Positions 1 through 64,000 of a stretch of DNA of 64,000 bases are shown one piece after another. The notes below the pieces were generated by a model. The model saw only the letters and a program-made list of their open reading frames with translations. It did no database searches and was not told the DNA's origin. Origin of the DNA: Pseudomonadota bacterium (lineage in GTDB: Bacteria > Pseudomonadota > Alphaproteobacteria > Micavibrionales > Micavibrionaceae); the NCBI GenBank assembly GCA_963204825.1, contig CAUJHN010000153.1:8163-72162 (forward strand). The letters run 5' to 3'. How positions within the stretch are numbered: the first letter of the stretch is position 1; each line of letters opens with the position of its first letter. The translations under genes and the position numbers were made by a program.

Positions 1-552
1 CGATGTATGCGTATCGCTGCCTTCCCCGACGGACAGGGCGGGAATCATCACGAGCGCCAGAACCATGGCGAGGTCTTCGACGATCAGCCAGCCGATGGCG
101 ATTTGCCCATTCGTGGATTCAATCAGAGAGTGGTCTTCTAGCGAACGAAGCATGACGACGGTGCTGGCCACGGATAAGGAAAGGCCAAATAATATGCCGC
201 TTGCCAACGACCATCCCCAGCAATGGGCCAGCAGAACACCCATCGCCGTTGCCGCCGCCATTTGCGCAAGCGCGCCCGGAATAGCAATGCGCTTTACTTC
301 CATAAGATCTTTCATGGAAAAATGCAGGCCCACGCCAAACATCAAAAGAACAATGCCTATTTCCGACAATTCGTTTGCGATGCCTATGTCCGCCGTATAT
401 CCGGGCGTTACCGGCCCTATAAGAATGCCCGCGACCAAATAACCGACAATAGGCGGTATGCGCAGTTTTACAGCGATCAAGCCAAGCAGAAAGGCCGCCG
501 AAAGGCCGACGGCAATAGTCGTTACGAGGGGAAGACTCTCATGAATAGCCAT
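1..552 (-). CDS. CPA2-family cation:proton antiporter (YbaL/KefB-like), first 184 codons; gene continues past the window start
   Basis: Absent from the ORF track because it runs off the window. Hand translation of the minus strand from ATG at 552-550 gives MAIHESLPLVTTIAVGLSAAFLLGLIAVKLRIPPIVGYLVAGILIGPVTPGYTADIGIANELSEIGIVLLMFGVGLHFSMKDLMEVKRIAIPGALAQ...GQIAIGWLIVEDLAMV. This is collinear with the N-terminus of E. coli YbaL-type exchangers. The frame stays open to position 1. Confidence 0.85.
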   Translation of the reverse strand, partial: MAIHESLPLVTTIAVGLSAAFLLGLIAVKLRIPPIVGYLVAGILIGPVTPGYTADIGIANELSEIGIVLLMFGVGLHFSMKDLMEVKRIAIPGALAQMAAATAMGVLLAHCWGWSLASGILFGLSLSVASTVVMLRSLEDHSLIESTNGQIAIGWLIVEDLAMVLALVMIPALSVGEGSDTHTS

Positions 553-615
553 ATCGACCCTTTTTACATGCTCTATCTTTCAGGATAAAACAAACAGGCC
601 CGCGCTCCAAGAATA

Positions 616-2628
616 TTACCTTTTGAATATTCCCGCACCCATAATGTCGATTGTGCCGCTTGATGTGCCCGATGACGAATCCCCCTGCATTTCATATCGC
701 CATTCCAAAGACATAGAGCTTCCTGACGATATGGTTAAATCCGGAGTAACCAAATAATACTGACCTGGTATCAAGTATTGCTCGCCTATGAAATTCGTGT
801 CCGTCTGGTTTTCCATGCCCGAAACGGTAGCCAGCGTTGGAACGCCGGTTCCCGTCAAGCGAAGTTCAAGCGCATTGCGATATATTTTCGCCGGTGTGCC
901 TGAAACTTCTACCAATGCTACGCCGTATACCGTATCACCCACCGCAAATCCGGCGCTGACCGTTTGAGACAACCGCATCGTATCCGATGACGTGCCGCCC
1001 GACAGCCCCATAACCAAACGTTGAGACCCGTTCGCGTTTTTCGACCCGGTGCGCCCGCCGGTGCCGCCACTGCCGGAAAACGCATAGCCGGTGGCAACAG
1101 AACCGCTGGCATTGCTTCCAACCGTGCCGCCGGTTCCGGCCAACGAACCGTTCGTCAAAAGGTTCCCCGCCGAAAAATCAATTGCAGAAGAGTCATAATA
1201 TGGATTTAAGCTGGCCTGCAGCCGCTGCCCGCACAGCATGGCCCCGTAAGGCGTCGGATGAAGACCGTCACTGGTAGAGTTGGCAATCGGTTCCCCCGTG
1301 CCGTCATCCATATCCGAAAACAGGTCGACTGAGATGACTTTGCCGCGCCGGGAGGCATGCTGGTTCATAATCCAGGCGTTTACATTCGCCGCACGGGCCT
1401 GTTTTCCCGAAACATCGCCGCTTTGCGTACGCGGAAGCATGGTCATAAGAACCATTCTTTTGCCAAGCGTCATCGTAACGTAATTTATAATCCTGGAGAT
1501 ATTTTCCACGATATCGCTTTCAGGATCGTCATTACCGATATCGTTGGTTCCCCCCATGAAAAAGCAGGTGTCGAATGTCAGGCCGGATAAATCCGTTTCC
1601 ATACGGGATACCATCTGCCCCGTGCGCTCGCCCGATATGCCCTTGTTGTTGGCGGTGGGTAATTCCATCCGCAATCCCGAAAGCGCGTTATAGTTGGTGA
1701 AGTATCCGTAGGAGTAATAAGAGGCGATGGTAGAAAACGCGGCAGAGTTCTGATTTGAAATTGAATCGCCGAACAAGGCTGCTTTCTGTGCATCACCGAT
1801 CGTTCCAATGGATGGAAGAATGGCATTCGTCATCGGCGCGTCTGATTTATATAAATGGTCCGAGGGCAAGGAAGAGGTAAGGCCGTGTTTATGGGCAAGA
1901 TACCCTTCTATTTCCACACCATAGCGGTCATCTTCGGCGATTATGATTTCGTAGAGCTTGAATGTGCCGGGATAATCGAAAGTTGAACGCGGAACGGCCC
2001 CAAGACAAAAACGATTCAAAGTCAGCGTCGCATCCATATAATGACGCGGCAAGTCATTTACCGTTCCGTTTATATAGGCTGTTAAAACACGATACTCTTC
2101 CGTGATACGGACCAGTTTTTTTGCCCCGCTATGGCTGGTGGCCGCACCTAAAGGCCCGTTTGCTTTAAGCGCGGAGCCACCGTCGCTGACGATAAACGGC
2201 GTGATTTTTCCATTATCCCCGCCAGCCCCTGTCATAAACGGCGCAAAGGCCGTAATGGCGCTGCCGGAATTTCCTTCGGCAACGACGGCGGCGTAGTTCG
2301 AAGCGGTGCCGTCAATGACCGCGTAAATCGCATAACCGGAAGAAGCGTGCAGAAACGGTGAAGTGTTATACAAGTAATCTCCGCCATCGAAGGAAACGTA
2401 GTGATCCGTTCCGTTATAGGTGGGCTTTAACGTTCCTGATCCGCCTTGCGAGACATGGCGCGCATTTCCGCTTTTGTCATTCCATTGGGACACTGCGTTT
2501 GTGGCATGGGTGATGCTGGAAGAATCCGATGCATCCAGCCACAGTTGTAAATTCGGCAAGAAAGCCGGCGTAAGCGCCCGCACGGGTTTTCGGCTACGGC
2601 CAAAACCCAACCCTAATCCTAGATGCAT
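616..2628 (-). CDS. Large secreted or surface protein: LamG-like N-domain, SGNH/GDSL hydrolase domain, Gly/Ser/Thr-rich jelly-roll-like C-domain
   Basis: ORF 616..2739. I place the start at Met38 (2628) because a minus-strand terminator hairpin lies within the first 37 codons. SGNH blocks are present: FGDSISNQ, GGTNDIGN, DGLHPT. The N-terminal region (WLDASD..VSQWNDKSGNARH) resembles LamG/concanavalin-type domains. Confidence 0.65.
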   Translation of the reverse strand: MHLGLGLGFGRSRKPVRALTPAFLPNLQLWLDASDSSSITHATNAVSQWNDKSGNARHVSQGGSGTLKPTYNGTDHYVSFDGGDYLYNTSPFLHASSGYAIYAVIDGTASNYAAVVAEGNSGSAITAFAPFMTGAGGDNGKITPFIVSDGGSALKANGPLGAATSHSGAKKLVRITEEYRVLTAYINGTVNDLPRHYMDATLTLNRFCLGAVPRSTFDYPGTFKLYEIIIAEDDRYGVEIEGYLAHKHGLTSSLPSDHLYKSDAPMTNAILPSIGTIGDAQKAALFGDSISNQNSAAFSTIASYYSYGYFTNYNALSGLRMELPTANNKGISGERTGQMVSRMETDLSGLTFDTCFFMGGTNDIGNDDPESDIVENISRIINYVTMTLGKRMVLMTMLPRTQSGDVSGKQARAANVNAWIMNQHASRRGKVISVDLFSDMDDGTGEPIANSTSDGLHPTPYGAMLCGQRLQASLNPYYDSSAIDFSAGNLLTNGSLAGTGGTVGSNASGSVATGYAFSGSGGTGGRTGSKNANGSQRLVMGLSGGTSSDTMRLSQTVSAGFAVGDTVYGVALVEVSGTPAKIYRNALELRLTGTGVPTLATVSGMENQTDTNFIGEQYLIPGQYYLVTPDLTISSGSSMSLEWRYEMQGDSSSGTSSGTIDIMGAGIFKR

Positions 2629-2645
2629 ATGATAGCCTTTCGATA

Positions 2646-2672
2646 ATAAAAAAACCCCGCGGAACGGCGGGG
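2646..2672 (-). terminator. Rho-independent terminator downstream of the 2790..3878 gene
   Basis: The minus strand reads ccccgc-cgttcc-gcgggg followed by a run of 9 T. Confidence 0.7.
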
Positions 2673-2789
2673 CACATAAAAATTCCAATAAAAAAGGACG
2701 CAATGCGCCCTTTGATTTTCTAAAGTTAGCAGAATACATGGCTCAAGGCAAGGATTTTTTTCTTAACTCAAATCCTTGAAATAAAGCAA

Positions 2790-3878
2790 TCATTTTAAGT
2801 GGCAGATTGAAAGCCCGATTCCAAGATTTCCATCCGTATGACCTGCATAGTAAAGATAGAGGTCGTTACCAACCAAAACCGGCGCGGGAGATCTGATTTC
2901 AGCCTGCGCCCACGGGAAATCACCGTAGCTGTGAATTGCGGACTGATCCTGCACCCATCCTGCGATACCGTCACGCGATACGGCATGATGCAGCTTGATT
3001 TGGGTCCATCCTGGAATTTCGCGGGCGACATCCGTAAAGAGATGGACTTCATTGCCAATCTGAATAGGCGCAGGGGTTGAGAAGCCGACAACGCCGGACG
3101 ATCTTGGGTAAACGCTTTGTTCAGGCGCCATCACGGAAACAGGCTGCGTCCATGATTGACCATCCTGAGAAGCCATAAGACCTATCGTTTGCAACGAAGC
3201 GTTCACGTCTTTATTCGCGCCCACTGCAGAAAAGTAGACATAGATCGTATCCGCAGTTGCAAGCGCGCCGGGCTCGGCAACGATGAACTGATTAAAGTCA
3301 AAGTTTGGTTCAGAAGCCTTTGGCGCCGTCGAGGCGGCTATCGGCCCGCCAACACGGGTCCATTGAATGCCGTCCGATGAAACCGCATGGCCGATTTTGT
3401 AGTTAAAGACATCCGTGTGCCCCGTATCATAGCCCGTATAGAACATGTGGTACTGGCCTTTGAACAGGACGACGCTTGGCGTTTCAACACTTTTCTTGTC
3501 CCACCCGGATTCGGAGTGTTTCAGGACAGGCGTTCTCGGCGACAGATCCCATTTAATCCCGTCTTTTGAAACAAGACGGTAGATCGCCACATCATCACCG
3601 TCTTCGGTTCTCGATGAAGCATACATTGTGAATTCCCCGTTCGCATACAGAACGGAAGGGTCATTCCACGCAGAATTCTCAAAATGGGAATCATTTTGGA
3701 AAAGCGGGTTTGACGGAACGGGTTTGAAACAAGAAGGATTGATACCCGCGGCGTTAGGCGTTTCAGGTTTTGATGGAAGAGGAAGCGGCTCGGGCGGCGT
3801 CGCCTCGCAGCCGGAAACGCCTGCCGTCACGAGAAAAACACCTGTTAACATCATGAGTATCTGCAAATGCTTTTTCAT
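2790..3878 (-). CDS. Lipoprotein, five-bladed beta-propeller glycoside hydrolase-like (GH43/GH32/GH130-type fold)
   Basis: Lipobox signal MKKHLQILMMLTGVFLVTAGVSGC. Repeated W/D/E-containing blade motifs (NDPSVLYANGEFTMY, WDKKSVETPSVVLFKGQYHMFYTGY, IGHAVSSDGIQW) are typical of this hydrolase clan. The exact family was not determined. Confidence 0.6.
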   Translation of the reverse strand: MKKHLQILMMLTGVFLVTAGVSGCEATPPEPLPLPSKPETPNAAGINPSCFKPVPSNPLFQNDSHFENSAWNDPSVLYANGEFTMYASSRTEDGDDVAIYRLVSKDGIKWDLSPRTPVLKHSESGWDKKSVETPSVVLFKGQYHMFYTGYDTGHTDVFNYKIGHAVSSDGIQWTRVGGPIAASTAPKASEPNFDFNQFIVAEPGALATADTIYVYFSAVGANKDVNASLQTIGLMASQDGQSWTQPVSVMAPEQSVYPRSSGVVGFSTPAPIQIGNEVHLFTDVAREIPGWTQIKLHHAVSRDGIAGWVQDQSAIHSYGDFPWAQAEIRSPAPVLVGNDLYLYYAGHTDGNLGIGLSICHLK

Positions 3879-3900
3879 GGGGACGCCCTTCTTTTAAAAA

Positions 3901-3977
3901 TGGCGCAACCGATGAGATTCGAACTCATGACCTTTGCCTTCGGAGGGCAACGCTCTATCCAGCTGAGCTACGGCTGC
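3901..3977 (-). tRNA. tRNA-Arg (anticodon CCG)
   Basis: The reverse complement GCAGCCGTAGCTCAGCTGGATAGAGCGTTGCCCTCCGAAGGCAAAGGTCATGAGTTCGAATCTCATCGGTTGCGCCA folds as a cloverleaf. It has a 7-bp acceptor stem, a GCTC/GAGC D stem, a TTGCC/GGCAA anticodon stem with loop CUCCGAA, a TTCGAAT T-loop and an encoded CCA. Confidence 0.95.
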
Positions 3978-4026
3978 TTGTTAAGAATTTTTTGATAACA
4001 GAAGCAACCGCTTAAGTCCAACGCTT

Positions 4027-4953
4027 TCACGCCCGGGTCAATTGGAGGAAGACGTCTTCCAAACGACTTTCTTCGGTGGAGATATCGGCTATGCCATAGC
4101 CGGATTTCTGAATGATATCAATAAGCTGTCCCGCCGCTATTTCCTTGGGGGAGTAACGAACGCGCAATGTACGGCTGTCATCCAGCGTGGCCGCCAAGCC
4201 TTCCATGCCTGCAGGAACGGATACGGCATCCCGATCAAGCAGGAATTTGATTTCCTTGTGGTCCAGCCGTCCGATCAATGCGCGCTTGTCTTCATTCACG
4301 ATGATCTGCCCGTGATTGATGATGGCGATTTTATCGCAGAGTTCTTCGGCTTCCTCGAGATAATGCGTCGTGAGCAATATGGTCATGCCGCGCTCGTTGA
4401 GCATCTTCACGCGCTCCCACAGCATCTGGCGGAGTTCCACGTCAACACCCGCCGTCGGTTCATCAAGCACCAGAATGGGCGGCATATGCACGAGCGCTTT
4501 AGCGAGCAGCAGGCGGCGTTTCATCCCGCCGGAAAGAGAGCGCGTGTAAGCATCCGCTTTATCCGCCAAACCAACGAGTTTGAGAAGATCCATACTGTGC
4601 CGTTCATCCGCCGGCACGCCGTACATGCCCGCCTGGATATCAAGCAGTCTACGCGGCGAAAAAAACGGATCATAATTGATTTCCTGCGGCACGATACCAA
4701 TGGCAGCTTTCGCGCCTTGCGGGTCCGTATCGATATCGCGGTCCCAGATTTTTACCGAGCCGGATGATTTCATCACGAGGCCCGCCATGATGTTGATGAG
4801 CGTCGATTTCCCCGCCCCATTCGGCCCCAACAGGCCAAAGATAGACCCTTTGGGGATGGTCAGGTTTATATCGCGCAGCGCAATCTTCTCCCCCGCCTTG
4901 CCAGAAGCTTTATAGGTTTTGTTAAGATTGGTTATTTCAATGGCGTTGTTCAT
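4027..4953 (-). CDS. ABC transporter ATP-binding protein (ABC-2/DrrA-like, with C-terminal extension)
   Basis: Walker A GPNGAGKST, signature LSGGMKRR, Walker B ILVLDEPTAGVD, H-loop TTHYLEE. Confidence 0.9.
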   Translation of the reverse strand: MNNAIEITNLNKTYKASGKAGEKIALRDINLTIPKGSIFGLLGPNGAGKSTLINIMAGLVMKSSGSVKIWDRDIDTDPQGAKAAIGIVPQEINYDPFFSPRRLLDIQAGMYGVPADERHSMDLLKLVGLADKADAYTRSLSGGMKRRLLLAKALVHMPPILVLDEPTAGVDVELRQMLWERVKMLNERGMTILLTTHYLEEAEELCDKIAIINHGQIIVNEDKRALIGRLDHKEIKFLLDRDAVSVPAGMEGLAATLDDSRTLRVRYSPKEIAAGQLIDIIQKSGYGIADISTEESRLEDVFLQLTRA

Positions 4954-5906
4954 TATGCTCTTTCAAACTTAAAGGTACCTTCGCCGCTTAAATATGTTTC
5001 AAAAGCGCCGCCGGTCAACCACCCTTCCGCCGCTTTATCGCCGCGGAGCTTGAAATCCCAGAAGGCAAGCGCCGCAATTTTAATTATTTCTTCGTGTTTT
5101 TCGCGGTTTGGGTTCTGCCCCAGCTTGCCGCGGGAACCATTATAAACCATATGATCGCCACCGTTCAGGATCATCAGATATTTTTCAGCCTGTGAATTAT
5201 CGTAAACTTCGAGACGTTTTGTATAAGGAAACCCTTCAACAGGCGAAGAATCATCTGTTCCGGTCATGTGAAAAAGCGGGCGTTTGATGCCAGCATAGAC
5301 ATTGTTCGGCAGATCACCCGAAAGATGAAATTCCGGCACGGGGCTGTAAAGGATGCCGCATTTGAAACGCGGATCAGAATAATCCTGCAGGATACCGTTT
5401 TCGTCGGGAAACTGCATGCCCATCATCACCTGCGTCGTCATCGCGCCGAAAGAATGACCAGACATGCCGACATTTTTCAGATCGACGCGGCCCGTAATTT
5501 CTTCAAACTGGAACAGCCATTCTTCGACGTTATCGAGCACAAACGGCACATCTGCAAAGCGCGCGAGCGTCGCCGAGCGCGGCACGTGCGTTTCCCGGAT
5601 GATATCCCACGGGTGGCCGGGTTTGCCTTCCCAGAGCGCAGAGTCAGAACCGTGATGCTGGACATGCAAGACGACATAGCCCTGAGATGTTAGATAGCGC
5701 GAAATGAACGCAGCGCCGTCTGCGCTGCCGCCCAGACCGTGGCTCCAGACAATAAAAGGAATATCTTTCAAGTCGGCAACGGGATAATAAAGCTTCAACG
5801 GAACAATGCGATTCCCGCGTATGGAATCCTTCATCTCCCCGCGAACCATCTTGACGGGATAGGTTTCGCGGTTCGGCGTGATATCATCCCGCCAGAAAAC
5901 AGACAT
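4953..5906 (-). CDS. Alpha/beta hydrolase (dienelactone hydrolase / PAF-acetylhydrolase-like)
   Basis: Nucleophile elbow GMSGHSFG and the overall length and pattern of an alpha/beta hydrolase. Its stop overlaps the ABC start by 1 nt (TAATG). Confidence 0.7.
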   Translation of the reverse strand: MSVFWRDDITPNRETYPVKMVRGEMKDSIRGNRIVPLKLYYPVADLKDIPFIVWSHGLGGSADGAAFISRYLTSQGYVVLHVQHHGSDSALWEGKPGHPWDIIRETHVPRSATLARFADVPFVLDNVEEWLFQFEEITGRVDLKNVGMSGHSFGAMTTQVMMGMQFPDENGILQDYSDPRFKCGILYSPVPEFHLSGDLPNNVYAGIKRPLFHMTGTDDSSPVEGFPYTKRLEVYDNSQAEKYLMILNGGDHMVYNGSRGKLGQNPNREKHEEIIKIAALAFWDFKLRGDKAAEGWLTGGAFETYLSGEGTFKFERA

Positions 5907-5908
5907 GA

Positions 5909-6403
5909 CTATTTCTTCCGGAATTTATCGAGGCTGACAACTTCGCCGGTTTTCTTTTCGCCTTTGTCGTCGGTACCGCCGCCGGATGGCGTATCATCAT
6001 CGCCAGGATCCGGGAAGCTGTCTTCGCCGTCATCACCCATTGGCTGGAACTGCAGCGCGAAGTTGACGGACGGATCAGCAAAAATGGTTATAGCGGAAAG
6101 AGGGATTTCAAGGCGTTCTGGCACGTTGTTAAAAGAGAGCGTCACGCCCATCTTCGTATCGTCAACGCTTAAATCGTAAAATTGATATTGCAGGACGATG
6201 GTCATTTCACCGGGATAACGGTCCCGTAAGTAAGCGGGGATTTTTACGCCCGCATAATCCGTCATGAAAGTAATATAAAAATGGTGATCGCCAGGCAGCT
6301 CTCCACCCTCAATCACTTCTTCAATGGCTTCGCGCACCACGCCTCGCAGGGCGGCTTCCACCATTCTGTCGTAGCGCAGCGTATCTTCGTCGTCGTCTAT
6401 CAT
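5909..6403 (-). CDS. sspB: SspB-family ClpXP adaptor (alphaproteobacterial type)
   Basis: ALRGVVREA..GELPGDHHFYITFMTDYAGVKIPAYLRDRYPGEMTIVLQYQFYDLSV..LSFNNVPERLEIP..FADPSVNFALQF is collinear with Caulobacter SspB. There is an acidic or flexible tail. The start is taken at Met26 of the ORF. Confidence 0.8.
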   Translation of the reverse strand: MIDDDEDTLRYDRMVEAALRGVVREAIEEVIEGGELPGDHHFYITFMTDYAGVKIPAYLRDRYPGEMTIVLQYQFYDLSVDDTKMGVTLSFNNVPERLEIPLSAITIFADPSVNFALQFQPMGDDGEDSFPDPGDDDTPSGGGTDDKGEKKTGEVVSLDKFRKK

Positions 6404-6553
6404 GGTCCTATTGGTCGCAAGATCGGGATGGAAAATCAAGAGGTTCGTTGAAAAGAATGCGGGACAGCCCCGAATCACGCCCTAGAGTCGCATTGCCCTT
6501 TTGTTTTTTCCAGAAGTTTCAATCCCCTGTCCAGCCAGACTGTGGAAAAAACG

Positions 6554-8536
6554 TCAGTAGACCGGCAATTCCGCATCCCCGCCCATAATGGCCTGCGGGA
6601 TGGAGGTATTCTGCCGTTTGGCTGAATAATCGGACCGCTTTTTGAATTCCATTGTGGCCTGCAACACCTGCTGCGCTTTGTCGTAATGACGCGTTTCCAA
6701 ATATAGTTTGGCAAGCTCTCCATAATATAGCTCGGCCGCAGGCGTTGTGTAGGTAAAAGTCTCCCCTGGCTGCAGCACAGAAAGCAGCTCTTCCGCCGTC
6801 TTGCCCTGCTTCTGATAAAGCGCATAAAGCCCCATGCGCGCGCCCAAATGCATCGGATCCAGCCGCAAAGCGGTTTTATAAGATTCTTCGGGCGATTTGG
6901 TATCTTTTGGAATAACAGCCGCATCCACCAGGGTTTGCACAAAACCCAGATAATAATAGGCCGAAGCCGCGCGCGGATTGATGGCCAGCACGGCCTGCAT
7001 ATAGCCCGCAATCTGTTCATATAATTTTGTCTGCTGCTCGACATTCAAAGTGGATTTACGGTCCTGCAGGATGGCGATCGGCACATTCACGGCGAACAAA
7101 TAGACCCGGTAGTTCAAACCCTGCGATATCCTGCCCGCCATGTTAACATGTTCGGCAAATTCGTTCATACGCTGCGCGAATATATCGTCGCGGGCCTTAT
7201 TCACCATGTGCTCCCCCGCCGTAATGCTGAGAAACAGCCAGCTCATCATGATAAAGGGAAGCGCCAGTAACGCGCGGCTGGCTTTTGGCGAAAAACTGTC
7301 CGGCATGGCTACGAGGCGTGAATTCTCGTTCAAAACTTTTCCCGTTTTCAGAAACCATATGGATAAAAGCAGACCCGTCATCATCAAGATGCTCAAGTTG
7401 TAATGATTGAAACTCACATGACTTTGCACAACCATCGCAGTGAGCGCTGCGAAAATGGCGACAATAACAAGACGGTCATTTCCTTCCGCTTTTTTCAATG
7501 CCGCCAAACTGCGCCATGCCGCGGCAATGACAAACGCATAGAACAAAAGCGGCCCCATGAAGCCGAGCTCTACCCAGAACTGCAGCGGATCGTTATGGGC
7601 CAGGAACACACCGTCAATTTCCGTTACGCGCCTGTGTTCTGGATAATATAAAAAGAATGTCCCAATCCCGGTTCCCAGAACGGGATGATCCTTGATGATG
7701 TCGATGGCGGACGACCATATATCAAAGCGATGCATATTAACGCTTTCTTCGACGGCAACCGTCCCCATCAAGCGATTGCCCAAATCATAACGCTTTTGAA
7801 TGCCCGTTTGCATGAGCCCGAAAAAGGCAAGGCCGCAGCCGACCACGATTAAAAACGATTTCCCGTGCGCCTTTACACGCGGCCACAGAAGAATACAAAA
7901 CAACACCAATCCAGGAAGAAACGCAAAAACAGGTCCGCGTGATACCGTTGCCATAATGCCACAGACAAGAAGACAGGCGAGGACGACCGCACATCTATGT
8001 TCACGACGCGATGGACGCCCAGCGGCAATCCATCCCAACGCGCAAAACAGTGCCAACGAAAATAGCGCGCCAAGGGACGACGGGTCAGCCAGAGGATGCC
8101 GCGCCTGACCGTGGAAATAATTGTTCAGAAAGAAAAACTGGAAGATCGCCCAGAATGAAAGTAGCGCGAAAAGCGCAGCCAGCGCATAAGCAATTTTTTT
8201 AAAATAGGAATCGTTCCCAGCCATCAATCCCGCAAAGAACCCCAGCGGCATCACGGAAAAAAAACATACGCCGGTCAAACTGATCGGCTTTATTTCCGAC
8301 CAAAAGGCGCTGAGCACCACCAATATCCAAAATGCGCCTGCAAGCATCAGCACAGGAGAGCGCGAAACAGTCCAACCCGTGCCTATATCACGTGATAACA
8401 TGACATAGGTCCAACCGAACATCAGCATGATGGCGCCTGCAAAAAGCTGCAGCTGCCAGTCATTGACAGGATAAAGCGCACAAACAAATGCGCCGAGCCA
8501 AAGCAGGACGGGAAAAGCAAAGGATTTTGTGTTCAT
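6554..8536 (-). CDS. O-antigen ligase (Wzy_C) family polytopic membrane protein fused to a C-terminal TPR domain
   Basis: About 12 predicted TM segments, with the Wzy_C hallmarks TVSRGPVFAFLPG and AHNDPLQFWVELGFMG. The C-terminal 200 aa or so carries TPR-like repeats (AYYYLGFVQ.., ALRLDPMHLGARMGLYALYQKQGK). Confidence 0.8.
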   Translation of the reverse strand: MNTKSFAFPVLLWLGAFVCALYPVNDWQLQLFAGAIMLMFGWTYVMLSRDIGTGWTVSRSPVLMLAGAFWILVVLSAFWSEIKPISLTGVCFFSVMPLGFFAGLMAGNDSYFKKIAYALAALFALLSFWAIFQFFFLNNYFHGQARHPLADPSSLGALFSLALFCALGWIAAGRPSRREHRCAVVLACLLVCGIMATVSRGPVFAFLPGLVLFCILLWPRVKAHGKSFLIVVGCGLAFFGLMQTGIQKRYDLGNRLMGTVAVEESVNMHRFDIWSSAIDIIKDHPVLGTGIGTFFLYYPEHRRVTEIDGVFLAHNDPLQFWVELGFMGPLLFYAFVIAAAWRSLAALKKAEGNDRLVIVAIFAALTAMVVQSHVSFNHYNLSILMMTGLLLSIWFLKTGKVLNENSRLVAMPDSFSPKASRALLALPFIMMSWLFLSITAGEHMVNKARDDIFAQRMNEFAEHVNMAGRISQGLNYRVYLFAVNVPIAILQDRKSTLNVEQQTKLYEQIAGYMQAVLAINPRAASAYYYLGFVQTLVDAAVIPKDTKSPEESYKTALRLDPMHLGARMGLYALYQKQGKTAEELLSVLQPGETFTYTTPAAELYYGELAKLYLETRHYDKAQQVLQATMEFKKRSDYSAKRQNTSIPQAIMGGDAELPVY

Positions 8537-8575
8537 GAAGGCGACTGTTCCACGGCGCTTGCGCCTGCGTCAATT

Positions 8576-8610
8576 CCCAAAGAAAATGCCTGCACAATAT
8601 ATGCAGGCAT
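8576..8610 (-). terminator. Putative Rho-independent terminator
   Basis: Perfect 9-bp inverted repeat atgcctgca/tgcaggcat (8586-8610). On the minus strand it is followed by tttcttt. Confidence 0.5.
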
Positions 8611-8707
8611 AAAAATGGCCGGTATTCTGTTGCGAGGAACCGGCCGAACCCCACCTACAGTTGTCTAGACCGTAGGAATTGATTTGTAGCTACTGACTAA
8701 AGTGCGA

Positions 8708-9082
8708 TTAAGCAGCTTTAGCGAAAGCAACCTCACGGTTGTTGTCATTCGCTACGACGAAGTTATCGTTGGCATTTATATTGCCTGACCCTTCGGGATA
8801 AACCCCGGCGGTATCATTCCGAACGCCGCAAAATACCTTTATCGCGCGTGTCGATCCTGTTTCAGGCCCGCCGGATTTCGCGCATAAAGTGCGAAAACTG
8901 GTGGACCTGCCGGGCACTGCCCCCGGGTCCACGACGCTTATTCCGTATCCACGTTTAGCGTCATAACGGATTGCTCCGTACGTTCTAATATAAGGGAAAA
9001 GGGTTAAAATTTCAAGGAGTAGAAGGGACCACAAACGGGTTAGCAGCAACGTAATCCTCCATATAGTTAATAACCCCTTCAT
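8708..9082 (-). CDS. Hypothetical protein; start undetermined
   Basis: This minus frame stays open for about 100 codons beyond the stop of the upstream gene, and a terminator follows. There is no ATG, GTG or TTG near the 5' end of the non-overlapping part. The nearest ATG (9082) would overlap the upstream gene by 71 nt and gives a hydrophobic N-terminus. Confidence 0.3.
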   Translation of the reverse strand: MKGLLTIWRITLLLTRLWSLLLLEILTLFPYIRTYGAIRYDAKRGYGISVVDPGAVPGRSTSFRTLCAKSGGPETGSTRAIKVFCGVRNDTAGVYPEGSGNINANDNFVVANDNNREVAFAKAA

Positions 9083-9479
9083 TATTTGGATCCCATTTAT
9101 GCTTTGCGTTAACGAGGTGGCTTTTATGATCATTATCAATGACCATGAACGCATCTGTCTGATCAAACTCAGACTTGTTGCGTATCTCAAAGTTTTCAAA
9201 CAATGTGCCTTTTCCAATTCTGGTGCCCGCATATAACTTTAACGTTCTTGCAAAAGTGTCTTCCGGCGCATCCGAAAAAACTATTACTTCATACCCTTCC
9301 TGTGCCTTGCGCGCCAGAAAACGCATAAGCAAAAGGTTGATCGCTTCACCAGGAATTCTCATTCCTAATGTGCCGACGCAATCACACAGGATACGCGGCT
9401 TTTCGCCCCGCTCTATTCCTTGCGCTTCTTCAGCAAAAATATCTTTTAATGCATCTGACATCGGCATGTTTCTATGCAA
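9012..9479 (-). CDS. Small HAD-like protein, degenerate paralog of 9531..9971
   Basis: Alignable along its length with the neighbour: ILCDCVGTL / IVCDCDGTL; EGYEVIVFSDA / EGFEIVIFSAA; FMVIDNDHKSHLVNAKHKWDPN / FLVIDDDHKSHKVKAKHRWNPN. The start may be Met7 (9461). Confidence 0.7.
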   Translation of the reverse strand: MHRNMPMSDALKDIFAEEAQGIERGEKPRILCDCVGTLGMRIPGEAINLLLMRFLARKAQEGYEVIVFSDAPEDTFARTLKLYAGTRIGKGTLFENFEIRNKSEFDQTDAFMVIDNDHKSHLVNAKHKWDPNNEGVINYMEDYVAANPFVVPSTP

Positions 9480-9530
9480 AATAAAAAATTATGTCAAATA
9501 TTAAAGAGATGGAATAAAACCTTTTTATGG

Positions 9531-9971
9531 TTAAAGCATGCCCGGGGGCATGGGGCGCACAGGGCGTTTCAGCGATTGGTAAATATAGGCGATAACAGCC
9601 GGATCATTGGGGTTCCATCGGTGTTTGGCCTTGACCTTGTGTGATTTATGGTCATCGTCGATAACCAGGAATGCCGCTACCCCATCCATCTCATTCTTGG
9701 GCGTAACGTTCCTCTCCTTATTAAGAAAAACGTCCGGTTTCCCAAAATGCAGGTTGCTTTGATGCGCTATGGCGCTGTCTTTGGTCGCCGCCGAAAAGAT
9801 AACGATTTCAAATCCTTCCCGTTGCCTTTCGAAAAGCCAGAGGAATAACGGTGTGTTAAATTCACCGCGACCGTTCCATAACGTGCCATCGCAATCACAG
9901 ACAATCAGGATATCTTCCGGATTCGTTGCTTTCTGTACGGCACCTTCAAAAATTTTAGCCAACTCAGACAC
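9531..9971 (-). CDS. Small capless HAD-superfamily phosphatase-like protein
   Basis: HAD motif I DCDGTL, motif II-like IFSAAT, acidic motif IV VIDDDH. Confidence 0.7.
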   Translation of the reverse strand: MSELAKIFEGAVQKATNPEDILIVCDCDGTLWNGRGEFNTPLFLWLFERQREGFEIVIFSAATKDSAIAHQSNLHFGKPDVFLNKERNVTPKNEMDGVAAFLVIDDDHKSHKVKAKHRWNPNDPAVIAYIYQSLKRPVRPMPPGML

Positions 9972-10092
9972 GAGAGAACCTTAGCGCTTTTTACATTTAT
10001 GTCAATTTATTCCGCGTGGAAATTAACCCTCTAAGACTGGCAATTCCGTTCTCCCACGCCTAACTTTAAATAACAATTCCAAGGAGAGTCCC

Positions 10093-10887
10093 ATGCAGCA
10101 GTATCATGACCTTATGCGCCGCGTATTAGAAGAAGGCGCCAAGAAAGAAGACCGCACCGGCACCGGCACGATTTCCGTTTTCGGGCATCAAATGCGGTTC
10201 GATCTGTCCGAAGGTTTCCCCATGGTGACGACGAAAAAACTCCATCTGAAATCCATCATACATGAATTGCTGTGGTTCCTCAAAGGCGACACCAACATAA
10301 AATATCTTAATGATAACGGCGTGAAGATCTGGAACGAATGGGCGGATGCGGATGGAAATCTCGGCCCCGTCTACGGCCATCAATGGCGCAGCTGGGGTTG
10401 CGCGGACGGGCGCACGGTGGACCAGATCACGAATGTTATCGAGCGCATAAAAACCAATCCCGATGATCGCCGCTTGATTGTTTCCGCGTGGAACGTCGGC
10501 GAGATTCCGAAGATGGCATTGCCGCCTTGCCATGCGTTTTTCCAGTTCTATGTAGCGAATGGGAAATTGTCTTGCCAGCTGTATCAGCGCTCCGCCGATA
10601 TCTTCCTGGGCGTGCCATTCAACATCGCCTCATACGCGCTGCTCACCATGATGGTCGCCCAGGTATGCGGGCTGAAGCCAGGTGATTTCGTGCACACATT
10701 TGGCGATGCGCATATCTACACAAATCATATGGAACAGGTGCAGGAGCAGTTATCGCGGAAACCCTTCCCGCTTCCTGAAATGCACCTCAACCCGCATGTA
10801 AAAAGCATCTTCGATTTCAAATTCGAGGATTTCGAACTCGTGGGATATGAGGCTCATCCGCACATCAAGGGCGCGGTGGCGGTGTGA
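10093..10887 (+). CDS. thyA: Thymidylate synthase (ThyA)
   Basis: [24 protein letters not shown], the active-site block [11 protein letters not shown], and [16 protein letters not shown]. Length is 264 aa. Confidence 0.97.
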
Positions 10888-11090
10888 TTTTTAAGGGAAC
10901 TATGTTGCGCCGCACAAGTTAATCGTACAATGCCAAAGGAGGATTGCCATGCGTAACGATGCCCCCGAAGACATGTATTCTAAAACACCCACCATGCATT
11001 ATATCGATACTCTGTTAAATCGCGCCCGGACGATGTGGAGGCGTTGATCTTCCCCTTGTTATTATGGGCGCGATGCCCGATAACAGGATT

Positions 11091-11573
11091 ATGAAACCGA
11101 TTATTTCCCTCGTCGTGGCCGCAGCCGATAACAATGTTATCGGCAAGAACAATGCGATGCCGTGGCATATCCCGGAGGATTTCAAGCATTTTAAGACCGT
11201 GACTATGGGCAAGCCCTGCATCATGGGGCGCAAAACATTTGAGAGCATTCTGGCGAGCCTTGGCCGCCCTTTGCCGGGGCGGGTGAATATCATCGTCAGC
11301 CGGAGGAATTATCAGCATTCCGGGGCGCTCACCTGCAAGGATCTGGAAGAAGCCATCGATCAGGCGCGCAAGATAGACACGGATGAAATATGCATTATCG
11401 GCGGCGCACAGATTTACGGGCAGGCGATTGCCCTCGCGGATAAAATCCATCTAACCCGCGTTCATCAATCCCCCGAAGGCGACGCATTCTTCCCCGCGCT
11501 GGGGACGGAATGGAAGGAAGAATCCAGCGACAATCACGACGGGTTTTCATTTAAGATATATGTGAAAGGATAA
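11091..11573 (+). CDS. folA: Dihydrofolate reductase
   Basis: ISLVVAAADNNVIGKNNAMPWHIPEDFKHFKTVTMGKPCIMGRKTFESI and IGGAQIY. The start is chosen at Met10 of the ORF (MKPIISL). Confidence 0.93.
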   Translation: MKPIISLVVAAADNNVIGKNNAMPWHIPEDFKHFKTVTMGKPCIMGRKTFESILASLGRPLPGRVNIIVSRRNYQHSGALTCKDLEEAIDQARKIDTDEICIIGGAQIYGQAIALADKIHLTRVHQSPEGDAFFPALGTEWKEESSDNHDGFSFKIYVKG

Positions 11574-11578
11574 AGCCC

Positions 11579-11800
11579 ATGTTGAACCACGCCACCGCTC
11601 TTTTCTTCCTGATTACGGCGATATTGGCCATTTATGGCTTTGTCACACTGTGCACGACGCATACTTGGCTGGCGATTTTATCTGCCGTGCTGTGGGTTGC
11701 CCCGATTGTTGCCATCCTTATTATTGGAAGACTGATCAATAAAGAAACACAATCCGCTGCCCCAACTCAGCCCTCCGGGAACGAGAGAGAAAGCGATTAG
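11579..11800 (+). CDS. Small membrane protein (two TM helices), hypothetical
   Basis: 73-aa ORF with an aagga RBS 8 nt upstream and two hydrophobic stretches. Confidence 0.45.
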   Translation: MLNHATALFFLITAILAIYGFVTLCTTHTWLAILSAVLWVAPIVAILIIGRLINKETQSAAPTQPSGNERESD

Positions 11801-11890
11801 AACGCGGCGTTGTGGATAAAATTATGCACATGGCGCATGGTGTAGCGGTATTGTTTTGCCAAAATTGAGAACAGGCCCTGGCGTATCGAA

Positions 11891-12928
11891 TTATTTTACG
11901 GTGTCGATAAGCCTGTGGACAATTTTTGAATAAGCATCATTTGTCGCCTTTAATCCGGCATCGGATTCTTCGCGGATTTTTCCAGTCAGCGGCACCTCGC
12001 CCAAAAACGGGACACCGCGTTTCGATGCCTCTTCGCCCGCACCGCCATGCCCGAAAATATGGTCTTCATGACCGCAGTTCGGGCAAATATACATCGACAT
12101 ATTTTCAATCAATCCCAATATCTTCACATTAGTCTTTTCAAACATCGCTATAGCTTTCCTCGCATCGATCAGCGCGAGGTCCTGCGGCGTGCTCACAATC
12201 ACTGCGCCGGTGACTGGCACTTTCTGCGCGAGCGTGAGTTGCACATCTCCAGTACCAGGCGGCATGTCGATGATGAGAAAATCGGGAACGCCTGTATCGA
12301 AACTCCAGTCGACGTCGCGCAGCATCTGATAAAACGCGCTTTGCACCATCGGCCCGCGCCAGATCATGGGTTTTTCTTCTTCGACCAGAAACCCCATGGA
12401 CATAATCTTCATGCCATGCGCTTCGAGGGGGATGATCTTGCGGTCCGCATTCGTCACCGCCTTCCGGTCTTTCAAACCGGAGAGACGGTGAACGGACGGC
12501 CCGTAAATATCCGCATCCAAAAGTCCAACGCGGTACCCCTTCGCCGCCAGCTCCGCCGCTATGTTAAAAGCGACCGTCGATTTGCCGACTCCGCCCTTCC
12601 CGCTTCCGACCGCGATTACATGTTTAAATGGCAATTCCAGCTTCGGGTTTTTGTTCATGCCGTGAGGATCCGGCGCGGCCGCACGCTGCGCCGTCAAGGC
12701 CACCATCACATCTTTGACGCCAGGAACGCCGCGCACGGCTTTTTCCGCCGCTTGTCGTAATTCTTCCATTGCGCCGCCCATGGCGGGATCGACCTCCAGC
12801 GCGAAGAACACGCTTTTATCGGCCGCCACGTTCAAGCCTTCGACCATCCCAGATGACACAATATCGCCGCCGTCCGTCTTTACGGATTGCAGCGCGGTCA
12901 TGATTTTCGCTTTCAGGTCGTCAGTCAT
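11891..12928 (-). CDS. apbC: Mrp/NBP35-family Fe-S cluster carrier ATPase (ApbC)
   Basis: N-terminal MIP18-like domain, deviant Walker A GSGKGGVGKST, and the CPNCGHE CxxC motif. Confidence 0.92.
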   Translation of the reverse strand: MTDDLKAKIMTALQSVKTDGGDIVSSGMVEGLNVAADKSVFFALEVDPAMGGAMEELRQAAEKAVRGVPGVKDVMVALTAQRAAAPDPHGMNKNPKLELPFKHVIAVGSGKGGVGKSTVAFNIAAELAAKGYRVGLLDADIYGPSVHRLSGLKDRKAVTNADRKIIPLEAHGMKIMSMGFLVEEEKPMIWRGPMVQSAFYQMLRDVDWSFDTGVPDFLIIDMPPGTGDVQLTLAQKVPVTGAVIVSTPQDLALIDARKAIAMFEKTNVKILGLIENMSMYICPNCGHEDHIFGHGGAGEEASKRGVPFLGEVPLTGKIREESDAGLKATNDAYSKIVHRLIDTVK

Positions 12929-13023
12929 CGTTTTGGGTTGTCCCCGTGTACAAAAAACCGCTATTGTTATCCGGTATTACACAAAGACACGCAACCAAAA
13001 AACCATAATGCAGGAAAGCACCG

Positions 13024-14214
13024 ATGCCCCGCGATGATGACAATGAAAATAAAAGCCGCAACCCATGGGGCAACACCCCGGGTGGCAGCAATGGCGGGCG
13101 CAAAAATCCCTGGGAAACGGGCAATAATGGCGGCGGCAGGCGCGGCGGGAACGAGCCGCCCGATATAGACGATTTTCTTTTCCGCATGCAAAACGGGATG
13201 AAAGATTTTCTTCCCGGTCATTTCGGCGGCGGGAAAATGATTCTGGCAGGTGTCGCCGCGCTCGGCCTTCTCTGGCTGTCCAGCGGGTTTTACATCGTCA
13301 ATCCAGGAGAGCATGCCGTCATCCAGCGTTTCGGCGCCTGGAACCGCACGATCGACACGGAAGGCCTGAAATATCATTTCCCTGCACCCATAGAAGCGAT
13401 GAACAAGTTCAACGTCAATGAAATCCGCACGATGAATGTGGGCTTCACCGGCCCCGCGACGAACATCCGTTACAACAGCCAGGCGAATGTGATGCCGGGC
13501 CGGGATGTGCCGGAAGAAAGCCTGATGCTGACATCCGATTTCAACATCGTTGACCTAGATTTCGTCGTGCAGTGGAACATTTCATCCGCAGAAAATTACC
13601 TGTTTAATATCGATGATCCGGAAAACACTCTGCGCAAAGTCGCACAATCCGCGATCCGCGAAGTGGTAGGACAAACCCGCATGTTCCAGATCATCACGAC
13701 GGAACGCGGCGCTGTCGCCGAAAAATCCAAGGTCATCATGCAGCTGATTCTGGATGACTATAAATCCGGCATCAACATCACGCAGGTCCTGATCAATTCC
13801 GCCAAAGTGCATCCAGATGTACAAAACGCGTTCCAGGACGTGCAGGCGGCAAAACAGGACGCCGAAGACGTGCAGAACCGCGCGCAGGCTTACCGCGAAG
13901 ATATCATCCCAAAAGCAAAAGGCGCCGCGACACGCGTAACGCAGGAAGCCGAAGCCTATAAGGAATCCGCGATCGCTCGCGCAACCGGGGATGCCGACCG
14001 TTTTAATTCTGTACTTACTGCATATCAAAGTGGTCAGGATGTCACAAAAGAACGCATCTATATTGAAACCATGGAAAGCGTTTTAAAGAACGCCCAGAAA
14101 ATCATTCTGGACGACAACGGCAAGCAGGGTGTCGTGCCCTATCTGCCGCTTACCGAATTAAATCGCGTGGCCCCGGCGGCGGGCGCTGCGAATTCCAGCA
14201 AGGGAGTCCAGTAA
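13024..14214 (+). CDS. hflK: FtsH protease modulator HflK
   Basis: Gly/Asn-rich N-tail, one TM segment, and an SPFH/band-7 domain (VNPGEHAVIQRFG..). HflC follows immediately. Confidence 0.92.
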   Translation: MPRDDDNENKSRNPWGNTPGGSNGGRKNPWETGNNGGGRRGGNEPPDIDDFLFRMQNGMKDFLPGHFGGGKMILAGVAALGLLWLSSGFYIVNPGEHAVIQRFGAWNRTIDTEGLKYHFPAPIEAMNKFNVNEIRTMNVGFTGPATNIRYNSQANVMPGRDVPEESLMLTSDFNIVDLDFVVQWNISSAENYLFNIDDPENTLRKVAQSAIREVVGQTRMFQIITTERGAVAEKSKVIMQLILDDYKSGINITQVLINSAKVHPDVQNAFQDVQAAKQDAEDVQNRAQAYREDIIPKAKGAATRVTQEAEAYKESAIARATGDADRFNSVLTAYQSGQDVTKERIYIETMESVLKNAQKIILDDNGKQGVVPYLPLTELNRVAPAAGAANSSKGVQ

Positions 14215-14215
14215 C

Positions 14216-15208
14216 ATGAACGGCAAGATCACTTTCCTCCTTCTTATCGCGGGTATTTCGCTGATCGCGTTATCGCAGACCATGTTTATAGTCGACCAGA
14301 CGCAGCAGGCGATCGTGTTGCAGCTCGGCCAGCCTGTCGGCAAGGCGCGTGAACCCGGCCTGCATTTCAAACTGCCGCTGGTGCAGGAAGTGCGGTATTT
14401 CGACCGCCGTATTTTATCCGTCGATCCCGCGCCCGAAGAAATGGTTATTGCGAGCACGACGATCACACGCCCCGAAGCCAAGGGTGATGCGGAGATTATA
14501 AGCCCGGCCCCCAAAGAAAGCCCGATGGAAAGCGGCAATAAGAATGAAATCGTCGTGCCCGCCATCAACAATGTGAGCGGGGAGCCGATCATCGTCGATT
14601 CCTTCGCAAGGTACCGTATTTCCGATCCGCTGCAATTCATGAAAACGCTGCGTTCCGTCGACAACGCGAACAAACGGATTGAAAGCATCATCGACGAAGC
14701 CACCAGAACCGTGCTCGGCAGCACGACATTGAAAGAACTTCTCTCCAAGGACCGCACACGCGTGATGGCCGAAATCCGCACGCGTCTGAACCGCAAGATT
14801 CAGGAAGACAAGATGGGCGTCGAAGTCGTCGATGTCCGCATCGTCCGCGCTGACCTGGGCGAATCTTTGCGTGATTCCACGGTGCGCCGGATGATTTCCG
14901 ACCTTACCGAACGTGCGACAGAAACGCGGTCCAAGGGCGAACAGCTCGCGCTTGAAATCCGCGCCGGTGCCGAAAAAGAACGCACCGTCATTCTGGCCAA
15001 CGCGGAACGCGATGCGCAGATCATCCGCGGGGAAGGCGACAAGCAGGCGATCCAGACTTACGCCAATGCGTTCAACAAGGATAAGGAATTCTACGCCTTC
15101 ATGCGGTCAATGGAAGCTTACAAAAACACGCTGTCAGACCCGGACACGCGGTTGATATTGTCGCCAGACAGCGACTTCTTCCGCTATTTCGACAAGCGTG
15201 GGAATTGA
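14216..15208 (+). CDS. hflC: FtsH protease modulator HflC
   Basis: N-terminal TM segment and an SPFH domain (FIVDQTQQAIVLQLGQP). It starts 2 nt after hflK. Confidence 0.9.
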   Translation: MNGKITFLLLIAGISLIALSQTMFIVDQTQQAIVLQLGQPVGKAREPGLHFKLPLVQEVRYFDRRILSVDPAPEEMVIASTTITRPEAKGDAEIISPAPKESPMESGNKNEIVVPAINNVSGEPIIVDSFARYRISDPLQFMKTLRSVDNANKRIESIIDEATRTVLGSTTLKELLSKDRTRVMAEIRTRLNRKIQEDKMGVEVVDVRIVRADLGESLRDSTVRRMISDLTERATETRSKGEQLALEIRAGAEKERTVILANAERDAQIIRGEGDKQAIQTYANAFNKDKEFYAFMRSMEAYKNTLSDPDTRLILSPDSDFFRYFDKRGN

Positions 15209-15404
15209 TCCTCACCACCCCCAGAGGGAGGCTAATCGCCACAACAATTCTCATATCCCGCCCTTTTTCGGCCAAAATCGGATACCATCTATTATGGAAG
15301 GCGAGGCCGTGTGGCGCGATATTTGCATTCCCACGCCCGTTGACCGCACCCACGGCACAGCCTACAGTATTTCAACCTTTCATCTATAGTCATAAGGCAT
15401 AATT

Positions 15405-16973
15405 ATGCGCAAAGATCTTCAAGTCGTTCTCGTAATCGCTCTCCTCGCCGCCGCCGGTGTCCCGGCCATGTGCCATGCGGCCAATGAAGGGAAAAAAGAT
15501 GCAGCAAAAACCGAAGAAGCCGTTATAGCGAAGCCAGAAGGCAAAACCTCCCCCATTCCTCCCGGTGCCCCGGCAACCTTTGCCGACATTGCGCACGATC
15601 TTCTGCCTGCCGTGGTCAACGTATCCTCCACCCAGAAGGCGGCAACAAACAATAAGGAAGAGCAAGGCCAGATGCCAGAAATGCCGGAACTCCCTCCCGG
15701 TTCCCCCTTCCAGGATTTCTTTGAAGAATTCATGAATCGTCAGGGTGAAGGACAAAATGCCCCCAGCCTCCCTGCCGCTTCGCTCGGTTCCGGTTTCGTT
15801 ATCGATGCGGACAAAGGATATATCGTTACGAACAACCACGTTATCGCCGACGCCGACGAAGTGCGCGTGACATTCGGTGATGACACAACGGTGGATGCCA
15901 AAATCATCGGTAAAGACGAAAAAATGGATCTGGCGGTGTTGCAGGTCAAAACGGATAAGAAACTCAGCGCTGTGCCGTTCGGCGATTCCGACAAAATGCG
16001 TGTCGGTGACTGGGTGCTTGCTATCGGTAACCCGTTCGGGCTCGGCGGCACGGTCACGGCCGGTATCATCTCCGCGCAGCAACGGAATATTCAGGCCGGG
16101 CCTTATGACGACTTTATCCAGACGGATGCCTCCATCAACCGCGGAAATTCCGGCGGCCCCATGTTTGATCTGTCCGGCGAAGTCATCGGCATCAATACGG
16201 CGATCTTTTCGCCAAGCGGCGGTTCCGTCGGCATCGGCTTTGCGATCCCATCGAACCTTGCCAAGCCGGTTGTTAACCAGCTGATCGAATTCGGCAAGAC
16301 GCGCCGGGGATGGATCGGCGTACGCATTCAGGTGGTAACCGAAGAGATTGCGGAAAGCCTTGGCCTGGATACGACGCACGGCGCGATGGTAGCATCCGTC
16401 ACACCGGGCGGCCCTGCGGAAAAAGCCAAACTGAAAACGGGCGATATTATCACGGAATTTGATGGCAAGACCGTCAACGCGATGAGAAACCTGCCCCGCA
16501 TCGTCGCCGAAACGCCGATCGACAAAACGGTTGAGCTGAAATTCTGGCGGAACGGCAAACAGGAAACGGCGAAGATCAAGGTCGGCGAACTGGAGAAAGC
16601 CGAAGAAGAGGGCCTTCTCGACGAAACCGCAACAGCGGAGACCCCCAAAGCGCCTTCTGCCGGCACGGTGATAGAACAGTTCGGCATGACGGTTGGTTCA
16701 ATCTCCGAGACCACACGCAAGGAATTTAACATTCCGGCAGATGTGAACGGCGTTGTGGTGACGAAGGTGACAGCAACAGGCGAAGCCGCACAAAAAGGTT
16801 TAACGCCGGGCGATGTCATCGTCGAAATCGGCCAGCAGCCGGTGGACAGCCCGAAAGCGGTTGAAGACGCCGTGGAGACAGCCGAAAAAGGCGGTAAATC
16901 CTCCGTCCTCTTCCTGCTCAATCATGAAGGCGACGTAAGGTTCGTGGCCTTAAAGATTAAGAAGAAAGACTAG
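15405..16973 (+). CDS. degP: Periplasmic serine endoprotease DegP/DegQ/HtrA family (trypsin domain plus two PDZ domains)
   Basis: Signal peptide, catalytic blocks TNNHVI, DLAVLQV and GNSGGPMF, and two PDZ-like regions. Confidence 0.93.
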   Translation: MRKDLQVVLVIALLAAAGVPAMCHAANEGKKDAAKTEEAVIAKPEGKTSPIPPGAPATFADIAHDLLPAVVNVSSTQKAATNNKEEQGQMPEMPELPPGSPFQDFFEEFMNRQGEGQNAPSLPAASLGSGFVIDADKGYIVTNNHVIADADEVRVTFGDDTTVDAKIIGKDEKMDLAVLQVKTDKKLSAVPFGDSDKMRVGDWVLAIGNPFGLGGTVTAGIISAQQRNIQAGPYDDFIQTDASINRGNSGGPMFDLSGEVIGINTAIFSPSGGSVGIGFAIPSNLAKPVVNQLIEFGKTRRGWIGVRIQVVTEEIAESLGLDTTHGAMVASVTPGGPAEKAKLKTGDIITEFDGKTVNAMRNLPRIVAETPIDKTVELKFWRNGKQETAKIKVGELEKAEEEGLLDETATAETPKAPSAGTVIEQFGMTVGSISETTRKEFNIPADVNGVVVTKVTATGEAAQKGLTPGDVIVEIGQQPVDSPKAVEDAVETAEKGGKSSVLFLLNHEGDVRFVALKIKKKD

Positions 16974-16986
16974 AAAACATTTAAAA

Positions 16987-17009
16987 TCCCGGCGAAAGCC
17001 GGGATTTTT
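16987..17009 (+). terminator. Rho-independent terminator after degP
   Basis: tcccggc-gaaa-gccggga followed by ttttt. Confidence 0.8.
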
Positions 17010-17062
17010 GTATCTCGCAAAGTTTTCTCGCCTTGCAAGGAAATGACGTGTAAATAGCGGCC

Positions 17063-17965
17063 ATGACAAAAGCCATTCATATCATCGCAGGACCGACGGC
17101 CAGCGGTAAATCCGCTTTGGCGATTGAACGGGCAAAGGCATTGAATGGCGCGGTGATTAATTGCGATTCACGGCAGATTTATAATGATCTTCCCATTTTG
17201 ACGGCGCAGCCATCGGAAGAAGACAAGCGTGTTGTGCCACACTATCTATACGGCACACTGCATCCCAACGAGGTTTGTTCCGCAGGATCATGGCGGGCAA
17301 TGGTTGTACCGCTCATAGAAAAACTTCTGAACGAAAACACAGTGCCGATTATAACGGGCGGCAACGGGCTATATATCAAAACATTGATGGAAGGCATCTC
17401 TCCTATTCCCGATGTGCCCGATGAAATCCGCAAAGCGGCAAATGCAAAACAAAAGGAACTCGGTAATCCCGCATTCTATGAAGAACTGAATAAACGCGAT
17501 CCGGAAACGGCGGCGCAGTATCACCCAAACCACACCGCGCGGATCGTTCATGCGTGGGAGATTTTAGAGGCAACGGGAAAACCCCTCGCCCATTGGCAGA
17601 AACAACCAAAATCCGCACCGCCCTCTGATTGGCAATTCGATATCACGCTCGTTATGCCGGAACGGGAAAAGTTATACGCCCGCTGCAATGCGCGGTTTGA
17701 ACAAATGCTGGAAATGGGTGCGGTGGAAGAACTGAAAGCCTTCGACGCGAAACTTGAAAAAGGCGAAATCAAAAACGATGCCATTCTCGTGAAAACGGTT
17801 GGCACGGATGCACTGCGTCGCTGGCAAAAAGGGGAAATTTCAAGAGAAGAAGCCATCACTCTCGCAACAACCGAAACCCGCCAATACGCCAAACGCCAGA
17901 CAACCTGGTTCAACAACCAGATCGCTCCACAAAAAAATATTGCCAAAATCGAAATCCTGTCGTAA
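17063..17965 (+). CDS. miaA: tRNA dimethylallyltransferase MiaA
   Basis: P-loop IAGPTASGKSALA, DSRQIY, and VPHYLYG. Length is 300 aa. Confidence 0.93.
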   Translation: MTKAIHIIAGPTASGKSALAIERAKALNGAVINCDSRQIYNDLPILTAQPSEEDKRVVPHYLYGTLHPNEVCSAGSWRAMVVPLIEKLLNENTVPIITGGNGLYIKTLMEGISPIPDVPDEIRKAANAKQKELGNPAFYEELNKRDPETAAQYHPNHTARIVHAWEILEATGKPLAHWQKQPKSAPPSDWQFDITLVMPEREKLYARCNARFEQMLEMGAVEELKAFDAKLEKGEIKNDAILVKTVGTDALRRWQKGEISREEAITLATTETRQYAKRQTTWFNNQIAPQKNIAKIEILS

Positions 17966-18067
17966 CTTGCTGCCATGCAAAAGAACCTTCTTATCGTCAA
18001 CGTGCTCGTGGTGCTCCTTACGGAGGCGCTGCCGCTCTGACGCGACGATAAGTCAAGGCATAGCCAG

Positions 18068-18099
18068 CGCTCCCGAAGAATACTTCTGGAGCGTTTTTT
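18068..18099 (+). terminator. Rho-independent terminator after miaA
   Basis: cgctcc-c-gaag-aata-cttc-t-ggagcg followed by tttttt. Confidence 0.75.
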
Positions 18100-18127
18100 A
18101 ATGCCTGAATTCGGTACCTATGCAGAA

Positions 18128-18232
18128 ATGGAATGGATGATATGCAATACTTTTTCGTTAATTATAATTTTGTTGCGTTTTTTGAAAGAAAGTTACGTTT
18201 CTTTTGCATGCGCACAGGAATTATGTCCATAA
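18128..18232 (+). CDS. Candidate ilv leader peptide (34 aa, MEWMICNTFSLIIILLRFLKESYVSFACAQELCP)
   Basis: Short ORF between the miaA terminator and a second strong terminator that sits just upstream of ilvB. It contains a central run of Leu-Ile-Ile-Ile-Leu-Leu codons. Confidence 0.35.
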   Translation: MEWMICNTFSLIIILLRFLKESYVSFACAQELCP

Positions 18233-18275
18233 TGAAGAAGAATTACAGCGTACCTCCATTGTGCAGAAATCCAGA

Positions 18276-18310
18276 GCCGCGTTCGGCAACCCGAACCGGC
18301 TTTGTTTTTT
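18276..18310 (+). promoter_or_regulatory. Putative transcription attenuator (terminator hairpin) in the ilvB leader
   Basis: gccg(c)gttcgg-caac-ccgaaccggc followed by tttgtttttt. It ends 26 nt before the ilvB ATG. Confidence 0.6.
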
Positions 18311-18335
18311 AGTCATTTACGAAGGGAAAGAAATA

Positions 18336-20153
18336 ATGACACCGCCAAAGGATCAAACAGCAACGAAAGCCCAGACCGAACAAGACAACACGGTCCACGC
18401 CCTTCCCAAAACCCGGAAGATGACCGGCGCACAGATGGTGATGGAGGCGCTGGCTGAAAACGGTGTCGACACGATCTTTGGCTACCCTGGCGGTGCGGTT
18501 CTGCCTATTTATGACGCCCTGCATCAACAAAAGAAGGTTAAACATGTTCTGGTACGACATGAACAGGGCGCAGGCCACGCGGCGGAGGGCTATGCCCGTT
18601 CTACAGGTAAAGTTGGCGTATGTCTGGTAACGTCCGGCCCCGGCGCGACAAACGTCGTTACCGCGCTGACCGACGCGTTGATGGATTCCATTCCGATGGT
18701 GTGCATCACGGGGCAGGTTCCAACCTTCCTGATCGGCACGGATGCGTTTCAGGAAGCCGACACGACAGGCATCACCCGCGCCTGTACCAAACACAATTAT
18801 CTGGTGCGGGACGTAAACGACCTCGCCCGCATTATCCATGAGGCGTTCCATGTTGCACGCTCCGGCCGCCCGGGTCCTGTCTTGATCGATCTGCCAAAGG
18901 ACGTTCAGTTTGCCGAAGGTCCTTATATCTCAAAAGATCAGGCCCCGATGCATATGTACCAGCCCCGAACAGAACCGGATATGGATCTGATCGAAGAAGC
19001 CGTTGAGCTTATGGCGTCGGCCAAACGTCCCGTCTTTTATACAGGCGGCGGCATTATCAATGCAGGCCCGAAAGCTTCTGAAGCCCTGGTAAAACTGGTG
19101 CGCGAAACGGGATTCCCCATTACATCGACATTGATGGGTCTGGGTTCCTTCCCGGCTAGCGACAAGCAATGGCTGGGGATGCTGGGCATGCACGGAACAT
19201 ACGAAGCCAACTGGGCGATGCATGATTGCGATGTCATGATCTGCATAGGCGCGCGTTTCGATGACCGCGTAACAGGCGCATTGAAAGGTTTCTCTCCGCA
19301 TTCCAAAAAGATTCATATCGACATCGACCCATCGTCGATTAATAAAAACGTTCATGTCGACATCGGCATCGTCGGCGACGCGGGCAAAGCCGCGGAAGCC
19401 ATGCTTAAAGTATGGAAGGCACGCGGATTTAAAGCCGATCCTGACGCCATGAAAACATGGAATGCGCAAATCGATAAATGGCGGGATATAAAATGCCTTC
19501 AGTACAAAAACAGCAAAGACGTGATCAAGCCGCAATATGCGCTGGAACGCTTAAGTGATGCGATCAAAAAAGACGGCCGTGATACGTTTATTTCCACCGA
19601 AGTGGGCCAGCACCAGATGTGGGCTGCGCAATTCTTGCCGTTCGAAAAACCGAACCGCTGGTTGACGTCGGGTGGATTGGGCACGATGGGTTACGGCCTT
19701 CCCGCCGCGATCGGCGCGCAGATGGCGCACCCCGATGCGCTTTGCATCGACGTTGCGGGTGAAGCTTCTATATTGATGAATATTCAGGAGTTAACGACGG
19801 CGGTCCAATATCGCCTGCCCGTCAAAATCTTTATCCTGAATAATCAGTGGATGGGCATGGTGCGCCAATGGCAGGAACTGCTGCACGGAGAACGTTATTC
19901 CCAAAGCTATTCCGAAAGCCTTCCTGATTTTGTGAAACTGGCGGAAGCTTACGGCGGCATCGGCCTGAGGGCGACAACGCCGGCGGAACTCGACGACGTC
20001 ATCGAAAAGATGATGAAAACGGATAAGGTTACGATTGTCGATGTCTGCGTGGACCAAAAGGAAAACTGTTTCCCGATGATTCCATCCGGCAAGGCGCACA
20101 ACGAAATGATCCTGTCCGCCGACCCCAGCCAGTATGACAAGAAGCTGGTGTAA
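18336..20153 (+). CDS. ilvB: Acetolactate synthase (acetohydroxyacid synthase) large subunit
   Basis: ThDP-enzyme blocks GYPGGAVLPIYDAL, GPGATN and GGLGTMGYGLPAAIGA. The start is set at Met45 of the ORF (gaaggga RBS), because the upstream 44 codons span the terminator. Confidence 0.95.
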   Translation: MTPPKDQTATKAQTEQDNTVHALPKTRKMTGAQMVMEALAENGVDTIFGYPGGAVLPIYDALHQQKKVKHVLVRHEQGAGHAAEGYARSTGKVGVCLVTSGPGATNVVTALTDALMDSIPMVCITGQVPTFLIGTDAFQEADTTGITRACTKHNYLVRDVNDLARIIHEAFHVARSGRPGPVLIDLPKDVQFAEGPYISKDQAPMHMYQPRTEPDMDLIEEAVELMASAKRPVFYTGGGIINAGPKASEALVKLVRETGFPITSTLMGLGSFPASDKQWLGMLGMHGTYEANWAMHDCDVMICIGARFDDRVTGALKGFSPHSKKIHIDIDPSSINKNVHVDIGIVGDAGKAAEAMLKVWKARGFKADPDAMKTWNAQIDKWRDIKCLQYKNSKDVIKPQYALERLSDAIKKDGRDTFISTEVGQHQMWAAQFLPFEKPNRWLTSGGLGTMGYGLPAAIGAQMAHPDALCIDVAGEASILMNIQELTTAVQYRLPVKIFILNNQWMGMVRQWQELLHGERYSQSYSESLPDFVKLAEAYGGIGLRATTPAELDDVIEKMMKTDKVTIVDVCVDQKENCFPMIPSGKAHNEMILSADPSQYDKKLV

Positions 20154-20233
20154 ATAAGGCCAGTCTGGAACTTCCAGCCACAATTCTCCGTTAGAAATGA
20201 CAGCAGGAGTCATTATTTAATGGGAGAAAAGTC

Positions 20234-20437
20234 ATGGCATTTAAAATGACGTTGTGGTTTTGCGCCCTGATGACAGCGGCAATGGTTTATAATGGAAGCG
20301 TGGCTTATATGGCGATGGGCTCGTCAAATGTGCAGCAAAAATTTTTGGAGATCGGCCTGATTGCGCCAACCAGTAATCACATCATCCCTGCACACAAGCC
20401 TCCACCGCCAGAAAATATGATGGCGAGCATTGAATAA
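20234..20437 (+). CDS. Small hypothetical membrane protein between the AHAS subunit genes
   Basis: 67-aa ORF with a gggag RBS and a hydrophobic N-terminus (LWFCALMTAAMVY). No recognisable family. Confidence 0.35.
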   Translation: MAFKMTLWFCALMTAAMVYNGSVAYMAMGSSNVQQKFLEIGLIAPTSNHIIPAHKPPPPENMMASIE

Positions 20438-20485
20438 GGCCAATAGACGCTGGACTTAAGCGCAAAAACGCCTTAAACCATTCCT

Positions 20486-21043
20486 ATGGTTAAGAAAAAA
20501 TCCGATAGCGGAAAAAGCGTTTACGGCTCCACCATCGACAATGGCGTGGCATCGGCGCATACGCTTTCCATTCTCGTCGATAACGAACCGGGGGTTCTGG
20601 CCCGCGTTGTTGGTTTATATTCCGGTCGTGGATACAACATCGAAAGCCTGACAGTCGCGGAAACCGACCACGCCAATAATTTATCACGCATAACCATCAT
20701 CTGCTCCGGCACGCCGATGGTGATAGAACAAATCAAACACCAGCTGGACCGCCTTGTCCCCGTTCACCGGGTAACAGACCTTACGCTGCAGGGGGAGCAT
20801 GTAGAACGGGAACTCGCTCTTATAAAAGTCAGCAGCACAGGCGAAAAGCGAATAGAGGCGCTTCGCACCGCCGATATCTTCCGCGCGCGCGTTGTGGATT
20901 CCACTCATGAATCCTTTGTATTTGAAGTCACAGGATCTTCGGCAAAAGTGAATGCGTTTATTGAGTTGATGCGCGGGCTCGGCATGGTCGATGTTTCACG
21001 CACAGGCGTCGCCGCCATGTCACGCGGCACAAAAGCGATATGA
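20486..21043 (+). CDS. ilvN: Acetolactate synthase small (regulatory) subunit
   Basis: ACT domain HTLSILVDNEPGVLARVVGLYSGRGYNIESLTV plus the C-terminal ALS_ss_C region. Confidence 0.93.
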   Translation: MVKKKSDSGKSVYGSTIDNGVASAHTLSILVDNEPGVLARVVGLYSGRGYNIESLTVAETDHANNLSRITIICSGTPMVIEQIKHQLDRLVPVHRVTDLTLQGEHVERELALIKVSSTGEKRIEALRTADIFRARVVDSTHESFVFEVTGSSAKVNAFIELMRGLGMVDVSRTGVAAMSRGTKAI

Positions 21044-21064
21044 TTTATCAATAAGGAGATACAC

Positions 21065-21490
21065 ATGAAAAAATGTATGTTTGTTCTTTTAACGGCTTCC
21101 GCCCTTTCTCTGTCCGCCTGCGTTTCCGAAGAACAGGCCGACGCAAAAATGACCGAAGGATGCAAGGCAGCAATAGCCGCCATGATTGAACCCAATACGA
21201 TCAAGGAGGTAAAATCTTCTTCAGGCGCTTCGGAAGACGTTATGGGCGATATGTATCGCCGCATTACCCTGAAATATGTAGAAGCGGAAGATTTCGCAGG
21301 ACTTGAAAAAACAGGCTCCTGCCTTTTCTCCGAACAATGGGGTCCCGCCAAAACATCCCATACCGCCATGCTTGAGCAGGTCGTCTATAACGACACGACG
21401 ATAGGCAAAAAGGATGGGCAGGTTGTCGGTGATATGCAGGCCTTTATAAAGCTGACAGAAACAGTTGGCACAGTAATGAGTCAGAAATAA
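21065..21490 (+). CDS. Hypothetical lipoprotein
   Basis: Strong aaggag RBS and a lipobox signal MKKCMFVLLTASALSLSAC. Confidence 0.6.
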   Translation: MKKCMFVLLTASALSLSACVSEEQADAKMTEGCKAAIAAMIEPNTIKEVKSSSGASEDVMGDMYRRITLKYVEAEDFAGLEKTGSCLFSEQWGPAKTSHTAMLEQVVYNDTTIGKKDGQVVGDMQAFIKLTETVGTVMSQK

Positions 21491-21570
21491 TCTTACAAAA
21501 GCCGTCCGTTTATATGATATATGATGCTTAAAGCTTGATTTTTCAGGCTTAAAGTGCTTTTCTATACTGA

Positions 21571-22680
<1,110 letters not shown>

Positions 22681-22688
22681 GAACAAAT

Positions 22689-22716
22689 AAAAAGGCCGGA
22701 TTTTCCGGCCTTTTTA
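22689..22716. terminator. Bidirectional Rho-independent terminator (ilvC and the convergent 22717 gene)
   Basis: aaaaa-ggccgga-ttt-tccggcc-ttttt. Confidence 0.85.
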
Positions 22717-23052
22717 TTAATGCTGCATTTTTTCGCGAACCTTATCACGTATAGATTCTTCTTTTTCAACGGGCGGTTTCGGCGCAACGGGTTCCCCTGT
22801 TATAGCATCACGGGGAAGCTGAACCTTTGGCACTTCAACCACCGTAGGCGCAGGGGCAGGCGCCGGAGGGACAACGACAGCGGTGCCCGGAGGCACAACC
22901 ACCGTTGTGGAACTGGGCGTTGTTACCGGCGGCGCAACGGGTGCCGTTGGCGCGGACGTATTGTTCGTCGTCACCGCCCCTTCCGCTCGCGCCTGAAATG
23001 GCGCAATCATAAGAGCAAGAGCCGCTATAGCCAGACAGGATGATTTTTTCAT
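22717..23052 (-). CDS. Secreted Pro/Thr/Val-rich low-complexity protein
   Basis: Signal peptide MKKSSCLAIAALALMIAPFQARA (start at Met14 of the ORF), followed by PxP-rich repeats. Confidence 0.5.
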   Translation of the reverse strand: MKKSSCLAIAALALMIAPFQARAEGAVTTNNTSAPTAPVAPPVTTPSSTTVVVPPGTAVVVPPAPAPAPTVVEVPKVQLPRDAITGEPVAPKPPVEKEESIRDKVREKMQH

Positions 23053-23154
23053 GGGTGCCTCTTTTAAATACTGCACGGACGATTGTAACATGGTCCTTAT
23101 AACTATAAATGAAATAAAACTGGTTGAAGTTCCTTAACCATTTTTAGGATTATC

Positions 23155-24063
23155 ATGGATAAAAACGGCAAAAAAATGGACCAGGTGTTTAAAGGCGCGG
23201 CCCTTATCCTGATTTCCGTCTTTATGATCGCCACCATGAACGCGGTTGGAAAATTCCTCAGTTCCGGCCTTCATCCCATTGAAATAACTTTTTACCGGAA
23301 CATACTGATCCTGGTTGGCTTTTGCGCCTATTTTCAATGTTCCGGGCAGTGGCATATCGTAAAAACCAACAACATGAAGGACCAGATTTACCGGGCCATC
23401 GTTGGCACCTGCGGGATTGTGTTCGGGTTTTGGGCCATATCAAAACTACCCCTTGCGGATGCGACAACGCTGCTATACACCGCGCCGCTGTTTGTGACGT
23501 TGCTGTCCTACCCGATGCTTGGAGAAAAGGTAGGGATTTATCGTGGTTCAGCCGTCCTCGTCGGATTTTGTGGAATTGCCCTGGTTGCATCTCCCACTGG
23601 GCAAAATCTGTCGACAACAGGGATCATGCTTGGGTTGGCTGCAGCCCTTTTCAATGCGCTGACACAATTGCAACTCAGAAAACTCGGCCGCAACGAAAAC
23701 CCCCTTACAACGGTTTTTTATTTCATGCTTTTCGGCACCATCATTACAGGCGCACTTCTGCCGTTCGTCTTCACAGGCCCGCCGTCTTTTGACTTATACC
23801 CCTTTCTCCTGCTGCTGGGTGCAAGCGGGATACTACAACAGATCCTGAAAACCATCGGTTACTCCATCGCACCCACGTCGGTGGTAACGCCAATCAACTA
23901 CTTCGGCCTTGTCTGGGCGGCATTGTTCGGGTTCGTGATCTGGCATGAAGTGCCGACGCGCGCCATATACGCAGGCGCAGGCATCATAATAGCGTCCAAC
24001 CTGTTTATCCTGTGGCGGGAGCAGTATCTGAAGAAAAAGGAACTATCGCAGCCCTTAGACTGA
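23155..24063 (+). CDS. EamA/DMT-family transporter
   Basis: Ten hydrophobic segments in two EamA-like halves. It is a paralog of 24445..25368 (shared FYRN.., LPLADAT.., GE.. blocks). Confidence 0.8.
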   Translation: MDKNGKKMDQVFKGAALILISVFMIATMNAVGKFLSSGLHPIEITFYRNILILVGFCAYFQCSGQWHIVKTNNMKDQIYRAIVGTCGIVFGFWAISKLPLADATTLLYTAPLFVTLLSYPMLGEKVGIYRGSAVLVGFCGIALVASPTGQNLSTTGIMLGLAAALFNALTQLQLRKLGRNENPLTTVFYFMLFGTIITGALLPFVFTGPPSFDLYPFLLLLGASGILQQILKTIGYSIAPTSVVTPINYFGLVWAALFGFVIWHEVPTRAIYAGAGIIIASNLFILWREQYLKKKELSQPLD

Positions 24064-24402
24064 TTTATCCGTCTTACTGTCAGGCGTATAATATTCGATA
24101 TCAACCCTGGAAGAGAGCGGCTGATATGTTTGGACCGTACCATTGACGAATTTCCAAACAGAATTCAAGACACGCAGATAAGAATCCAGTCTACGCGTTT
24201 TTTCCGCCCGCTTCATGGCAGCCGCCCCGACATCGACGATGTCGGTCAGTTGTTTTTCCGCCTGTGTCAGCCCCAGCCTAGATTCACCAACTGACACAGA
24301 TGAAACCTCCAGCCGGGCCAGCTTGATAGCAGGAACCGCATTTTTCCCTGAAATCATATCAACCATGTCATTTTGGGGTTTCCCCCGCTCCTCTTTTCCC
24401 AT
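24055..24402 (-). CDS. Hypothetical protein
   Basis: 115-aa ORF in the gap between the two EamA genes. No recognisable motifs. Confidence 0.35.
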   Translation of the reverse strand: MGKEERGKPQNDMVDMISGKNAVPAIKLARLEVSSVSVGESRLGLTQAEKQLTDIVDVGAAAMKRAEKTRRLDSYLRVLNSVWKFVNGTVQTYQPLSSRVDIEYYTPDSKTDKSV

Positions 24403-24444
24403 TATACCATGAAAAGGCTTTAAAACAGGATTAAATCGACCCTG

Positions 24445-25368
24445 ATGACCGATATTGCAACCACAGAAAGAACCGACAATCCCGTTCTTGGCATGGTTTA
24501 TGCCATTGCGGCGTTCTTTACCTTCGCCGTTATGAATGTGTTCGCCAAGATGTTATCCGAACATCACCATGTCATAGAAGTCGCTTTTTACCGGAATCTG
24601 ATTGCAACTCTTCCCATGCTTTTCCTGATATTCGGAATGGGAAAAAAAGAAATATTGGTCATCCGCAGCAGCCCCCGCGCCGTGGTCATCCGCTCCATCG
24701 TCGGCACGGCCAGCCTTGCCACGACATTCGGCGCCTTTTCCATTATGCCTCTGGCGGACGCCACGGCCTTCTTGTTCACCTCATCGTTAATCATACCTGC
24801 CCTTTGCTACTTTTTCTTGAAAGAACAGGTCGGGAAATATAGGTGGGGGGCGATCCTGGTCGGGTTCATGGGCGTTATCGTCATGTTACAGCCATCGGGC
24901 AATGTGAATTTGATGGGCATAGGCCTTTGTCTCACCGCTGCGTGTATGCATGCAACGCTTCAAACCATTCTGCGCGCCCTTGGAAAAACCGAAAGTCCTG
25001 AGACAATTACATTCTACTTTGTCTTTATCGGTACGTTTATCGCGCTGATACCCATGCCGCTCGTCTTCACCATGCCCACATGGAACGAAGTGCCATTAAT
25101 CCTTGCCGTCGGCATTACAGGCGTTATCGCACAATTTTTGCTTTCAATTGCTTATAAAAATGCGCCGGCCTCTATCGTGACGGTATTTAATTACTCCGGC
25201 ATCATCTGGGCGACGACATTCGGCTGGATATTCTTTAACGACTGGCCTGACCATGCGATCTTTATTGGCGGAGGTATCGTCATAGCGTCCAATGTTTTCA
25301 TTGTTTACCGCGAGCAAAAACTCGCGAGGATAGCCCGCGCGACGGTGCAAAAAGCAGACGTCATTTAA
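24445..25368 (+). CDS. EamA/DMT-family transporter
   Basis: Ten hydrophobic segments. VAFYRNLIATLPM and MPLADATAFLFTS match its paralog. Confidence 0.8.
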   Translation: MTDIATTERTDNPVLGMVYAIAAFFTFAVMNVFAKMLSEHHHVIEVAFYRNLIATLPMLFLIFGMGKKEILVIRSSPRAVVIRSIVGTASLATTFGAFSIMPLADATAFLFTSSLIIPALCYFFLKEQVGKYRWGAILVGFMGVIVMLQPSGNVNLMGIGLCLTAACMHATLQTILRALGKTESPETITFYFVFIGTFIALIPMPLVFTMPTWNEVPLILAVGITGVIAQFLLSIAYKNAPASIVTVFNYSGIIWATTFGWIFFNDWPDHAIFIGGGIVIASNVFIVYREQKLARIARATVQKADVI

Positions 25369-25613
25369 TCAGCAAACCCCCGCCACTGTTCCGACAAATT
25401 TGAATTCTATTTTTAGAATCATGGACGGATTTGTTGGCAAATATATATTGGAAGAAGCGGCTCTGGAAGTTTCGGGACTGTTCGCGGATGTGGCGGGCGT
25501 TGTCGAACCGGAATATGCGGCAAAACGCCATATCCCTCCGGGTAAAAAACTTCCCTCTTACTCAAGAAATCTTTGGGCGGACATGAAAAGCCGATGGGGC
25601 ATCCCATCCCTTA

Positions 25614-26096
25614 CTATTCCAGCTGTAGGCCATCCTTCGTAAACAATCCGATCTCTCGTTTGGTATGCCAATCTTTCAGCACGATCATAGGATGATTGCC
25701 ACGGCTCGTAATCCCATAAACGGTATCGAGCGTTGTTACCACCCTGCGCTTGTCGAGGCCGCCAAGACGATAGAACTGCGGACCGACAATGAGAACGGGC
25801 ACATCGGACTGATCCGTTTGTTCGCGCAGTATGTCAGCGCGGAAAAAACCATCGATGAGAGCGAAATTGTCCTTGTTCTGCGACAACCAGTCCTGCACAT
25901 ACCAGTCTTCGGACGCCCATTGCTGGTTCTGTGTGTCCTTACCCGTTTCAAGATGCGCGTTGAATTTTTTATAGCTGGTCCATGTCCAATGTCCGGGCCA
26001 CCAGCCGAACGGCCATAACTGTTCCGCCCTTGCCGAAGACGGCGCTGTAATCGCAGCCAAAATCACAAGACATATCAATATGTTAACTTTTTTCAT
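25614..26096 (-). CDS. Secreted Trp-rich hypothetical protein
   Basis: Signal peptide MKKVNILICLVILAAITAPSSARA. No family recognised. Confidence 0.55.
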   Translation of the reverse strand: MKKVNILICLVILAAITAPSSARAEQLWPFGWWPGHWTWTSYKKFNAHLETGKDTQNQQWASEDWYVQDWLSQNKDNFALIDGFFRADILREQTDQSDVPVLIVGPQFYRLGGLDKRRVVTTLDTVYGITSRGNHPMIVLKDWHTKREIGLFTKDGLQLE

Positions 26097-26163
26097 GTGC
26101 GGACCTTTTCGCGCATTCTATTTCTAAAACAACTATTAACGCAAATCATGGTACCCTAGAATT

Positions 26164-26565
26164 ATGATTGGTGCCATATCCAACGCTTTAACGGGTTTAT
26201 TTGCTGCTTCCAAACGCGTGGAGGCGAGCGCAAGCAATATCGCCAATGCCACAAGCGCCGGGTCGCTTGATCCCGGAAGCCCGTACCAGCCCTATGAAGC
26301 GCTGACCACCATTCAGACGGCAAATGGATCGGGCGGCACGCAGGCAACGAACATTCCCAAATCACCGGGTATCGTCAATGCCTATGCCCCCGATTCGCCA
26401 TTCGCAAATTCGGATGGGCTGGTTGGTGTGCCTAACACGGATTTGGCCGAAGACGCGGTCAACCTGAAAATCGCAGAGATTTCCTATAAAGCGAATCTGA
26501 AAGTGCTGAAAGTCGCAAACGAAATGTCGGATGCTCTGCTTGGCACTTTCGATAAACGTGTCTAA
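26164..26565 (+). CDS. Flagellar basal-body rod protein FlgC-like
   Basis: N-terminal rod motif RVEASASNIANATS, a central PGIVNAYAPDSPFANSDGLVGVPNTDL, and a C-terminal ISYKANLKVLKVANEMSDALL. These are collinear with FlgC proteins of about 135 aa. Confidence 0.65.
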   Translation: MIGAISNALTGLFAASKRVEASASNIANATSAGSLDPGSPYQPYEALTTIQTANGSGGTQATNIPKSPGIVNAYAPDSPFANSDGLVGVPNTDLAEDAVNLKIAEISYKANLKVLKVANEMSDALLGTFDKRV

Positions 26566-26750
26566 ATGCCTCACAGATTGACAATTATCAAATTTTGCAT
26601 TGTGCAATGCGTAATGCATTGACAGAGTTGCAGTATGCGCATAGCTTCAATCATAAGATGATTCATTTTATGCTTAATTAGTATTCGCTGTGCGCGTCGT
26701 ATCGGTAGAGCATTCGTTTTCCTTAATCCATTTTGAGACGAATTACATAA

Positions 26751-27368
26751 ATGAACACGATCTACAGACGGGGAGAATCTCTTCCCACGCCGCAATCCAA
26801 ACTCAACAAAATAAATGTCCTTGTCCTGGATGGCGGCGCGAAAGCCGCGGAATTGATCCGCGCCATTTTTGCCGAACTGGGGTTAAAAAATGTCTTTGTC
26901 GCCAACGATGGCTATCAGGGTGTGCAGGTTATGAAAGAAGTGCGCATCCATATGATATTCACCGATTGGGAGTTAAAACTTCGAAACAAGATCGAAGAAA
27001 TCAACACCGTGGCTAGCAAAAAATCAGAAGAGATAGTACCGCTGAACGGTCTTCATTTTGTTCAAAGTTTACGAAAATCAAGCCATTCCCCGAACCCGTT
27101 TATTCCTATCGTCATGATGATGGATGCGGCAAACAAAATGGAAGTGCTAAAGGCAAGGGATGCAGGCGTGAATGAAATTCTGTTACGCCCCATCGATGCC
27201 GAAGAATTTTGCAAACGCCTGATATCGATCATCGATCATCCACGCCTGTTTATCACGGCAGATACTTACAAAGGGCCATGCAGACGCCGCGCGCAAACAT
27301 CCCTTCCCCCAGAAATTCCGGAACGGCGTTTCAAAGAAATACGTGTCATAAAATCCATGGGAGCTTGA
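26751..27368 (+). CDS. CheY-like receiver protein with internal insertion, atypical active-site residues and a C-terminal GPxRRR tail
   Basis: VLVLDGG (single acidic residue), phospho-acceptor context IFTDWEL, a 20-aa or so insertion, IPIVMMM, and LLRPI in place of the K-P motif. The tail reads YKGPCRRRA. Confidence 0.65.
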   Translation: MNTIYRRGESLPTPQSKLNKINVLVLDGGAKAAELIRAIFAELGLKNVFVANDGYQGVQVMKEVRIHMIFTDWELKLRNKIEEINTVASKKSEEIVPLNGLHFVQSLRKSSHSPNPFIPIVMMMDAANKMEVLKARDAGVNEILLRPIDAEEFCKRLISIIDHPRLFITADTYKGPCRRRAQTSLPPEIPERRFKEIRVIKSMGA

Positions 27369-27369
27369 T

Positions 27370-27816
27370 ATGACAGAGTATATAACAGCCGTCGAAGCCG
27401 ACACGTCTTTAAAGAAAATCATCGGTGAAGAGGTCGACTTAAACAGGTTATTCTCCCCGGAAAAAATAAGCGCGTGTCAGAAAATTATCGATGATGCGCG
27501 CAATGAATTTTTTCAGAACGAGCTCCCAAAAGTAGAGATTATAAAAAAATTGATGCGGGATGATGAAACGAAAATAGACTATAAAGTCTCAGAAATCGTA
27601 AATGACATGCGAAGCCAGGCAAAGATATTTGGCTTTCCCTTCATAGTTCTTGCATGCACCCACATCCTGTCTTTTTACGATGACACAGCAAAACCGCTGG
27701 GAGTGAAGCACAAAATTATTTCGCGCTTTGTCGAAATTCTGCATATCGCCATAAAAAACAAGGTCCGGGATGAAGGCGGAGATTTAGAAAAAGAAATGGC
27801 GCGGCTTCTAAAATAA
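27370..27816 (+). CDS. Hypothetical helical protein, translationally coupled to the receiver gene
   Basis: Start 2 nt after the receiver stop (TGATATG). AT-rich. An HPt-like function is only a guess, and no clear HxxKG motif is present. Confidence 0.45.
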   Translation: MTEYITAVEADTSLKKIIGEEVDLNRLFSPEKISACQKIIDDARNEFFQNELPKVEIIKKLMRDDETKIDYKVSEIVNDMRSQAKIFGFPFIVLACTHILSFYDDTAKPLGVKHKIISRFVEILHIAIKNKVRDEGGDLEKEMARLLK

Positions 27817-27819
27817 AAC

Positions 27820-28839
27820 TTATTCCAAAACCAGTACAGTGCCTGCCATTCCGTCCATAGTGACCCAAAGTCTTTCTTTGGTGTTAGCGAAACGGAAGAA
27901 CGCATCACCTAAACCCGTACTACTAGGAATTCGCATTTCGCGCGCCACAGTGCAGGCGTGAGAAAGGACTCCGCCCTGTGCGAAAAGCAGAGCGTCGGCC
28001 TGGGCAAAATATTCCACGCTATCAGGCCTTGCCTGCGGAAAAAGCAGTATCAGAGAGGCATTATACATTGTTTTTAAAGCCTGAAGATCCGGCTTATCGG
28101 CAGAAAAATTCATAACCACAACAAGGCCCGTAACACACCCCGTGGACACTGGCAGTCCCTTCCAGAATCGCCGGTCTATAGGATCTTCACTCTGAATGGG
28201 TGGTGGCTGCATTGCTTCGTCATCCCAAAAGACGTCCGGCAGCGCTGCCACATCGGCGGTTTCTGCATTTCTATTTGAAAATAAAGCGAACCATACTGAT
28301 GAAATCTCTGTTCTTTCCATCTGGACCCGTTGTATCTGCTCAAGAATTTTACGAGCGGATTTAGGGGCAGGTTGTGGGTTTGCAAGCCATTGTGACAACA
28401 GCGCAGTGTTCCCTCCAAGGCGTATAAGAAGAAACTGCAAGACGAGACCGAGTGCCACGCTTTCAACCAGAGGTTCGGCGCGCGGCTTTTTTCTTTGCAA
28501 AAACTGTGTGACGCCCCACTGCGCCTTTAGCAGAGCTATTACATTTTTTAATTTATAGGAATAAACAAATGCATAAATATTCTTCGAATCCCGTATGGGA
28601 CGAAACGTGCCGCCGCCTACCGTTTCGATCATATGCGACCAGTTAAAATAAGGGACATTCTGATGCCAGCGTATAAGCGCTTCCGTTTTCAACGCAGGCA
28701 GACCAAGTGCGCCCAATGCCTGACACCATACTGATCCGGGTGTTACAGAAAAAATATCTTCAAGTCGCTTTTTATCTTCGTCGGAAAAAATGACGCCGGT
28801 AAAAACTTCATCGGGAATTTTGGACCAAAGCGTTTTCAT
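27820..28839 (-). CDS. Protein with C-terminal PEP-utilising-enzyme mobile (swivel phosphohistidine) domain
   Basis: The C-terminus GCVTGLVVV..., FAQGGVLSHACTVAREMRIPSSTGL matches the GG..SHAAIVARE.GIP signature of PEP-utilizer swivel domains. The N-terminal 230 aa or so is unassigned. Confidence 0.65.
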   Translation of the reverse strand: MKTLWSKIPDEVFTGVIFSDEDKKRLEDIFSVTPGSVWCQALGALGLPALKTEALIRWHQNVPYFNWSHMIETVGGGTFRPIRDSKNIYAFVYSYKLKNVIALLKAQWGVTQFLQRKKPRAEPLVESVALGLVLQFLLIRLGGNTALLSQWLANPQPAPKSARKILEQIQRVQMERTEISSVWFALFSNRNAETADVAALPDVFWDDEAMQPPPIQSEDPIDRRFWKGLPVSTGCVTGLVVVMNFSADKPDLQALKTMYNASLILLFPQARPDSVEYFAQADALLFAQGGVLSHACTVAREMRIPSSTGLGDAFFRFANTKERLWVTMDGMAGTVLVLE

Positions 28840-30242
28840 TGACCACGTATACCAAGACTATGAACTCCGGCATATGCTGTAATTTTATAGGCGCTCGCTA
28901 CATACACCATGTCATCACCGACGACGGGGGAGGAGTTCACGCCGGAACCCACCTGCCTGCGAACGAGCTCCTGCCCTGTCAAAGCATTGCGAATACTAAA
29001 AATCCCTTCGTAAGATGTCGTCGCTATCATAGGAATATCAAATCCATTTATAAGGACTGCTGGCGCGTGCAGTTCTTCGCCCGCTTTTTCATGCCATGCC
29101 GTCGAGCCGTCTTTCACGCGAAGCGCTAAAACGTCTCCGTTCTTGGCCGTATATATAACAAGGTCAGATTGGGGAATATAAACGGCCGGCGCTATCGGCG
29201 TGGTCGGCAAGACAACCTCCCACAATAATTTTCCTTCCGTGGAGACAGCCTGCGCCCAGCCCTGATCCGTGCCCTTATTCACTCCGATCTGTCCTATGCC
29301 TGTGGAGGTAAATATGATTTTTTTAGTTTCATCTATAACAGGCGAGCCCCATGGCTGACCTTTTTGCGGAATCTTCCATACTGTCTTTCCGTTTTTCGCA
29401 TCCAGCGCATGGAACGCCGTTATATGCACATTCTCATCGCTCTGCGCGGGCATATATAAAATATCGTCGTTCAAAAGAGGCTTTGAATCGATATGTCCCA
29501 ATGCCTGATGCCATCTCACATGACCAGTTCGCGCATCCAGCGCCCATATACCGCCGGGACCTGTTCCTACCCATACCATATTATGTTTGCGGTCCGGCGT
29601 CGCGGATTCTTCAATATGTCCCAGAAACTCCCTACGCCAGATAATTCTTCCATCTTCCGCATTAATGGCGCTTACGGACGAACTCTGATCGTAATGAAGC
29701 CCCTCGCCAGAGTAAATGATATCCCCCTCGCTTCCCAGCGATAGAACCGGCGCATTGTGCGGCAAAGACCACACACGCTGCCCATCGGCGAGGGAGACAG
29801 CTTCAACGCTATTGCCGTAGGCCCCATAGACGAGAACGCCACCAGCGATCAACGGCGTCGAAAAAACTTGGGTTTTTGTCTCTACGGACCATATTTCACC
29901 AAACTGCCTCAAATTAACGGGTAAAGGCTTTTGTGCTGTTGCAAAATAGACGGGCGTCGAATATTCCTTTTCCGGAATGGCCCGTGTGCCAGCCATCGCC
30001 GTCTCCTTGTTAGGCAAACGGTATATATAGACCGCTATAAAGCTTGCCAGACATAAAACGAAAACCGCAAGGAATGCCATTTTATATTTTTGCCAGAAGC
30101 TCGGAGTAAAAATTTTAGCCGCGCCTGTTACGCCCCCTAAAAGACCCAATAGGAGAGGAGCGACTTCTATAAACGGCAGAAACGCCGGAAAAAAATAAAA
30201 TGTGCCGGAATATCTAGAAGTAAATTTGGATCTGTTTTGCAT
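28836..30242 (-). CDS. Membrane-anchored PQQ-like beta-propeller repeat protein
   Basis: Two N-terminal TM segments followed by repeated ..G.V(Y/W)A.DA..G...W.. blades (ALDARTGHVRWH, ALDAKNGKTVWK, ALRVKDGSTAWH). Its stop overlaps the downstream start (ATGA). Confidence 0.7.
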   Translation of the reverse strand: MQNRSKFTSRYSGTFYFFPAFLPFIEVAPLLLGLLGGVTGAAKIFTPSFWQKYKMAFLAVFVLCLASFIAVYIYRLPNKETAMAGTRAIPEKEYSTPVYFATAQKPLPVNLRQFGEIWSVETKTQVFSTPLIAGGVLVYGAYGNSVEAVSLADGQRVWSLPHNAPVLSLGSEGDIIYSGEGLHYDQSSSVSAINAEDGRIIWRREFLGHIEESATPDRKHNMVWVGTGPGGIWALDARTGHVRWHQALGHIDSKPLLNDDILYMPAQSDENVHITAFHALDAKNGKTVWKIPQKGQPWGSPVIDETKKIIFTSTGIGQIGVNKGTDQGWAQAVSTEGKLLWEVVLPTTPIAPAVYIPQSDLVIYTAKNGDVLALRVKDGSTAWHEKAGEELHAPAVLINGFDIPMIATTSYEGIFSIRNALTGQELVRRQVGSGVNSSPVVGDDMVYVASAYKITAYAGVHSLGIRGQ

Positions 30243-30469
30243 GTATGTCCTGTTTAGCCTTTTGCATTAATTAAGACGGCCAACATCTAAAATCCTTGGA
30301 GCGCTTCTGACTAAATATAAAGATTAAATATTTTTTCTTTTATAATCAATGTCTTAATTACACAATCCACAACCGATCATATATCTCTTGGTCACGCTCA
30401 GCCTACTTCAGGTTCTCTTCAGCTTACAATTGCATTCTGAAACGGTCTTAACAAAGCACGGCAGTTTCA

Positions 30470-31168
30470 ATGTTGAATCTCGATTACCAGGAAAACGGAC
30501 AAACAACCGGCAGACTGTCGTTTAAAAACGGATTCCTGTTAAGAAGAATTAACAGTCGCCCTGCTATCGTTTCTATTCTTCCCGCCTTCGCCCGTGAACG
30601 CGCCGCGGTAGAAGATTTTATTACTGGCGTATATGCGGACGCCTATAATGCACAAATCGGCGTTCACTATCCAACCTTGATGAGCGTTCAGGACGAAAAC
30701 GGAAAAATTCTGGCGGCACTGGGTTTTCGCAATGCCGCCGATGAACCGCTATTTCTCGAACAGTATCTATCACATCCCGTAGACGAAATTCTCGATACTC
30801 CGCGCTCCTCCATCACGGAGATCGGGAATCTCGCCTCTGCAGGCGGGGGCGCATCGATGTATTTGTTCGCAGCCCTCGCCGCCTACCTCCATGACAAAGG
30901 GCAAAGCCACGCCGTTATAACAGGCACGAACTACATTGAAAAAAGACTCAGAACGCTAGGTCTCAAGCCCATAAGGCTTGCAAAGGCAAATCCTGCCCTG
31001 CTTTTGAAAAAAAATGAACACTGGGGGACCTATTACGAAACAGATCCTTATGTTATGAGCGGGCAGATTGCGCGAGGTTATGATCGCCTGCAAAAAGTCC
31101 TGGGTGCTACCTATACTCCGGAAAAAGCCAGACTCTTTTCCCGTCTGCATTACAGGTATCCCCTATGA
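30470..31168 (+). CDS. Thermostable-hemolysin family (T_hemolysin, GNAT-like acyltransferase fold) protein
   Basis: RERAAVEDFITGVYADAYNAQIGVHYPTLMSV..ILAALGFRNAADEPLFLEQYL..EIGNLAS..GTNYIEKRLRTLGL is collinear with the family. Confidence 0.7.
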   Translation: MLNLDYQENGQTTGRLSFKNGFLLRRINSRPAIVSILPAFARERAAVEDFITGVYADAYNAQIGVHYPTLMSVQDENGKILAALGFRNAADEPLFLEQYLSHPVDEILDTPRSSITEIGNLASAGGGASMYLFAALAAYLHDKGQSHAVITGTNYIEKRLRTLGLKPIRLAKANPALLLKKNEHWGTYYETDPYVMSGQIARGYDRLQKVLGATYTPEKARLFSRLHYRYPL

Positions 31169-32505
31169 GCATTCTATCCAGCATACTTGAACCGCACAGG
31201 CCGGATAAAGTCGCGCTGACTGAAGCGGGATATAAGCTTGATTATGGAGACCTGCCCAATCTCATAAAAAGCAGAGCCGAACGCCTTTCCCGTTACCACT
31301 GCGTTGCCCTGTCAATGAACAACGACATCGAATGGGTTTTATGGGATCTTGCAGGACTCGCTGCAAAAATTACGCTCGTACCCCTTCCCCCTTTCTTTAC
31401 CAAGGAACAGCGCGATCACGCGTTAAAGTCATCTGGCTGTGATGCGATCGTCACGCCTGACGGGCTTATCCCATTGCCGTATATGCCCATAACCTTAGCT
31501 GATGGCACGGCGAAAATAACATATACATCCGGCACTACAGGAACGCCCAAGGGCGTTTGCCTGTCAGAAGACGCGATGAGATTGGTTGCACAAAGCATTA
31601 TAGATGTTTTGGGACAGGATCTGGCTGACATACACGCGTGCGTTTTGCCACTTGGGGTTCTGTTAGAAAATGTAGCGGGTGTGTATGCAACGTTAATGGC
31701 GGGTGGAACAGTTCATCTGAATCGCCTTGAAAGTTTTGGTAAAAATTACGAACGCCTTCATGGCGCAATAAAAGAAAGTGGCGCAACGTCCATCATCCTC
31801 GTACCCGAGATGCTGCGGATATTGATGATGCAAGTGAGAGAGTCCGGCCCGCTTCCTTCCCTTAAATACGTCGCCGTGGGTGGATCAAAAGTTTCGCCTT
31901 CCCTGATATCGCAAGCGCGTGCGATGGGATTACCCGTGTATGAGGGCTACGGCCTGTCTGAATGCGCATCGGTCGTAGCCTTGAACACCCATAGCCAGAA
32001 TAAAGCTGGCACAGTCGGAAAGTTTCTGCCACATGTGCGCACCCGCATCGAAAACGGTGAAATCGTCCTGAAGAACACCGGGTTTTTAGGGTATGTGGGT
32101 GAAGCTCCCCCTTCCGTTATCCATACGGGTGATTTGGGCGAAATTGATGCGGAAGGTTTTGTTTCCATTACAGGACGGAAGAAGAACGTTCTTATCACGT
32201 CCTATGGCCGTAACGTCTCACCGGAATGGGTTGAATCCGAGCTGCTTTCCCAACCAGAAATCGCACAGGCAGTCGTTTACGGCGATGGGGAAAGCGCCCT
32301 CAGCGCTTACATAGCTCCTGCATTTCCCGCTGCGAATATTACAGAGGCCATTGCACAAGCAAACGCCCACCTCCCTGAATACGCCCACATTAAAAACTTT
32401 ACCCTTGTTCCTCCTTTTTCCCCTGAGGATGGAACACTTACCGGGACCGGCCGTCCCCGCCGGTCCCGGATCCTTCAACTTTACCAAAAGGAGAACATTC
32501 AATGA
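31165..32505 (+). CDS. AMP-dependent synthetase/ligase (adenylate-forming enzyme), short form
   Basis: Core motifs TYTSGTTGTPKGV, EGYGLSE, TGDLG and GRKKNVLITSYGRNVSP. ATGA overlap with the upstream gene. Confidence 0.88.
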   Translation: MSILSSILEPHRPDKVALTEAGYKLDYGDLPNLIKSRAERLSRYHCVALSMNNDIEWVLWDLAGLAAKITLVPLPPFFTKEQRDHALKSSGCDAIVTPDGLIPLPYMPITLADGTAKITYTSGTTGTPKGVCLSEDAMRLVAQSIIDVLGQDLADIHACVLPLGVLLENVAGVYATLMAGGTVHLNRLESFGKNYERLHGAIKESGATSIILVPEMLRILMMQVRESGPLPSLKYVAVGGSKVSPSLISQARAMGLPVYEGYGLSECASVVALNTHSQNKAGTVGKFLPHVRTRIENGEIVLKNTGFLGYVGEAPPSVIHTGDLGEIDAEGFVSITGRKKNVLITSYGRNVSPEWVESELLSQPEIAQAVVYGDGESALSAYIAPAFPAANITEAIAQANAHLPEYAHIKNFTLVPPFSPEDGTLTGTGRPRRSRILQLYQKENIQ

Positions 32506-33173
32506 CATTTTACGAACGCCTAAACAAAGAAACGGAAGTCATGCGCAAGGAATTATATTCCGTGCCGCAACTGATGGACGGCCTAAAAGGCAATATCAGC
32601 CGCGAAACATATATCGCCTATTTAACCCAGGCCTTCCATCACGTCCGTCATACCGTGCGGTTTTTGATGGCCATGGGCGTGCATCTGCCCGAAAGCAAAA
32701 AATGGCTACATGACGCCATTGCCGAATACATCGAAGAAGAAAAAGGCCACGAAGAGTGGATACTGAACGATATTTCAGCGGCGGGGGGCGATAAGGAAAG
32801 GGCACGTAATGCCACCCCAAACCTCGAAACTCAAGTCCTGGTCGCATATAACTACGATTACATCGCCCGGAAAAACCCAGTAGGTTTTCTCGGCATGGTT
32901 TTCATGCTGGAAAGCACATCCATACAGATAGCAAACAATGGAGCCGACGCTTTAAAAGCAAAACTCAACCTGCCTCAGACAGCCTTTACTTACCTCTATT
33001 CCCACGGCGCTCTGGATATTGAGCATATGAAATTCTTCGAGCAGCTTGTGAACAGAATCACAGATCCGGCCGACCAGGCAGCGATCATAGAAGTCGCACA
33101 AAATGCATTCCGCCTTTTCGCTAACGTTCTTCGCTCCATTCCTCACGTTCAGGAGATCAGACATGCGGCTTAG
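32502..33173 (+). CDS. Heme-oxygenase-like / TenA-like iron-containing redox enzyme family protein
   Basis: 223-aa protein that appears all-helical, with carboxylate/His pairs (EEEKGHEEW, ALDIEHMKFF) spaced as in heme-oxygenase-like diiron enzymes. ATGA overlap with the ligase gene. Confidence 0.6.
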   Translation: MTFYERLNKETEVMRKELYSVPQLMDGLKGNISRETYIAYLTQAFHHVRHTVRFLMAMGVHLPESKKWLHDAIAEYIEEEKGHEEWILNDISAAGGDKERARNATPNLETQVLVAYNYDYIARKNPVGFLGMVFMLESTSIQIANNGADALKAKLNLPQTAFTYLYSHGALDIEHMKFFEQLVNRITDPADQAAIIEVAQNAFRLFANVLRSIPHVQEIRHAA

Positions 33174-33939
33174 CGGAAAAAAAGTTTACATCACCGGCGG
33201 AACGGGCGGCATTGGGAAACCTCTTGTTTCTTTGCTTCGTCAGGCGGGCGCAGATGTAACAGTCTACGACATCGAAAAAGAGGGCGATCTCGTACAGAAC
33301 GTGGACAAGATCCGCGCATACCTGGAATCCAGCACTCCGGATATTTTGATCAATATGGCGGGATATAACGTGTTTGATTACTGCGAAAATCAGAATTTAC
33401 GGGCTATTATCGATCTCAATATGATGGTTCCCGTGCAGCTTTCGCAGGCCGTGCTGCGCGGCATGAAGCGTCGCGGTTCAGGCCATATCCTAAATATCGG
33501 TTCTATGACCGCTCTAATTCCATTGCCGCATTTAACAGGATACGTCACCGCCAAAGCTGGTTTGAAAGGTTTTTCTGACAGTCTGCGTAGAGAGCTTGGG
33601 GGTACGGACATTGCCGTAACATATATCGTGCCGCGTGCTGTAAAAACCGGCATGAATACGGGCGTACGCGCAGAAATCAATGAACGGACAAAAGTAACCT
33701 ATGATGACCCTATGAAGATTGCAGAGCGCATTTTTAGAGCCATCGCCAAACAGGAAAAAGAAGTGCGCATAGGATTCCCCGAACGTATCTTCGCCTTCAT
33801 CAATGCCATATGCCCCTCGGTTATCGACCAGGGGTTGCAGAAAAACCGCATAATCGGCGAACAACTTTTAGCTGAAACACAAAACTCCAAGGAGACCTAT
33901 AATGAAAAAACTGTATCTTCTCTCCGCGCTGCTCGTTAG
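33163..33939 (+). CDS. Short-chain dehydrogenase/reductase (SDR)
   Basis: TGGTGGIGK Rossmann motif, NMAG, and the S...YVTAK catalytic triad context. The start is at Met21 of the ORF (aggaga RBS) and overlaps the upstream gene by 11 nt. Confidence 0.88.
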   Translation: MRLSGKKVYITGGTGGIGKPLVSLLRQAGADVTVYDIEKEGDLVQNVDKIRAYLESSTPDILINMAGYNVFDYCENQNLRAIIDLNMMVPVQLSQAVLRGMKRRGSGHILNIGSMTALIPLPHLTGYVTAKAGLKGFSDSLRRELGGTDIAVTYIVPRAVKTGMNTGVRAEINERTKVTYDDPMKIAERIFRAIAKQEKEVRIGFPERIFAFINAICPSVIDQGLQKNRIIGEQLLAETQNSKETYNEKTVSSLRAAR

Positions 33940-34612
33940 TGCAGCTGCTCCTGCTTTTGCGCAACAAGCGCAGCCTGTAGCCATGCCGGCAGCGGGCGTC
34001 GCTGATCCCGTTTTGGAACAGATTGCACCCCTGCAAAGCGAATGGGCGCGGATCAAATATCAGGTAGCAGACAAAGAAGCAAAACTGACCGCTATTCACG
34101 CGCTCGAAGGGCAAGCGGCGCAAGTGACGGCTTCAAACCCCGCACGCGCCGAACCCAAAATATGGGAGGCTATTATCCTTTCGACGGACGCAGGTATTGT
34201 CAAAGGCATGTCCGCCTTGCCTAAAGTCAACAAAGCCAAAGAACTGCTGGAAACCGCAGAGAAGATAAATCCGAACGTTCTTGATGGCTCCGCTCATACA
34301 TCACTTGGATCTTTATACTATCAAGTGCCTGGCTGGCCTGTTGGCTTCGGCGACGATAAGAAGGCCGAAGAGCATCTGAAAATGGCCTTGCAGATTAATC
34401 CCGATGGTATTGATCCCAACTTTTTCTACGGCGATTTCCTTTTACAGGACGGACGGCTGGAAGAGGCAAAAACCTATCTGAGTCGTGCATTACAAGCAGC
34501 ACCCCGTCCTGGCCGTGAACTGGCGGATGCTGGTCGTAGGCAGGAAATCCAGGCTGCTCTTACTAAGATAGACCAGGAAGCAGCAAAAAAATCCAAAGGG
34601 CAGTTAAATTAG
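33902..34612 (+). CDS. Periplasmic TPR-like repeat protein
   Basis: Signal peptide MKKLYLLSALLVSAAAPAFA, followed by helical repeats (HLKMALQINPD.., YLSRALQAAPRPG). Confidence 0.6.
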   Translation: MKKLYLLSALLVSAAAPAFAQQAQPVAMPAAGVADPVLEQIAPLQSEWARIKYQVADKEAKLTAIHALEGQAAQVTASNPARAEPKIWEAIILSTDAGIVKGMSALPKVNKAKELLETAEKINPNVLDGSAHTSLGSLYYQVPGWPVGFGDDKKAEEHLKMALQINPDGIDPNFFYGDFLLQDGRLEEAKTYLSRALQAAPRPGRELADAGRRQEIQAALTKIDQEAAKKSKGQLN

Positions 34613-34620
34613 AAAAAACT

Positions 34621-35346
34621 ATGATTACAGTCGTCATCCCCGTTCATAACGAGCAAGAAAATGTCTCTGCCTTACTGGCGGAAATATACCAAGCGTCCCA
34701 GTCCGTGCCCATCAGCGAAGTTATCTATGTCGATGACGCCAGCACGGATGGGACGGCGGACATGCTTTCATCCTTAAGACAGACATATCCTTTTTTAAGG
34801 GTCATCCGGCATAGCATTAAATCCGGCCAATCGGCTGCATTCCTTACCGGGGTGAAAGCGGCCGGCAACAACATTATTGTGTTTATGGATGGGGACGGCC
34901 AAAACAACCCGGCAGACATCGAAAAACTCTATCAGTGCTATCAAGGCAAGAAAAGGCCGCAAATAAAAGTGATGGTCGCAGGCCAGAGAAAGATGCGGAA
35001 TGATAATCTTATACGGCGCCTATCATCCCGGATTGCCAACCGCATCCGTTCATTTATACTGAATGATAACATCCGCGACACCGGGTGTTCTCTAAAAATG
35101 ATTACGCGTGAAGACTATTTGACCTTGCCATTTTTTAATCATATGCACCGCTTCCTGCCGGCCCTTTTAAAACGGGATGGTGTGGAAATTCTAACTGTGG
35201 ATGTCTCACACAGATCACGCCTGCACGGCGTTTCAAAATACGGATTCTGGAACCGCCTGTGGGTAGGGATAGCGGACCTCGCAGGCGTTAGCTGGCTTCT
35301 TTCCAGAGCCAAACCAAAGAACCTCAGCATTCTGGAGATTTTATAA
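34621..35346 (+). CDS. GT2 polyprenyl-phosphate glycosyltransferase (ArnC/GtrB/DPM1-like)
   Basis: VVIPVHNEQENV, YVDDASTDGT and MDGDGQN (the DxD region), with C-terminal TM segments. Confidence 0.85.
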   Translation: MITVVIPVHNEQENVSALLAEIYQASQSVPISEVIYVDDASTDGTADMLSSLRQTYPFLRVIRHSIKSGQSAAFLTGVKAAGNNIIVFMDGDGQNNPADIEKLYQCYQGKKRPQIKVMVAGQRKMRNDNLIRRLSSRIANRIRSFILNDNIRDTGCSLKMITREDYLTLPFFNHMHRFLPALLKRDGVEILTVDVSHRSRLHGVSKYGFWNRLWVGIADLAGVSWLLSRAKPKNLSILEIL

Positions 35347-35630
35347 TGCCTTTAATTACCCACGAAACGCTTTGGCTTTCCATCGGCATGATTGGTCAGG
35401 CCATGTTTTCCATGCGCTTTGTCGTACAATGGATCGCTTCCGAAAAAGCAAAGAAGAGCATCATTCCAAATCTGTTTTGGTATTTCAGCATAGCGGGCGG
35501 CAGCCTGTTGCTCGCCTATTCTGTTTATCGCCAGGACCCCATTTTTATCTTGGGGCAGTCCATGGGGCTTTTCGTCTATTTGCGCAACTTATATCTCATA
35601 GTTTCGGATAAACATGCCGTATCTGCATAA
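35346..35630 (+). CDS. Lipid-A-biosynthesis N-terminal domain (LAB_N) small membrane protein
   Basis: WLSIGMIGQAMFSMRFVVQWIASEKAKKSIIPNLFWYFSIAGGSLLLAYSVYRQDPIFILGQ matches the LAB_N pattern. The start abuts the GT2 stop. Confidence 0.8.
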   Translation: MPLITHETLWLSIGMIGQAMFSMRFVVQWIASEKAKKSIIPNLFWYFSIAGGSLLLAYSVYRQDPIFILGQSMGLFVYLRNLYLIVSDKHAVSA

Positions 35631-36978
35631 GGGCCTTATTCCCTACAGCCTGCTTTTCCTCTTATTCATAGCCGCCGTTATTTTCCGTCCGCTCCTGCCG
35701 GTGGACGAAACACGCTATCTTACAGTTGCGTGGGAAATGTATCTGCAGAATAATTTTCTGAAACTCAGTCTGAATTTCGAACCATATCACCACAAGCCCC
35801 CCCTGCTCTTTTGGCTGATTAACATTTCATGGCATATTTTCGGTGTTTCAAGGGAAGCCGCCATGGTCCCTATATTTCTCGCAAGCGCTGCCACGCTGGC
35901 CTTAACCCGTTACCTTACAAAGATGACTTTTGGGGAAAAGGCCGCCGCGGTTTCTTCCTATATTCTTTTGGGCAGCATCCCTTTTATCGCCTATAGCACC
36001 ATGATCATGTTTGATATGACCGTGACGGCTTTTATCCTGTGCTATCACATTTGCTTGATTAAAAACGCCCAGAACCCAAAGCCGATGTTACCGGTCTTGT
36101 CCGGGCTTGCCCTGGGATTTGCAATCCTTGCAAAGGGGCCTGTTGCCTTTGTGTATATATTAGGACCGGTCATTTTCTATTCTTTCTGGCGAAAAGACAG
36201 CTATATCGTGCCTGCTGCGTTTTACCGGGCATTCGCGATATCCCTCGTCGTGGCCATTCTCCCCGTTCTGGCCTGGCTAGCCCCGCTCGCCGTTCAATCC
36301 GATCAGAAATTTCTATGGTGGCTCTTGTGGGAACAATCGGCAGGCCGCGTAACCGGAAACTTCAATGCGGCTCATGCACGCCCCTTTTATTTCTACTTTC
36401 TTTTAATCCCGCTGATCATCTTGCCCTGGGGCTTCTTTCCCAAAGTATGGCGCTCTTTTAAACTGGAAGAAAGAGAGACCAGATTTCTGATTGCTGCCAT
36501 CCTGCCCGCGTTTCTGGCGTTTTCATGCATCTCCGGAAAACAGCCTCATTATCTGGCCCCCCTTATTCCCTATGTCACCATGGCCTTTGCATCTGCCCTG
36601 CCGACATTTGAAAGATCTGTCCGTGCCACAGCGCTTGCAATGACAGGCCTCTTTCTTATCGGGCACGCCATAGGCTACGCATACCTTTTTCCAGAATATG
36701 ACCTTCGCCCTTACGCGGCGTATTACAGGCAACATGCGGACAAGGAGTGGGCCTTTGTACAAAACTACCAGGGCGAAATTGGCTTCCTGGCGAGAGTCGA
36801 AAAACCTATATCCAATATAGACAGAACGGATATGTCCAATTGGATGAAATCCCACCCGGACGGTTACGCACTCGTTAGGTATAAGGGACGTGAAGCTTAT
36901 TTAGATGGGCAGGAGCCGCTCTTTTCCTATCCGTACCGTGGAAAGAGACTGGGCGTTTTCCATTACAATAAAGAGTGA
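35614..36978 (+). CDS. ArnT/PMT_2-type GT-C glycosyltransferase (polyprenyl-phosphate-sugar dependent)
   Basis: The N-terminal loop LPVDETRYLTVAWEM..EPYHHKPPLLFWL is typical of the ArnT/PMT family. At least 10 TM segments. Confidence 0.85.
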   Translation: MPYLHKGLIPYSLLFLLFIAAVIFRPLLPVDETRYLTVAWEMYLQNNFLKLSLNFEPYHHKPPLLFWLINISWHIFGVSREAAMVPIFLASAATLALTRYLTKMTFGEKAAAVSSYILLGSIPFIAYSTMIMFDMTVTAFILCYHICLIKNAQNPKPMLPVLSGLALGFAILAKGPVAFVYILGPVIFYSFWRKDSYIVPAAFYRAFAISLVVAILPVLAWLAPLAVQSDQKFLWWLLWEQSAGRVTGNFNAAHARPFYFYFLLIPLIILPWGFFPKVWRSFKLEERETRFLIAAILPAFLAFSCISGKQPHYLAPLIPYVTMAFASALPTFERSVRATALAMTGLFLIGHAIGYAYLFPEYDLRPYAAYYRQHADKEWAFVQNYQGEIGFLARVEKPISNIDRTDMSNWMKSHPDGYALVRYKGREAYLDGQEPLFSYPYRGKRLGVFHYNKE

Positions 36979-36989
36979 TAGGGTAGACC

Positions 36990-37646
36990 ATGCGCCTGCT
37001 CCTGGTAGAAGATGACAAGAATTTAGGTAAAGCAACCGCAGAAGGACTGAAAGAATCCTTCGCCGTTGACTGGGTGCGAAGCGCCGAAGAAGCGGAAGAG
37101 GCCACCGCCATGGTAAAATACGACCTTATGGTACTAGATATCAATCTTCCGGAAAAATCGGGCCTGGATCTCCTTAAAGACTTGCGCAAGAAGGCAAACC
37201 CGATACCCGTTCTGCTCCTGACCGCCCGCGACGCCATTTATCACCGCGTGGAAGGCTTGAATGCCGGCGCAGACGATTACCTTGTAAAACCGTTCGATCT
37301 CGACGAACTTCTGGCCCGCTGCTCCGCGCTTGTGCGCCGCGCGCAAAGCCAGGGGCAGCCAGTGATTTCCATTCTCGATCTTTCCTATGAACCGGCCACA
37401 GGCAAATTGGAAAGAGATGGAAAGAGCATCCTTTTATCCGCCAAGGAGCGAGCCATATTTGATGTTCTGGCGCATAATATTGATCGCCCGGTCAGCAAGG
37501 CGTTGATTGAAGAGCGCATTTACGACTGGGGCTCCGAAGAAATTGAAAGCAACACGATTGAAGTCCATATAGCAGGGCTGCGCCGAAAAATTGGCAGGGA
37601 CTACATAAAAACCATTCGCGGCGTAGGATATATGATTTGCAAATGA
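36990..37646 (+). CDS. OmpR/PhoB-family response regulator (PmrA/QseB-like)
   Basis: MRLLLVEDD, LMVLDINLP, VLLLTAR and LVKPF, plus a winged-helix C-terminus (IRGVGYMI). Confidence 0.92.
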   Translation: MRLLLVEDDKNLGKATAEGLKESFAVDWVRSAEEAEEATAMVKYDLMVLDINLPEKSGLDLLKDLRKKANPIPVLLLTARDAIYHRVEGLNAGADDYLVKPFDLDELLARCSALVRRAQSQGQPVISILDLSYEPATGKLERDGKSILLSAKERAIFDVLAHNIDRPVSKALIEERIYDWGSEEIESNTIEVHIAGLRRKIGRDYIKTIRGVGYMICK

Positions 37647-38983
37647 GTTCAAAAAAATACTCCCTCAAGAAACGCATTCTTCTTTGGATCAGCATACCCG
37701 TGCTGATTTCTTCTATTTTGATTTTGCTTCTGGCTTTTCTTTTTTCCTGGCACGAAATTGAAGAAGTTTATGACGCGCAAATGGTACACACCGCAAAAAC
37801 GCTTTTGCAACTTACTGAGCACGAGATCGAGGAAAATGAAGAAGTGAATATTTCGTTGGGCGCAGAAAACCCCAACTTAAAACACCACTATGAAAACAAG
37901 ACGACGTTCAGGGTATGGAAAGGCGATCGTCTTGTCCTGCAGTCCCACCGCGCAAAGGATTTTGGCGATATCCAAGCCCCGCCCGGTTTTTCCAACCAGA
38001 CAGTCAAAGAAAAGCCCTGGCGCTTCTTTGTTTTCATCGATACCGAAAAAAATATTAAAATAGAGACGGCAGAACGTTACGCTATACGGTACGAATTGAT
38101 CGGCCAATTGATGCTGAGCCTGATTATTCCAATGGCAATTCTTATTCCACTCCTGCTCTTTATTGTCTGGCTAGGCATACGGCAGAGCATCGCGCCGCTT
38201 ACCACATTATCCGCGGCCGTTGATACCCGGGAAATCGACGACCTTGATCCGATACAAAGTTATAAAATACCTCTTGAAATCAGCCCTCTCGTTGAGGCCC
38301 TGAACAGGCTTTTCTTAAGAATTGGCGATAGCTTCAAGAGAGAGCGAGAATTCACCGACCATGCAGCGCATGAGCTGCGAACCCCTCTGGCGGCCATGAA
38401 GACCCAGACCCAGGTGTTGATCAAAAAGGCTTCTTCAATGCCCGACTGTCAGGAAGGCCTGGAAAACCTGAACGCCACGATAGACAGAAGTGCACACCTT
38501 ATAGAACAACTATTATCCCTCGCGCGGCTGCAAAATGAATCTCTGCAGATGGAACCCGTTGATTTGTCTGAATGCATACTGGACGCGCTTGGAGAAATCA
38601 CCCGGGCGGCTAACCTTAAAAATCAAACGCTGCATGTAGATATCAGTCGCAACGTTATTATTTCGGGGCAAAAAAATTCCCTGTTCATGATGATCCGTAA
38701 TCTTTTGGATAACGCCGTGAAATATACGCCCGAAAACGGAAAAATAGACATATCGCTCAATAAAGAAGGGCTGTTCACCATTGCAGACAACGGCCCCGGC
38801 ATCTCCGATAATGATAAAAAGCGTGTGTTCAACAGATTCGTGCGCAGCGATAAAACAGGACAAAATGGCAGCGGACTGGGCCTGTCCATAGTGCAGTGGG
38901 TTGCCGATACGCACAGAGCGAATATCACCTTATCCGATAACGCGCCTCAGGGATTAATAGTCACTGTGAGCTTCAGGCGATGA
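37637..38983 (+). CDS. Sensor histidine kinase (PmrB/QseC-like)
   Basis: Two TM segments flank a periplasmic loop. H-box FTDHAAHELRTPLAAM, N-box LLDNAVKYT, and G-boxes DNGPGI and GSGLGLSIV. The start may be the ATG at 43, which gives an ATGA overlap. Confidence 0.92.
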   Translation: MQMSSKKYSLKKRILLWISIPVLISSILILLLAFLFSWHEIEEVYDAQMVHTAKTLLQLTEHEIEENEEVNISLGAENPNLKHHYENKTTFRVWKGDRLVLQSHRAKDFGDIQAPPGFSNQTVKEKPWRFFVFIDTEKNIKIETAERYAIRYELIGQLMLSLIIPMAILIPLLLFIVWLGIRQSIAPLTTLSAAVDTREIDDLDPIQSYKIPLEISPLVEALNRLFLRIGDSFKREREFTDHAAHELRTPLAAMKTQTQVLIKKASSMPDCQEGLENLNATIDRSAHLIEQLLSLARLQNESLQMEPVDLSECILDALGEITRAANLKNQTLHVDISRNVIISGQKNSLFMMIRNLLDNAVKYTPENGKIDISLNKEGLFTIADNGPGISDNDKKRVFNRFVRSDKTGQNGSGLGLSIVQWVADTHRANITLSDNAPQGLIVTVSFRR

Positions 38984-39354
38984 GATACTTCGCTATTCTC
39001 TCGGCATTTCTGGGACTTGCTTCCGTTATCGTCGGCGCTGCCGGAGATCATATGCTAGCGGGTGGCCTTACACCGCAAACGGCCCACATATATGAAACGG
39101 CTCTGCGATATCATCAGCTATACGCCATCCTGATTATATGCCTTTCCCTTTATGGAAGCCCTACGCGACTTTATAAGGGCGCCCTTTTCGCTTTCACGCT
39201 CGGCCTGTGTTTATTCAGCGGAAGCCTGTATGCCAGCGTTCTGTTCCACTTGCCCGGCCTGACAAGGCTTACCCCGTTCGGCGGCACCGCTTTGATGATG
39301 GGATGGTGTTTATTGATTGCCCATTTAGTAAGGCAAAGGCCTGCAAAGCTATAA
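38980..39354 (+). CDS. DUF423 (YgdD-like) small membrane protein
   Basis: Four TM segments, with GAAGDHML and ALRYHQLYAI motifs typical of DUF423. ATGA overlap with the kinase gene. Confidence 0.7.
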   Translation: MRYFAILSAFLGLASVIVGAAGDHMLAGGLTPQTAHIYETALRYHQLYAILIICLSLYGSPTRLYKGALFAFTLGLCLFSGSLYASVLFHLPGLTRLTPFGGTALMMGWCLLIAHLVRQRPAKL

Positions 39355-39376
39355 AATAGGGAAATATTGGGGTGAA

Positions 39377-39451
39377 TGGTGCCGGCAGAGAGGATTGAAC
39401 TCCCGACCTTCGGTTTACAAAACCGCTGCACTACCGCTGTGCTATGCCGGC
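39377..39451 (-). tRNA. tRNA-Thr (anticodon UGU)
   Basis: The reverse complement GCCGGCATAGCACAGCGGTAGTGCAGCGGTTTTGTAAACCGAAGGTCGGGAGTTCAATCCTCTCTGCCGGCACCA folds as a cloverleaf. It has a GCCGGCA/TGCCGGC acceptor stem, a GCAC/GTGC D stem, anticodon loop UUUGUAA, a short variable loop and an encoded CCA. Confidence 0.9.
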
Positions 39452-39690
39452 CCTAGAACATCTTTATTAACCATAATATTCATTGGTTAACAATAATGTC
39501 ATAAACCACGGCTTCATGGGGACATTCCCCGCCGTGTGAGGGATGTGTAACAAAAAAATGCCCTCCAACCTAGCTTTTTTTTAACCGGCGGCGCCTTACG
39601 TTATTTTTTGTAAAAATCGATGAATTTCTGTTAAATTAGAAGCGGATAACAAATCAAGCGCATTGCTTCTGAAAACAGCAATAGGAAATC

Positions 39691-40896
39691 ATGTCGGATA
39701 AGAAAGCACAAACAGCAGAACTTGCCGTGGGATGGGCCATTCTTGGCGTGGTTTTCGCGGCTCTGTTATGGCTGATCTGGTACTTTAACCGCAATGCAAT
39801 TTTAAATGGCATTCGCTGGCTGCGCCTTGGCGAAATGAAACTGGTATCGCCGCTTATACCGGCAGACTATGTCGTTCCGTGGAACGGCCAGGAAATACCG
39901 TTCCATGAAATGATGAAGATGGCGCAAAGCCTTCCGGCCGATCAGGTTTCGGGTGACTTTGTTGCGGCCTTGTCCACTGCGGCCATGCACCCCTATCTCT
40001 ACGTATTCGCCTTCATTACGGCGATCTTTGCCTTCTGGGCTCTGTTTCGCGGACCCGGCACTGAGCACAGAACGAAATACGACATCAACACGCTGATTAA
40101 AAAACAGGCGAATATCTTCCCCATCATTTCGCCCTTTATCGACTTTAACCCCTCTAACCAGCCGCCACGTGCGCCGGGCGCACCCGTTCCGGCCGAACTT
40201 CCGGACTTCGCCGAAGCGCTGAGCCCCGAAGAATGGATCGTTTACAACGAAATTCCCGTTGTTGATCAGAAAATCGATGAAGAGGCCGCCGCGAAAGCCT
40301 TTTCCAAGCAACTGGGCCCGCGCTGGAGAGGCGCGAAAAATCTGGCGCCTTATAAACAGGTTATGCTCGCCGCCTTTTGTTTGAAAGCTTCCCGCCGGCG
40401 TAACGATGCGGACGCGTTACTGGGTCGCCTTGCCCTTTGCTGGTCCCATAAAGGCGGCCTGAACTTCAATAAAGATAAAAAGCTTTTACGGGAAGCAAGA
40501 TCCATTCTTTCAACGGAGAAGCTGGCGGCCGCAACCTTAAAAAAATGTAACGAACATGCCTGGGAAACGACCGCCCTTATGCGCGCCCTCTCGTACGCAC
40601 GGGAAGAAGGCGGCGTGTTGGCGCCTGCGCAGTTCGTGTGGACACGGGCGTATGACCGCCTCCTGTGGTACCCGCTGAACAACCTGGGGCGTCAATCCCT
40701 GCATTTGGAAGCTATCGGCGCTATGGCCCACTACAAGGCCGAAAAGCTGGCACAGCGCCCTATCCCGCGTCCCAAGGTGCAGGATGCTGTAAAATCCTTG
40801 AATGAGTATATGGCGTCGACTAGCGCCCGCACATTGCCGCAGATAGACTACAGCGGCTCTAAAAAACGCGGCGTAAAGAAATTGAAAACGGCATAA
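39691..40896 (+). CDS. DotM/IcmP-like (TrbA-like) type IVB coupling-complex membrane subunit
   Basis: The N-terminus LAVGWAILGVVFAALLWLIWYFNRNAILNGIRWLRLGEMK plus a second TM segment, then a basic cytoplasmic domain. It sits directly upstream of a DotL-like gene, as icmP does for icmO. Family assignment is by recollection only. Confidence 0.55.
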   Translation: MSDKKAQTAELAVGWAILGVVFAALLWLIWYFNRNAILNGIRWLRLGEMKLVSPLIPADYVVPWNGQEIPFHEMMKMAQSLPADQVSGDFVAALSTAAMHPYLYVFAFITAIFAFWALFRGPGTEHRTKYDINTLIKKQANIFPIISPFIDFNPSNQPPRAPGAPVPAELPDFAEALSPEEWIVYNEIPVVDQKIDEEAAAKAFSKQLGPRWRGAKNLAPYKQVMLAAFCLKASRRRNDADALLGRLALCWSHKGGLNFNKDKKLLREARSILSTEKLAAATLKKCNEHAWETTALMRALSYAREEGGVLAPAQFVWTRAYDRLLWYPLNNLGRQSLHLEAIGAMAHYKAEKLAQRPIPRPKVQDAVKSLNEYMASTSARTLPQIDYSGSKKRGVKKLKTA

Positions 40897-40902
40897 GCAG
40901 GT

Positions 40903-41472
40903 ATGGCAAGCGCGATGAAACAACTCTGGAACAAAGATTCAAACGATTACCAGTCTTCGGCAAAAGTTGTAGATGGCAATCTCATCCTTTCCCTGCCCGA
41001 TGCAATCAATCCGGTTGTATGGCGCATGGAGCTTGGAAGCGTCAAGGCCTCCGCCCTGGAAGTACGGGGGGCCGAAGACGGCACCTTCTTACTGATTTTA
41101 AAAACGCCAAAAGGCGAAGTGCATGAAATCGCGCCTTTTGCGGCGCGTGATATGGCTGTGCATGCGCTCATGCGCGTTTCCACAGCGCTGCAAAACGCCG
41201 AAGGCAAAATCGCACCCGCAGGCACGCACAATGTTCAGCCTGCCTCAATACCGCAAGAAAAAAGCAGAACATCGCGCAAATGGCTGATTGCCCTCGGCTT
41301 CGTTCTTCTCATTATATTTTTAATGGCATGGGGCGGAAGCAAAGTCCATGTAACGGACCCGAATGGAAACCCTGAAGCCACGCTGCAAACAGAACCTTCC
41401 GACGGGGAGACAGGGGCAGAGGCGCCGAATGGCGTTCCAATGTCCGCCGACGAAATGTTGAAAGGGTTTTAA
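40903..41472 (+). CDS. Hypothetical single-pass membrane protein in the DotM/DotL-like operon
   Basis: 189 aa: a soluble N-domain, a TM segment WLIALGFVLLIIFLMAWGG, and an acidic tail. The gaps are 6 nt upstream and 5 nt downstream. Confidence 0.6.
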   Translation: MASAMKQLWNKDSNDYQSSAKVVDGNLILSLPDAINPVVWRMELGSVKASALEVRGAEDGTFLLILKTPKGEVHEIAPFAARDMAVHALMRVSTALQNAEGKIAPAGTHNVQPASIPQEKSRTSRKWLIALGFVLLIIFLMAWGGSKVHVTDPNGNPEATLQTEPSDGETGAEAPNGVPMSADEMLKGF

Positions 41473-41477
41473 GCGCT

Positions 41478-43799
41478 ATGGCAATTAATGAACGGAAGTA
41501 TGGCTATGATCATATATTCAGGGATTTGCGCCCTGCCTATGTGCGTCTGGGCGACTGGCTAAAAAATCCCAAACATTCTTTTGTCGTCTTTCTTGCGACA
41601 ATGATGCCATTTTACTTTATGCCAGATTCGCGGATGTACGCAGATCTTATCATGCTGTGCAATGTGCTGTTTTTCTGGTGGCTTGTAAAGCGGCCGCGCA
41701 AGCTTCCCTATAAATTGCCCATGGACTCCAAACTGAAAGATCCCAACAACGTGGGCGGAGGGCGCAATGGCAAACCCGAAGGCATCCTGTATCTTGGGAA
41801 TGCGCGCGGAAAAGAAAACAGCAATGAAGAAATCTGGTTTACGAACTCGGACGCCAGAACGCATATCTTATACCTCGGTACGACCGGGGCCGGAAAAACC
41901 GAAGGATTGAAATCCATTGTCACGAACGCCCTGACCTGGGGTTCCGGCTTCGTTTACATCGACGGTAAGGCCGATACGGATTTATGGTCTTCTCTTTCGT
42001 CACTCGTCCGTCGCTTCGGGCGCGATGATGATTTATTCGTCCTGAACTACATGACGGGGAACTCCGATGCGCGCGCGCCGTCGAACACGATGAACCCTTT
42101 CTCTTCCGGTTCGTCTTCGTATCTCACGCAAATGCTTGTCTCCCTGATGCCGAAATCCGAAGGCGACAACGCAATGTGGAAGGAGCGTGCCGTCTCGTTG
42201 GTCGGATCTCTGATGCCGGCTCTGACGTGGAAACGGGACAATCAGGATATGCCGTTATCCGTCGGCACGTTGCGAGATTCCCTAAACCTTGAAAACATCA
42301 TTCGCCTTGCGCGCGACGATGCGCTGCCATCGAAATTCCGTGACAGTATTATCGGCTATCTGAACACGCTTCCAGGCTACGTCGATGCCGCATTCGACGA
42401 CAACGGCAAAGAAAAGCCGATGGGGCCTGACCAGCCTATGATCGATACGACAACAGTGCGACAACAGCACGGTTATCTGACCATGCAGTTCACACGCTCC
42501 CTGCAATCTTTGGGCGATGATTACGGCTACATCTTCGATACGCAAGCCGCGGATATCGACATGGTCGATATTGTCTTGAACCGCCGCATCTTGATCGTTT
42601 TGATTCCGGCGCTTGAAAAATCAGGCGACGAAACGGCAAACCTCGGTAAAATTGTTGCGGCGACAATCAAGGGCATGATGGGTACGGCGCTGGGCGCAAC
42701 GGTGGAAGGCGAAAGCGCGACCGTCATCGAAAACAAGCCGGCCGTTTCCGCAACACCCTTCATGACCATCTTCGACGAGGTCGGATATTACGTTTCCGAA
42801 GGCATGGCGGTTATGGCAGCGCAGGCCAGATCGCTCGGCTTCTCTCTTGTCTTCTCGGCACAGGACTTGCCTGCCCTACAAAAACGCGTAAAAGAAGAAT
42901 CCAAATCGATCACGGGTAACTGTAACATCAAGATCTTCGGCAAATTGTCCGATCCGATGGATACGAAGGATTATTTCGAACGCCAGGTTGGAAAGGCGAC
43001 CGTTGCTCAAACGACGGGCTTCCAGCTGCACGGCAGCGGATCCTCGGGTTCTTTCTACGATAACCAGGGCGCCAACATTACTTTCGCGGAACGCGCAGAC
43101 TACGGCGATTTGAAAAAGCTCCGTGAAGGAGAAGCGATCATGATCTTCGAAGGCACGGTCCTCGACGTTCAGATATTCTACTGCAACCCGGGCCATGCAA
43201 AAGCAATGCGCGTGGGCCGCTTCCTGGCCCTTCCACCGGCAGACGAAAACATCGTCAAACACCGCGCGCAGGTAACCAGACTGCGCGATTTAATGGTCAG
43301 CAAAACATGGACGGCGGCAAAGGCGGATGTTGCCGCATCTTCTCCCCTTGCCATCGAAGCCATGCGCGATGGATTTTCCATCGGCACAAAACACCTCGAA
43401 ACGGCAACAGATCAAGGGATCGCCGCGATCGCCGAACTGCACGCGCGTCAATATCCGGAAGAGGCCGCAAAAGCACTAAGCGGAGAAGAGGCGCCTCCAC
43501 CCCCTGCCTTTACGAAAGCACCGGAACCCCCGACTGCGCCTACGGCACCATCGGCGCCAGCAACCCCAGCCACAGGCCCGCTCGGCTTCTTCAAAAAACC
43601 GGGCGACAATGTATCTTCTCCCGCAGTCACGGCCCCCGTGGTTCAACCTGCCGCCGCAGAACAACCGCAGCCGGTCAAACCTGTATCCTGGAACGAACTG
43701 GTTATAAAACCGGCGCTGGACAAGGACGTTGAAAAAATCCTGGAAGATGCAGGCGCAAGCGCCGCAGCAGCCCTTTTCAAAACGACAACCAAGGAATAA
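41478..43799 (+). CDS. DotL/IcmO-like (TrbC-like) type IV coupling protein ATPase
   Basis: N-terminal TM hairpin, then KLPYKLP...EEIWFTNSDARTHILYLGTTGAGKTEGLKS..NALTWGSGFVYIDGKADTDL..GRDDDLFVLNYMTG, collinear with Legionella DotL as I recall it. Walker B-like TIFDEVGYY. The Pro/Ala-rich C-terminal tail is about 110 aa. Confidence 0.75.
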   Translation: MAINERKYGYDHIFRDLRPAYVRLGDWLKNPKHSFVVFLATMMPFYFMPDSRMYADLIMLCNVLFFWWLVKRPRKLPYKLPMDSKLKDPNNVGGGRNGKPEGILYLGNARGKENSNEEIWFTNSDARTHILYLGTTGAGKTEGLKSIVTNALTWGSGFVYIDGKADTDLWSSLSSLVRRFGRDDDLFVLNYMTGNSDARAPSNTMNPFSSGSSSYLTQMLVSLMPKSEGDNAMWKERAVSLVGSLMPALTWKRDNQDMPLSVGTLRDSLNLENIIRLARDDALPSKFRDSIIGYLNTLPGYVDAAFDDNGKEKPMGPDQPMIDTTTVRQQHGYLTMQFTRSLQSLGDDYGYIFDTQAADIDMVDIVLNRRILIVLIPALEKSGDETANLGKIVAATIKGMMGTALGATVEGESATVIENKPAVSATPFMTIFDEVGYYVSEGMAVMAAQARSLGFSLVFSAQDLPALQKRVKEESKSITGNCNIKIFGKLSDPMDTKDYFERQVGKATVAQTTGFQLHGSGSSGSFYDNQGANITFAERADYGDLKKLREGEAIMIFEGTVLDVQIFYCNPGHAKAMRVGRFLALPPADENIVKHRAQVTRLRDLMVSKTWTAAKADVAASSPLAIEAMRDGFSIGTKHLETATDQGIAAIAELHARQYPEEAAKALSGEEAPPPPAFTKAPEPPTAPTAPSAPATPATGPLGFFKKPGDNVSSPAVTAPVVQPAAAEQPQPVKPVSWNELVIKPALDKDVEKILEDAGASAAAALFKTTTKE

Positions 43800-43803
43800 G
43801 CCC

Positions 43804-44490
43804 ATGCGCCCATCCAGCAGAAGCGGCAACGCGATCATTTTTGTGCTGGTCGGCGTCGCGCTGTTCGGCGCACTGGCTTATACCTTCATGCGCGGCGCAA
43901 AATCCGGATCAGGAAATCTGACAGCACAGCAAGCGAGAATGGCTGCCCAGGAATTGGCAGATTTTTTTTCCACCCTGGATCGCGCCATACAAAAACTACG
44001 GCTTAAAGGGTGTTCTGAAAACGACATCAGTTTTGCCAGCAGCAACGACACTGGCGCTTATGTGACAGATAACGACTCCACAACCGCCCCACCCGACAAA
44101 AGCTGTCATGTTTTTGATCCCAATGGCGGAGGCATGACCTTAGATCTGGATTTGGAAAAATATCAGGTTCCTGTAAACCAGATCAACGCCTCCTTCCAAT
44201 ACCAGTATGGACAGATTCTTTTTAGAAGGTTGTTGAGCTCAGTGGTGGGGATTGGGACATCAAGCAACGATTACATGGTGCATTTCAACTTCATTCAGCC
44301 TGAAATATGCAATGCTTATAACGCCCTTGTTGGCGTCACAGTCGATCTTACTGTCTCCGATACCGGAAACGTCAGCGGCGATACTGTCGCAGCACTGGCA
44401 GGAAAGGGATCCGTATGCTATCCCGCCGGCACCACCAATCAAAACGGCGGCCCCATCCTTAAAATTATATATGTCTGGGGCGCACATTAA
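43804..44490 (+). CDS. Hypothetical exported or membrane-anchored protein with pilin-like N-terminus
   Basis: MRPSSRSG-NAIIFVLVGVALFGALAYTF (short basic leader, Gly, 20-aa hydrophobic helix) and four Cys residues. The start is at Met26 of the ORF (aagga RBS), 4 nt after the DotL-like stop. There is no Glu at +5. Confidence 0.55.
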   Translation: MRPSSRSGNAIIFVLVGVALFGALAYTFMRGAKSGSGNLTAQQARMAAQELADFFSTLDRAIQKLRLKGCSENDISFASSNDTGAYVTDNDSTTAPPDKSCHVFDPNGGGMTLDLDLEKYQVPVNQINASFQYQYGQILFRRLLSSVVGIGTSSNDYMVHFNFIQPEICNAYNALVGVTVDLTVSDTGNVSGDTVAALAGKGSVCYPAGTTNQNGGPILKIIYVWGAH

Positions 44491-44580
44491 GACACGCAGC
44501 GAGGTACACGCTTTAAATGCGTCATAAGGGGACAGGATAACAATCTTGACCTGCTACCGCCTTTCCCCTACTCTTCTTCC

Positions 44581-45273
44581 ATGGCCAGACAAGCACGAAT
44601 CGTTCTACGCGACACTCCCCATCACATAACCCAGCGCGGCAACCGCGGGGAAAATGTGTTCTTCGAAAAATCGGATTACGAAGCCTATATTCAGTTTTTA
44701 TCCGAAGAATGCGCGGATAAGGGCGTCTCCATCTGGGCCTACTGCCTGATGCCCAACCAAATTCAATTGATCGCAGTACCGCAAAAGGAAAACGCATTGG
44801 GCCGCGCGCTCGGCGAAGCGCACCGCCGCTACACACGCCGGATCAACGAACGCAATGCATGGCGCGGGCATCTGTTTCAGGACCGTTTCTTCTCCTATCC
44901 CATGGACGAAACGCATCTTTTGAACGCTGTGCGCTATATTGAAACGATACCTGTATTCTCAGGCATTGCGCCGACGCCCGAAAGCTATCTCTGGAGCAGC
45001 GCACGCGCCCACATGAAAGGCCGTGAAGACAAGCTGCTCTCGCCGGAAAAGCCCCTTCTCCATTTCGTGCCGGACTGGGCCGCGTTCTTGCAGGAATGGC
45101 CGGAAGATCAGGATCCAAAAGCCATCGAACGCCACCTGCAAACGGGCCGTCCGCGTGGGAATGATGTGTTTCTGGACAGCGTGGAAAGCATGGTCGGAAG
45201 AACCGTCCGCCCGCAAAAACCGGGGCGGCGTTCCATCACCTTCACAAAAAATCTATATAAATCTGCTGAATAA
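44581..45273 (+). CDS. IS200/IS605-type Y1 transposase family (COG1943/RAYT-like) protein with a degenerate HUH motif
   Basis: PHHITQRGN, AYCLMPNQIQLIAV (the family normally reads MPNHVHLL), GHLFQDRFFS, and RYIETIPV..YLWSS. No terminal hairpins or second IS gene were seen. Confidence 0.75.
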   Translation: MARQARIVLRDTPHHITQRGNRGENVFFEKSDYEAYIQFLSEECADKGVSIWAYCLMPNQIQLIAVPQKENALGRALGEAHRRYTRRINERNAWRGHLFQDRFFSYPMDETHLLNAVRYIETIPVFSGIAPTPESYLWSSARAHMKGREDKLLSPEKPLLHFVPDWAAFLQEWPEDQDPKAIERHLQTGRPRGNDVFLDSVESMVGRTVRPQKPGRRSITFTKNLYKSAE

Positions 45274-45275
45274 AT

Positions 45276-45941
45276 TTAGGCGGGTGCCGTGGCAGGCCCT
45301 GCGGGCCGTTGGTTGATACGACGCTCATCTTCAGGCACAAATCTTAAGGTATATATTTCCTTGGCCATTCCAACGAAAGCACCTTTTTGCGCCTTCGCTA
45401 GCTCACGAATACGGGCCGTAATGGCTGCAGCATTCACCACCAACCCTTTGGCATCGCATACAATACATTGATTGGTAATATCGCTGGGGTTAATTTTATG
45501 AAACCTGAAATGCACACGTAATATTTCCGCCGCCTGTTCCCTCGCTCGGACGAAATTATCACTCATAGAATCTTCCACGGTCACCGCATCGTTGCCTGAT
45601 GGCCCTACAAAACGATAATACGGTATTACTTTGCCATCGCGCCTAAACGCTGTCGCACGCAAAGTCCACTCGCCAAAATTTACATCGAGTAGATCTTTAT
45701 GCTCTGATTCCAAACCGCGCTTAGGCGCTTCGGCAAGCAGCGCTAAATCGTTCTCAATAGCAGATAGCTCACGATTGAGTTTTGCCTCCTGAATGCTTCT
45801 AATAGCTGTTCCTATTTCTGCAGAATCTACGCCCGTTCTTTGGGCAAGAGCGGCCAATAGCTGTTCATAGCTCAACTCAGAACCGGGAACAGCTTCCTGT
45901 TCACGCGGAAAATTTGCAGTGAGACTTTCGACGCTAGACAT
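45276..45941 (-). CDS. Hypothetical protein
   Basis: 221-aa ORF, convergent with the Y1-transposase-like gene (2-nt gap). Helical N-terminus. No family recognised. Confidence 0.5.
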   Translation of the reverse strand: MSSVESLTANFPREQEAVPGSELSYEQLLAALAQRTGVDSAEIGTAIRSIQEAKLNRELSAIENDLALLAEAPKRGLESEHKDLLDVNFGEWTLRATAFRRDGKVIPYYRFVGPSGNDAVTVEDSMSDNFVRAREQAAEILRVHFRFHKINPSDITNQCIVCDAKGLVVNAAAITARIRELAKAQKGAFVGMAKEIYTLRFVPEDERRINQRPAGPATAPA

Positions 45942-46088
45942 AACATACCCTTAATTATCAATTTTGTTATATTTAACATAATATAAAAGAAAAAGTCAAA
46001 GAAAATCTTAGTGAAATATTAACCTAGATTCCCTGCTGAAATAGGGCAAACTGGTGGAATCTTGGCGGAAAACCCCAGGGAAACGCAT

Positions 46089-47843
46089 TTACATGCGCTC
46101 AGGCACCTGGATCCCCAGCAATCCCAACACGAGTTCCAGCTGTGCATTGGTCAAGGCGCAGAGCGCAAGGCGGCTGTTGCGCAGAACCACGTCGGTTTCG
46201 GAAAGTATATGGCAGTTGCCGTAGAAAGAACTGAAACCCTGCGCAAGACGGTAAGCGTACTCGCACAGATGATGCGGCGCGTAATTTTTAAGCGCGCTTT
46301 CGACGGCATCCGGCAATTCGGTTAGAAGAAGCGCCAGAGGGCGGTCAACGTCCTGCAATGAAAATGCGGGCGGCTTCCCGTCATATTCCGCCTTTTTTAA
46401 AAGGGATTTGATCCGCACGGCCTGATACAAAAGATACGGGCCTGTCTTGCCTTCGAAGCTCGTCAGGCGGTCGAGGTCGAACACATAATCCGCAACCCGC
46501 GCATTCTGAAGATCGGCGAATTTAATTGCCGCAATCGCAACCTTATGCGCGATATCCGCCTTTTCATCGGCAGACATGCCTTCACCGACATGCGCTTCGT
46601 CCATGCGCGCCCGCGCTCTTTCTTGGGCCATCGTGATAAGATCATCTAGCCGCATGACGCCGCCCGCACGCGTTTTAAAAGGCTTTCCATCAGGGCCGTT
46701 CATCGTGCCGAACCCTGCATGGGTCAATTCAACATCGTCGCGGACGATGCCGCCTTTGCGCACGGCGCGGAACACCTGTTCGAAATGCAGTGACTGGCGT
46801 TGATCGACGACATAAACCATCTTCGCGGGGTTATAGAGTTTGACGCGCTCTACAATCGTCGCCATGTCCGTCGTGCCATACATCACGGCGCCGTCGCGTT
46901 TATAAAGGATCAGCGGCGGCATTTCCTTTTTGTCGTCGTTTTGTGCGACTGGAACGATCCATGCGCCATCGCTTTCAACCGCGAAGTTCTTAGCGCGCAG
47001 GTCATCCACCATAGGCGCGATGTAATCATGCACGTCGGCCTCGCCCTTCCAAAGGTCGAAATGCACGCCGAGCGCAGTATAATTCTTTTCCATGCCCTTC
47101 ACGGACACTTTGCGGATTTTCTCCCAGAGCGAATAGTAAGGCTCTTCCTTGTTCTGCAGCTTGACCGTCGCGGCCTGTGCAAGTTCCATTAAATGTTTAT
47201 CTTCTTTTGCTGCAGCTGCTGAACGTGGGTAACGCTCCGCCATATCTTCCATCAAATCGTCAATAGATTTCTGGTCGCTTAAGTCCGTATTTTCAACCAC
47301 CGCAGTTTCATTTCTTGCAATGTAGTTATAAATAAGCATCCCCATATGCGTGCCCCAGTCACCCATATGCACATCGCCGAGCGTGTTATAGCCGGCGAAC
47401 TTCATGATTCGGCGTACGGCATCGCCGATGATCGCGGCGCGCAAATGCCCCACATGCATCGCCTTCGCGATATTCGGACCGCCGTAATCGAGCACAACGG
47501 TTTCATTGTGACCAAGGTCAGGTACGCCCGCGCGATCATCCGCGCCCGTTTCCTGTATATGTCCCGCCAGAAACGCATCCGTGACATTGAGATTGATAAA
47601 ACCCGGCCCGGCGATTTCGACCTTTGAAAAGACAGTGTTTTTTTGCAGGATTTCGACAATCCCGCCCGCAACCTCTCGCGGGTTCTTCTTTGCGGCCTTG
47701 GAGGCCGCCATAGCGCCGTTGCATTGAAACTGCGCCAGGTCCGCCCGGTCGGATACCGTCACGCGCCCAAACGCCCGGTCCAGCCCCTGCGCTTCGAACG
47801 CATCGCCCACAATCCCCGATAATTTCTGCGCCAGTGACGTCAT
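46089..47843 (-). CDS. argS: Arginine--tRNA ligase
   Basis: The class I HIGH motif appears as PNIAKAMHVGHLR. The anticodon-binding DALR domain ends in ..GIQVPERM. Length is 584 aa. Confidence 0.95.
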   Translation of the reverse strand: MTSLAQKLSGIVGDAFEAQGLDRAFGRVTVSDRADLAQFQCNGAMAASKAAKKNPREVAGGIVEILQKNTVFSKVEIAGPGFINLNVTDAFLAGHIQETGADDRAGVPDLGHNETVVLDYGGPNIAKAMHVGHLRAAIIGDAVRRIMKFAGYNTLGDVHMGDWGTHMGMLIYNYIARNETAVVENTDLSDQKSIDDLMEDMAERYPRSAAAAKEDKHLMELAQAATVKLQNKEEPYYSLWEKIRKVSVKGMEKNYTALGVHFDLWKGEADVHDYIAPMVDDLRAKNFAVESDGAWIVPVAQNDDKKEMPPLILYKRDGAVMYGTTDMATIVERVKLYNPAKMVYVVDQRQSLHFEQVFRAVRKGGIVRDDVELTHAGFGTMNGPDGKPFKTRAGGVMRLDDLITMAQERARARMDEAHVGEGMSADEKADIAHKVAIAAIKFADLQNARVADYVFDLDRLTSFEGKTGPYLLYQAVRIKSLLKKAEYDGKPPAFSLQDVDRPLALLLTELPDAVESALKNYAPHHLCEYAYRLAQGFSSFYGNCHILSETDVVLRNSRLALCALTNAQLELVLGLLGIQVPERM

Positions 47844-47948
47844 CTTAGCCGTTCTTAATAAAGTTTGACTTTTTTATATTTTCATAATATTAAAACCCAA
47901 TGAATTCCATAGGACCGCAAAAATGACTTCCGATCAAGGGGCAAAAGC

Positions 47949-49010
47949 ATGATCCGCTATCAAATGCGCGGCATTGTTCAGGCTAGAGAGGATTTTGAAC
48001 AGGCACGAAAGGGGCAGCCAAGCCCGATCCCGGGCATTATTCGCGCCATGCTCACAAGGGAAATAGGCACAAGACATTTTGATCAGCTCAAAGCATTGAT
48101 GGATCAAATTGACGAGGCCACCCCCGTCAAAATATTTCTGGATCGCGATGACCGGGGTAAAAACGTCAGCGAGCGTGTCTTGAAATACGGCTCTCTTTAT
48201 ATGGAACCACTGCCAGGAACCACACACCTGACATACAATCACGGATTGGAGTACAATAGATATATTCCTTCGGTTCTTGATATAAAGCTTGCGCAAAACT
48301 TTTTCTTCTACTACGCACGTCCGATCCCTGTGATTATACATGACCTGCAACATGTGGAGCACCGTTTTGCGCAAAGAACAGGTGGACCCATTGGATTGGA
48401 ATATAGAAGTCCCGATTTCAGAAATACCCTTTATACCTCCCTTGCAATGACGCCAGTGCTTGGCAAAGTCATGACAGGAAATGGACAAGAAGTCGTTCCC
48501 GTCATCGTGCCCCACAGGCTTGGACTATTTCTCGGGAACGCCCTTATGTGCGTGCCGGCCGACTTCGCCCCCGTTGCCTCTATCGTCGTTCAGAACCCAC
48601 CCATGAGAAACGGTGCTCTTGATACAAGATTTAAACAAACAAGAATGGGATTTGGCAGCTTCCCTTCCTTGGCCCCGCCATGGGGGCCAACTTCCATGCT
48701 TTTCCTGGATACATTCTATGGGTTTGGCCAACTCGGCTATTACCAGAAAAAAGTCCATGAAGCGTTCATGGCCGCCATAAATGACCCGAAAAATTTCGAA
48801 AATATGAGTGTCACCGCTGCGAGCTATAGAAGTGCCGGGCCCATTGCAGAAAACACACTGCCCGCAAAACAAATACAGGCATTCGTCAGAGAAATACAAA
48901 AAATAGTTTTCTCAGATGACTGGAAAGAAGCACACCGTGAATCTCGATGGATCGTACCCAACGCACAAGATCTTAGAAATTCGATCATGCCGTCGCCTGC
49001 AGTTCTATAA
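47949..49010 (+). CDS. Hypothetical protein with a His-rich HDLQHVEH motif
   Basis: 353-aa ORF with an aagggg RBS. No family recognised. Its stop abuts the gyrB stop. Confidence 0.55.
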   Translation: MIRYQMRGIVQAREDFEQARKGQPSPIPGIIRAMLTREIGTRHFDQLKALMDQIDEATPVKIFLDRDDRGKNVSERVLKYGSLYMEPLPGTTHLTYNHGLEYNRYIPSVLDIKLAQNFFFYYARPIPVIIHDLQHVEHRFAQRTGGPIGLEYRSPDFRNTLYTSLAMTPVLGKVMTGNGQEVVPVIVPHRLGLFLGNALMCVPADFAPVASIVVQNPPMRNGALDTRFKQTRMGFGSFPSLAPPWGPTSMLFLDTFYGFGQLGYYQKKVHEAFMAAINDPKNFENMSVTAASYRSAGPIAENTLPAKQIQAFVREIQKIVFSDDWKEAHRESRWIVPNAQDLRNSIMPSPAVL

Positions 49011-51470
<2,460 letters not shown>

Positions 51471-51586
51471 TTATACCCCGAATTCGAAGGAATTTTTATA
51501 GCATGCGGGGCATTTTCATCCTATAGAAAAATAGGATTTTTTGTCCGTTTTTCAACAATATAACCCATTGGAAAAACTTGCCTTTT

Positions 51587-52717
51587 TTAAAGGCTTGTGC
51601 GCGTGATTTTTCCATTCTGCACGGCCCAGAATTGCGCCCTGCTTGCAGCCGCCGAAAAAAGCGATTCATCGGTCCCCGTCATCCAGACCTGCCCCCCTAG
51701 ATCGATGAGCAGATCGAACAAAGCCGCGCGACGATTTTCATCCAAATGGGCCGCCACTTCATCCAGCAGCAGAATTGGTGGCGCGCCCCTTTCTCCGCGC
51801 ATCAAACGCGCATGGGCGAGGATAATACCAATCAGCAGCGCTTTCTGTTCCCCTGTCGAACACTGATCGGCGGGCATATCTTTTGCCTTATACCGCACAA
51901 GAAGATCTGCCTTGTGCGGCCCCGTCGCCGCACCGCCGGTTTCGGAATCGCGGGATCTCGACTGTTTTAATTGATAGGTAAAGAGCTCTTCCACTTCCAA
52001 AGCAGGCGTTTTGTAGAGCAGCTCTTCCACCGTCCCAGCCAGATGCAGCGAAGCCTTTGGAAAAAACGTCTCTTCGCGCTCATGCGCCAGATCACACGCA
52101 CGCTGCAAGCGTCCAATAAAATCAAGCCTTGCCGCCGCAATGGCCACACCTGTTTCGGCCATCTGCGCCTCCAAGGATTTAAGCCATGATGGATCGGCAT
52201 TGCCTTCACGGAGCAGTTTTGATCGCTGCGCCATTGCATTTTCATACCGCGTGACGCGGCCCGCATGGCCAGCATCAAAAGTAAAAATCAATTTGTCGAA
52301 AAACTTCCGCCGCCCCGAAGAACTATCAAGAAAAATCCGGTCCATCTGCGGCGTCAGCCATACACAGGACACATAGTCCGCCAGCGCTACCTGCGCCTTG
52401 GCGGAAGCACCGTTGATGCGAACCGTGCGCTTGCCGCTCATCGCATCCATGCCGGTGCCAAGCTGCACGACCGCACCGCCCGTTTCCACATGCGCAGCAA
52501 TCGCCCAGACATTTGACGCATCTTTTTTCTGAATGTCTTCGTTCGCCGCTGCGCGTATCCCGCGTCCCGGACACAGCAGGGAAACCGCCTCCAGAATATT
52601 GGTCTTACCCGCCCCATTGGGCCCCGTCAGCACGATCAACCCAGAATGCACGGATTCCATCTTCGCTGCGTCATAGCAGCGAAAATTATGGAGCTGTAGG
52701 GATTGGGTGTAGGACAT
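51587..52717 (-). CDS. recF: DNA replication and repair protein RecF
   Basis: LQLHNFRCY, Walker A GPNGAGKTNILEA, signature CSTGEQKALL, and Walker B ILLLDEVAAHLD. Confidence 0.95.
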   Translation of the reverse strand: MSYTQSLQLHNFRCYDAAKMESVHSGLIVLTGPNGAGKTNILEAVSLLCPGRGIRAAANEDIQKKDASNVWAIAAHVETGGAVVQLGTGMDAMSGKRTVRINGASAKAQVALADYVSCVWLTPQMDRIFLDSSSGRRKFFDKLIFTFDAGHAGRVTRYENAMAQRSKLLREGNADPSWLKSLEAQMAETGVAIAAARLDFIGRLQRACDLAHEREETFFPKASLHLAGTVEELLYKTPALEVEELFTYQLKQSRSRDSETGGAATGPHKADLLVRYKAKDMPADQCSTGEQKALLIGIILAHARLMRGERGAPPILLLDEVAAHLDENRRAALFDLLIDLGGQVWMTGTDESLFSAAASRAQFWAVQNGKITRTSL

Positions 52718-53592
52718 TATATAACAGGCCCCACCAATTTATGTATCAAGTGATCCAGCCTTGCTTGCGCAGCCTGCGCTTCATCAAAATCATTATTTCT
52801 ATAACGGCATATAATCATACTGATCAAATCGCGCTTCATTTCTGCCATCGCCATATGGACAGGATCGATTATACGGCCTGTTCTGCGTTCATATTCCCGG
52901 ACGATCTTTTCTTTTAAAAACGGCAGTTCAGACGTCAGGGAGCACAGATCATCTTCATCATGCCCCAGGCATGTTTCGGCAAAATCCAGAACTCCGGACA
53001 CGGAAAGCTCTGCCCCGAACATGATGTTGGAAATATTAAAATCACCATGAATAGGCTTTAATGCCCTGTCATCCTGCGCAAAGTAATTACGCACGGCATG
53101 CAGACGCTTTACGTCGATACCGGACAACCCTTTCGCGGTATCTGGGTCCGTCAGAATTTTATCTTCCTGCAATTCAATACCGGATGCCCGCAAAGCGTCA
53201 TGAAATTCTGCCAGAGCACCCGCCAAAGACATGGCAATTTTTGTCTTGGCTTCATCCGTCAAAGATTCAATCCGGTTTATTTCAAGTACAGATCCGGCAA
53301 GCTTGGTGCTGCGCATCCAGATGACATATTCTTCATCCTTATATATCCATCCTTTAGGAAATTCGCCGGAATCAATGACCTCCGGTATGCCAAAGGACAC
53401 CTCCTGCTTCGCCCCTGCAACCCCCCGCAGAATTTTAAGCTCATGCAGAACCTTAAGACGGCCGCTTCCCACACCGCCTTTCTCTTTGGCGATTTTCATG
53501 ACCGTGCCGTCATCCAGATCATAAACCTTACCCCACACGCCCTCGCCCAGAAGCACATGATTTTCAGGCTTGAATGTATCGATAAATGACAT
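52717..53592 (-). CDS. Protein-kinase-fold / aminoglycoside-phosphotransferase (APH)-family protein
   Basis: Gly-rich loop LGEGVWGKVY, VMKIAK lysine, catalytic loop HGDFNISNIMF, and LDFAE (DFG-like). Its stop overlaps the recF start by 1 nt. Confidence 0.75.
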   Translation of the reverse strand: MSFIDTFKPENHVLLGEGVWGKVYDLDDGTVMKIAKEKGGVGSGRLKVLHELKILRGVAGAKQEVSFGIPEVIDSGEFPKGWIYKDEEYVIWMRSTKLAGSVLEINRIESLTDEAKTKIAMSLAGALAEFHDALRASGIELQEDKILTDPDTAKGLSGIDVKRLHAVRNYFAQDDRALKPIHGDFNISNIMFGAELSVSGVLDFAETCLGHDEDDLCSLTSELPFLKEKIVREYERRTGRIIDPVHMAMAEMKRDLISMIICRYRNNDFDEAQAAQARLDHLIHKLVGPVI

Positions 53593-53664
53593 TTCTTCTC
53601 TCCAAGAACGAAGGGCACAGAATGTCTTCCGTGCCCTTCCTTGATCTTTTCTTATCAGGACCGG

Positions 53665-54780
53665 TCAGACGCGCAGTGGCATCAGAACGTAGAGGGCCGA
53701 AGCGTCGCCCGCATCCTGAATGATCGTGGGGCTTGCGGAATCCGCCAAGGTTAAACGGCAACCATCGCCTTCGATCTGGCTGGTGATGTCCATCAGATAT
53801 TTGGCGTTGAAGCCGATTTCCATGTTGTCGTTGCCGTTGATTTCAAGATCTTCCGTGGCGGAACCGGCTTCCGGAGAATTGGCGGACAGCGTCATCGTCT
53901 TGCCATTCAACGATATTTTCACGGCGCGGGACTTCCCGTCGGAAATCGTCGATACACGGTCGATCGCGCGGGAAAACGCTTTCGGGTTAACCTCCACGAT
54001 CTTGTCATTGCCCTTTGGAATGACGCGCTGATAATCAGGGAATGTCCCATCGATCAGCTTGCTTGTCAGAACGATATGATCGAACGCGAAACGGATTTTG
54101 GTTTCGGAAAGTGAAATCTGGATCGCATCGCCCGCTTCTTCCACCAGCTTACGCAGTTCGCCGACTGTCTTGCGCGGAATGATGATACCCGGCATGCCTT
54201 TCGCCCCTTCCGGCAACGGCATTTCAAAACGAGCCAGACGGTGACCATCCGTGGCCACGGCGCGGAGAACATCGACGCCGTTGTTGTCCGCGGCATGCAG
54301 GTAAATTCCGTTCAGGTAATACCGCGTTTCTTCCGTCGACATCGCGAATTTCGTACGGTCAATCAGGTTACGGAGTTCATTTGCCGGAATGGAAAAAGAT
54401 GCGGGGAGATTGCCCTGCCCGATTTCCGGGAAATCCGCAACCGGCAGGCACGCCAGACGGAAATTGGAACGCCCGGCCTTCACCGTCATCTGGTTGCCGG
54501 AATTATCGAGCTCCAGCACAACGGCGGAGTCTTCGGGAAGCTTTTTCACGATGTCGAACAGCGTCGCGGCAGGCGCGGTCGTCGCGCCCGGTTTATCGAC
54601 ATTGGCTGCGACGGATTCATTGATCTCCAGATCCATATCCGTCGTGGCAAGATTGAGCGTACCATCTTCGGCTTTCATCAAAACATTCGACAAAATCGGG
54701 ATCGTCGTCCGGCGCTCAACGGCACTCTGGACGTGGTTCAGGGCTCTCATTAGTGCCGCGCGGTCAATCGTGATCTTCAT
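53665..54780 (-). CDS. dnaN: DNA polymerase III beta sliding clamp
   Basis: MKITIDRAALMRALNHVQSAVERRTTIPILSNVL, a three-domain length of 371 aa, and a C-terminal ..YVLMPLRV. Confidence 0.97.
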   Translation of the reverse strand: MKITIDRAALMRALNHVQSAVERRTTIPILSNVLMKAEDGTLNLATTDMDLEINESVAANVDKPGATTAPAATLFDIVKKLPEDSAVVLELDNSGNQMTVKAGRSNFRLACLPVADFPEIGQGNLPASFSIPANELRNLIDRTKFAMSTEETRYYLNGIYLHAADNNGVDVLRAVATDGHRLARFEMPLPEGAKGMPGIIIPRKTVGELRKLVEEAGDAIQISLSETKIRFAFDHIVLTSKLIDGTFPDYQRVIPKGNDKIVEVNPKAFSRAIDRVSTISDGKSRAVKISLNGKTMTLSANSPEAGSATEDLEINGNDNMEIGFNAKYLMDITSQIEGDGCRLTLADSASPTIIQDAGDASALYVLMPLRV

Positions 54781-54947
54781 AGAATACAGCCTTCCAGCTC
54801 TGTCGCTTCAGTAATTACATATCAAATTTAAAGTGTGATTCGACTATAGCACAGCGAACCCGCCTGCCAAGCCGTTTTCTGCGGGTTTTCCATGGGTTTT
54901 GCTGCAAAACTTGCCACGGTGTTTTTGATCGCTTATGGTCGCGCTCT

Positions 54948-55676
54948 ATGGAACAAACAATTGTCATATATAATGATGAGGGTGTCGGTGCTTTCGGCCT
55001 GAAATGCCTGCAGAAATTTTTTGCCGAAGACGATGTCTGGCTGTGCAATGCCGACGCCGTGATTGACGGGCGCGTGCTGGAAATGGCGGATATATTCGTC
55101 ATGCCCGGCGGTGCGGATTTGCCTTACTGCAAAAAACTGAACGGCCAGGGCAATGAGAATATCCGGAATTTCGTTGAAACAGGCGGGACGTATCTTGGCG
55201 TCTGCGCAGGCGCGTATTACGCCTGCCGGGAAATTGCCTTCCACAAAGGCCGCCCCGACGAAATCTGTGGCCCACGCGAGCTGACTTTCGTTGATGCTTT
55301 AGCTGTTGGCTCACTGCCCGACCTTGCGCCCTATTACGATCTAACCCTGCATAGTGCCAGCATAGCCAATATCGTTTTAAACGATCAGACAACCAGGCAG
55401 GTCTTTTACCATGGCGGCTGTATGTTCAAACCCGGAAACGCGCCCTCATTGAATCTCCTCGCGCGTTATGCCGATTTGCCCGATAAGCCGGCAGCTGTTG
55501 TAGAAACCATTGTCGGAGAAGGAAAAGCAATTTTAAGCGGCGTCCATTTTGAAATGACGCCAAATATTCTTTCAGACCACCCCACTGAAAACAGCGATGA
55601 GCGAAACAGGCTTGCCGCGCTCATGAAGGATTTTACGACCCCCTACGCTTCATGGAAATCACTGCTCGGTCTGTAA
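54948..55676 (+). CDS. BPL_N-like / class-I glutamine-amidotransferase-like domain protein
   Basis: IFVMPGGADLPYCKKLNG.GNENIRNFVETGGTYLGVCAGAYYA resembles the biotin-protein-ligase N-terminal (GATase1-like) domain, with a Cys in the nucleophile elbow. Confidence 0.6.
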   Translation: MEQTIVIYNDEGVGAFGLKCLQKFFAEDDVWLCNADAVIDGRVLEMADIFVMPGGADLPYCKKLNGQGNENIRNFVETGGTYLGVCAGAYYACREIAFHKGRPDEICGPRELTFVDALAVGSLPDLAPYYDLTLHSASIANIVLNDQTTRQVFYHGGCMFKPGNAPSLNLLARYADLPDKPAAVVETIVGEGKAILSGVHFEMTPNILSDHPTENSDERNRLAALMKDFTTPYASWKSLLGL

Positions 55677-55682
55677 GTAAAC

Positions 55683-56504
55683 ATGTCATTTTCCCCTGAA
55701 ATACGCGTCTACAACGGCCATGGCACAAGCACGATCAGCGCTGCCGTAATGCGGGAAAGGCTGGCCGATTTTGGGTTCGGCTCCCGTTTCATAAATGAAA
55801 AGGAAATACGCCAGGAAACGCAATGGATTAATGATACGGATCTGTTTGTCTGCAACGGCGATTCCGTAACCCAATTTAAAGAAGCCATGGGAGAAGAAGG
55901 CGAACACAAACTTAAGGCCTTCGTCACGCGCGGTGGAAAATACCTCGGTATATGCGCAGGCAGTTATTTCGGGGCGACCACGATAAATTTCGTCGGCGCA
56001 CACATACAAAAAAAGCGCCATGGGCTGAGTTTTTTCAATGGCCTCGCGAAGGGTGCCCTTGAAGATATCATGGGCGGGCCTTACACAGGCTTAAGCGATT
56101 GCGCGGCGATCATAACCCTGCGTTACGCAGCCGATCTTCTGGCCGAATTCCCGGCTCTGTATTGGGGCGGGCCACATTTCATTATCCCTAGAAGAAATCC
56201 CGGCATCACCCCTCTTTTCTGGCACACGGAACCAAAATCCGCACGCCTGATGGGCGTAAAAAGCAACGTGGGGGAAAGGGGCGGCGCGGCGTTTTTAATC
56301 AGTCCGCATTGCGAACTTTCGGCAAAAAACATCGAAAGATATGTAGGGCATTTTTCGGCATCGCCCACTATCGACGAAAAACTCTGCGAACATTTTTCAA
56401 GGAATGCGAAATCTTTCGATCGGGTTTTTGAAATACTTCTATATGAAATGGGCCTGAGACAAATGCCCCAGGCCCCGGAATCCAATACGTTAATTGTAGG
56501 CTGA
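55683..56504 (+). CDS. BPL_N-like / GATase1-like domain protein (paralog of 54948..55676)
   Basis: LFVCNGDSVTQFKEAMGEEGEHKLKAFVTRGGKYLGICAGSYFG parallels the neighbour's core. Confidence 0.55.
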   Translation: MSFSPEIRVYNGHGTSTISAAVMRERLADFGFGSRFINEKEIRQETQWINDTDLFVCNGDSVTQFKEAMGEEGEHKLKAFVTRGGKYLGICAGSYFGATTINFVGAHIQKKRHGLSFFNGLAKGALEDIMGGPYTGLSDCAAIITLRYAADLLAEFPALYWGGPHFIIPRRNPGITPLFWHTEPKSARLMGVKSNVGERGGAAFLISPHCELSAKNIERYVGHFSASPTIDEKLCEHFSRNAKSFDRVFEILLYEMGLRQMPQAPESNTLIVG

Positions 56505-57929
56505 TCAGCCTGTCAGCGCGCGTTTGATGACTTCGACATCCTGCGCGAAGGAAACATCTTCACCGACCAGTTCTTCCACCTTGCGCACAGCGTGCATAAC
56601 GGTGGTGTGGTCACGACCGCCGAATTTACGGCCGATTTCTGGGAGACTCCGCGCCGTCAATTGCTTGGCGAGGAACATCGCCACCTGACGTGGACGGGCC
56701 ACGTTTCTGGAACGGCGGGCAGAATGCATGTCTGCCAGGCGGATGTTGTAATGCTCGGCCACTTTGCGCTGGATTTCATCGATCGTGATGCGGCGGTCAT
56801 GAGAACGCAGCAGATCGGAAAGAACTTCCTGCGTGGATTCCAGCGTAATCGCAGATTTCGCGACATCGGCATGGGCGACGATACGGTTCAAAGCGCCTTC
56901 GAGCTCACGAATATTGCTCACCACTTTCAGCGCGAGGAATTCAAGAACAGGGTCTGGCACATTGGCGTTCAACTGCTTTCTTTTCGCCTGCAGAATACCA
57001 AGGCGGAGTTCATATGTAGAAGGCTGAATGTCGGCCACCAATCCCCACGCCAGACGGGAACGCAATCTTTCGTCTATACCCGTCAGATCGGATGGCGCTT
57101 TATCCGCAGAGATGATGATTTGTTTGTTTTGGTCAACAAGGGCGTTGAAAGTATGGAAGAATTCTTCTTGCGTGGATTCCTTGCCGGAAATGAATTGAAT
57201 GTCGTCAATCATGAGAACGTCAACGGAGCGGAAAAATTCCTTAAAAGCCATTGTGTCGTTAGAACGAATAGCGCGAACGAACTGATACATGAATTTTTCG
57301 GCCGATAAATACATCACGCGCTTGTTGGGGTGTGCGTCTTTCATGGCCCAGGCAATGGCATGCATCAGGTGTGTTTTTCCTAAACCCACGCCGCCGTATA
57401 TAAAAAGCGGATTGAAAGGAACGGACGCACTTTCGATCACACGGCGCGCGGCTGCATGAGCAAGGGCGTTTGGCTTGCCAACAACGAAGGAATCGAACGT
57501 ATAACGTGCATCAAGGGGCGAAGCCAGATCGAAAGGATCATCCATCGTTACGGCTTTATTATCATTGCCCTTGGCTTTTTGCGCTTCGGCATCTGCCGGT
57601 GCGGTTTCCACTGCCTGCGCCGTTTGAACGACCACGATTTCCAGACGTTTTATATCGTCGTACTTCACAGAAGCCATTTCGAGAATGCGTTTGGAATAAT
57701 GCGTTTGAATCCAGTCGCGCATAAAGCGGGTGGGAACGGACACTTCCAGCGTTCCATGATAATAGGCCTGCAGTGTCAGGGGTTTCAGCCAGCTGCGATA
57801 GACAGCTTCACCGAATTCATCACGCATATCTTTATAGACAGCCTGCCATGCAGCCAAAACCTCTGGCGTTGGTGTAAAAGATTCCGTTTTGAAAGATGAT
57901 ACGCTGGATTGACCCGTTAATTCCGACAT
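56505..57929 (-). CDS. dnaA: Chromosomal replication initiator DnaA
   Basis: Walker A YGGVGLGKTHLMHA, LMIDDIQF, sensor motifs, and the C-terminal DNA-binding GGRDHTTVMHAVRKV. Confidence 0.98.
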   Translation of the reverse strand: MSELTGQSSVSSFKTESFTPTPEVLAAWQAVYKDMRDEFGEAVYRSWLKPLTLQAYYHGTLEVSVPTRFMRDWIQTHYSKRILEMASVKYDDIKRLEIVVVQTAQAVETAPADAEAQKAKGNDNKAVTMDDPFDLASPLDARYTFDSFVVGKPNALAHAAARRVIESASVPFNPLFIYGGVGLGKTHLMHAIAWAMKDAHPNKRVMYLSAEKFMYQFVRAIRSNDTMAFKEFFRSVDVLMIDDIQFISGKESTQEEFFHTFNALVDQNKQIIISADKAPSDLTGIDERLRSRLAWGLVADIQPSTYELRLGILQAKRKQLNANVPDPVLEFLALKVVSNIRELEGALNRIVAHADVAKSAITLESTQEVLSDLLRSHDRRITIDEIQRKVAEHYNIRLADMHSARRSRNVARPRQVAMFLAKQLTARSLPEIGRKFGGRDHTTVMHAVRKVEELVGEDVSFAQDVEVIKRALTG

Positions 57930-58357
57930 TTGTTGCTATCTCCACTTATATAATAGTCGTAACCAATTGTTTCACGAAACCGGTTCGCATAAAAAACGAG
58001 CAAAAAGTCCCGCTTGCGAAGAAGAGAATTCTTCACAATTTTCCAGGCAAATCGGCGATAAATGTAAGGTTTGGTCCCCTAAATTCGAATGCGCTTTATA
58101 AACACACACATACGAATTAAAAACCCGTCCTTTAACTCCAACTCTTTCCCAATAAGGGTATTAAATAAAAAGTCCTCTGATACTGCCGGAAACACGTACA
58201 CATTGTTGAATGGCCGTATCTCAGCGTGATCCCCGATGTTGAACCAGCGGGTTTTTTTGATTGCTTATGAAGTGACCCTAAAACGATTTTTTTTTGCATG
58301 CAATCGGAAAAAATAGGGAACGTTCAAAAAAGAAATAATTTAATCATTGACAGGTGG

Positions 58358-58398
58358 CAAGAAAGAAATATGGCCCGGGAAATTACTTTCCTCGGGCC
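58358..58398 (-). terminator. Rho-independent terminator after rpsT
   Basis: The minus strand reads ggcccg(a)ggaa-agtaa-ttcc-cgggcc followed by atatttctttctt. Confidence 0.65.
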
Positions 58399-58456
58399 AA
58401 CTTATTTTTATTCTCATTATATCTCAGAAGCCTGTTAAATATGACTTCCTGTTATA

Positions 58457-58729
58457 TTAGGCTTTTTGCGCAAGCGCTTTGATACGTGCGGAAAGGCGAG
58501 ACATTTTGCGAGCCGCCATGTTTTTGGAAACAAGGTTTTTTGCAACACCGCGCATCAGTTCAGGTTGAACGGCTTTGTACGCCTCAGCCGCAGCCTTTGC
58601 GTCGCCGCCTGCGATCGCCGTTTCTACTTTTTTCAGAAACGTACGGATGCGGCTCGTGCGCGCCGTATTCACTTCGTTACGGCGTGCGTTGGTACGAATT
58701 CTTTTCTTTGCGGAAGCATGGTTTGCCAT
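58457..58729 (-). CDS. rpsT: 30S ribosomal protein S20
   Basis: [36 protein letters not shown]. Basic, 90 aa. Confidence 0.97.
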
Positions 58730-58794
58730 TGTTCGTCTTCTCTATCTTCAAATTATTGTTTTACCGTCTCTTTTTTAGAGACGAGGTACCCGGA

Positions 58795-58803
58795 TTATCC
58801 ACA
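58795..58803 (+). promoter_or_regulatory. Consensus DnaA box (TTATCCACA)
   Basis: Exact 9/9 match to the E. coli-type consensus, 66 nt upstream of the rpsT start. Confidence 0.5.
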
Positions 58804-58867
58804 GGATTGGGCTGTTTTACGCGGGTGGGTGGCATCCTGTCAAGATAAAGATTAACGGGCGCAATCC

Positions 58868-59230
58868 TTAGGGTTTGGCGGGCTCCAGGGTGAAATGAAC
58901 AATTGTTAACGGCGGCTTTTTAACGACCTCCATATACAGCCGGTCCTTCCCCCGAACATATTGATTTTCTGCCGTTTTCCGCCAGCCGAGTTGCGGCAGG
59001 GACTGGGCGTAAAACCCGCTGATATCGGCTACAGCCAATGTATGGGACACGGCCACCACGGATGCTATCCGCCCATCCGGCTTGTCAAACAGCATGGCCT
59101 GGTCTTTAACTTCTTCCAGCCCGGGCATGACCGGCACATCGTAAAGCGCTTCAAAAAAGACAGCCTTTTCCGCCGCCAGCGCCGGAGCGCAGAGAAGAAT
59201 AAGGAGCAGAGTAAGAATTGCCTGTTTCAT
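58868..59230 (-). CDS. Hypothetical periplasmic protein
   Basis: Signal peptide MKQAILTLLLILLCAPALAA. Located 17 nt downstream of mutM. Confidence 0.6.
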   Translation of the reverse strand: MKQAILTLLLILLCAPALAAEKAVFFEALYDVPVMPGLEEVKDQAMLFDKPDGRIASVVAVSHTLAVADISGFYAQSLPQLGWRKTAENQYVRGKDRLYMEVVKKPPLTIVHFTLEPAKP

Positions 59231-59247
59231 AACGCAGCCTTTGCAAA

Positions 59248-60102
59248 CTATGTCTGGCAGTTCGGGCAGTAAAAAGTAGACCGCCCGCCTTGCGTGATTT
59301 TCTGAATGATATGTTTCTTCTTATCACTGGCGAGCGCTTTCGGGCAAGCCTTGCCTTCGCGCCCATATACTTTGAAACTATGTTGAAAATACCCAAGCTT
59401 GCCATCCGCCTTGCGGTAATCTTTCAAGCTGCTTCCGCCGGCTTCGATAGAGCGCCTTAAAACTTCACGAATAGCCGCGGCGAGCGATGAAAGCCTTGCC
59501 AGCGAAATGTCAGAAGCGGCGCGGCGCGGATCTATCCCTGCCTCATATAAGGCCTCACAGTCATATATATTGCCGACCCCCGCCACCACGCGTTGATCGA
59601 GGAGCGCAAGCTTGATCGGCGTTTTCCTGCCTTTCAGTCTTTCCTGAAGAAGTTTGCCATCGAAACATTCCGGCAAAGGCTCGGGCCCCAAAGACTTAAA
59701 AGAGGGATGCGTTAAAAGGTCAGCTTCTTTAAGAAGCATGACCATGCCAAAGCGCCTTGGATCGTTAAACACGATCTTTGCGCCACCTTCCATTGTCATA
59801 GTCATATGATCATGTTTCTGATGCGTATAAGGCATATCCTTTTGAATAACCGTCATGCGGCCCGACATGCCCAGGTGGATCACCAGAATATCCTCCCGCC
59901 CCTTTTCTTCAAAATGGATCAGCAGGTATTTTGCCCGGCGTGTAAGCCTTGAAATCATCCGCCCGGATAGGTTTTTGGACAGGTTTTTAGGAAACGGCGC
60001 GCGCAGCCCGTCGCGGTGGGTGGCAATATCACGCAGAACGAGACCGGCCATAAACGGCTCCAATCCTCTTCGGACGGTTTCAACTTCGGGTAATTCCGGC
60101 AT
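59248..60102 (-). CDS. mutM: Formamidopyrimidine-DNA glycosylase (Fpg/MutM)
   Basis: MPELPEVETVRRGL N-terminus, an H2TH region, and a C-terminal zinc finger CP..C....GGRSTFYCPNCQ. Confidence 0.96.
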   Translation of the reverse strand: MPELPEVETVRRGLEPFMAGLVLRDIATHRDGLRAPFPKNLSKNLSGRMISRLTRRAKYLLIHFEEKGREDILVIHLGMSGRMTVIQKDMPYTHQKHDHMTMTMEGGAKIVFNDPRRFGMVMLLKEADLLTHPSFKSLGPEPLPECFDGKLLQERLKGRKTPIKLALLDQRVVAGVGNIYDCEALYEAGIDPRRAASDISLARLSSLAAAIREVLRRSIEAGGSSLKDYRKADGKLGYFQHSFKVYGREGKACPKALASDKKKHIIQKITQGGRSTFYCPNCQT

Positions 60103-60108
60103 CGGCGA

Positions 60109-60795
60109 TTAATTTACTCTTTGCCAAACGACATAGTCCACCCCTTCGTCCATGAAAAGGGGACTCTTATATGGGACAAGGACGCGCTTTTCGCTTTGCG
60201 GCGGATTTTGCCATATCATTTTTTTCCCTTCCATCACGGCAATCAGCGGGAATGGGGCGCTGGTTAAAACTTGATAGCCGATCTTTTTTCCCTTTGGGGC
60301 CGCAGGGGTCGGCCAATCGAGACGCGGCGTCAAAAGAATAATGTCTTCCAGAATTTTATAGGTTCCAGAAGAATACAGGCGCGGCGCATAAGGATCAGGT
60401 TGCGCGAGAATAACCTGATACACGCCTTTTTCCATCTGTATGGCCGCGGTGTACTTGCCAATATTAGTCTGCCAGCCGCCTGTTATGTCACCGGCATCCA
60501 GATCGGGATTCCGTTTAAAATATAATTCTTTTTTTGGCACAGGCCGGGGCATGGTCTGCGTATCGGTCATTTCAGGGACCAGCCTTTGCGGTTGGCGGGC
60601 CGCATCCTGCCTTTCATTTGATCCCGATAGCAAAATGATGATCAGGGCGACGACCGCCAAAAGCCCGAATCCGAGAACCACATATCCAATGAAACGCGAT
60701 TCATGCGATAAAGCCAATATTGCGTTGCGCGGCGCTTTTGCTTGGCGGGCGGCACTGGGGCGGGAAGGCTTTGGCGGAGGAGAGATATCGCTCAT
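60109..60795 (-). CDS. Hypothetical single-pass membrane protein
   Basis: Pro-rich basic N-tail, a TM segment FIGYVVLGFGLLAVVALIIILL, and a soluble domain of about 150 aa. The gap to mutM is 6 nt. Confidence 0.6.
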   Translation of the reverse strand: MSDISPPPKPSRPSAARQAKAPRNAILALSHESRFIGYVVLGFGLLAVVALIIILLSGSNERQDAARQPQRLVPEMTDTQTMPRPVPKKELYFKRNPDLDAGDITGGWQTNIGKYTAAIQMEKGVYQVILAQPDPYAPRLYSSGTYKILEDIILLTPRLDWPTPAAPKGKKIGYQVLTSAPFPLIAVMEGKKMIWQNPPQSEKRVLVPYKSPLFMDEGVDYVVWQRVN

Positions 60796-61019
60796 GCCAC
60801 CAGTATACAGCAGGAATGCAGATAAAAAAAAGCCGCCTTTCGACGGCCTGCAAGTCTTGTGGTGTGGAAAGTAGAAACCCTCTTTTATCGAATGAGACCG
60901 TTTGTCCTTATTTTTTTATATTATTTAATATAAAAAATATTACAAATTCAAACTGCTTGTCAAGTGATGAATATGATTTATAACTCTGCGCATAATAATC
61001 ATTATATGGATTCCCTATT

Positions 61020-61694
61020 ATGCTCATTACCGCCGATCAGATCCGCGCTGCCCGCGGCCTTATAAACTGGAGCCAGACCGACCTCGCCCACCGCACCGGC
61101 CTCGCCGTCCCCACCATCGCCAATATAGAACTCGGCAAACAAATCCCGGGCAAGGGGACTATTGAGAAGATTATCGATGCGTTTGCGCTGGGCGGCATTG
61201 TATTTTTGGAAAATGAAGGCGTTCAGAAGCAAAAAGAATCTGTTCAGACATTCTCAGGTAAAAAAGATTTTGAGAAGTTTTTTGACTTGGTTTACTCGGT
61301 AGCAAGCACCATCGGTGGCAGCATCTATGTAAGCAACGTGGACGAGAAACTCTTCGACGAAGGTATCGAAAATAGCTTTGATGAATTCCATATTGGCCGT
61401 ATGACCGAAATTCGCAAAAATATAGATTTTCGGGTTCTCTTAAAAGAAGGAGACACATATTTCCCCGCTTCAAGCTATGCGACCTATAAATGGCTTGATG
61501 AAAAGCAATTTGCGAATGTTCCATTTTATGTTTTCGGCAATTATCTGGGCATTATCTTTTTTATTGAAGAGCCGACCGTTATTCTAATCAAAAACCAGAA
61601 TGTGGCTGATCTTTATCGGAAGAAATTTCTAATACAATGGAAAGGTGCCAAAACACCGCCGCAGAACGAACCCAAGAAAAAAGGCCGGAAGTGA
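61020..61694 (+). CDS. XRE-family helix-turn-helix transcriptional regulator with an unassigned C-terminal domain
   Basis: ITADQIRAARGLINWSQTDLAHRTGLAVPTIANIELGK is a Cro/C1-type HTH. The coding region is AT-rich. Confidence 0.75.
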   Translation: MLITADQIRAARGLINWSQTDLAHRTGLAVPTIANIELGKQIPGKGTIEKIIDAFALGGIVFLENEGVQKQKESVQTFSGKKDFEKFFDLVYSVASTIGGSIYVSNVDEKLFDEGIENSFDEFHIGRMTEIRKNIDFRVLLKEGDTYFPASSYATYKWLDEKQFANVPFYVFGNYLGIIFFIEEPTVILIKNQNVADLYRKKFLIQWKGAKTPPQNEPKKKGRK

Positions 61695-61710
61695 TCCGGC
61701 CTTTCTTTTT
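61683..61710. terminator. Bidirectional terminator between the XRE regulator and groEL
   Basis: aaaaaa-ggccgg-aagtgat-ccggcc-tttcttttt. The hairpin includes the regulator's stop codon. Confidence 0.8.
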
Positions 61711-61731
61711 GTCTTTTGATGGAAGGGTGGA

Positions 61732-63393
<1,662 letters not shown>

Positions 63394-63449
63394 TTAAATA
63401 TCAATATGTTAGAAAACGATTTATCAGTTCGTTTTGCGATTTTTTTCGT

Positions 63450-63767
63450 TTACGCGGCCTTCTTGGCAGCAGCGCCGCCTTCGATGATGCCCATGATGTC
63501 GGACTCTTTCACGACCAGCAGCTCTTCGCCGTCTACCGTGATTTCCGTACCCGCCCATTTGGAAATAAGAACGCGGTCGCCAGCTTTGACATCTAACGCC
63601 AGACGGCCATCGCCATCTTCGTTATACGCGCCGGGACCGACGGCGATCACTTCGGCTTCCATCGGTTTTTCTTTTGCCGTGTCTGGGATGATGATCCCAC
63701 CGGCTGTTTTGCCTTCCGACTCTACGCGTTTCAAGAGTACGCGGTCATGCAAAGGACGAAATTTCAT
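63450..63767 (-). CDS. groES: Co-chaperonin GroES
   Basis: [35 protein letters not shown]. Confidence 0.98.
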
Positions 63768-63826
63768 AGGTCTAATCTCCTAAGTCTTTGTTTTAAAACA
63801 AATACCAACACCTCACCATGAGCGTG

Positions 63827-63853
63827 TTAGCACTCCCAATGGGGGAGTGCCAG
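63827..63853. promoter_or_regulatory. CIRCE (HrcA operator) upstream of groES
   Basis: TTAGCACTC-N9-GAGTGCCAG against the consensus TTAGCACTC-N9-GAGTGCTAA. One arm is perfect and the other matches 7/9. It lies 60 nt upstream of the groES start. Confidence 0.8.
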
Positions 63854-64000
63854 TAGATATATATCGCCTGTCCCGAAATGACAAGGTTTTCATGCAGACA
63901 AGATTAATGAAATCGCCTTATCGCTTATGATATTATTGGGGAAGAGAGGATCGAAAAGATCCCGGTACGAACAGGAGGTTTATGCATGGCAGATTTTGAA

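Follow-up and report, generated by a model that had tools for sequence, protein, structure and literature searches.

The question raised by this locus is what four overlapping reading frames at positions 30470-33939 of the window (the whole 64,000-nucleotide stretch of DNA analysed) encode together, and whether they form a complete unit. In the original prediction they were described as a translationally coupled four-gene putative cluster for a small molecule. The ORF list of the window gave the successive overlaps of 4, 4 and 11 nt described there, and the motifs quoted (TYTSGTTGTPKGV, GYGLSE, TGDLG, EKGH, DIEH, TGGTGGIGK and TGTGRPRR) were all present in the translations. The genes and their coupling therefore stood, but the proposed end at 33939 did not: the coupled array takes in seven further genes and reaches 39354, consecutive genes overlapping or being ≤11 nt apart (Table 1), so that it also includes a secreted TPR protein as well as a two-component system of PmrA/QseB and PmrB/QseC type. 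The last gene overlaps the kinase stop by 4 nt, and an opposite-strand tRNA gene lies past the array end. [quoted passage not shown] Our favoured reading, held at slightly better than even confidence, is that these four ORFs supply the core enzymes of a PmrA/QseB-type-controlled operon for a putative amphiphilic acyl metabolite that reaches the envelope.

Table 1. Features of the coupled array and its upstream repeat (positions in the window).
Feature	Position	Strand	Assignment and remarks
PmrA-box-type direct repeat CTTCAG-GTTCT-CTTCAG	30406..30422	+	Candidate site for the operon's own response regulator
T_hemolysin-family protein, 232 aa	30470..31168	+	Predicted cytoplasmic acyltransferase, LuxI/FeeM-like GNAT fold; PF12261
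ANL-superfamily adenylating ligase, 446 aa	31165..32505	+	Arg at A10 Lys position; PF00501 and AMP-binding_C_3
HDO, 223 aa	32502..33173	+	PF14518 Haem_oxygenas_2
Classical SDR, 258 aa	33163..33939	+	PF00106 adh_short
Secreted TPR protein, 236 aa	33902..34612	+	Signal peptide, no lipobox; TPR_19 and other TPR families
ArnC-like GT2 polyprenyl-phosphate glycosyltransferase	34621..35346	+	PF00535; lineage-specific accessory
Small membrane protein, LAB_N (lipid A biosynthesis N-terminal) domain	35346..35630	+	PF07578; accessory
ArnT-like GT-C glycosyltransferase (PMT_2)	35614..36978	+	PF13231; accessory
OmpR-family response regulator, PmrA/QseB-like	36990..37646	+	Best NCBIfam models PmrA, QseB
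Sensor histidine kinase, QseC/PmrB-like	37637..38983	+	QseC, PmrB models
DUF423 membrane protein	38980..39354	+	PF04241; accessory; closes coupled array

Profile searches established the gene families, upholding all four assignments, the T_hemolysin and heme-oxygenase-like ones included, at E-values from 1e-27 to 1e-48. Specifically, the values were 1.5e-47 for PF12261 (162 bits, cutoff 27), 4.2e-48 for PF00501, 1.2e-27 for PF14518 and 1.7e-31 for PF00106. Against NCBIfam, the T_hemolysin protein matched no model, and the ligase, HDO and SDR matched only below each model's curated cutoff; the RefSeq (PGAP) names for the cluster genes are generic only. Neither the literature on these families and loci nor the curated models gave a product or characterised pathway for the cluster, in agreement with the earlier remark that none was known.

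The cluster has nevertheless been noticed before, without biochemistry. The dth region of V. cholerae, with the delta-thermostable hemolysin VCA1111 and the "DthC" ligase VCA1110, shares gene families with the operon, and the P. carrageenovora plasmid genes PCAR9_p0005-p0014 have the same order (thermostable hemolysin, ligase, HDO, SDR, TPR, response regulator, kinase, cupredoxin, iron transporter). The Pseudoalteromonas cluster was labelled a "potential virulence cluster" by Gobet et al. 2018 (PMC6262041), where two genes are annotated as long-chain acyl-CoA synthetases and the second of them is apparently the HDO gene. Both the dth and the Pseudoalteromonas reports regard the first gene as coding for a toxin or virulence factor, and they describe neither biochemistry nor a product nor regulation. 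The Micavibrio-type locus differs in carrying ArnC/ArnT-like genes in place of the iron transporter genes.

The operon is widespread. In a set of 80 species-level genomes drawn from the Alpha-, Beta- and Gammaproteobacteria and located via the HDO, this gene was accompanied by T_hemolysin in 72/72, the ligase in 76/76 and the SDR in 77/77 cases, so that the four genes are co-conserved across three proteobacterial classes. Its neighbours further included a gene for a secreted TPR protein in 70/74 cases, one for an OmpR-type regulator in 60/72 and a kinase gene in 58/69, and the order T_hemolysin-ligase-HDO-SDR-TPR-regulator-kinase was kept in every related locus with enough flank, an arrangement far beyond chance. 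A single polypeptide combines ligase and HDO in 11 of these 80 genomes, and the same fusion was found in Micavibrio aeruginosavorus and one further lineage (ENA/NCBI contig; Logan contig); we know of no precedent for an HDO fused to an ANL ligase. The cluster has no conserved association with a carrier protein, exporter or flippase, which counts against our favoured reading.

Upstream of the array, a direct repeat lies 48 nt before the first start codon and is the single match to the CTTCAG-N5-CTTCAG type in the whole 64-kb window. Repeats of the same class occurred at -130 to -10 in 45 of 72 related loci, with a chance expectation of 0.005 per 120 nt or about 0.4 over the 72 loci, which establishes the box as conserved; the other 27 lacked a strict box. 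The repeat has the geometry of the published PmrA box, CTTAAG-N5-xTTAAT (PMC3973317), although the half-site in this clade is CTTCAG rather than CTTAAG/T. Judging from the sequence, the regulator may bind this box. PmrAB (BasRS) and QseBC gave the best model matches of regulator (PmrA 206 bits, cutoff 330; QseB 195 bits, cutoff 345) and kinase (QseC 266 bits, cutoff 475; PmrB 195 bits, cutoff 314), all below the NCBIfam equivalog cutoffs, so that by this standard the two are not orthologues of either system. The kinase has two TM segments, and its periplasmic loop is about 120 aa long. The placing of effector genes ahead of the two-component genes on one transcript recalls PA4773-PA4775-pmrAB of P. 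aeruginosa, in which polyamine (small-molecule) biosynthesis genes precede pmrAB in the same operon. The described PmrA regulons have no counterpart to the effector enzymes found here.

The AlphaFold (AF2) model of the T_hemolysin protein (pLDDT 88.9) had as best PDB matches in Foldseek the CoA- and ACP-dependent AHL synthases MesI, TofI, LasI and BjaI together with the N-acyl amino acid synthase FeeM. The matches were moderate (TM 0.5-0.72, 11-16% identity), and sequence searches against solved structures gave no match; the family has its own set of invariant residues (G85, E97, R112, E117, G119, W185, G186 and Y188), and its partner regulator is a two-component system and not LuxR. From this model, the so-called "thermostable hemolysin" is predicted to be an acyltransferase with a LuxI/FeeM-like GNAT fold, in line with the GNAT/LuxI-like acyltransferase reading proposed earlier. 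AHL synthases and FeeM are likewise small GNAT-like proteins of the cytoplasm, and they pass an acyl group from a thioester donor to an amine. The CoA-dependent AHL synthases in particular (BjaI, RpaI, MesI) need a CoA ligase for their acyl donor; here a ligase gene is translationally coupled to the T_hemolysin gene.

The resemblance to AHL synthases, including those relying on a CoA ligase, raises an alternative that we regard as unlikely, namely a quorum-sensing-like circuit in which the four enzymes make a diffusible autoinducer and the operon is auto-induced via the box. In this circuit the TPR protein would be a periplasmic receptor, by analogy with LuxP, and would relay the signal to the QseC-like kinase. 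In most loci the synthase genes lie next to those of the periplasmic protein and the two-component system and point the same way, the box ahead of the synthase genes would provide positive-feedback wiring, the best match of the kinase is QseC and the lack of a conserved dedicated transporter fits a product that crosses the membrane unaided. However, the T_hemolysin protein has no match to Pfam Autoind_synth, and both regulator and box are of PmrA type. Moreover, the five biosynthetic genes, the TPR gene included, persist on Pantoea and V. parahaemolyticus plasmids without an adjacent two-component system (the V. parahaemolyticus copy retaining the box), and the accessory genes EptA, ArnT-like and FTR1 encode effectors of the envelope or of iron, typical of stress regulons rather than quorum sensing.

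The ligase has as nearest solved relatives oxalyl-CoA synthetase, MenE, fatty-acid CoA ligases and MatB. Because these activate small or dicarboxylic acids besides fatty acids, they do not imply a fatty acyl substrate. The TGTGR motif of the ligase aligns over TSTGK of S. aureus MenE (3ipl), and T-x-x-G-R-x-[KR]-R was present in at least 90% of 80 orthologues; the tentative earlier remark on TGTGRPRR at the place of the expected SGK is thus borne out, with Arg replacing the A10 lysine family-wide. This lysine is normally needed for adenylation, and its absence counts against our favoured reading.

The AF2 model of the HDO (pLDDT 89.8) recovered the expected fold, with Foldseek TM values of 0.83 to 3DDE and 0.82-0.84 to CADD. 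Modelling for a diiron site had been suggested for this 223-aa protein, and the six canonical metal-ligand positions (scheme from PMC13133933) are all invariant across the family, the conserved residues being E79/E80, H83, E137, H168, D172 and H175; the folds and the ligand residues are thereby established. The first Glu/His pair resembles the ExxH of MboA and 3DDE and not the Ex6H of CADD, and HxxxDxxH on core helix 3 is shared with the ligand sets of CADD, MboA, AetD, UndA, BesC, SznF and RohS. Rather than an enzyme of known reaction, it is the uncharacterised Sden_3740 (3DDE) that comes closest, and the fusion to an ANL ligase in several lineages further sets this family apart. The CADD-defining residues are missing, with Leu24 aligned to the sacrificial Tyr27 of CADD and Gly147 to its Lys152.

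That the N-oxygenases SznF and RohS share HxxxDxxH is one reason to consider an iron- or metal-related metabolite, a somewhat fainter prospect than an autoinducer, in which the HDO would N-oxygenate an amine and the T_hemolysin protein acylate the hydroxylamine, using the acid activated by the ligase, to a hydroxamate-type, possibly lipidic chelator or redox-active compound. An invariant HHxxH (positions 46-50) occupies the helix where these two enzymes carry a seventh Glu ligand, by position counting only (PMC13133933), which speaks against the comparison. A chelator or redox-active compound of this kind would work in the periplasm with the TPR protein and feed, or guard against, iron handled by FTR1 and cupredoxin, with the kinase sensing metal. 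FTR1-type iron permease genes (23/80 loci) and cupredoxin genes (18/80) sit directly 3' of the kinase in many gammaproteobacterial loci, that of the P. carrageenovora plasmid among them, and a VIT-family protein and cytochrome b561 flank enterobacterial and Vibrio copies; the FTR1 association is at least as compatible with a role in iron handling as with one in envelope lipids. The iron genes are, however, absent from alphaproteobacterial loci, this window included, FTR1 systems take up free iron and not chelates, and genes for a TonB-dependent receptor, a siderophore exporter or NIS/NRPS enzymes do not accompany the cluster in any conserved way. The kinase carries W-H-E-x-x-E after TM1, as do 28 of 65 orthologues, a motif we take to resemble the Fe(III)-sensing one of PmrB; it is missing in 37/65 kinases, and its HExxE overlaps the generic 2CSK_N motif "EELFDxQL".

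Lipid A-modifying genes also accompany the cluster in some loci. EptA-type transferase genes (8/80 loci) and ArnC/ArnT-like genes are accessory genes typical of PmrA regulons, the latter sets being found in this locus, L016, L017 and L008. The ArnC-like protein (PF00535, 1.5e-26; ArnC model NF007986, 78 bits against a cutoff of 529) is co-directional in 2 of the 80 loci only (L016 and L017) and divergent in Micavibrio aeruginosavorus. It travels with the LAB_N protein (PF07578, 6e-34) and the ArnT-like protein (PF13231, 5.5e-14; ArnT model NF009784, 80 bits against a cutoff of 567), and DUF423 (PF04241, 1.3e-16) occurs in 6/80 loci. A membrane PEMT/ICMT-type methyltransferase inserted in one lineage points to a lipidic product.

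Control of a ligase and an acyltransferase by a PmrAB-like system has a precedent in AlmEFG of V. cholerae. Together with the PmrA-type control and co-located lipid A-modifying genes, and with a ligase whose nearest solved relatives act on small or dicarboxylic acids, this would suit transfer of an activated small acid or amino acid by the T_hemolysin protein to lipid A or phospholipid, with HDO and SDR readying the donor and no free metabolite being made. We nonetheless consider this improbable, as there is no AlmF-like carrier protein, the T_hemolysin protein lacks transmembrane segments and bears no relation to the AlmG/LpxL acyltransferases, and Alm-type systems have nothing that corresponds to the conserved secreted TPR protein. 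A genuine protein hemolysin within a virulence cluster, as implied by the annotation, by Gobet et al. 2018 and by a family name that a passage of PMC12208996 traces to hemolytic E. coli clones with Vibrio delta-VPH/dth genes, is very improbable for a protein with an enzyme fold of GNAT/LuxI type, invariant catalytic-looking residues and neither signal peptide nor secretion system, whose gene is always coupled to metabolic enzymes and occurs widely in bacteria with free-living aquatic, methylotrophic and predatory lifestyles. Most likely the operon makes a membrane-active small molecule, and the old name reflects this product and not a protein toxin.

The SDR motifs TGxxGGxG, N-AG, GS and YxxxK are conserved in 78 orthologues, and the nearest solved relatives of the SDR are FabG enzymes. 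N-terminal signal peptides were found across the TPR-protein orthologues, with GSxxTSLGxLYxxVPGWPxxFG, NPxGIDxN and RxxADxGR as invariant motifs. The only natural solved protein matched over a long stretch by its profile was BstC (7t1s; 88 residues, E 2.4e-8, 36.5 bits), a periplasmic sterol-binding protein of Methylococcus that is likewise secreted and of similar size. This likeness is weak and partly a generic TPR signal, the NCBIfam BstC model gave 38.5 bits against a cutoff of 350 and the locus has no BstA/BstB partners. The persistence of the TPR gene in plasmid copies without a two-component system ties the protein to the product rather than the kinase, and we propose it as a putative periplasmic binder or handler of the product.

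The scheme that we infer, from substrates and step order to the acyl-CoA intermediate, the N-acyl product and its location and role, would run as follows. The QseC/PmrB-like kinase would sense a periplasmic cue, perhaps a metal or envelope signal, and the phosphorylated regulator would bind the CTTCAG-N5-CTTCAG box in place of a -35 element, driving the whole array 30470-39354, its own genes included. In the cytoplasm, the ligase would turn a carboxylic acid into acyl-AMP and probably acyl-CoA, from which the T_hemolysin protein would move the acyl group onto an amine-bearing acceptor, giving an amphiphilic N-acyl compound. The dimetal HDO, acting beside the ligase as its fusions suggest, would carry out an O2-dependent oxidation, and the SDR would interconvert keto and hydroxyl groups of the acid or of its conjugate. 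The product would then leave the cytoplasm, be bound or handed on by the TPR protein once in the periplasm, and finally form part of the envelope or modify it; the ArnC/ArnT-like glycosyltransferase set of this genome would be on the same transcript. The T_hemolysin-ligase pair also occurs on a Streptomyces plasmid, inside a KS/cyclase cluster in which a TauD/TfdA dioxygenase replaces the HDO.

The four open reading frames of the original prediction were recovered on the same strand in the ORF list, and every peptide motif quoted for them was found in the translations. The fourth ORF begins at 33103, and an internal ATG at 33163 yields a protein of 258 aa and reproduces the predicted overlaps of 4, 4 and 11 nt; in independent gene calls of relatives the third and fourth genes likewise overlap by 11 nt, which makes 33163 the probable start of this short-chain dehydrogenase/reductase (SDR) gene. 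The genes are co-transcribable and translationally coupled, encoding a ligase, a predicted acyltransferase of the LuxI/FeeM fold, a heme-oxygenase-like dimetal oxidase/oxygenase (HDO) and the SDR. While these four ORFs are real, the unit turned out to be longer than the four genes proposed, as the tight packing goes on through seven further genes, each overlapping its neighbour or separated from it by a gap of at most 11 nt. A tRNA gene on the opposite strand marks the end of this co-directional array. Rfam models gave no riboswitch or other element beyond this one tRNA between 26000 and 41000, and scans for consensus promoters and terminators performed no better than on shuffled sequences.

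Table. Coordinates of the features in the window and in related loci of other genomes (TPR, secreted TPR protein; locus handles begin with L)
Feature	Position	Strand	Detail
Three small ORFs	26164-27816	+	between two EamA transporter genes and the divergent pair
Divergent gene pair	27820-30242	-	translationally coupled; PQQ_2/BamB-like membrane-anchored beta-propeller (468 aa) and a 339-aa protein with a C-terminal PEP-utiliser mobile (swivelling phosphohistidine) domain as sole Pfam domain
PmrA-box-type direct repeat	30406-30422		CTTCAGGTTCTCTTCAG, 48 nt before the first ATG
T_hemolysin gene	30470-31168	+	232 aa
Ligase gene	31165-32505	+	446 aa
HDO gene	32502-33173	+	223 aa
SDR gene	33163-33939	+	ORF 33103-33939
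TPR gene	33902-34612	+	38-nt overlap with the SDR gene
GT2 ArnC-like gene		+	next in order after the TPR gene
LAB_N gene		+
ArnT-like GT-C gene		+
OmpR-family regulator gene	36990-37646	+
Histidine kinase gene	37637-38983	+
DUF423 gene	38980-39354	+	end of the array
tRNA gene	39380-39451	-	Rfam RF00005, 66.5 bits; directly past the DUF423 gene
DotM/IcmP homologue	39691-40896	+	PF23127 DotM_C 2e-49
ORF after the DotM/IcmP homologue	40903-41472		no Pfam match
Cytochrome b561-type genes	L089 8340-8924; L090 8230-8778		adjoin the five-gene operon (P. deleyi, V. parahaemolyticus plasmids)
Cupredoxin/FTR1 examples	L092 8462-10255; L048 14183-14632; L087 14417-15292		L048 and L087 are examples of the 18-23/80 scan loci
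Inserted methyltransferases	L003 10706-11308; L005 14326-14955		lineage-specific, within the cluster
T_hemolysin–AMP-binding pair	L091 6950-10135		overlapping genes; Streptomyces sp. ITFR-16 plasmid pSITFR-16a

Conservation of the unit was assessed in one genome per species using the HDO as anchor, since it is much better conserved than the T_hemolysin protein. At least 600 stretches matched, 598 were confirmed by tblastn among the matches listed, and 80 loci were returned (the scan loci), covering Micavibrio, Thalassospira, Thiothrix, Amphritea, Polynucleobacter, Halopseudomonas, Pseudomonas, Rheinheimera, Methylophaga, Microbulbifer, Colwellia, Zoogloea, Caulobacter, Brevundimonas and Parvibaculum, among others. 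Co-occurrence was defined as a homologue of a window protein on the same strand within 6 kb, counted in loci with sufficient flank. The expected co-conservation of the four families was confirmed, the HDO being accompanied by T_hemolysin in 72/72, ligase in 76/76 and SDR in 77/77 loci, and it extended to the TPR protein (70/74), the regulator (60/72) and the kinase (58/69). In distant homologues the order is T_hemolysin, (PEMT), ligase, HDO, SDR, TPR, regulator and kinase, with ligase and HDO forming one protein of 668-714 aa in some, for example of 668 aa in Micavibrio aeruginosavorus; such ligase::HDO fusions were present in 11 of the 80 scan loci. The TPR gene stays with the enzyme genes even where the two-component system is absent, and annotated plasmid copies of Pantoea deleyi and Vibrio parahaemolyticus have these five genes without a two-component system, next to cytochrome b561. 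The ArnC-like, LAB_N and ArnT-like genes were rejected as core members and are regarded as lineage-specific accessories because they occurred on the same strand in only 2/80 loci; DUF423 was found in 6/80. The divergent pair upstream of the T_hemolysin gene, with a co-occurrence of 0/80, was likewise excluded from the unit.

The genes surrounding the core vary among lineages. Genes that recur as accessories in the 80 scan loci encode an FTR1 permease (23/80), a cupredoxin (18/80) or an EptA-type phosphoethanolamine transferase (8/80). Behind the kinase gene, many Gammaproteobacteria have same-strand genes for a cupredoxin-like protein, an FTR1-family iron permease and another conserved protein without known function, and the plasmid of P. 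carrageenovora carries the full seven genes and then cupredoxin and iron-transporter genes. This same-strand arrangement after the kinase gene suggests an iron uptake module as a further target of the two-component system. The Pantoea copy has a VIT-family iron transporter gene after the TPR gene; its presence and that of the cytochrome b561 neighbours could reflect a redox or iron link, or coincidence. In one lineage a membrane PEMT/ICMT-type methyltransferase gene lies between the T_hemolysin and ligase genes and in another a class I SAM methyltransferase gene follows the TPR gene, which suggests optional methylation of the product. On the Streptomyces plasmid, the T_hemolysin–AMP-binding pair is followed, in the place of the HDO, by a TauD/TfdA Fe/2OG dioxygenase gene, with KS, KSIII, ester cyclase, aldo/keto reductase, FAD oxidoreductase and MFS genes around it, and this looks like a polyketide-type cluster in which a non-orthologous enzyme has replaced the oxygenase. 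Both the PEMT/ICMT insertion and the TauD/TfdA swap fit small-molecule biosynthesis with an exchangeable oxygenase.

The T_hemolysin assignment was corroborated by PF12261 (1.5e-47, 162 bits against a cutoff of 27, profile positions 6-173/174). This was the only Pfam match of the protein, the Autoind_synth and FeeM models giving none; no NCBIfam model matched, and no signal peptide was predicted. The family is large (~1,600 clusters at 50% identity), and residues G85, E97, R112, E117, G119, W185, G186 and Y188 are invariant in 43 diverse members. No PDB sequence was matched by the protein itself or by a profile of 43 sequences, so the fold assignment comes from an AF2 model of the 43-sequence alignment (pLDDT 88.9) and Foldseek alone. 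The GNAT/LuxI-like fold proposed earlier was recovered, with MesI (6wns), TofI (3p2h/3p2f), LasI (1ro5), BjaI (5w8a) and FeeM (2g0b) as top matches (E 6e-8 to 2e-5; TM up to 0.72 on target for TofI) and ordinary GNAT N-acyltransferases ranking after the AHL synthases and FeeM. The protein has a GNAT-like alpha/beta fold in common with LuxI-type AHL synthases and FeeM, which take acyl groups from acyl-ACP or acyl-CoA and pass them to SAM or an amino acid, although it falls outside these families by sequence.

The adenylating enzyme was identified as predicted by PF00501 (4.2e-48) together with AMP-binding_C_3. Judged against the ANL core motifs (A3 T/S-GTTG-PKG, A5 GYG-TE/SE, A7 TGD and the A8 GR-K-- hinge), its translation contains A3 TYTSGTTGTPKGV, A5 GYGLSE, A7 TGDLG and A8 GRKKNVLITSYGRNVSP, all conserved in 80 orthologues. 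The ligase differs from the ANL superfamily in the invariant A10 lysine of the C-terminal domain: the substitution tentatively read from the sequence was confirmed by an alignment placing R430 opposite the Lys of TSTGK in MenE (3ipl), and G-R at A10 is family-wide, occurring in at least 90% of 80 ligase orthologues. Among named CoA-ligase equivalogs in NCBIfam the best score was for MenE (TIGR01923, 155 bits against 330), the rest lying further below their cutoffs. Among solved structures it is closest to oxalyl-CoA synthetase, MenE, fatty-acid CoA ligases and MatB (~86 bits), which do not point to one substrate class.

For the HDO, the heme-oxygenase-like assignment was upheld by PF14518 Haem_oxygenas_2 (1.2e-27, 97 bits against a cutoff of 28.9), with weaker matches to Heme_oxygenase and TENA; against NCBIfam, all HDO, ligase and SDR scores were under the curated cutoffs. 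The AF2 model is all-helical (pLDDT 89.8) and gave fold matches in the range TM 0.81-0.84, the best being Sden_3740 (3DDE, of unknown function; TM 0.83) and CADD (TM 0.82-0.84), and profile matches were 5.5e-25 for 3DDE, ~3e-4 for CADD, 0.013 for MboA and ~0.8 for AetD. In the HDO ligand scheme, core helix 1 supplies E and H, core helix 2 another E and core helix 3 the HxxxDxxH motif, six ligands in all (PMC13133933). All of 29 sequences of 50-100% identity have E79/E80, H83, E137, H168, D172 and H175, which align with E142/H174/D178/H181 of CADD and the E-x-x-H pair of 3DDE and MboA; by alignment they fill all six canonical metal-ligand positions. In SznF and RohS, the substrate-independent N-oxygenases of HDO subgroup 1, a seventh ligand, Glu, is provided by auxiliary helix 2; by position counting this would correspond to helix 34-61 of the present HDO, where HHxxH (H46, H47, H50) is invariant and no Glu is. 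A CADD-type self-sacrificing pABA synthase was ruled out by a TIGR04305 score of 42 bits against 200, and also by the replacement of the sacrificial Tyr27 and Lys152 of CADD with L24 and G147. HDO orthologues from three proteobacterial classes share at least 50% identity, and their annotations vary between “biliverdin-producing heme oxygenase”, “PQQ biosynthesis protein C” (pyrroloquinoline quinone) and “long-chain acyl-CoA synthetase”, the last name having probably spread from ligase::HDO fusion proteins.

The SDR assignment was likewise confirmed (PF00106 adh_short, 1.7e-31). The protein contains TGGTGGIG, NMAG, GS and YVTAK, corresponding to the TGxxxGxG cofactor motif and N-S-Y-K catalytic residues of classical SDRs and shared by 78 orthologues; among solved structures, FabG enzymes are closest to it. 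The TPR protein is secreted and has strongly conserved motifs across orthologues; the only natural solved protein matched over a long stretch by its profile was BstC (7t1s, 36.5 bits), from whose family of sterol-binding proteins it is separated by an NCBIfam score of 38.5 bits against a cutoff of 350. The Arn-like gene products differ in the same way from the Arn (L-Ara4N) lipid A pathway, scoring 78 bits against 529 for the ArnC model and 80 against 567 for the ArnT model, and no homologues of ArnA, ArnB or ArnD are encoded in the operon.

The direct repeat upstream of the T_hemolysin gene, CTTCAG-N5-CTTCAG, is the sole such site in the 64-kb window. The experimentally defined PmrA box is CTTAAG-N5-xTTAAT (PMC3973317), and the PmrA box is described as taking the place of the -35 element (PMC10570014). 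As in PmrA-regulated promoters, the window site consists of two hexamer half-sites at 5-bp spacing. Searching for NTT[AC]A[GT]-N5-NTT[AC]A[GT] at -130 to -10 of the first gene, we found the box in 45/72 loci against ~0.4 expected (background 0.005 per 120 nt). Micavibrio-like Alphaproteobacteria have CTTCAG as half-site, Gamma- and Betaproteobacteria CTTAAG, CTTAAT or GTTAAT, and the V. parahaemolyticus plasmid copy, without a two-component system of its own, has a perfect CTTAAG-N5-CTTAAT upstream. The regulator scored highest with PmrA (206 against a cutoff of 330) and QseB (195 against 345), and the kinase with QseC (266 against 475) and PmrB (195 against 314); the scores are below the equivalog cutoffs for orthology, yet these are the top-scoring NCBIfam models. 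Taken with the recurrent accessory genes, the box and these best models make PmrA-type transcriptional control of the operon a well-supported prediction. The recognition helix of the regulator (~190-198) reads EVHIAGLRRK with CTTCAG boxes and EVHI[H/N]... with CTTAAG boxes, which may reflect protein-DNA co-variation, fully confounded here with phylogeny. After its first TM segment (residues ~36-46) the kinase contains W-H-E-x-x-E, resembling the Fe(III)-binding HExxE of PmrB, in 28/65 orthologues, most gammaproteobacterial ones lacking it. This motif was not accepted as proof of iron sensing, as it overlaps the generic 2CSK_N “EELFDxQL” and occurs in only 28 of the 65 kinases.

In the proposed pathway, the ligase would provide an activated acyl group, probably an acyl-CoA, which the T_hemolysin protein would move onto an amine; a motif-A-like GxGA loop after the central strand would fit CoA binding. 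The ligase::HDO fusions suggest that the HDO works directly before or after the ligase; the SDR would adjust a carbonyl, and the amphiphilic product would reach the periplasm and be handled there by the TPR protein. If the T_hemolysin protein is an acyltransferase with such a product, past hemolysis by E. coli clones would be product-mediated. Other N-acyltransferases have likewise been annotated as hemolysins for the same reason. The operon is best described as an orphan, widespread and PmrA-type controlled unit predicted to make an acyl metabolite, with familiar types of enzyme whose combination has not been described.

This model is least secure on the physiological role. The PmrA-type wiring and the EptA/ArnT-like neighbours favour an envelope effector, and the FTR1 and cupredoxin neighbours favour a link to iron. 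A signalling circuit is possible in view of the LuxI-like fold, the periplasmic protein and the kinase. Its furthest extension, a new class of cell-cell or envelope signal shared by at least several hundred proteobacterial species, would have the LuxI-fold synthase and ligase-coupled dimetal oxidase produce an autoinducer that is perceived by the secreted TPR protein as receptor and relayed through the QseC-like kinase to auto-induction at the PmrA-type box, and we consider it improbable. A siderophore cluster is weakened by the recurrent neighbours in the 80 scan loci, none of which is a TonB-dependent receptor, exporter or NIS/NRPS gene.

Parts of the operon have been reported previously. 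The “dth region” of V. cholerae has VCA1111 next to the ligase VCA1110, “DthC” (PMC12208996), and Gobet et al. (2018) described on a P. carrageenovora plasmid a cluster of QseBC, an iron transporter, two “long-chain acyl-CoA synthetases” and a thermostable hemolysin, found in 24 Pseudoalteromonas genomes and termed a potential virulence cluster (PMC6262041). An enzymatic function, product or regulatory site is given in neither report, and literature searches covering the family names, locus tags and PmrA/QseB terms yielded no characterisation, product or mechanism, in agreement with the original prediction, which was also borne out for the families and their co-conservation. If the acyltransferase model is true, PF12261 (delta-VPH/Dth), regarded for 30 years as a family of hemolysins or virulence factors, would comprise LuxI/FeeM-like acyltransferases whose products are the membrane-active agents, and screens of Vibrio, Aeromonas and Pseudoalteromonas for a “virulence gene” would need another interpretation. 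The pathway would then appear to be a conserved, formerly unrecognised PmrA/QseB-type output of envelope and metal signalling, and given the EptA, ArnT-like and FTR1 genes nearby its product may bear on polymyxin/cationic-peptide tolerance or iron handling. HDOs are a repeated source of new oxidative chemistry, and the present one, with at least 600 matches in species-representative genomes, is an orphan clade, large and tractable, whose pathway context is defined. Culturable hosts in which the prediction could be pursued include V. cholerae (VCA1108-1111), Pseudoalteromonas, Halopseudomonas, Thalassospira and Pantoea.

The flanks of the operon contain further genes of note. The three small ORFs upstream encode a protein of 133 aa in which a flagellar rod C-terminal motif is weakly matched, an orphan receiver-domain protein of 205 aa and, coupled, a 148-aa protein with no Pfam match. 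Immediately beyond the operon on its downstream side lies the homologue of DotM/IcmP, a coupling-complex protein of type IVB secretion, in a genome that looks like that of a Micavibrio-like, predatory alphaproteobacterium.

Follow-up and report, generated by a model that had tools for sequence, protein, structure and literature searches.

Four same-strand genes beside the chromosomal replication origin of a Micavibrio-like bacterium very probably form an operon for the coupling complex of a Dot/Icm-type (type IVB, MPF-I) secretion system that is chromosomal, lacks a relaxase, and is inherited vertically throughout the Micavibrio-like predatory alphaproteobacteria, with its genes dispersed in small units amid housekeeping genes. 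Two of the products are homologs of DotM/IcmP and DotL/IcmO; the other two, which we call X and Y, are candidate subunits of the coupling complex. A sequence-only reading of the same DNA had proposed a coupling complex detached from its channel, with one half of a split type IVB secretion system (T4BSS) as the alternative. It is this alternative that we adopt, because relatives with the same operon carry genes of the secretion machine and published surveys score a relaxase-less system (pT4SSi). The machine is presumably also present in the genome from which the window derives.

A compact operon in the oriC region

The window analyzed here, 64 kb out of a contig of ~79 kb, covers the oriC region, with argS-gyrB-recF-dnaN-dnaA and a permuted tmRNA recognized by annotation and Pfam reading. 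The open reading frames dotM, X, dotL, and Y follow one another on the + strand with gaps of only 6, 5, and 4 nt (Table 1), in agreement with the sequence-only reading, and the stretch between tRNA-Thr and dotM is the sole sizeable non-coding DNA 5' of the four packed genes. Judged by this layout, the four genes are one operon. A + strand consensus search returned no convincing sigma-70 promoter for it, and no terminator was found. The G+C content of the operon resembles that of the neighboring DNA. The tRNA-Thr, Y1 transposase, and argS were located on the sides given previously. The Y1 transposase was considered as a marker of a mobile element and rejected, since 25 of the 80 related genomes have this gene at the identical place.

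The remainder of the window yielded no further part of a secretion system. A Pfam scan covering nearly every ORF of 150 aa or longer detected neither a relaxase nor an integrase in the 64 kb, nor any T4BSS domain beyond those of the operon, and tblastn of the window with 21 reference T4BSS proteins matched only DotL and DotM, so that the earlier statement to this effect holds. No repeat boundary was found in the window.

Table 1. Features of the operon and its flanks (positions in the 64-kb window)
Feature	Position	Strand	Description and basis
tRNA-Thr	39377-39451		Upstream of dotM
AT-rich gap, 239 nt, tRNA-Thr to dotM	39452..39690	+	Presumed operon promoter region
DotM/IcmP homolog, 401 aa	39691..40896	+	N-terminal membrane segments, then cytoplasmic DotM_C domain; Pfam, NCBIfam, and 6sz9_B matches
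Partner X, 189 aa	40903..41472	+	Between dotM and dotL; AF2, Foldseek, column conservation
DotL/IcmO-type type IV coupling protein, 773 aa	41478..43799	+	TM hairpin, ATPase core, Pro/Ala-rich tail; 6sz9_A, Pfam, NCBIfam
DotL Walker A GTTGAGKTE	41877..41903	+	Located by script; begins at aa 134
DotL Walker B-type TIFDEV, aa 430-435	42765..42782	+	Located by script; opposite Legionella CILDEY in the alignment
DotL C-terminal tail, Pro/Ala-rich, aa ~660-773	43455..43796	+	Column conservation
Partner Y, 228 aa	43804..44490	+	ATG start internal to a longer TTG ORF; AF2, conserved columns
Y1_Tnp	44581-45273		Downstream flank; domain match
argS	46089-47843		Downstream flank

DotL and DotM are divergent members of their families

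By sequence comparison, the 773-aa product is DotL/IcmO and the 401-aa product is DotM/IcmP, as had been proposed. In a phmmer search of the PDB, the larger protein aligned nearly end to end with Legionella DotL (6sz9_A; E 8.5e-142, query 13-690 to chain 16-690). Two hydrophobic segments at aa ~34-72, which align with the Legionella N-terminus, make up a TM hairpin, and both the Walker A motif, present where the earlier reading placed it, and the Walker B motif are intact. The Pfam models TraG-D_C, T4SS-DNA_transf, and TrwB_AAD_bind all scored above their cut-offs, and the best NCBIfam model, TrbC_conju (3.6e-116), reached 389 bits against an equivalog cut-off of 800. Since the protein falls below the equivalog cut-off though it passes those of Pfam, it is a family member of a divergent lineage, and no equivalog of plasmid TrbC. 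In a phylogeny, it nests within the Micavibrio-like clade.

Across 120 homologs, the DotL core columns are 0.9-0.97 conserved. The tail of ~110-170 aa is poorly conserved (0.34-0.55, versus at least 0.9 in the core), with short kept patches such as VSWxxLV, and the alignment to Legionella DotL reaches residue 690. The adaptor-binding tail of Legionella DotL occupies the same position (PMC7280309, PMC7251119). For DotM, Pfam DotM_C (PF23127) matched at 2.1e-49 and 168.5 bits (cut-off 27), Legionella DotM (6sz9_B) at E 1.4e-23, and NCBIfam DotM_IcmP_IVB at 1.5e-51 and 175.6 bits, under its equivalog cut-off of 230.

X and Y are candidate subunits of the coupling complex

Neither X nor Y has a Pfam, NCBIfam, or PDB sequence match, which agrees with the earlier view that the two partners belong to no recognized family; the two proteins, with the features given below, are newly described here. 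Relatives of X form 494 representative clusters among 1.84 billion library proteins. The protein is predicted to consist of an N-terminal domain (aa ~18-100), a TM helix (123-147), and a variable acidic periplasmic tail, and column conservation among orthologs reveals an invariant G-x-P-x-S-A-D-(D/E)-x-L motif at the C-terminus. The AF2 model has a mean pLDDT of 80, rising to ~95 in the N-terminal domain, which is built of six strands and a helix (82-99); the PH/PTB fold is a beta-sandwich of 6-7 strands with a capping helix at its C-terminal end. The best Foldseek matches of X were PTB and PH domains, including bacterial PH domains, and all were weak (E 0.04-0.3, TM 0.26-0.4). The N-terminal domain may be a cytoplasmic domain of PH/PTB-like fold.

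Y begins with a short basic leader up to an invariant G-N, followed by a hydrophobic helix, and carries four conserved Cys at positions 70, 101, 169, and 205. Its AF2 model (pLDDT 85, pTM 0.76) shows a long N-terminal helix and an alpha/beta domain, and is consistent with a pilin-like anchor joined to a 4-Cys periplasmic domain. The earlier description of Y, with a pilin-like N-terminus and four Cys, agrees with the Cys residues, the leader, and the hydrophobic helix. The Glu usual at +5 of a class III signal peptide is absent, neither N_methyl nor TIGR02532 matched, and Foldseek against the PDB gave no fold match with E <3, the pilin TcpA appearing only at E 4.7 and TM 0.22.

The operon is inherited vertically across the order

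The conservation of the gene neighborhood, which the sequence-only reading suggested checking, proved to be extensive. Among the genomes of 80 related species, 79 carry DotM-X-DotL, with X between the other two genes; Y was detected 3' of DotL in 63, and argS is adjacent to the operon in 59. The block adjoins argS-gyrB-recF-dnaN-dnaA even in relatives whose DotL is 57-76% identical; in one relative, an integrase island lies 5' of DotM. In the cultured M. aeruginosavorus ARL-13, the block corresponds to GMV_382-385, in which Y is GMV_382, dotL GMV_383, and X GMV_384, and it is expressed at a modest level during attack as well as during attachment. In the ARL-13 gene table, icmO is the sole entry among Dot/Icm/Trb/VirB names. 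Vertical inheritance of the operon across the whole order is a new finding.

Machine genes lie at other loci in relatives

Genes of the secretion machine were found in relatives that carry the same operon. By tblastn, DotB lies ~9 kb from DotL in three relative loci (L083, L067, L086), and dotD-dotC-dotB was present in 9 of 9 loci recovered with the clade DotB. One of these nine (L095), from the same organism as L083, holds dotD-dotC-dotB and DotL on one contig. The best NCBIfam model for DotB is dot_icm_DotB (TIGR02524, 8.9e-119), with 397 bits for the Dot/Icm model versus 233 for plasmid TraJ, and the relatives' DotD (PF16816, 1.4e-34) and DotC/TraI (PF16932, 2.1e-79) are also recognized. 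A further locus (L099), placed in the clade solely by a DotB identity of 77%, encodes DotI (2.2e-60), DotH (3.4e-74), and IcmT by tblastn, as well as a DotG whose TrbI-like match (1.2e-5) is under the Pfam cut-off. A lone gene of the DotI/IcmL family is kept in four Micavibrionales genomes (L003, L007, L008, L009). The T4BSS genes are extremely scattered among housekeeping genes, which is likewise new. Reference queries for DotO, DotA, DotN, and IcmW had no match in 1.65 Mb of clade DNA, homologs of DotN, IcmS, IcmW, and LvgA were absent from the clade loci examined, and the gene tables of the relatives' loci examined list no relaxase.

Published surveys point in the same direction. TXSScan scores one pT4SSi and zero for all conjugative T4SS types in M. 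aeruginosavorus ARL-13 and EPB, both complete genomes, and a survey of marine Micavibrionales reports pT4SSi for seven of them (PMC9418006). The definition of pT4SSi is VirB4/IcmB plus at least six accessory genes and no relaxase, with VirB4 mandatory; both surveys are based on MacSyFinder, and the presence of DotO/IcmB rests on their published tables. The 2011 Micavibrio genome paper, which predates the profile-based surveys, stated that there was no evidence of a T4SS. In the literature searched, no paper describes components of the Micavibrio system, and later surveys give it a table entry or a single sentence.

Comparison with known systems

Among the closest known systems is the Legionella pneumophila Dot/Icm coupling complex, DotL-DotM-DotN-IcmSW-LvgA-DotY-DotZ (PDB 6SZ9, 7OVB). 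The two systems share a DotL that is homologous over nearly its full length, with TM hairpin, Walker A/B motifs, and C-terminal extension, and a DotM composed of a membrane part and DotM_C. They also share the order dotM then dotL, the lack of a relaxase (for Micavibrio, in the loci examined and the TXSScan tables), the distribution over several chromosomal loci, and a separate dotD-dotC-dotB operon, found in region I of Legionella. Unlike in Legionella, X lies between dotM and dotL and Y after dotL, both without Legionella counterparts, whereas DotN, IcmS, IcmW, and LvgA are missing from the Micavibrio-clade loci examined and the Pro/Ala-rich tail of DotL is poorly conserved. Dispersal also goes much further in Micavibrio, where some of the genes stand singly amid housekeeping genes, and the host is an alphaproteobacterium that preys on bacteria, whereas Legionella is a gammaproteobacterium that parasitizes eukaryotes.

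MPF-I plasmids of the IncI/IncM type (R64 trbA-trbB-trbC) and Xanthomonas pXCV183 likewise have a small gene separating their DotM and DotL homologs; in pXCV183, the order is IcmP-like, hypothetical, IcmO-like, DsbG. In contrast to these plasmids, the Micavibrio locus is chromosomal, vertically inherited, and without a relaxase, and DotL identity between the two is 37-42%. No relationship of X or Y to their positional equivalents was detected: comparison with the genes at the same positions in pXCV183 and a Piscirickettsia cluster gave hhalign probabilities of at most ~1%, and a Pfam scan of the pXCV183 hypothetical genes, in a stretch without the main tra genes, returned nothing informative.

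Two type IVA systems offer other parallels. The rvh T4SS of Rickettsiales (PMC2653234) is likewise chromosomal, vertically inherited in an alphaproteobacterial order, and encoded in scattered islets, but it belongs to the VirB/D4 (MPF-T) type and the Micavibrio system to the Dot/Icm (MPF-I) type. The bacteria-killing X-T4SS of Xanthomonadales (PMC6536674), also a T4SS in a contact attacker of bacteria, might hypothetically be a functional analogue. There, VirD4 recognizes XVIPCD toxins.

Discussion

The operon could in principle be a coupling complex that has lost its channel, with DotL and DotM acting with X and Y alone, or feeding a Tad, T1SS, or T2SS-like machine, in some other export or DNA-handling task. 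Such a stand-alone role would fit the 64 kb without a further T4BSS gene, the presence of two membrane proteins foreign to canonical T4BSSs, and the retention of the operon even when it is distant from machine genes. Gene dispersal is the rule in the clade, however, so absence from one window weighs little. Relatives with the same operon encode dotDCB, IcmT, DotI, DotH, and DotG, each of the two complete M. aeruginosavorus genomes is scored with a full pT4SSi, and no T4CP is known to work without a VirB4-type machine (PMC4027160). The rest of a T4BSS elsewhere in the genome, the finding that the sequence-only reading itself named as evidence against a detached complex, has thus been made for the clade by way of the relatives' loci, and we regard the stand-alone role as unlikely.

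Somewhat less probable still is that the operon is left over from an I-type conjugative element (ICE or plasmid) that had integrated and had used these coupling proteins to transfer DNA. The top NCBIfam model for DotL is indeed that of IncI TrbC, the order of DotM, small gene, and DotL recalls trbA-trbB-trbC and pXCV183, and a tRNA gene lies upstream, with an integrase island 5' of DotM in one relative. Against this, the window holds no relaxase, integrase, or repeat boundary and no shift in G+C, and the identical site beside the oriC genes recurs in dozens of species. Moreover, the nearest plasmid DotL, from a Bosea plasmid, is only ~41% identical, the TXSScan score is 1 for pT4SSi but 0 for the conjugative type-I class, and DotB fits the Dot/Icm model far better than that of plasmid TraJ. 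It is most improbable of all that the genes are non-functional relics drifting to loss: scores under equivalog cut-offs and modest expression in ARL-13 might hint at decay, but the four ORFs and the Walker motifs are intact, the core is highly conserved, and nearly every species has kept the operon.

If the operon encodes the coupling complex of a split T4BSS, DotM would combine with DotL, a hexameric ATPase anchored in the membrane, to form an inner-membrane receptor that recruits cytoplasmic substrates and passes them to a channel. This channel would comprise DotC/DotD/DotH/DotG, DotI, IcmT, DotB, and DotO, supplied from other loci. X and Y would be subunits particular to this lineage and translated together with DotM and DotL. 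X may expose a PH/PTB-like domain of the peptide-binding type to the cytoplasm and its conserved motif to the periplasm, and Y may contribute an anchored, disulfide-bonded periplasmic domain. These roles of X and Y, like the nature of any secreted substrates, are inferred.

Dot/Icm systems have been studied almost solely in Legionellales that manipulate eukaryotic hosts. Here, an entire order of alphaproteobacteria that prey on bacteria has probably kept, among its core chromosomal genes, a Dot/Icm-type system without a relaxase, with the coupling operon beside oriC. It is conceivable, though we hold it only tentatively, that this ancient, vertically inherited Micavibrionales T4BSS injects effectors into bacterial prey, X and Y replacing DotN/IcmSW/LvgA for substrate recognition and connection to the channel. 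Because M. aeruginosavorus can be grown in culture, a direct test is feasible. If true, it would be the first case of a type IVB system used for bacterium-on-bacterium predation. The origin of Dot/Icm has been tied to eukaryogenesis (PMC8896642). Delivery of effectors into prey would represent a new mechanism of predation, and a counter-example to the notion that protein secretion by a T4BSS implies a eukaryotic host.

A DotM-DotL operon in an origin-proximal chromosomal region

The window is an ordinary stretch of chromosome around the replication origin, carrying argS, gyrB, recF, dnaN and dnaA as well as thyA, ilvBHC, miaA, degP and hflKC. Its RNA genes include a permuted tmRNA of the alphaproteobacterial type and a tRNA-Thr, and it also has a two-component system and a cluster for envelope modification. 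ORF calling reproduced the four-gene, same-strand operon described in the sequence-only reading, with gaps of 6, 5 and 4 nt, and its G+C content is close to that of the flanking DNA. The DotM/IcmP and DotL/IcmO assignments of that reading also held up. Besides its DotM_C domain, the 401-aa protein matches Legionella DotM in a search against solved structures (E 1.4e-23), and the 773-aa protein, with its coupling-protein domains, aligns through residues 13-690 with Legionella DotL (E 8.5e-142). Among NCBIfam models, the former scores 1.5e-51 against DotM_IcmP_IVB, under the equivalog cut-off, and the top model for the latter is IncI TrbC (3.6e-116, under cut-off). The DotL Walker A motif lies exactly where it had been placed, and the Walker B motif, TIFDEV, begins at residue 430. 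The products of the second and fourth genes, here called X and Y, had been assigned to no recognised family, and neither matches anything in Pfam, NCBIfam or PDB sequences.

Features of the operon, its surroundings and related loci (positions refer to the window unless a locus from a relative or metagenome, L-number, is named)
Feature	Position	Strand	Identification
DotM/IcmP homolog, 401 aa	39691-40896	+	DotM_C (Pfam 2.1e-49)
X, 189 aa	40903-41472	+	no Pfam/NCBIfam/PDB sequence match
DotL/IcmO homolog, 773 aa	41478-43799	+	TraG-D_C, T4SS-DNA_transf, TrwB_AAD_bind (Pfam)
Walker A GTTGAGKTE of DotL	41877-41903	+	motif located in sequence
Y, 228 aa	43804-44490	+	no Pfam/NCBIfam/PDB sequence match
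Y1_Tnp gene	44581-45273	+	Pfam 3.4e-9
Permuted tmRNA	8617-8991	-	two-piece
Gene cluster	30470-36978	+	thermostable-hemolysin-like, AMP-dependent ligase, haem-oxygenase-like, SDR, then TPR, GT2, ArnT/PMT_2-like
Two-component system	36990-38983		follows ArnT/PMT_2-like cluster end
Two BPL_N genes, 242 and 273 aa	54948-56504	+	biotin-protein ligase N-terminal domain in each
ORFs of 155-228 aa	45276-45941, 60109-60795, 25614-26096, 9012-9479, 10980-11450	-	no Pfam family
Lone DotI/IcmL-family gene	L003 3276-3959; L007, L008, L009 near 10001-10678
Giant genes, >4000 aa (cut by locus end)	L007 1-7998; L008 1-8038	-	Peptidase_S74 domain
Integrase island	L011 175-7623		phage-type
P0316, 348 aa	L104 2848-3894		X-type domain fused to DsbA/thioredoxin domain

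A Pfam search of essentially all window ORFs of at least 150 aa found no further T4BSS domain, relaxase or integrase, and tblastn with 21 reference T4BSS proteins matched DotL and DotM and nothing else. The earlier remark that no secretion machine is in view is thus correct for the 64 kb.

The gene between Y and argS had been called a degenerate Y1 transposase. It does carry a Y1_Tnp domain. A gene of this kind occupies the same place in 25 of the 80 related species, and it appears to be a domesticated Y1 gene of the REP-associated type, not a mobile IS. The opposite-strand ORF between it and argS was undetected in the 80 related loci (tblastn, E <= 1e-5). The paired BPL_N genes lie between dnaN and dnaA, where one such gene was seen in relatives, and the tmRNA encodes an unusually long tag, ANDNFVVANDNNREVAFAKAA.

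The operon is retained across Micavibrio-like genomes

The closest relatives of DotL (57-82% identity), named IcmO by JGI, come from Micavibrio aeruginosavorus, Micavibrio sp. and unclassified alphaproteobacterial MAGs. Nine contexts, chosen by exact protein look-up, share the order DotM, a gene of ~190 aa, DotL, a gene of ~230 aa, then (Y1_Tnp)-argS-gyrB-recF-dnaN-dnaA. When one genome per species was scanned, relatives turned up in 197 genomes; the best 80, some of them complete chromosomes, are without exception of Micavibrio or Micavibrionaceae type. Of the 80 loci, 79 have DotM-X-DotL (a contig end truncates the other), Y can be detected in 63, and argS adjoins the operon in 59. The arrangement is the same in the cultured M. 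aeruginosavorus ARL-13, where recF (GMV_378), gyrB (380) and argS (381) are followed by a hypothetical gene (382), icmO (383) and two further hypothetical genes (384, 385), and the operon genes have transcripts in both the attack and attachment phases. Across 120 DotL homologs, conservation of the ATPase core is 0.9-0.97, and the Pro/Ala-rich tail is variable.

The block is a core operon, inherited vertically and kept by purifying selection, and is neither a mobile element nor a relic. In one relative (L011), a phage-type integrase island lies directly 5' of dotM, the side on which the window has tRNA-Thr; integrations may be frequent on this flank.

Type IVB machine genes are dispersed in the clade

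Is this coupling complex truly without a machine, as the sequence-only reading proposed in its headline, or is it one part of a split T4BSS, its alternative? The DotL of the window nests, in an NJ tree, within the clade that contains the genomes described below. With reference proteins of the annotated Piscirickettsia T4BSS as queries, a DotB-type ATPase was found ~9 kb from DotL in three genomes, separated from it by hemY, a mitofilin-like gene, hemD, hemC, tsaD, gpsA and a His_biosynth-family gene. Among NCBIfam models, it scores highest against the Dot/Icm DotB equivalog (8.9e-119; 397 bits, compared with 233 for plasmid TraJ and 215 for PilT). All nine metagenomic loci recovered with this DotB as query contain dotD-dotC-dotB. 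One of them, L095, from the same organism as locus L083, has the order lptB-rpoN-dotD-dotC-dotB (DotD 1.4e-34, T4SS_TraI 2.1e-79 in Pfam), with DotL on the same contig. Another locus, L099, placed in the clade by DotB similarity alone (77% identical), carries IcmT, DotI (2.2e-60), DotH (3.4e-74) and a TrbI-like DotG. In four Micavibrionales genomes, a DotI/IcmL-family gene stands alone among housekeeping genes (ABC1, DotI-GapR-Wzy_C), in one case 4 kb from the DotM-DotL block. DotO/IcmB had no match in any clade DNA searched by tblastn with reference proteins.

Published surveys agree. TXSScan Table S3 gives 1 for pT4SSi, the relaxase-less Dot/Icm-type class, and 0 for every conjugative T4SS class in both complete M. 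aeruginosavorus genomes, and Needham et al. (2022) found pT4SSi, defined as VirB4/IcmB plus at least six accessory genes with relaxase absent, in seven marine Micavibrionales (PMC9418006). The 2011 genome paper, whose own gene table names icmO, reported finding no evidence of a type IV system; that statement is superseded. The existence of the system is already recorded in survey tables, and the literature searched held no component-level description of it.

Because of the lone DotI-like gene, the DotB near DotL, the dotD-dotC-dotB loci and these surveys, we conclude that a T4BSS machine exists in the Micavibrio-like clade. The channel and ATPase genes of relatives, with the pT4SSi calls, support the operon as part of a split T4BSS, whose other genes are predicted to lie elsewhere in the window's own genome; the stand-alone complex is not supported.

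The lone DotI/IcmL gene is always adjoined by gapR. Its product has an apparent cleavable signal peptide in place of the canonical DotI N-terminal TM anchor and the canonical DotI of L099 is only a distant relative of it. Giant Peptidase_S74 genes adjoin ABC1 and this gene in two Micavibrionales genomes; giant genes have been tied to predatory bacteria (bioRxiv 10.1101/2023.11.21.568195).

The partner proteins X and Y

The X family comprises 494 representative clusters, nearly all of 170-205 aa. Three parts of X are conserved: a domain at the N-terminus (aa ~18-100), a TM helix with basic residues before it and, beyond an acidic linker that varies, a C-terminal motif, G-x-P-x-S-A-D-(D/E)-x-L, that is invariant. 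As X has no signal peptide, the positive-inside rule predicts a cytoplasmic N-terminus and a periplasmic C-terminus. In an AF2 model of X, the domain (pLDDT ~95) has six strands and a capping helix, and the best Foldseek matches, weak at E 0.04-0.3, are PTB and PH domains, bacterial PH domains included. We tentatively assign a PH/PTB-like fold, which could bind peptides. In locus L104, the N-terminal part of P0316 is an X-type domain (41% identical over 128 aa) with its TM helix, and this is joined to a DsbA/thioredoxin domain that is periplasmic and has a CxxC motif, recalling the Dsb-type genes beside DotL in I-type plasmids; its neighbours are three ankyrin-repeat genes and an S8-type protease, not the genes of a DotM-DotL operon.

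The short basic leader of Y closes with G-N, which is invariant; a hydrophobic helix comes next, and the periplasmic domain has four conserved Cys, the number counted earlier. Although Y looks pilin-like in outline, as had been suggested for its N-terminus, it lacks Glu+5 and matches no pilin profile, and so is not classed as a pilin. Its model is confident (pLDDT 85, pTM 0.76) and matches no PDB fold at E <3. Comparison of X and Y with the genes at equivalent positions in pXCV183 and the Piscirickettsia cluster detected no relationship.

Comparison with known systems and a possible mechanism

Of known systems, the Legionella Dot/Icm coupling complex is the nearest. The two have in common DotL and DotM, encoded in the same order, the lack of a relaxase as far as the window's ORFs and the survey calls show, chromosomal genes split over loci and, in relatives of the window, dotDCB as its own operon. 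In contrast to Legionella, the operon has the additional genes X and Y, no homologs of the adaptors DotN, IcmS, IcmW and LvgA were found in the loci searched, the hosts are alphaproteobacterial predators of bacteria, and the genes are extremely dispersed, resembling in this the type IVA system rvh of Rickettsiales. I-type systems commonly have a small gene at this place, between their homologs of DotM and DotL.

As homologs of Legionella coupling-complex proteins (PMC7280309, PMC5802825), DotL and DotM would serve a dispersed T4BSS as its ATPase and its substrate receptor at the inner membrane. X and Y would be co-expressed, lineage-specific subunits: X may offer a module that binds peptides, either of substrates or of the DotL tail, its conserved motif possibly extending into the periplasm, and Y may provide a link to periplasmic channel parts. 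Since Micavibrio is an obligate epibiotic predator, the substrates could be effectors delivered into prey.
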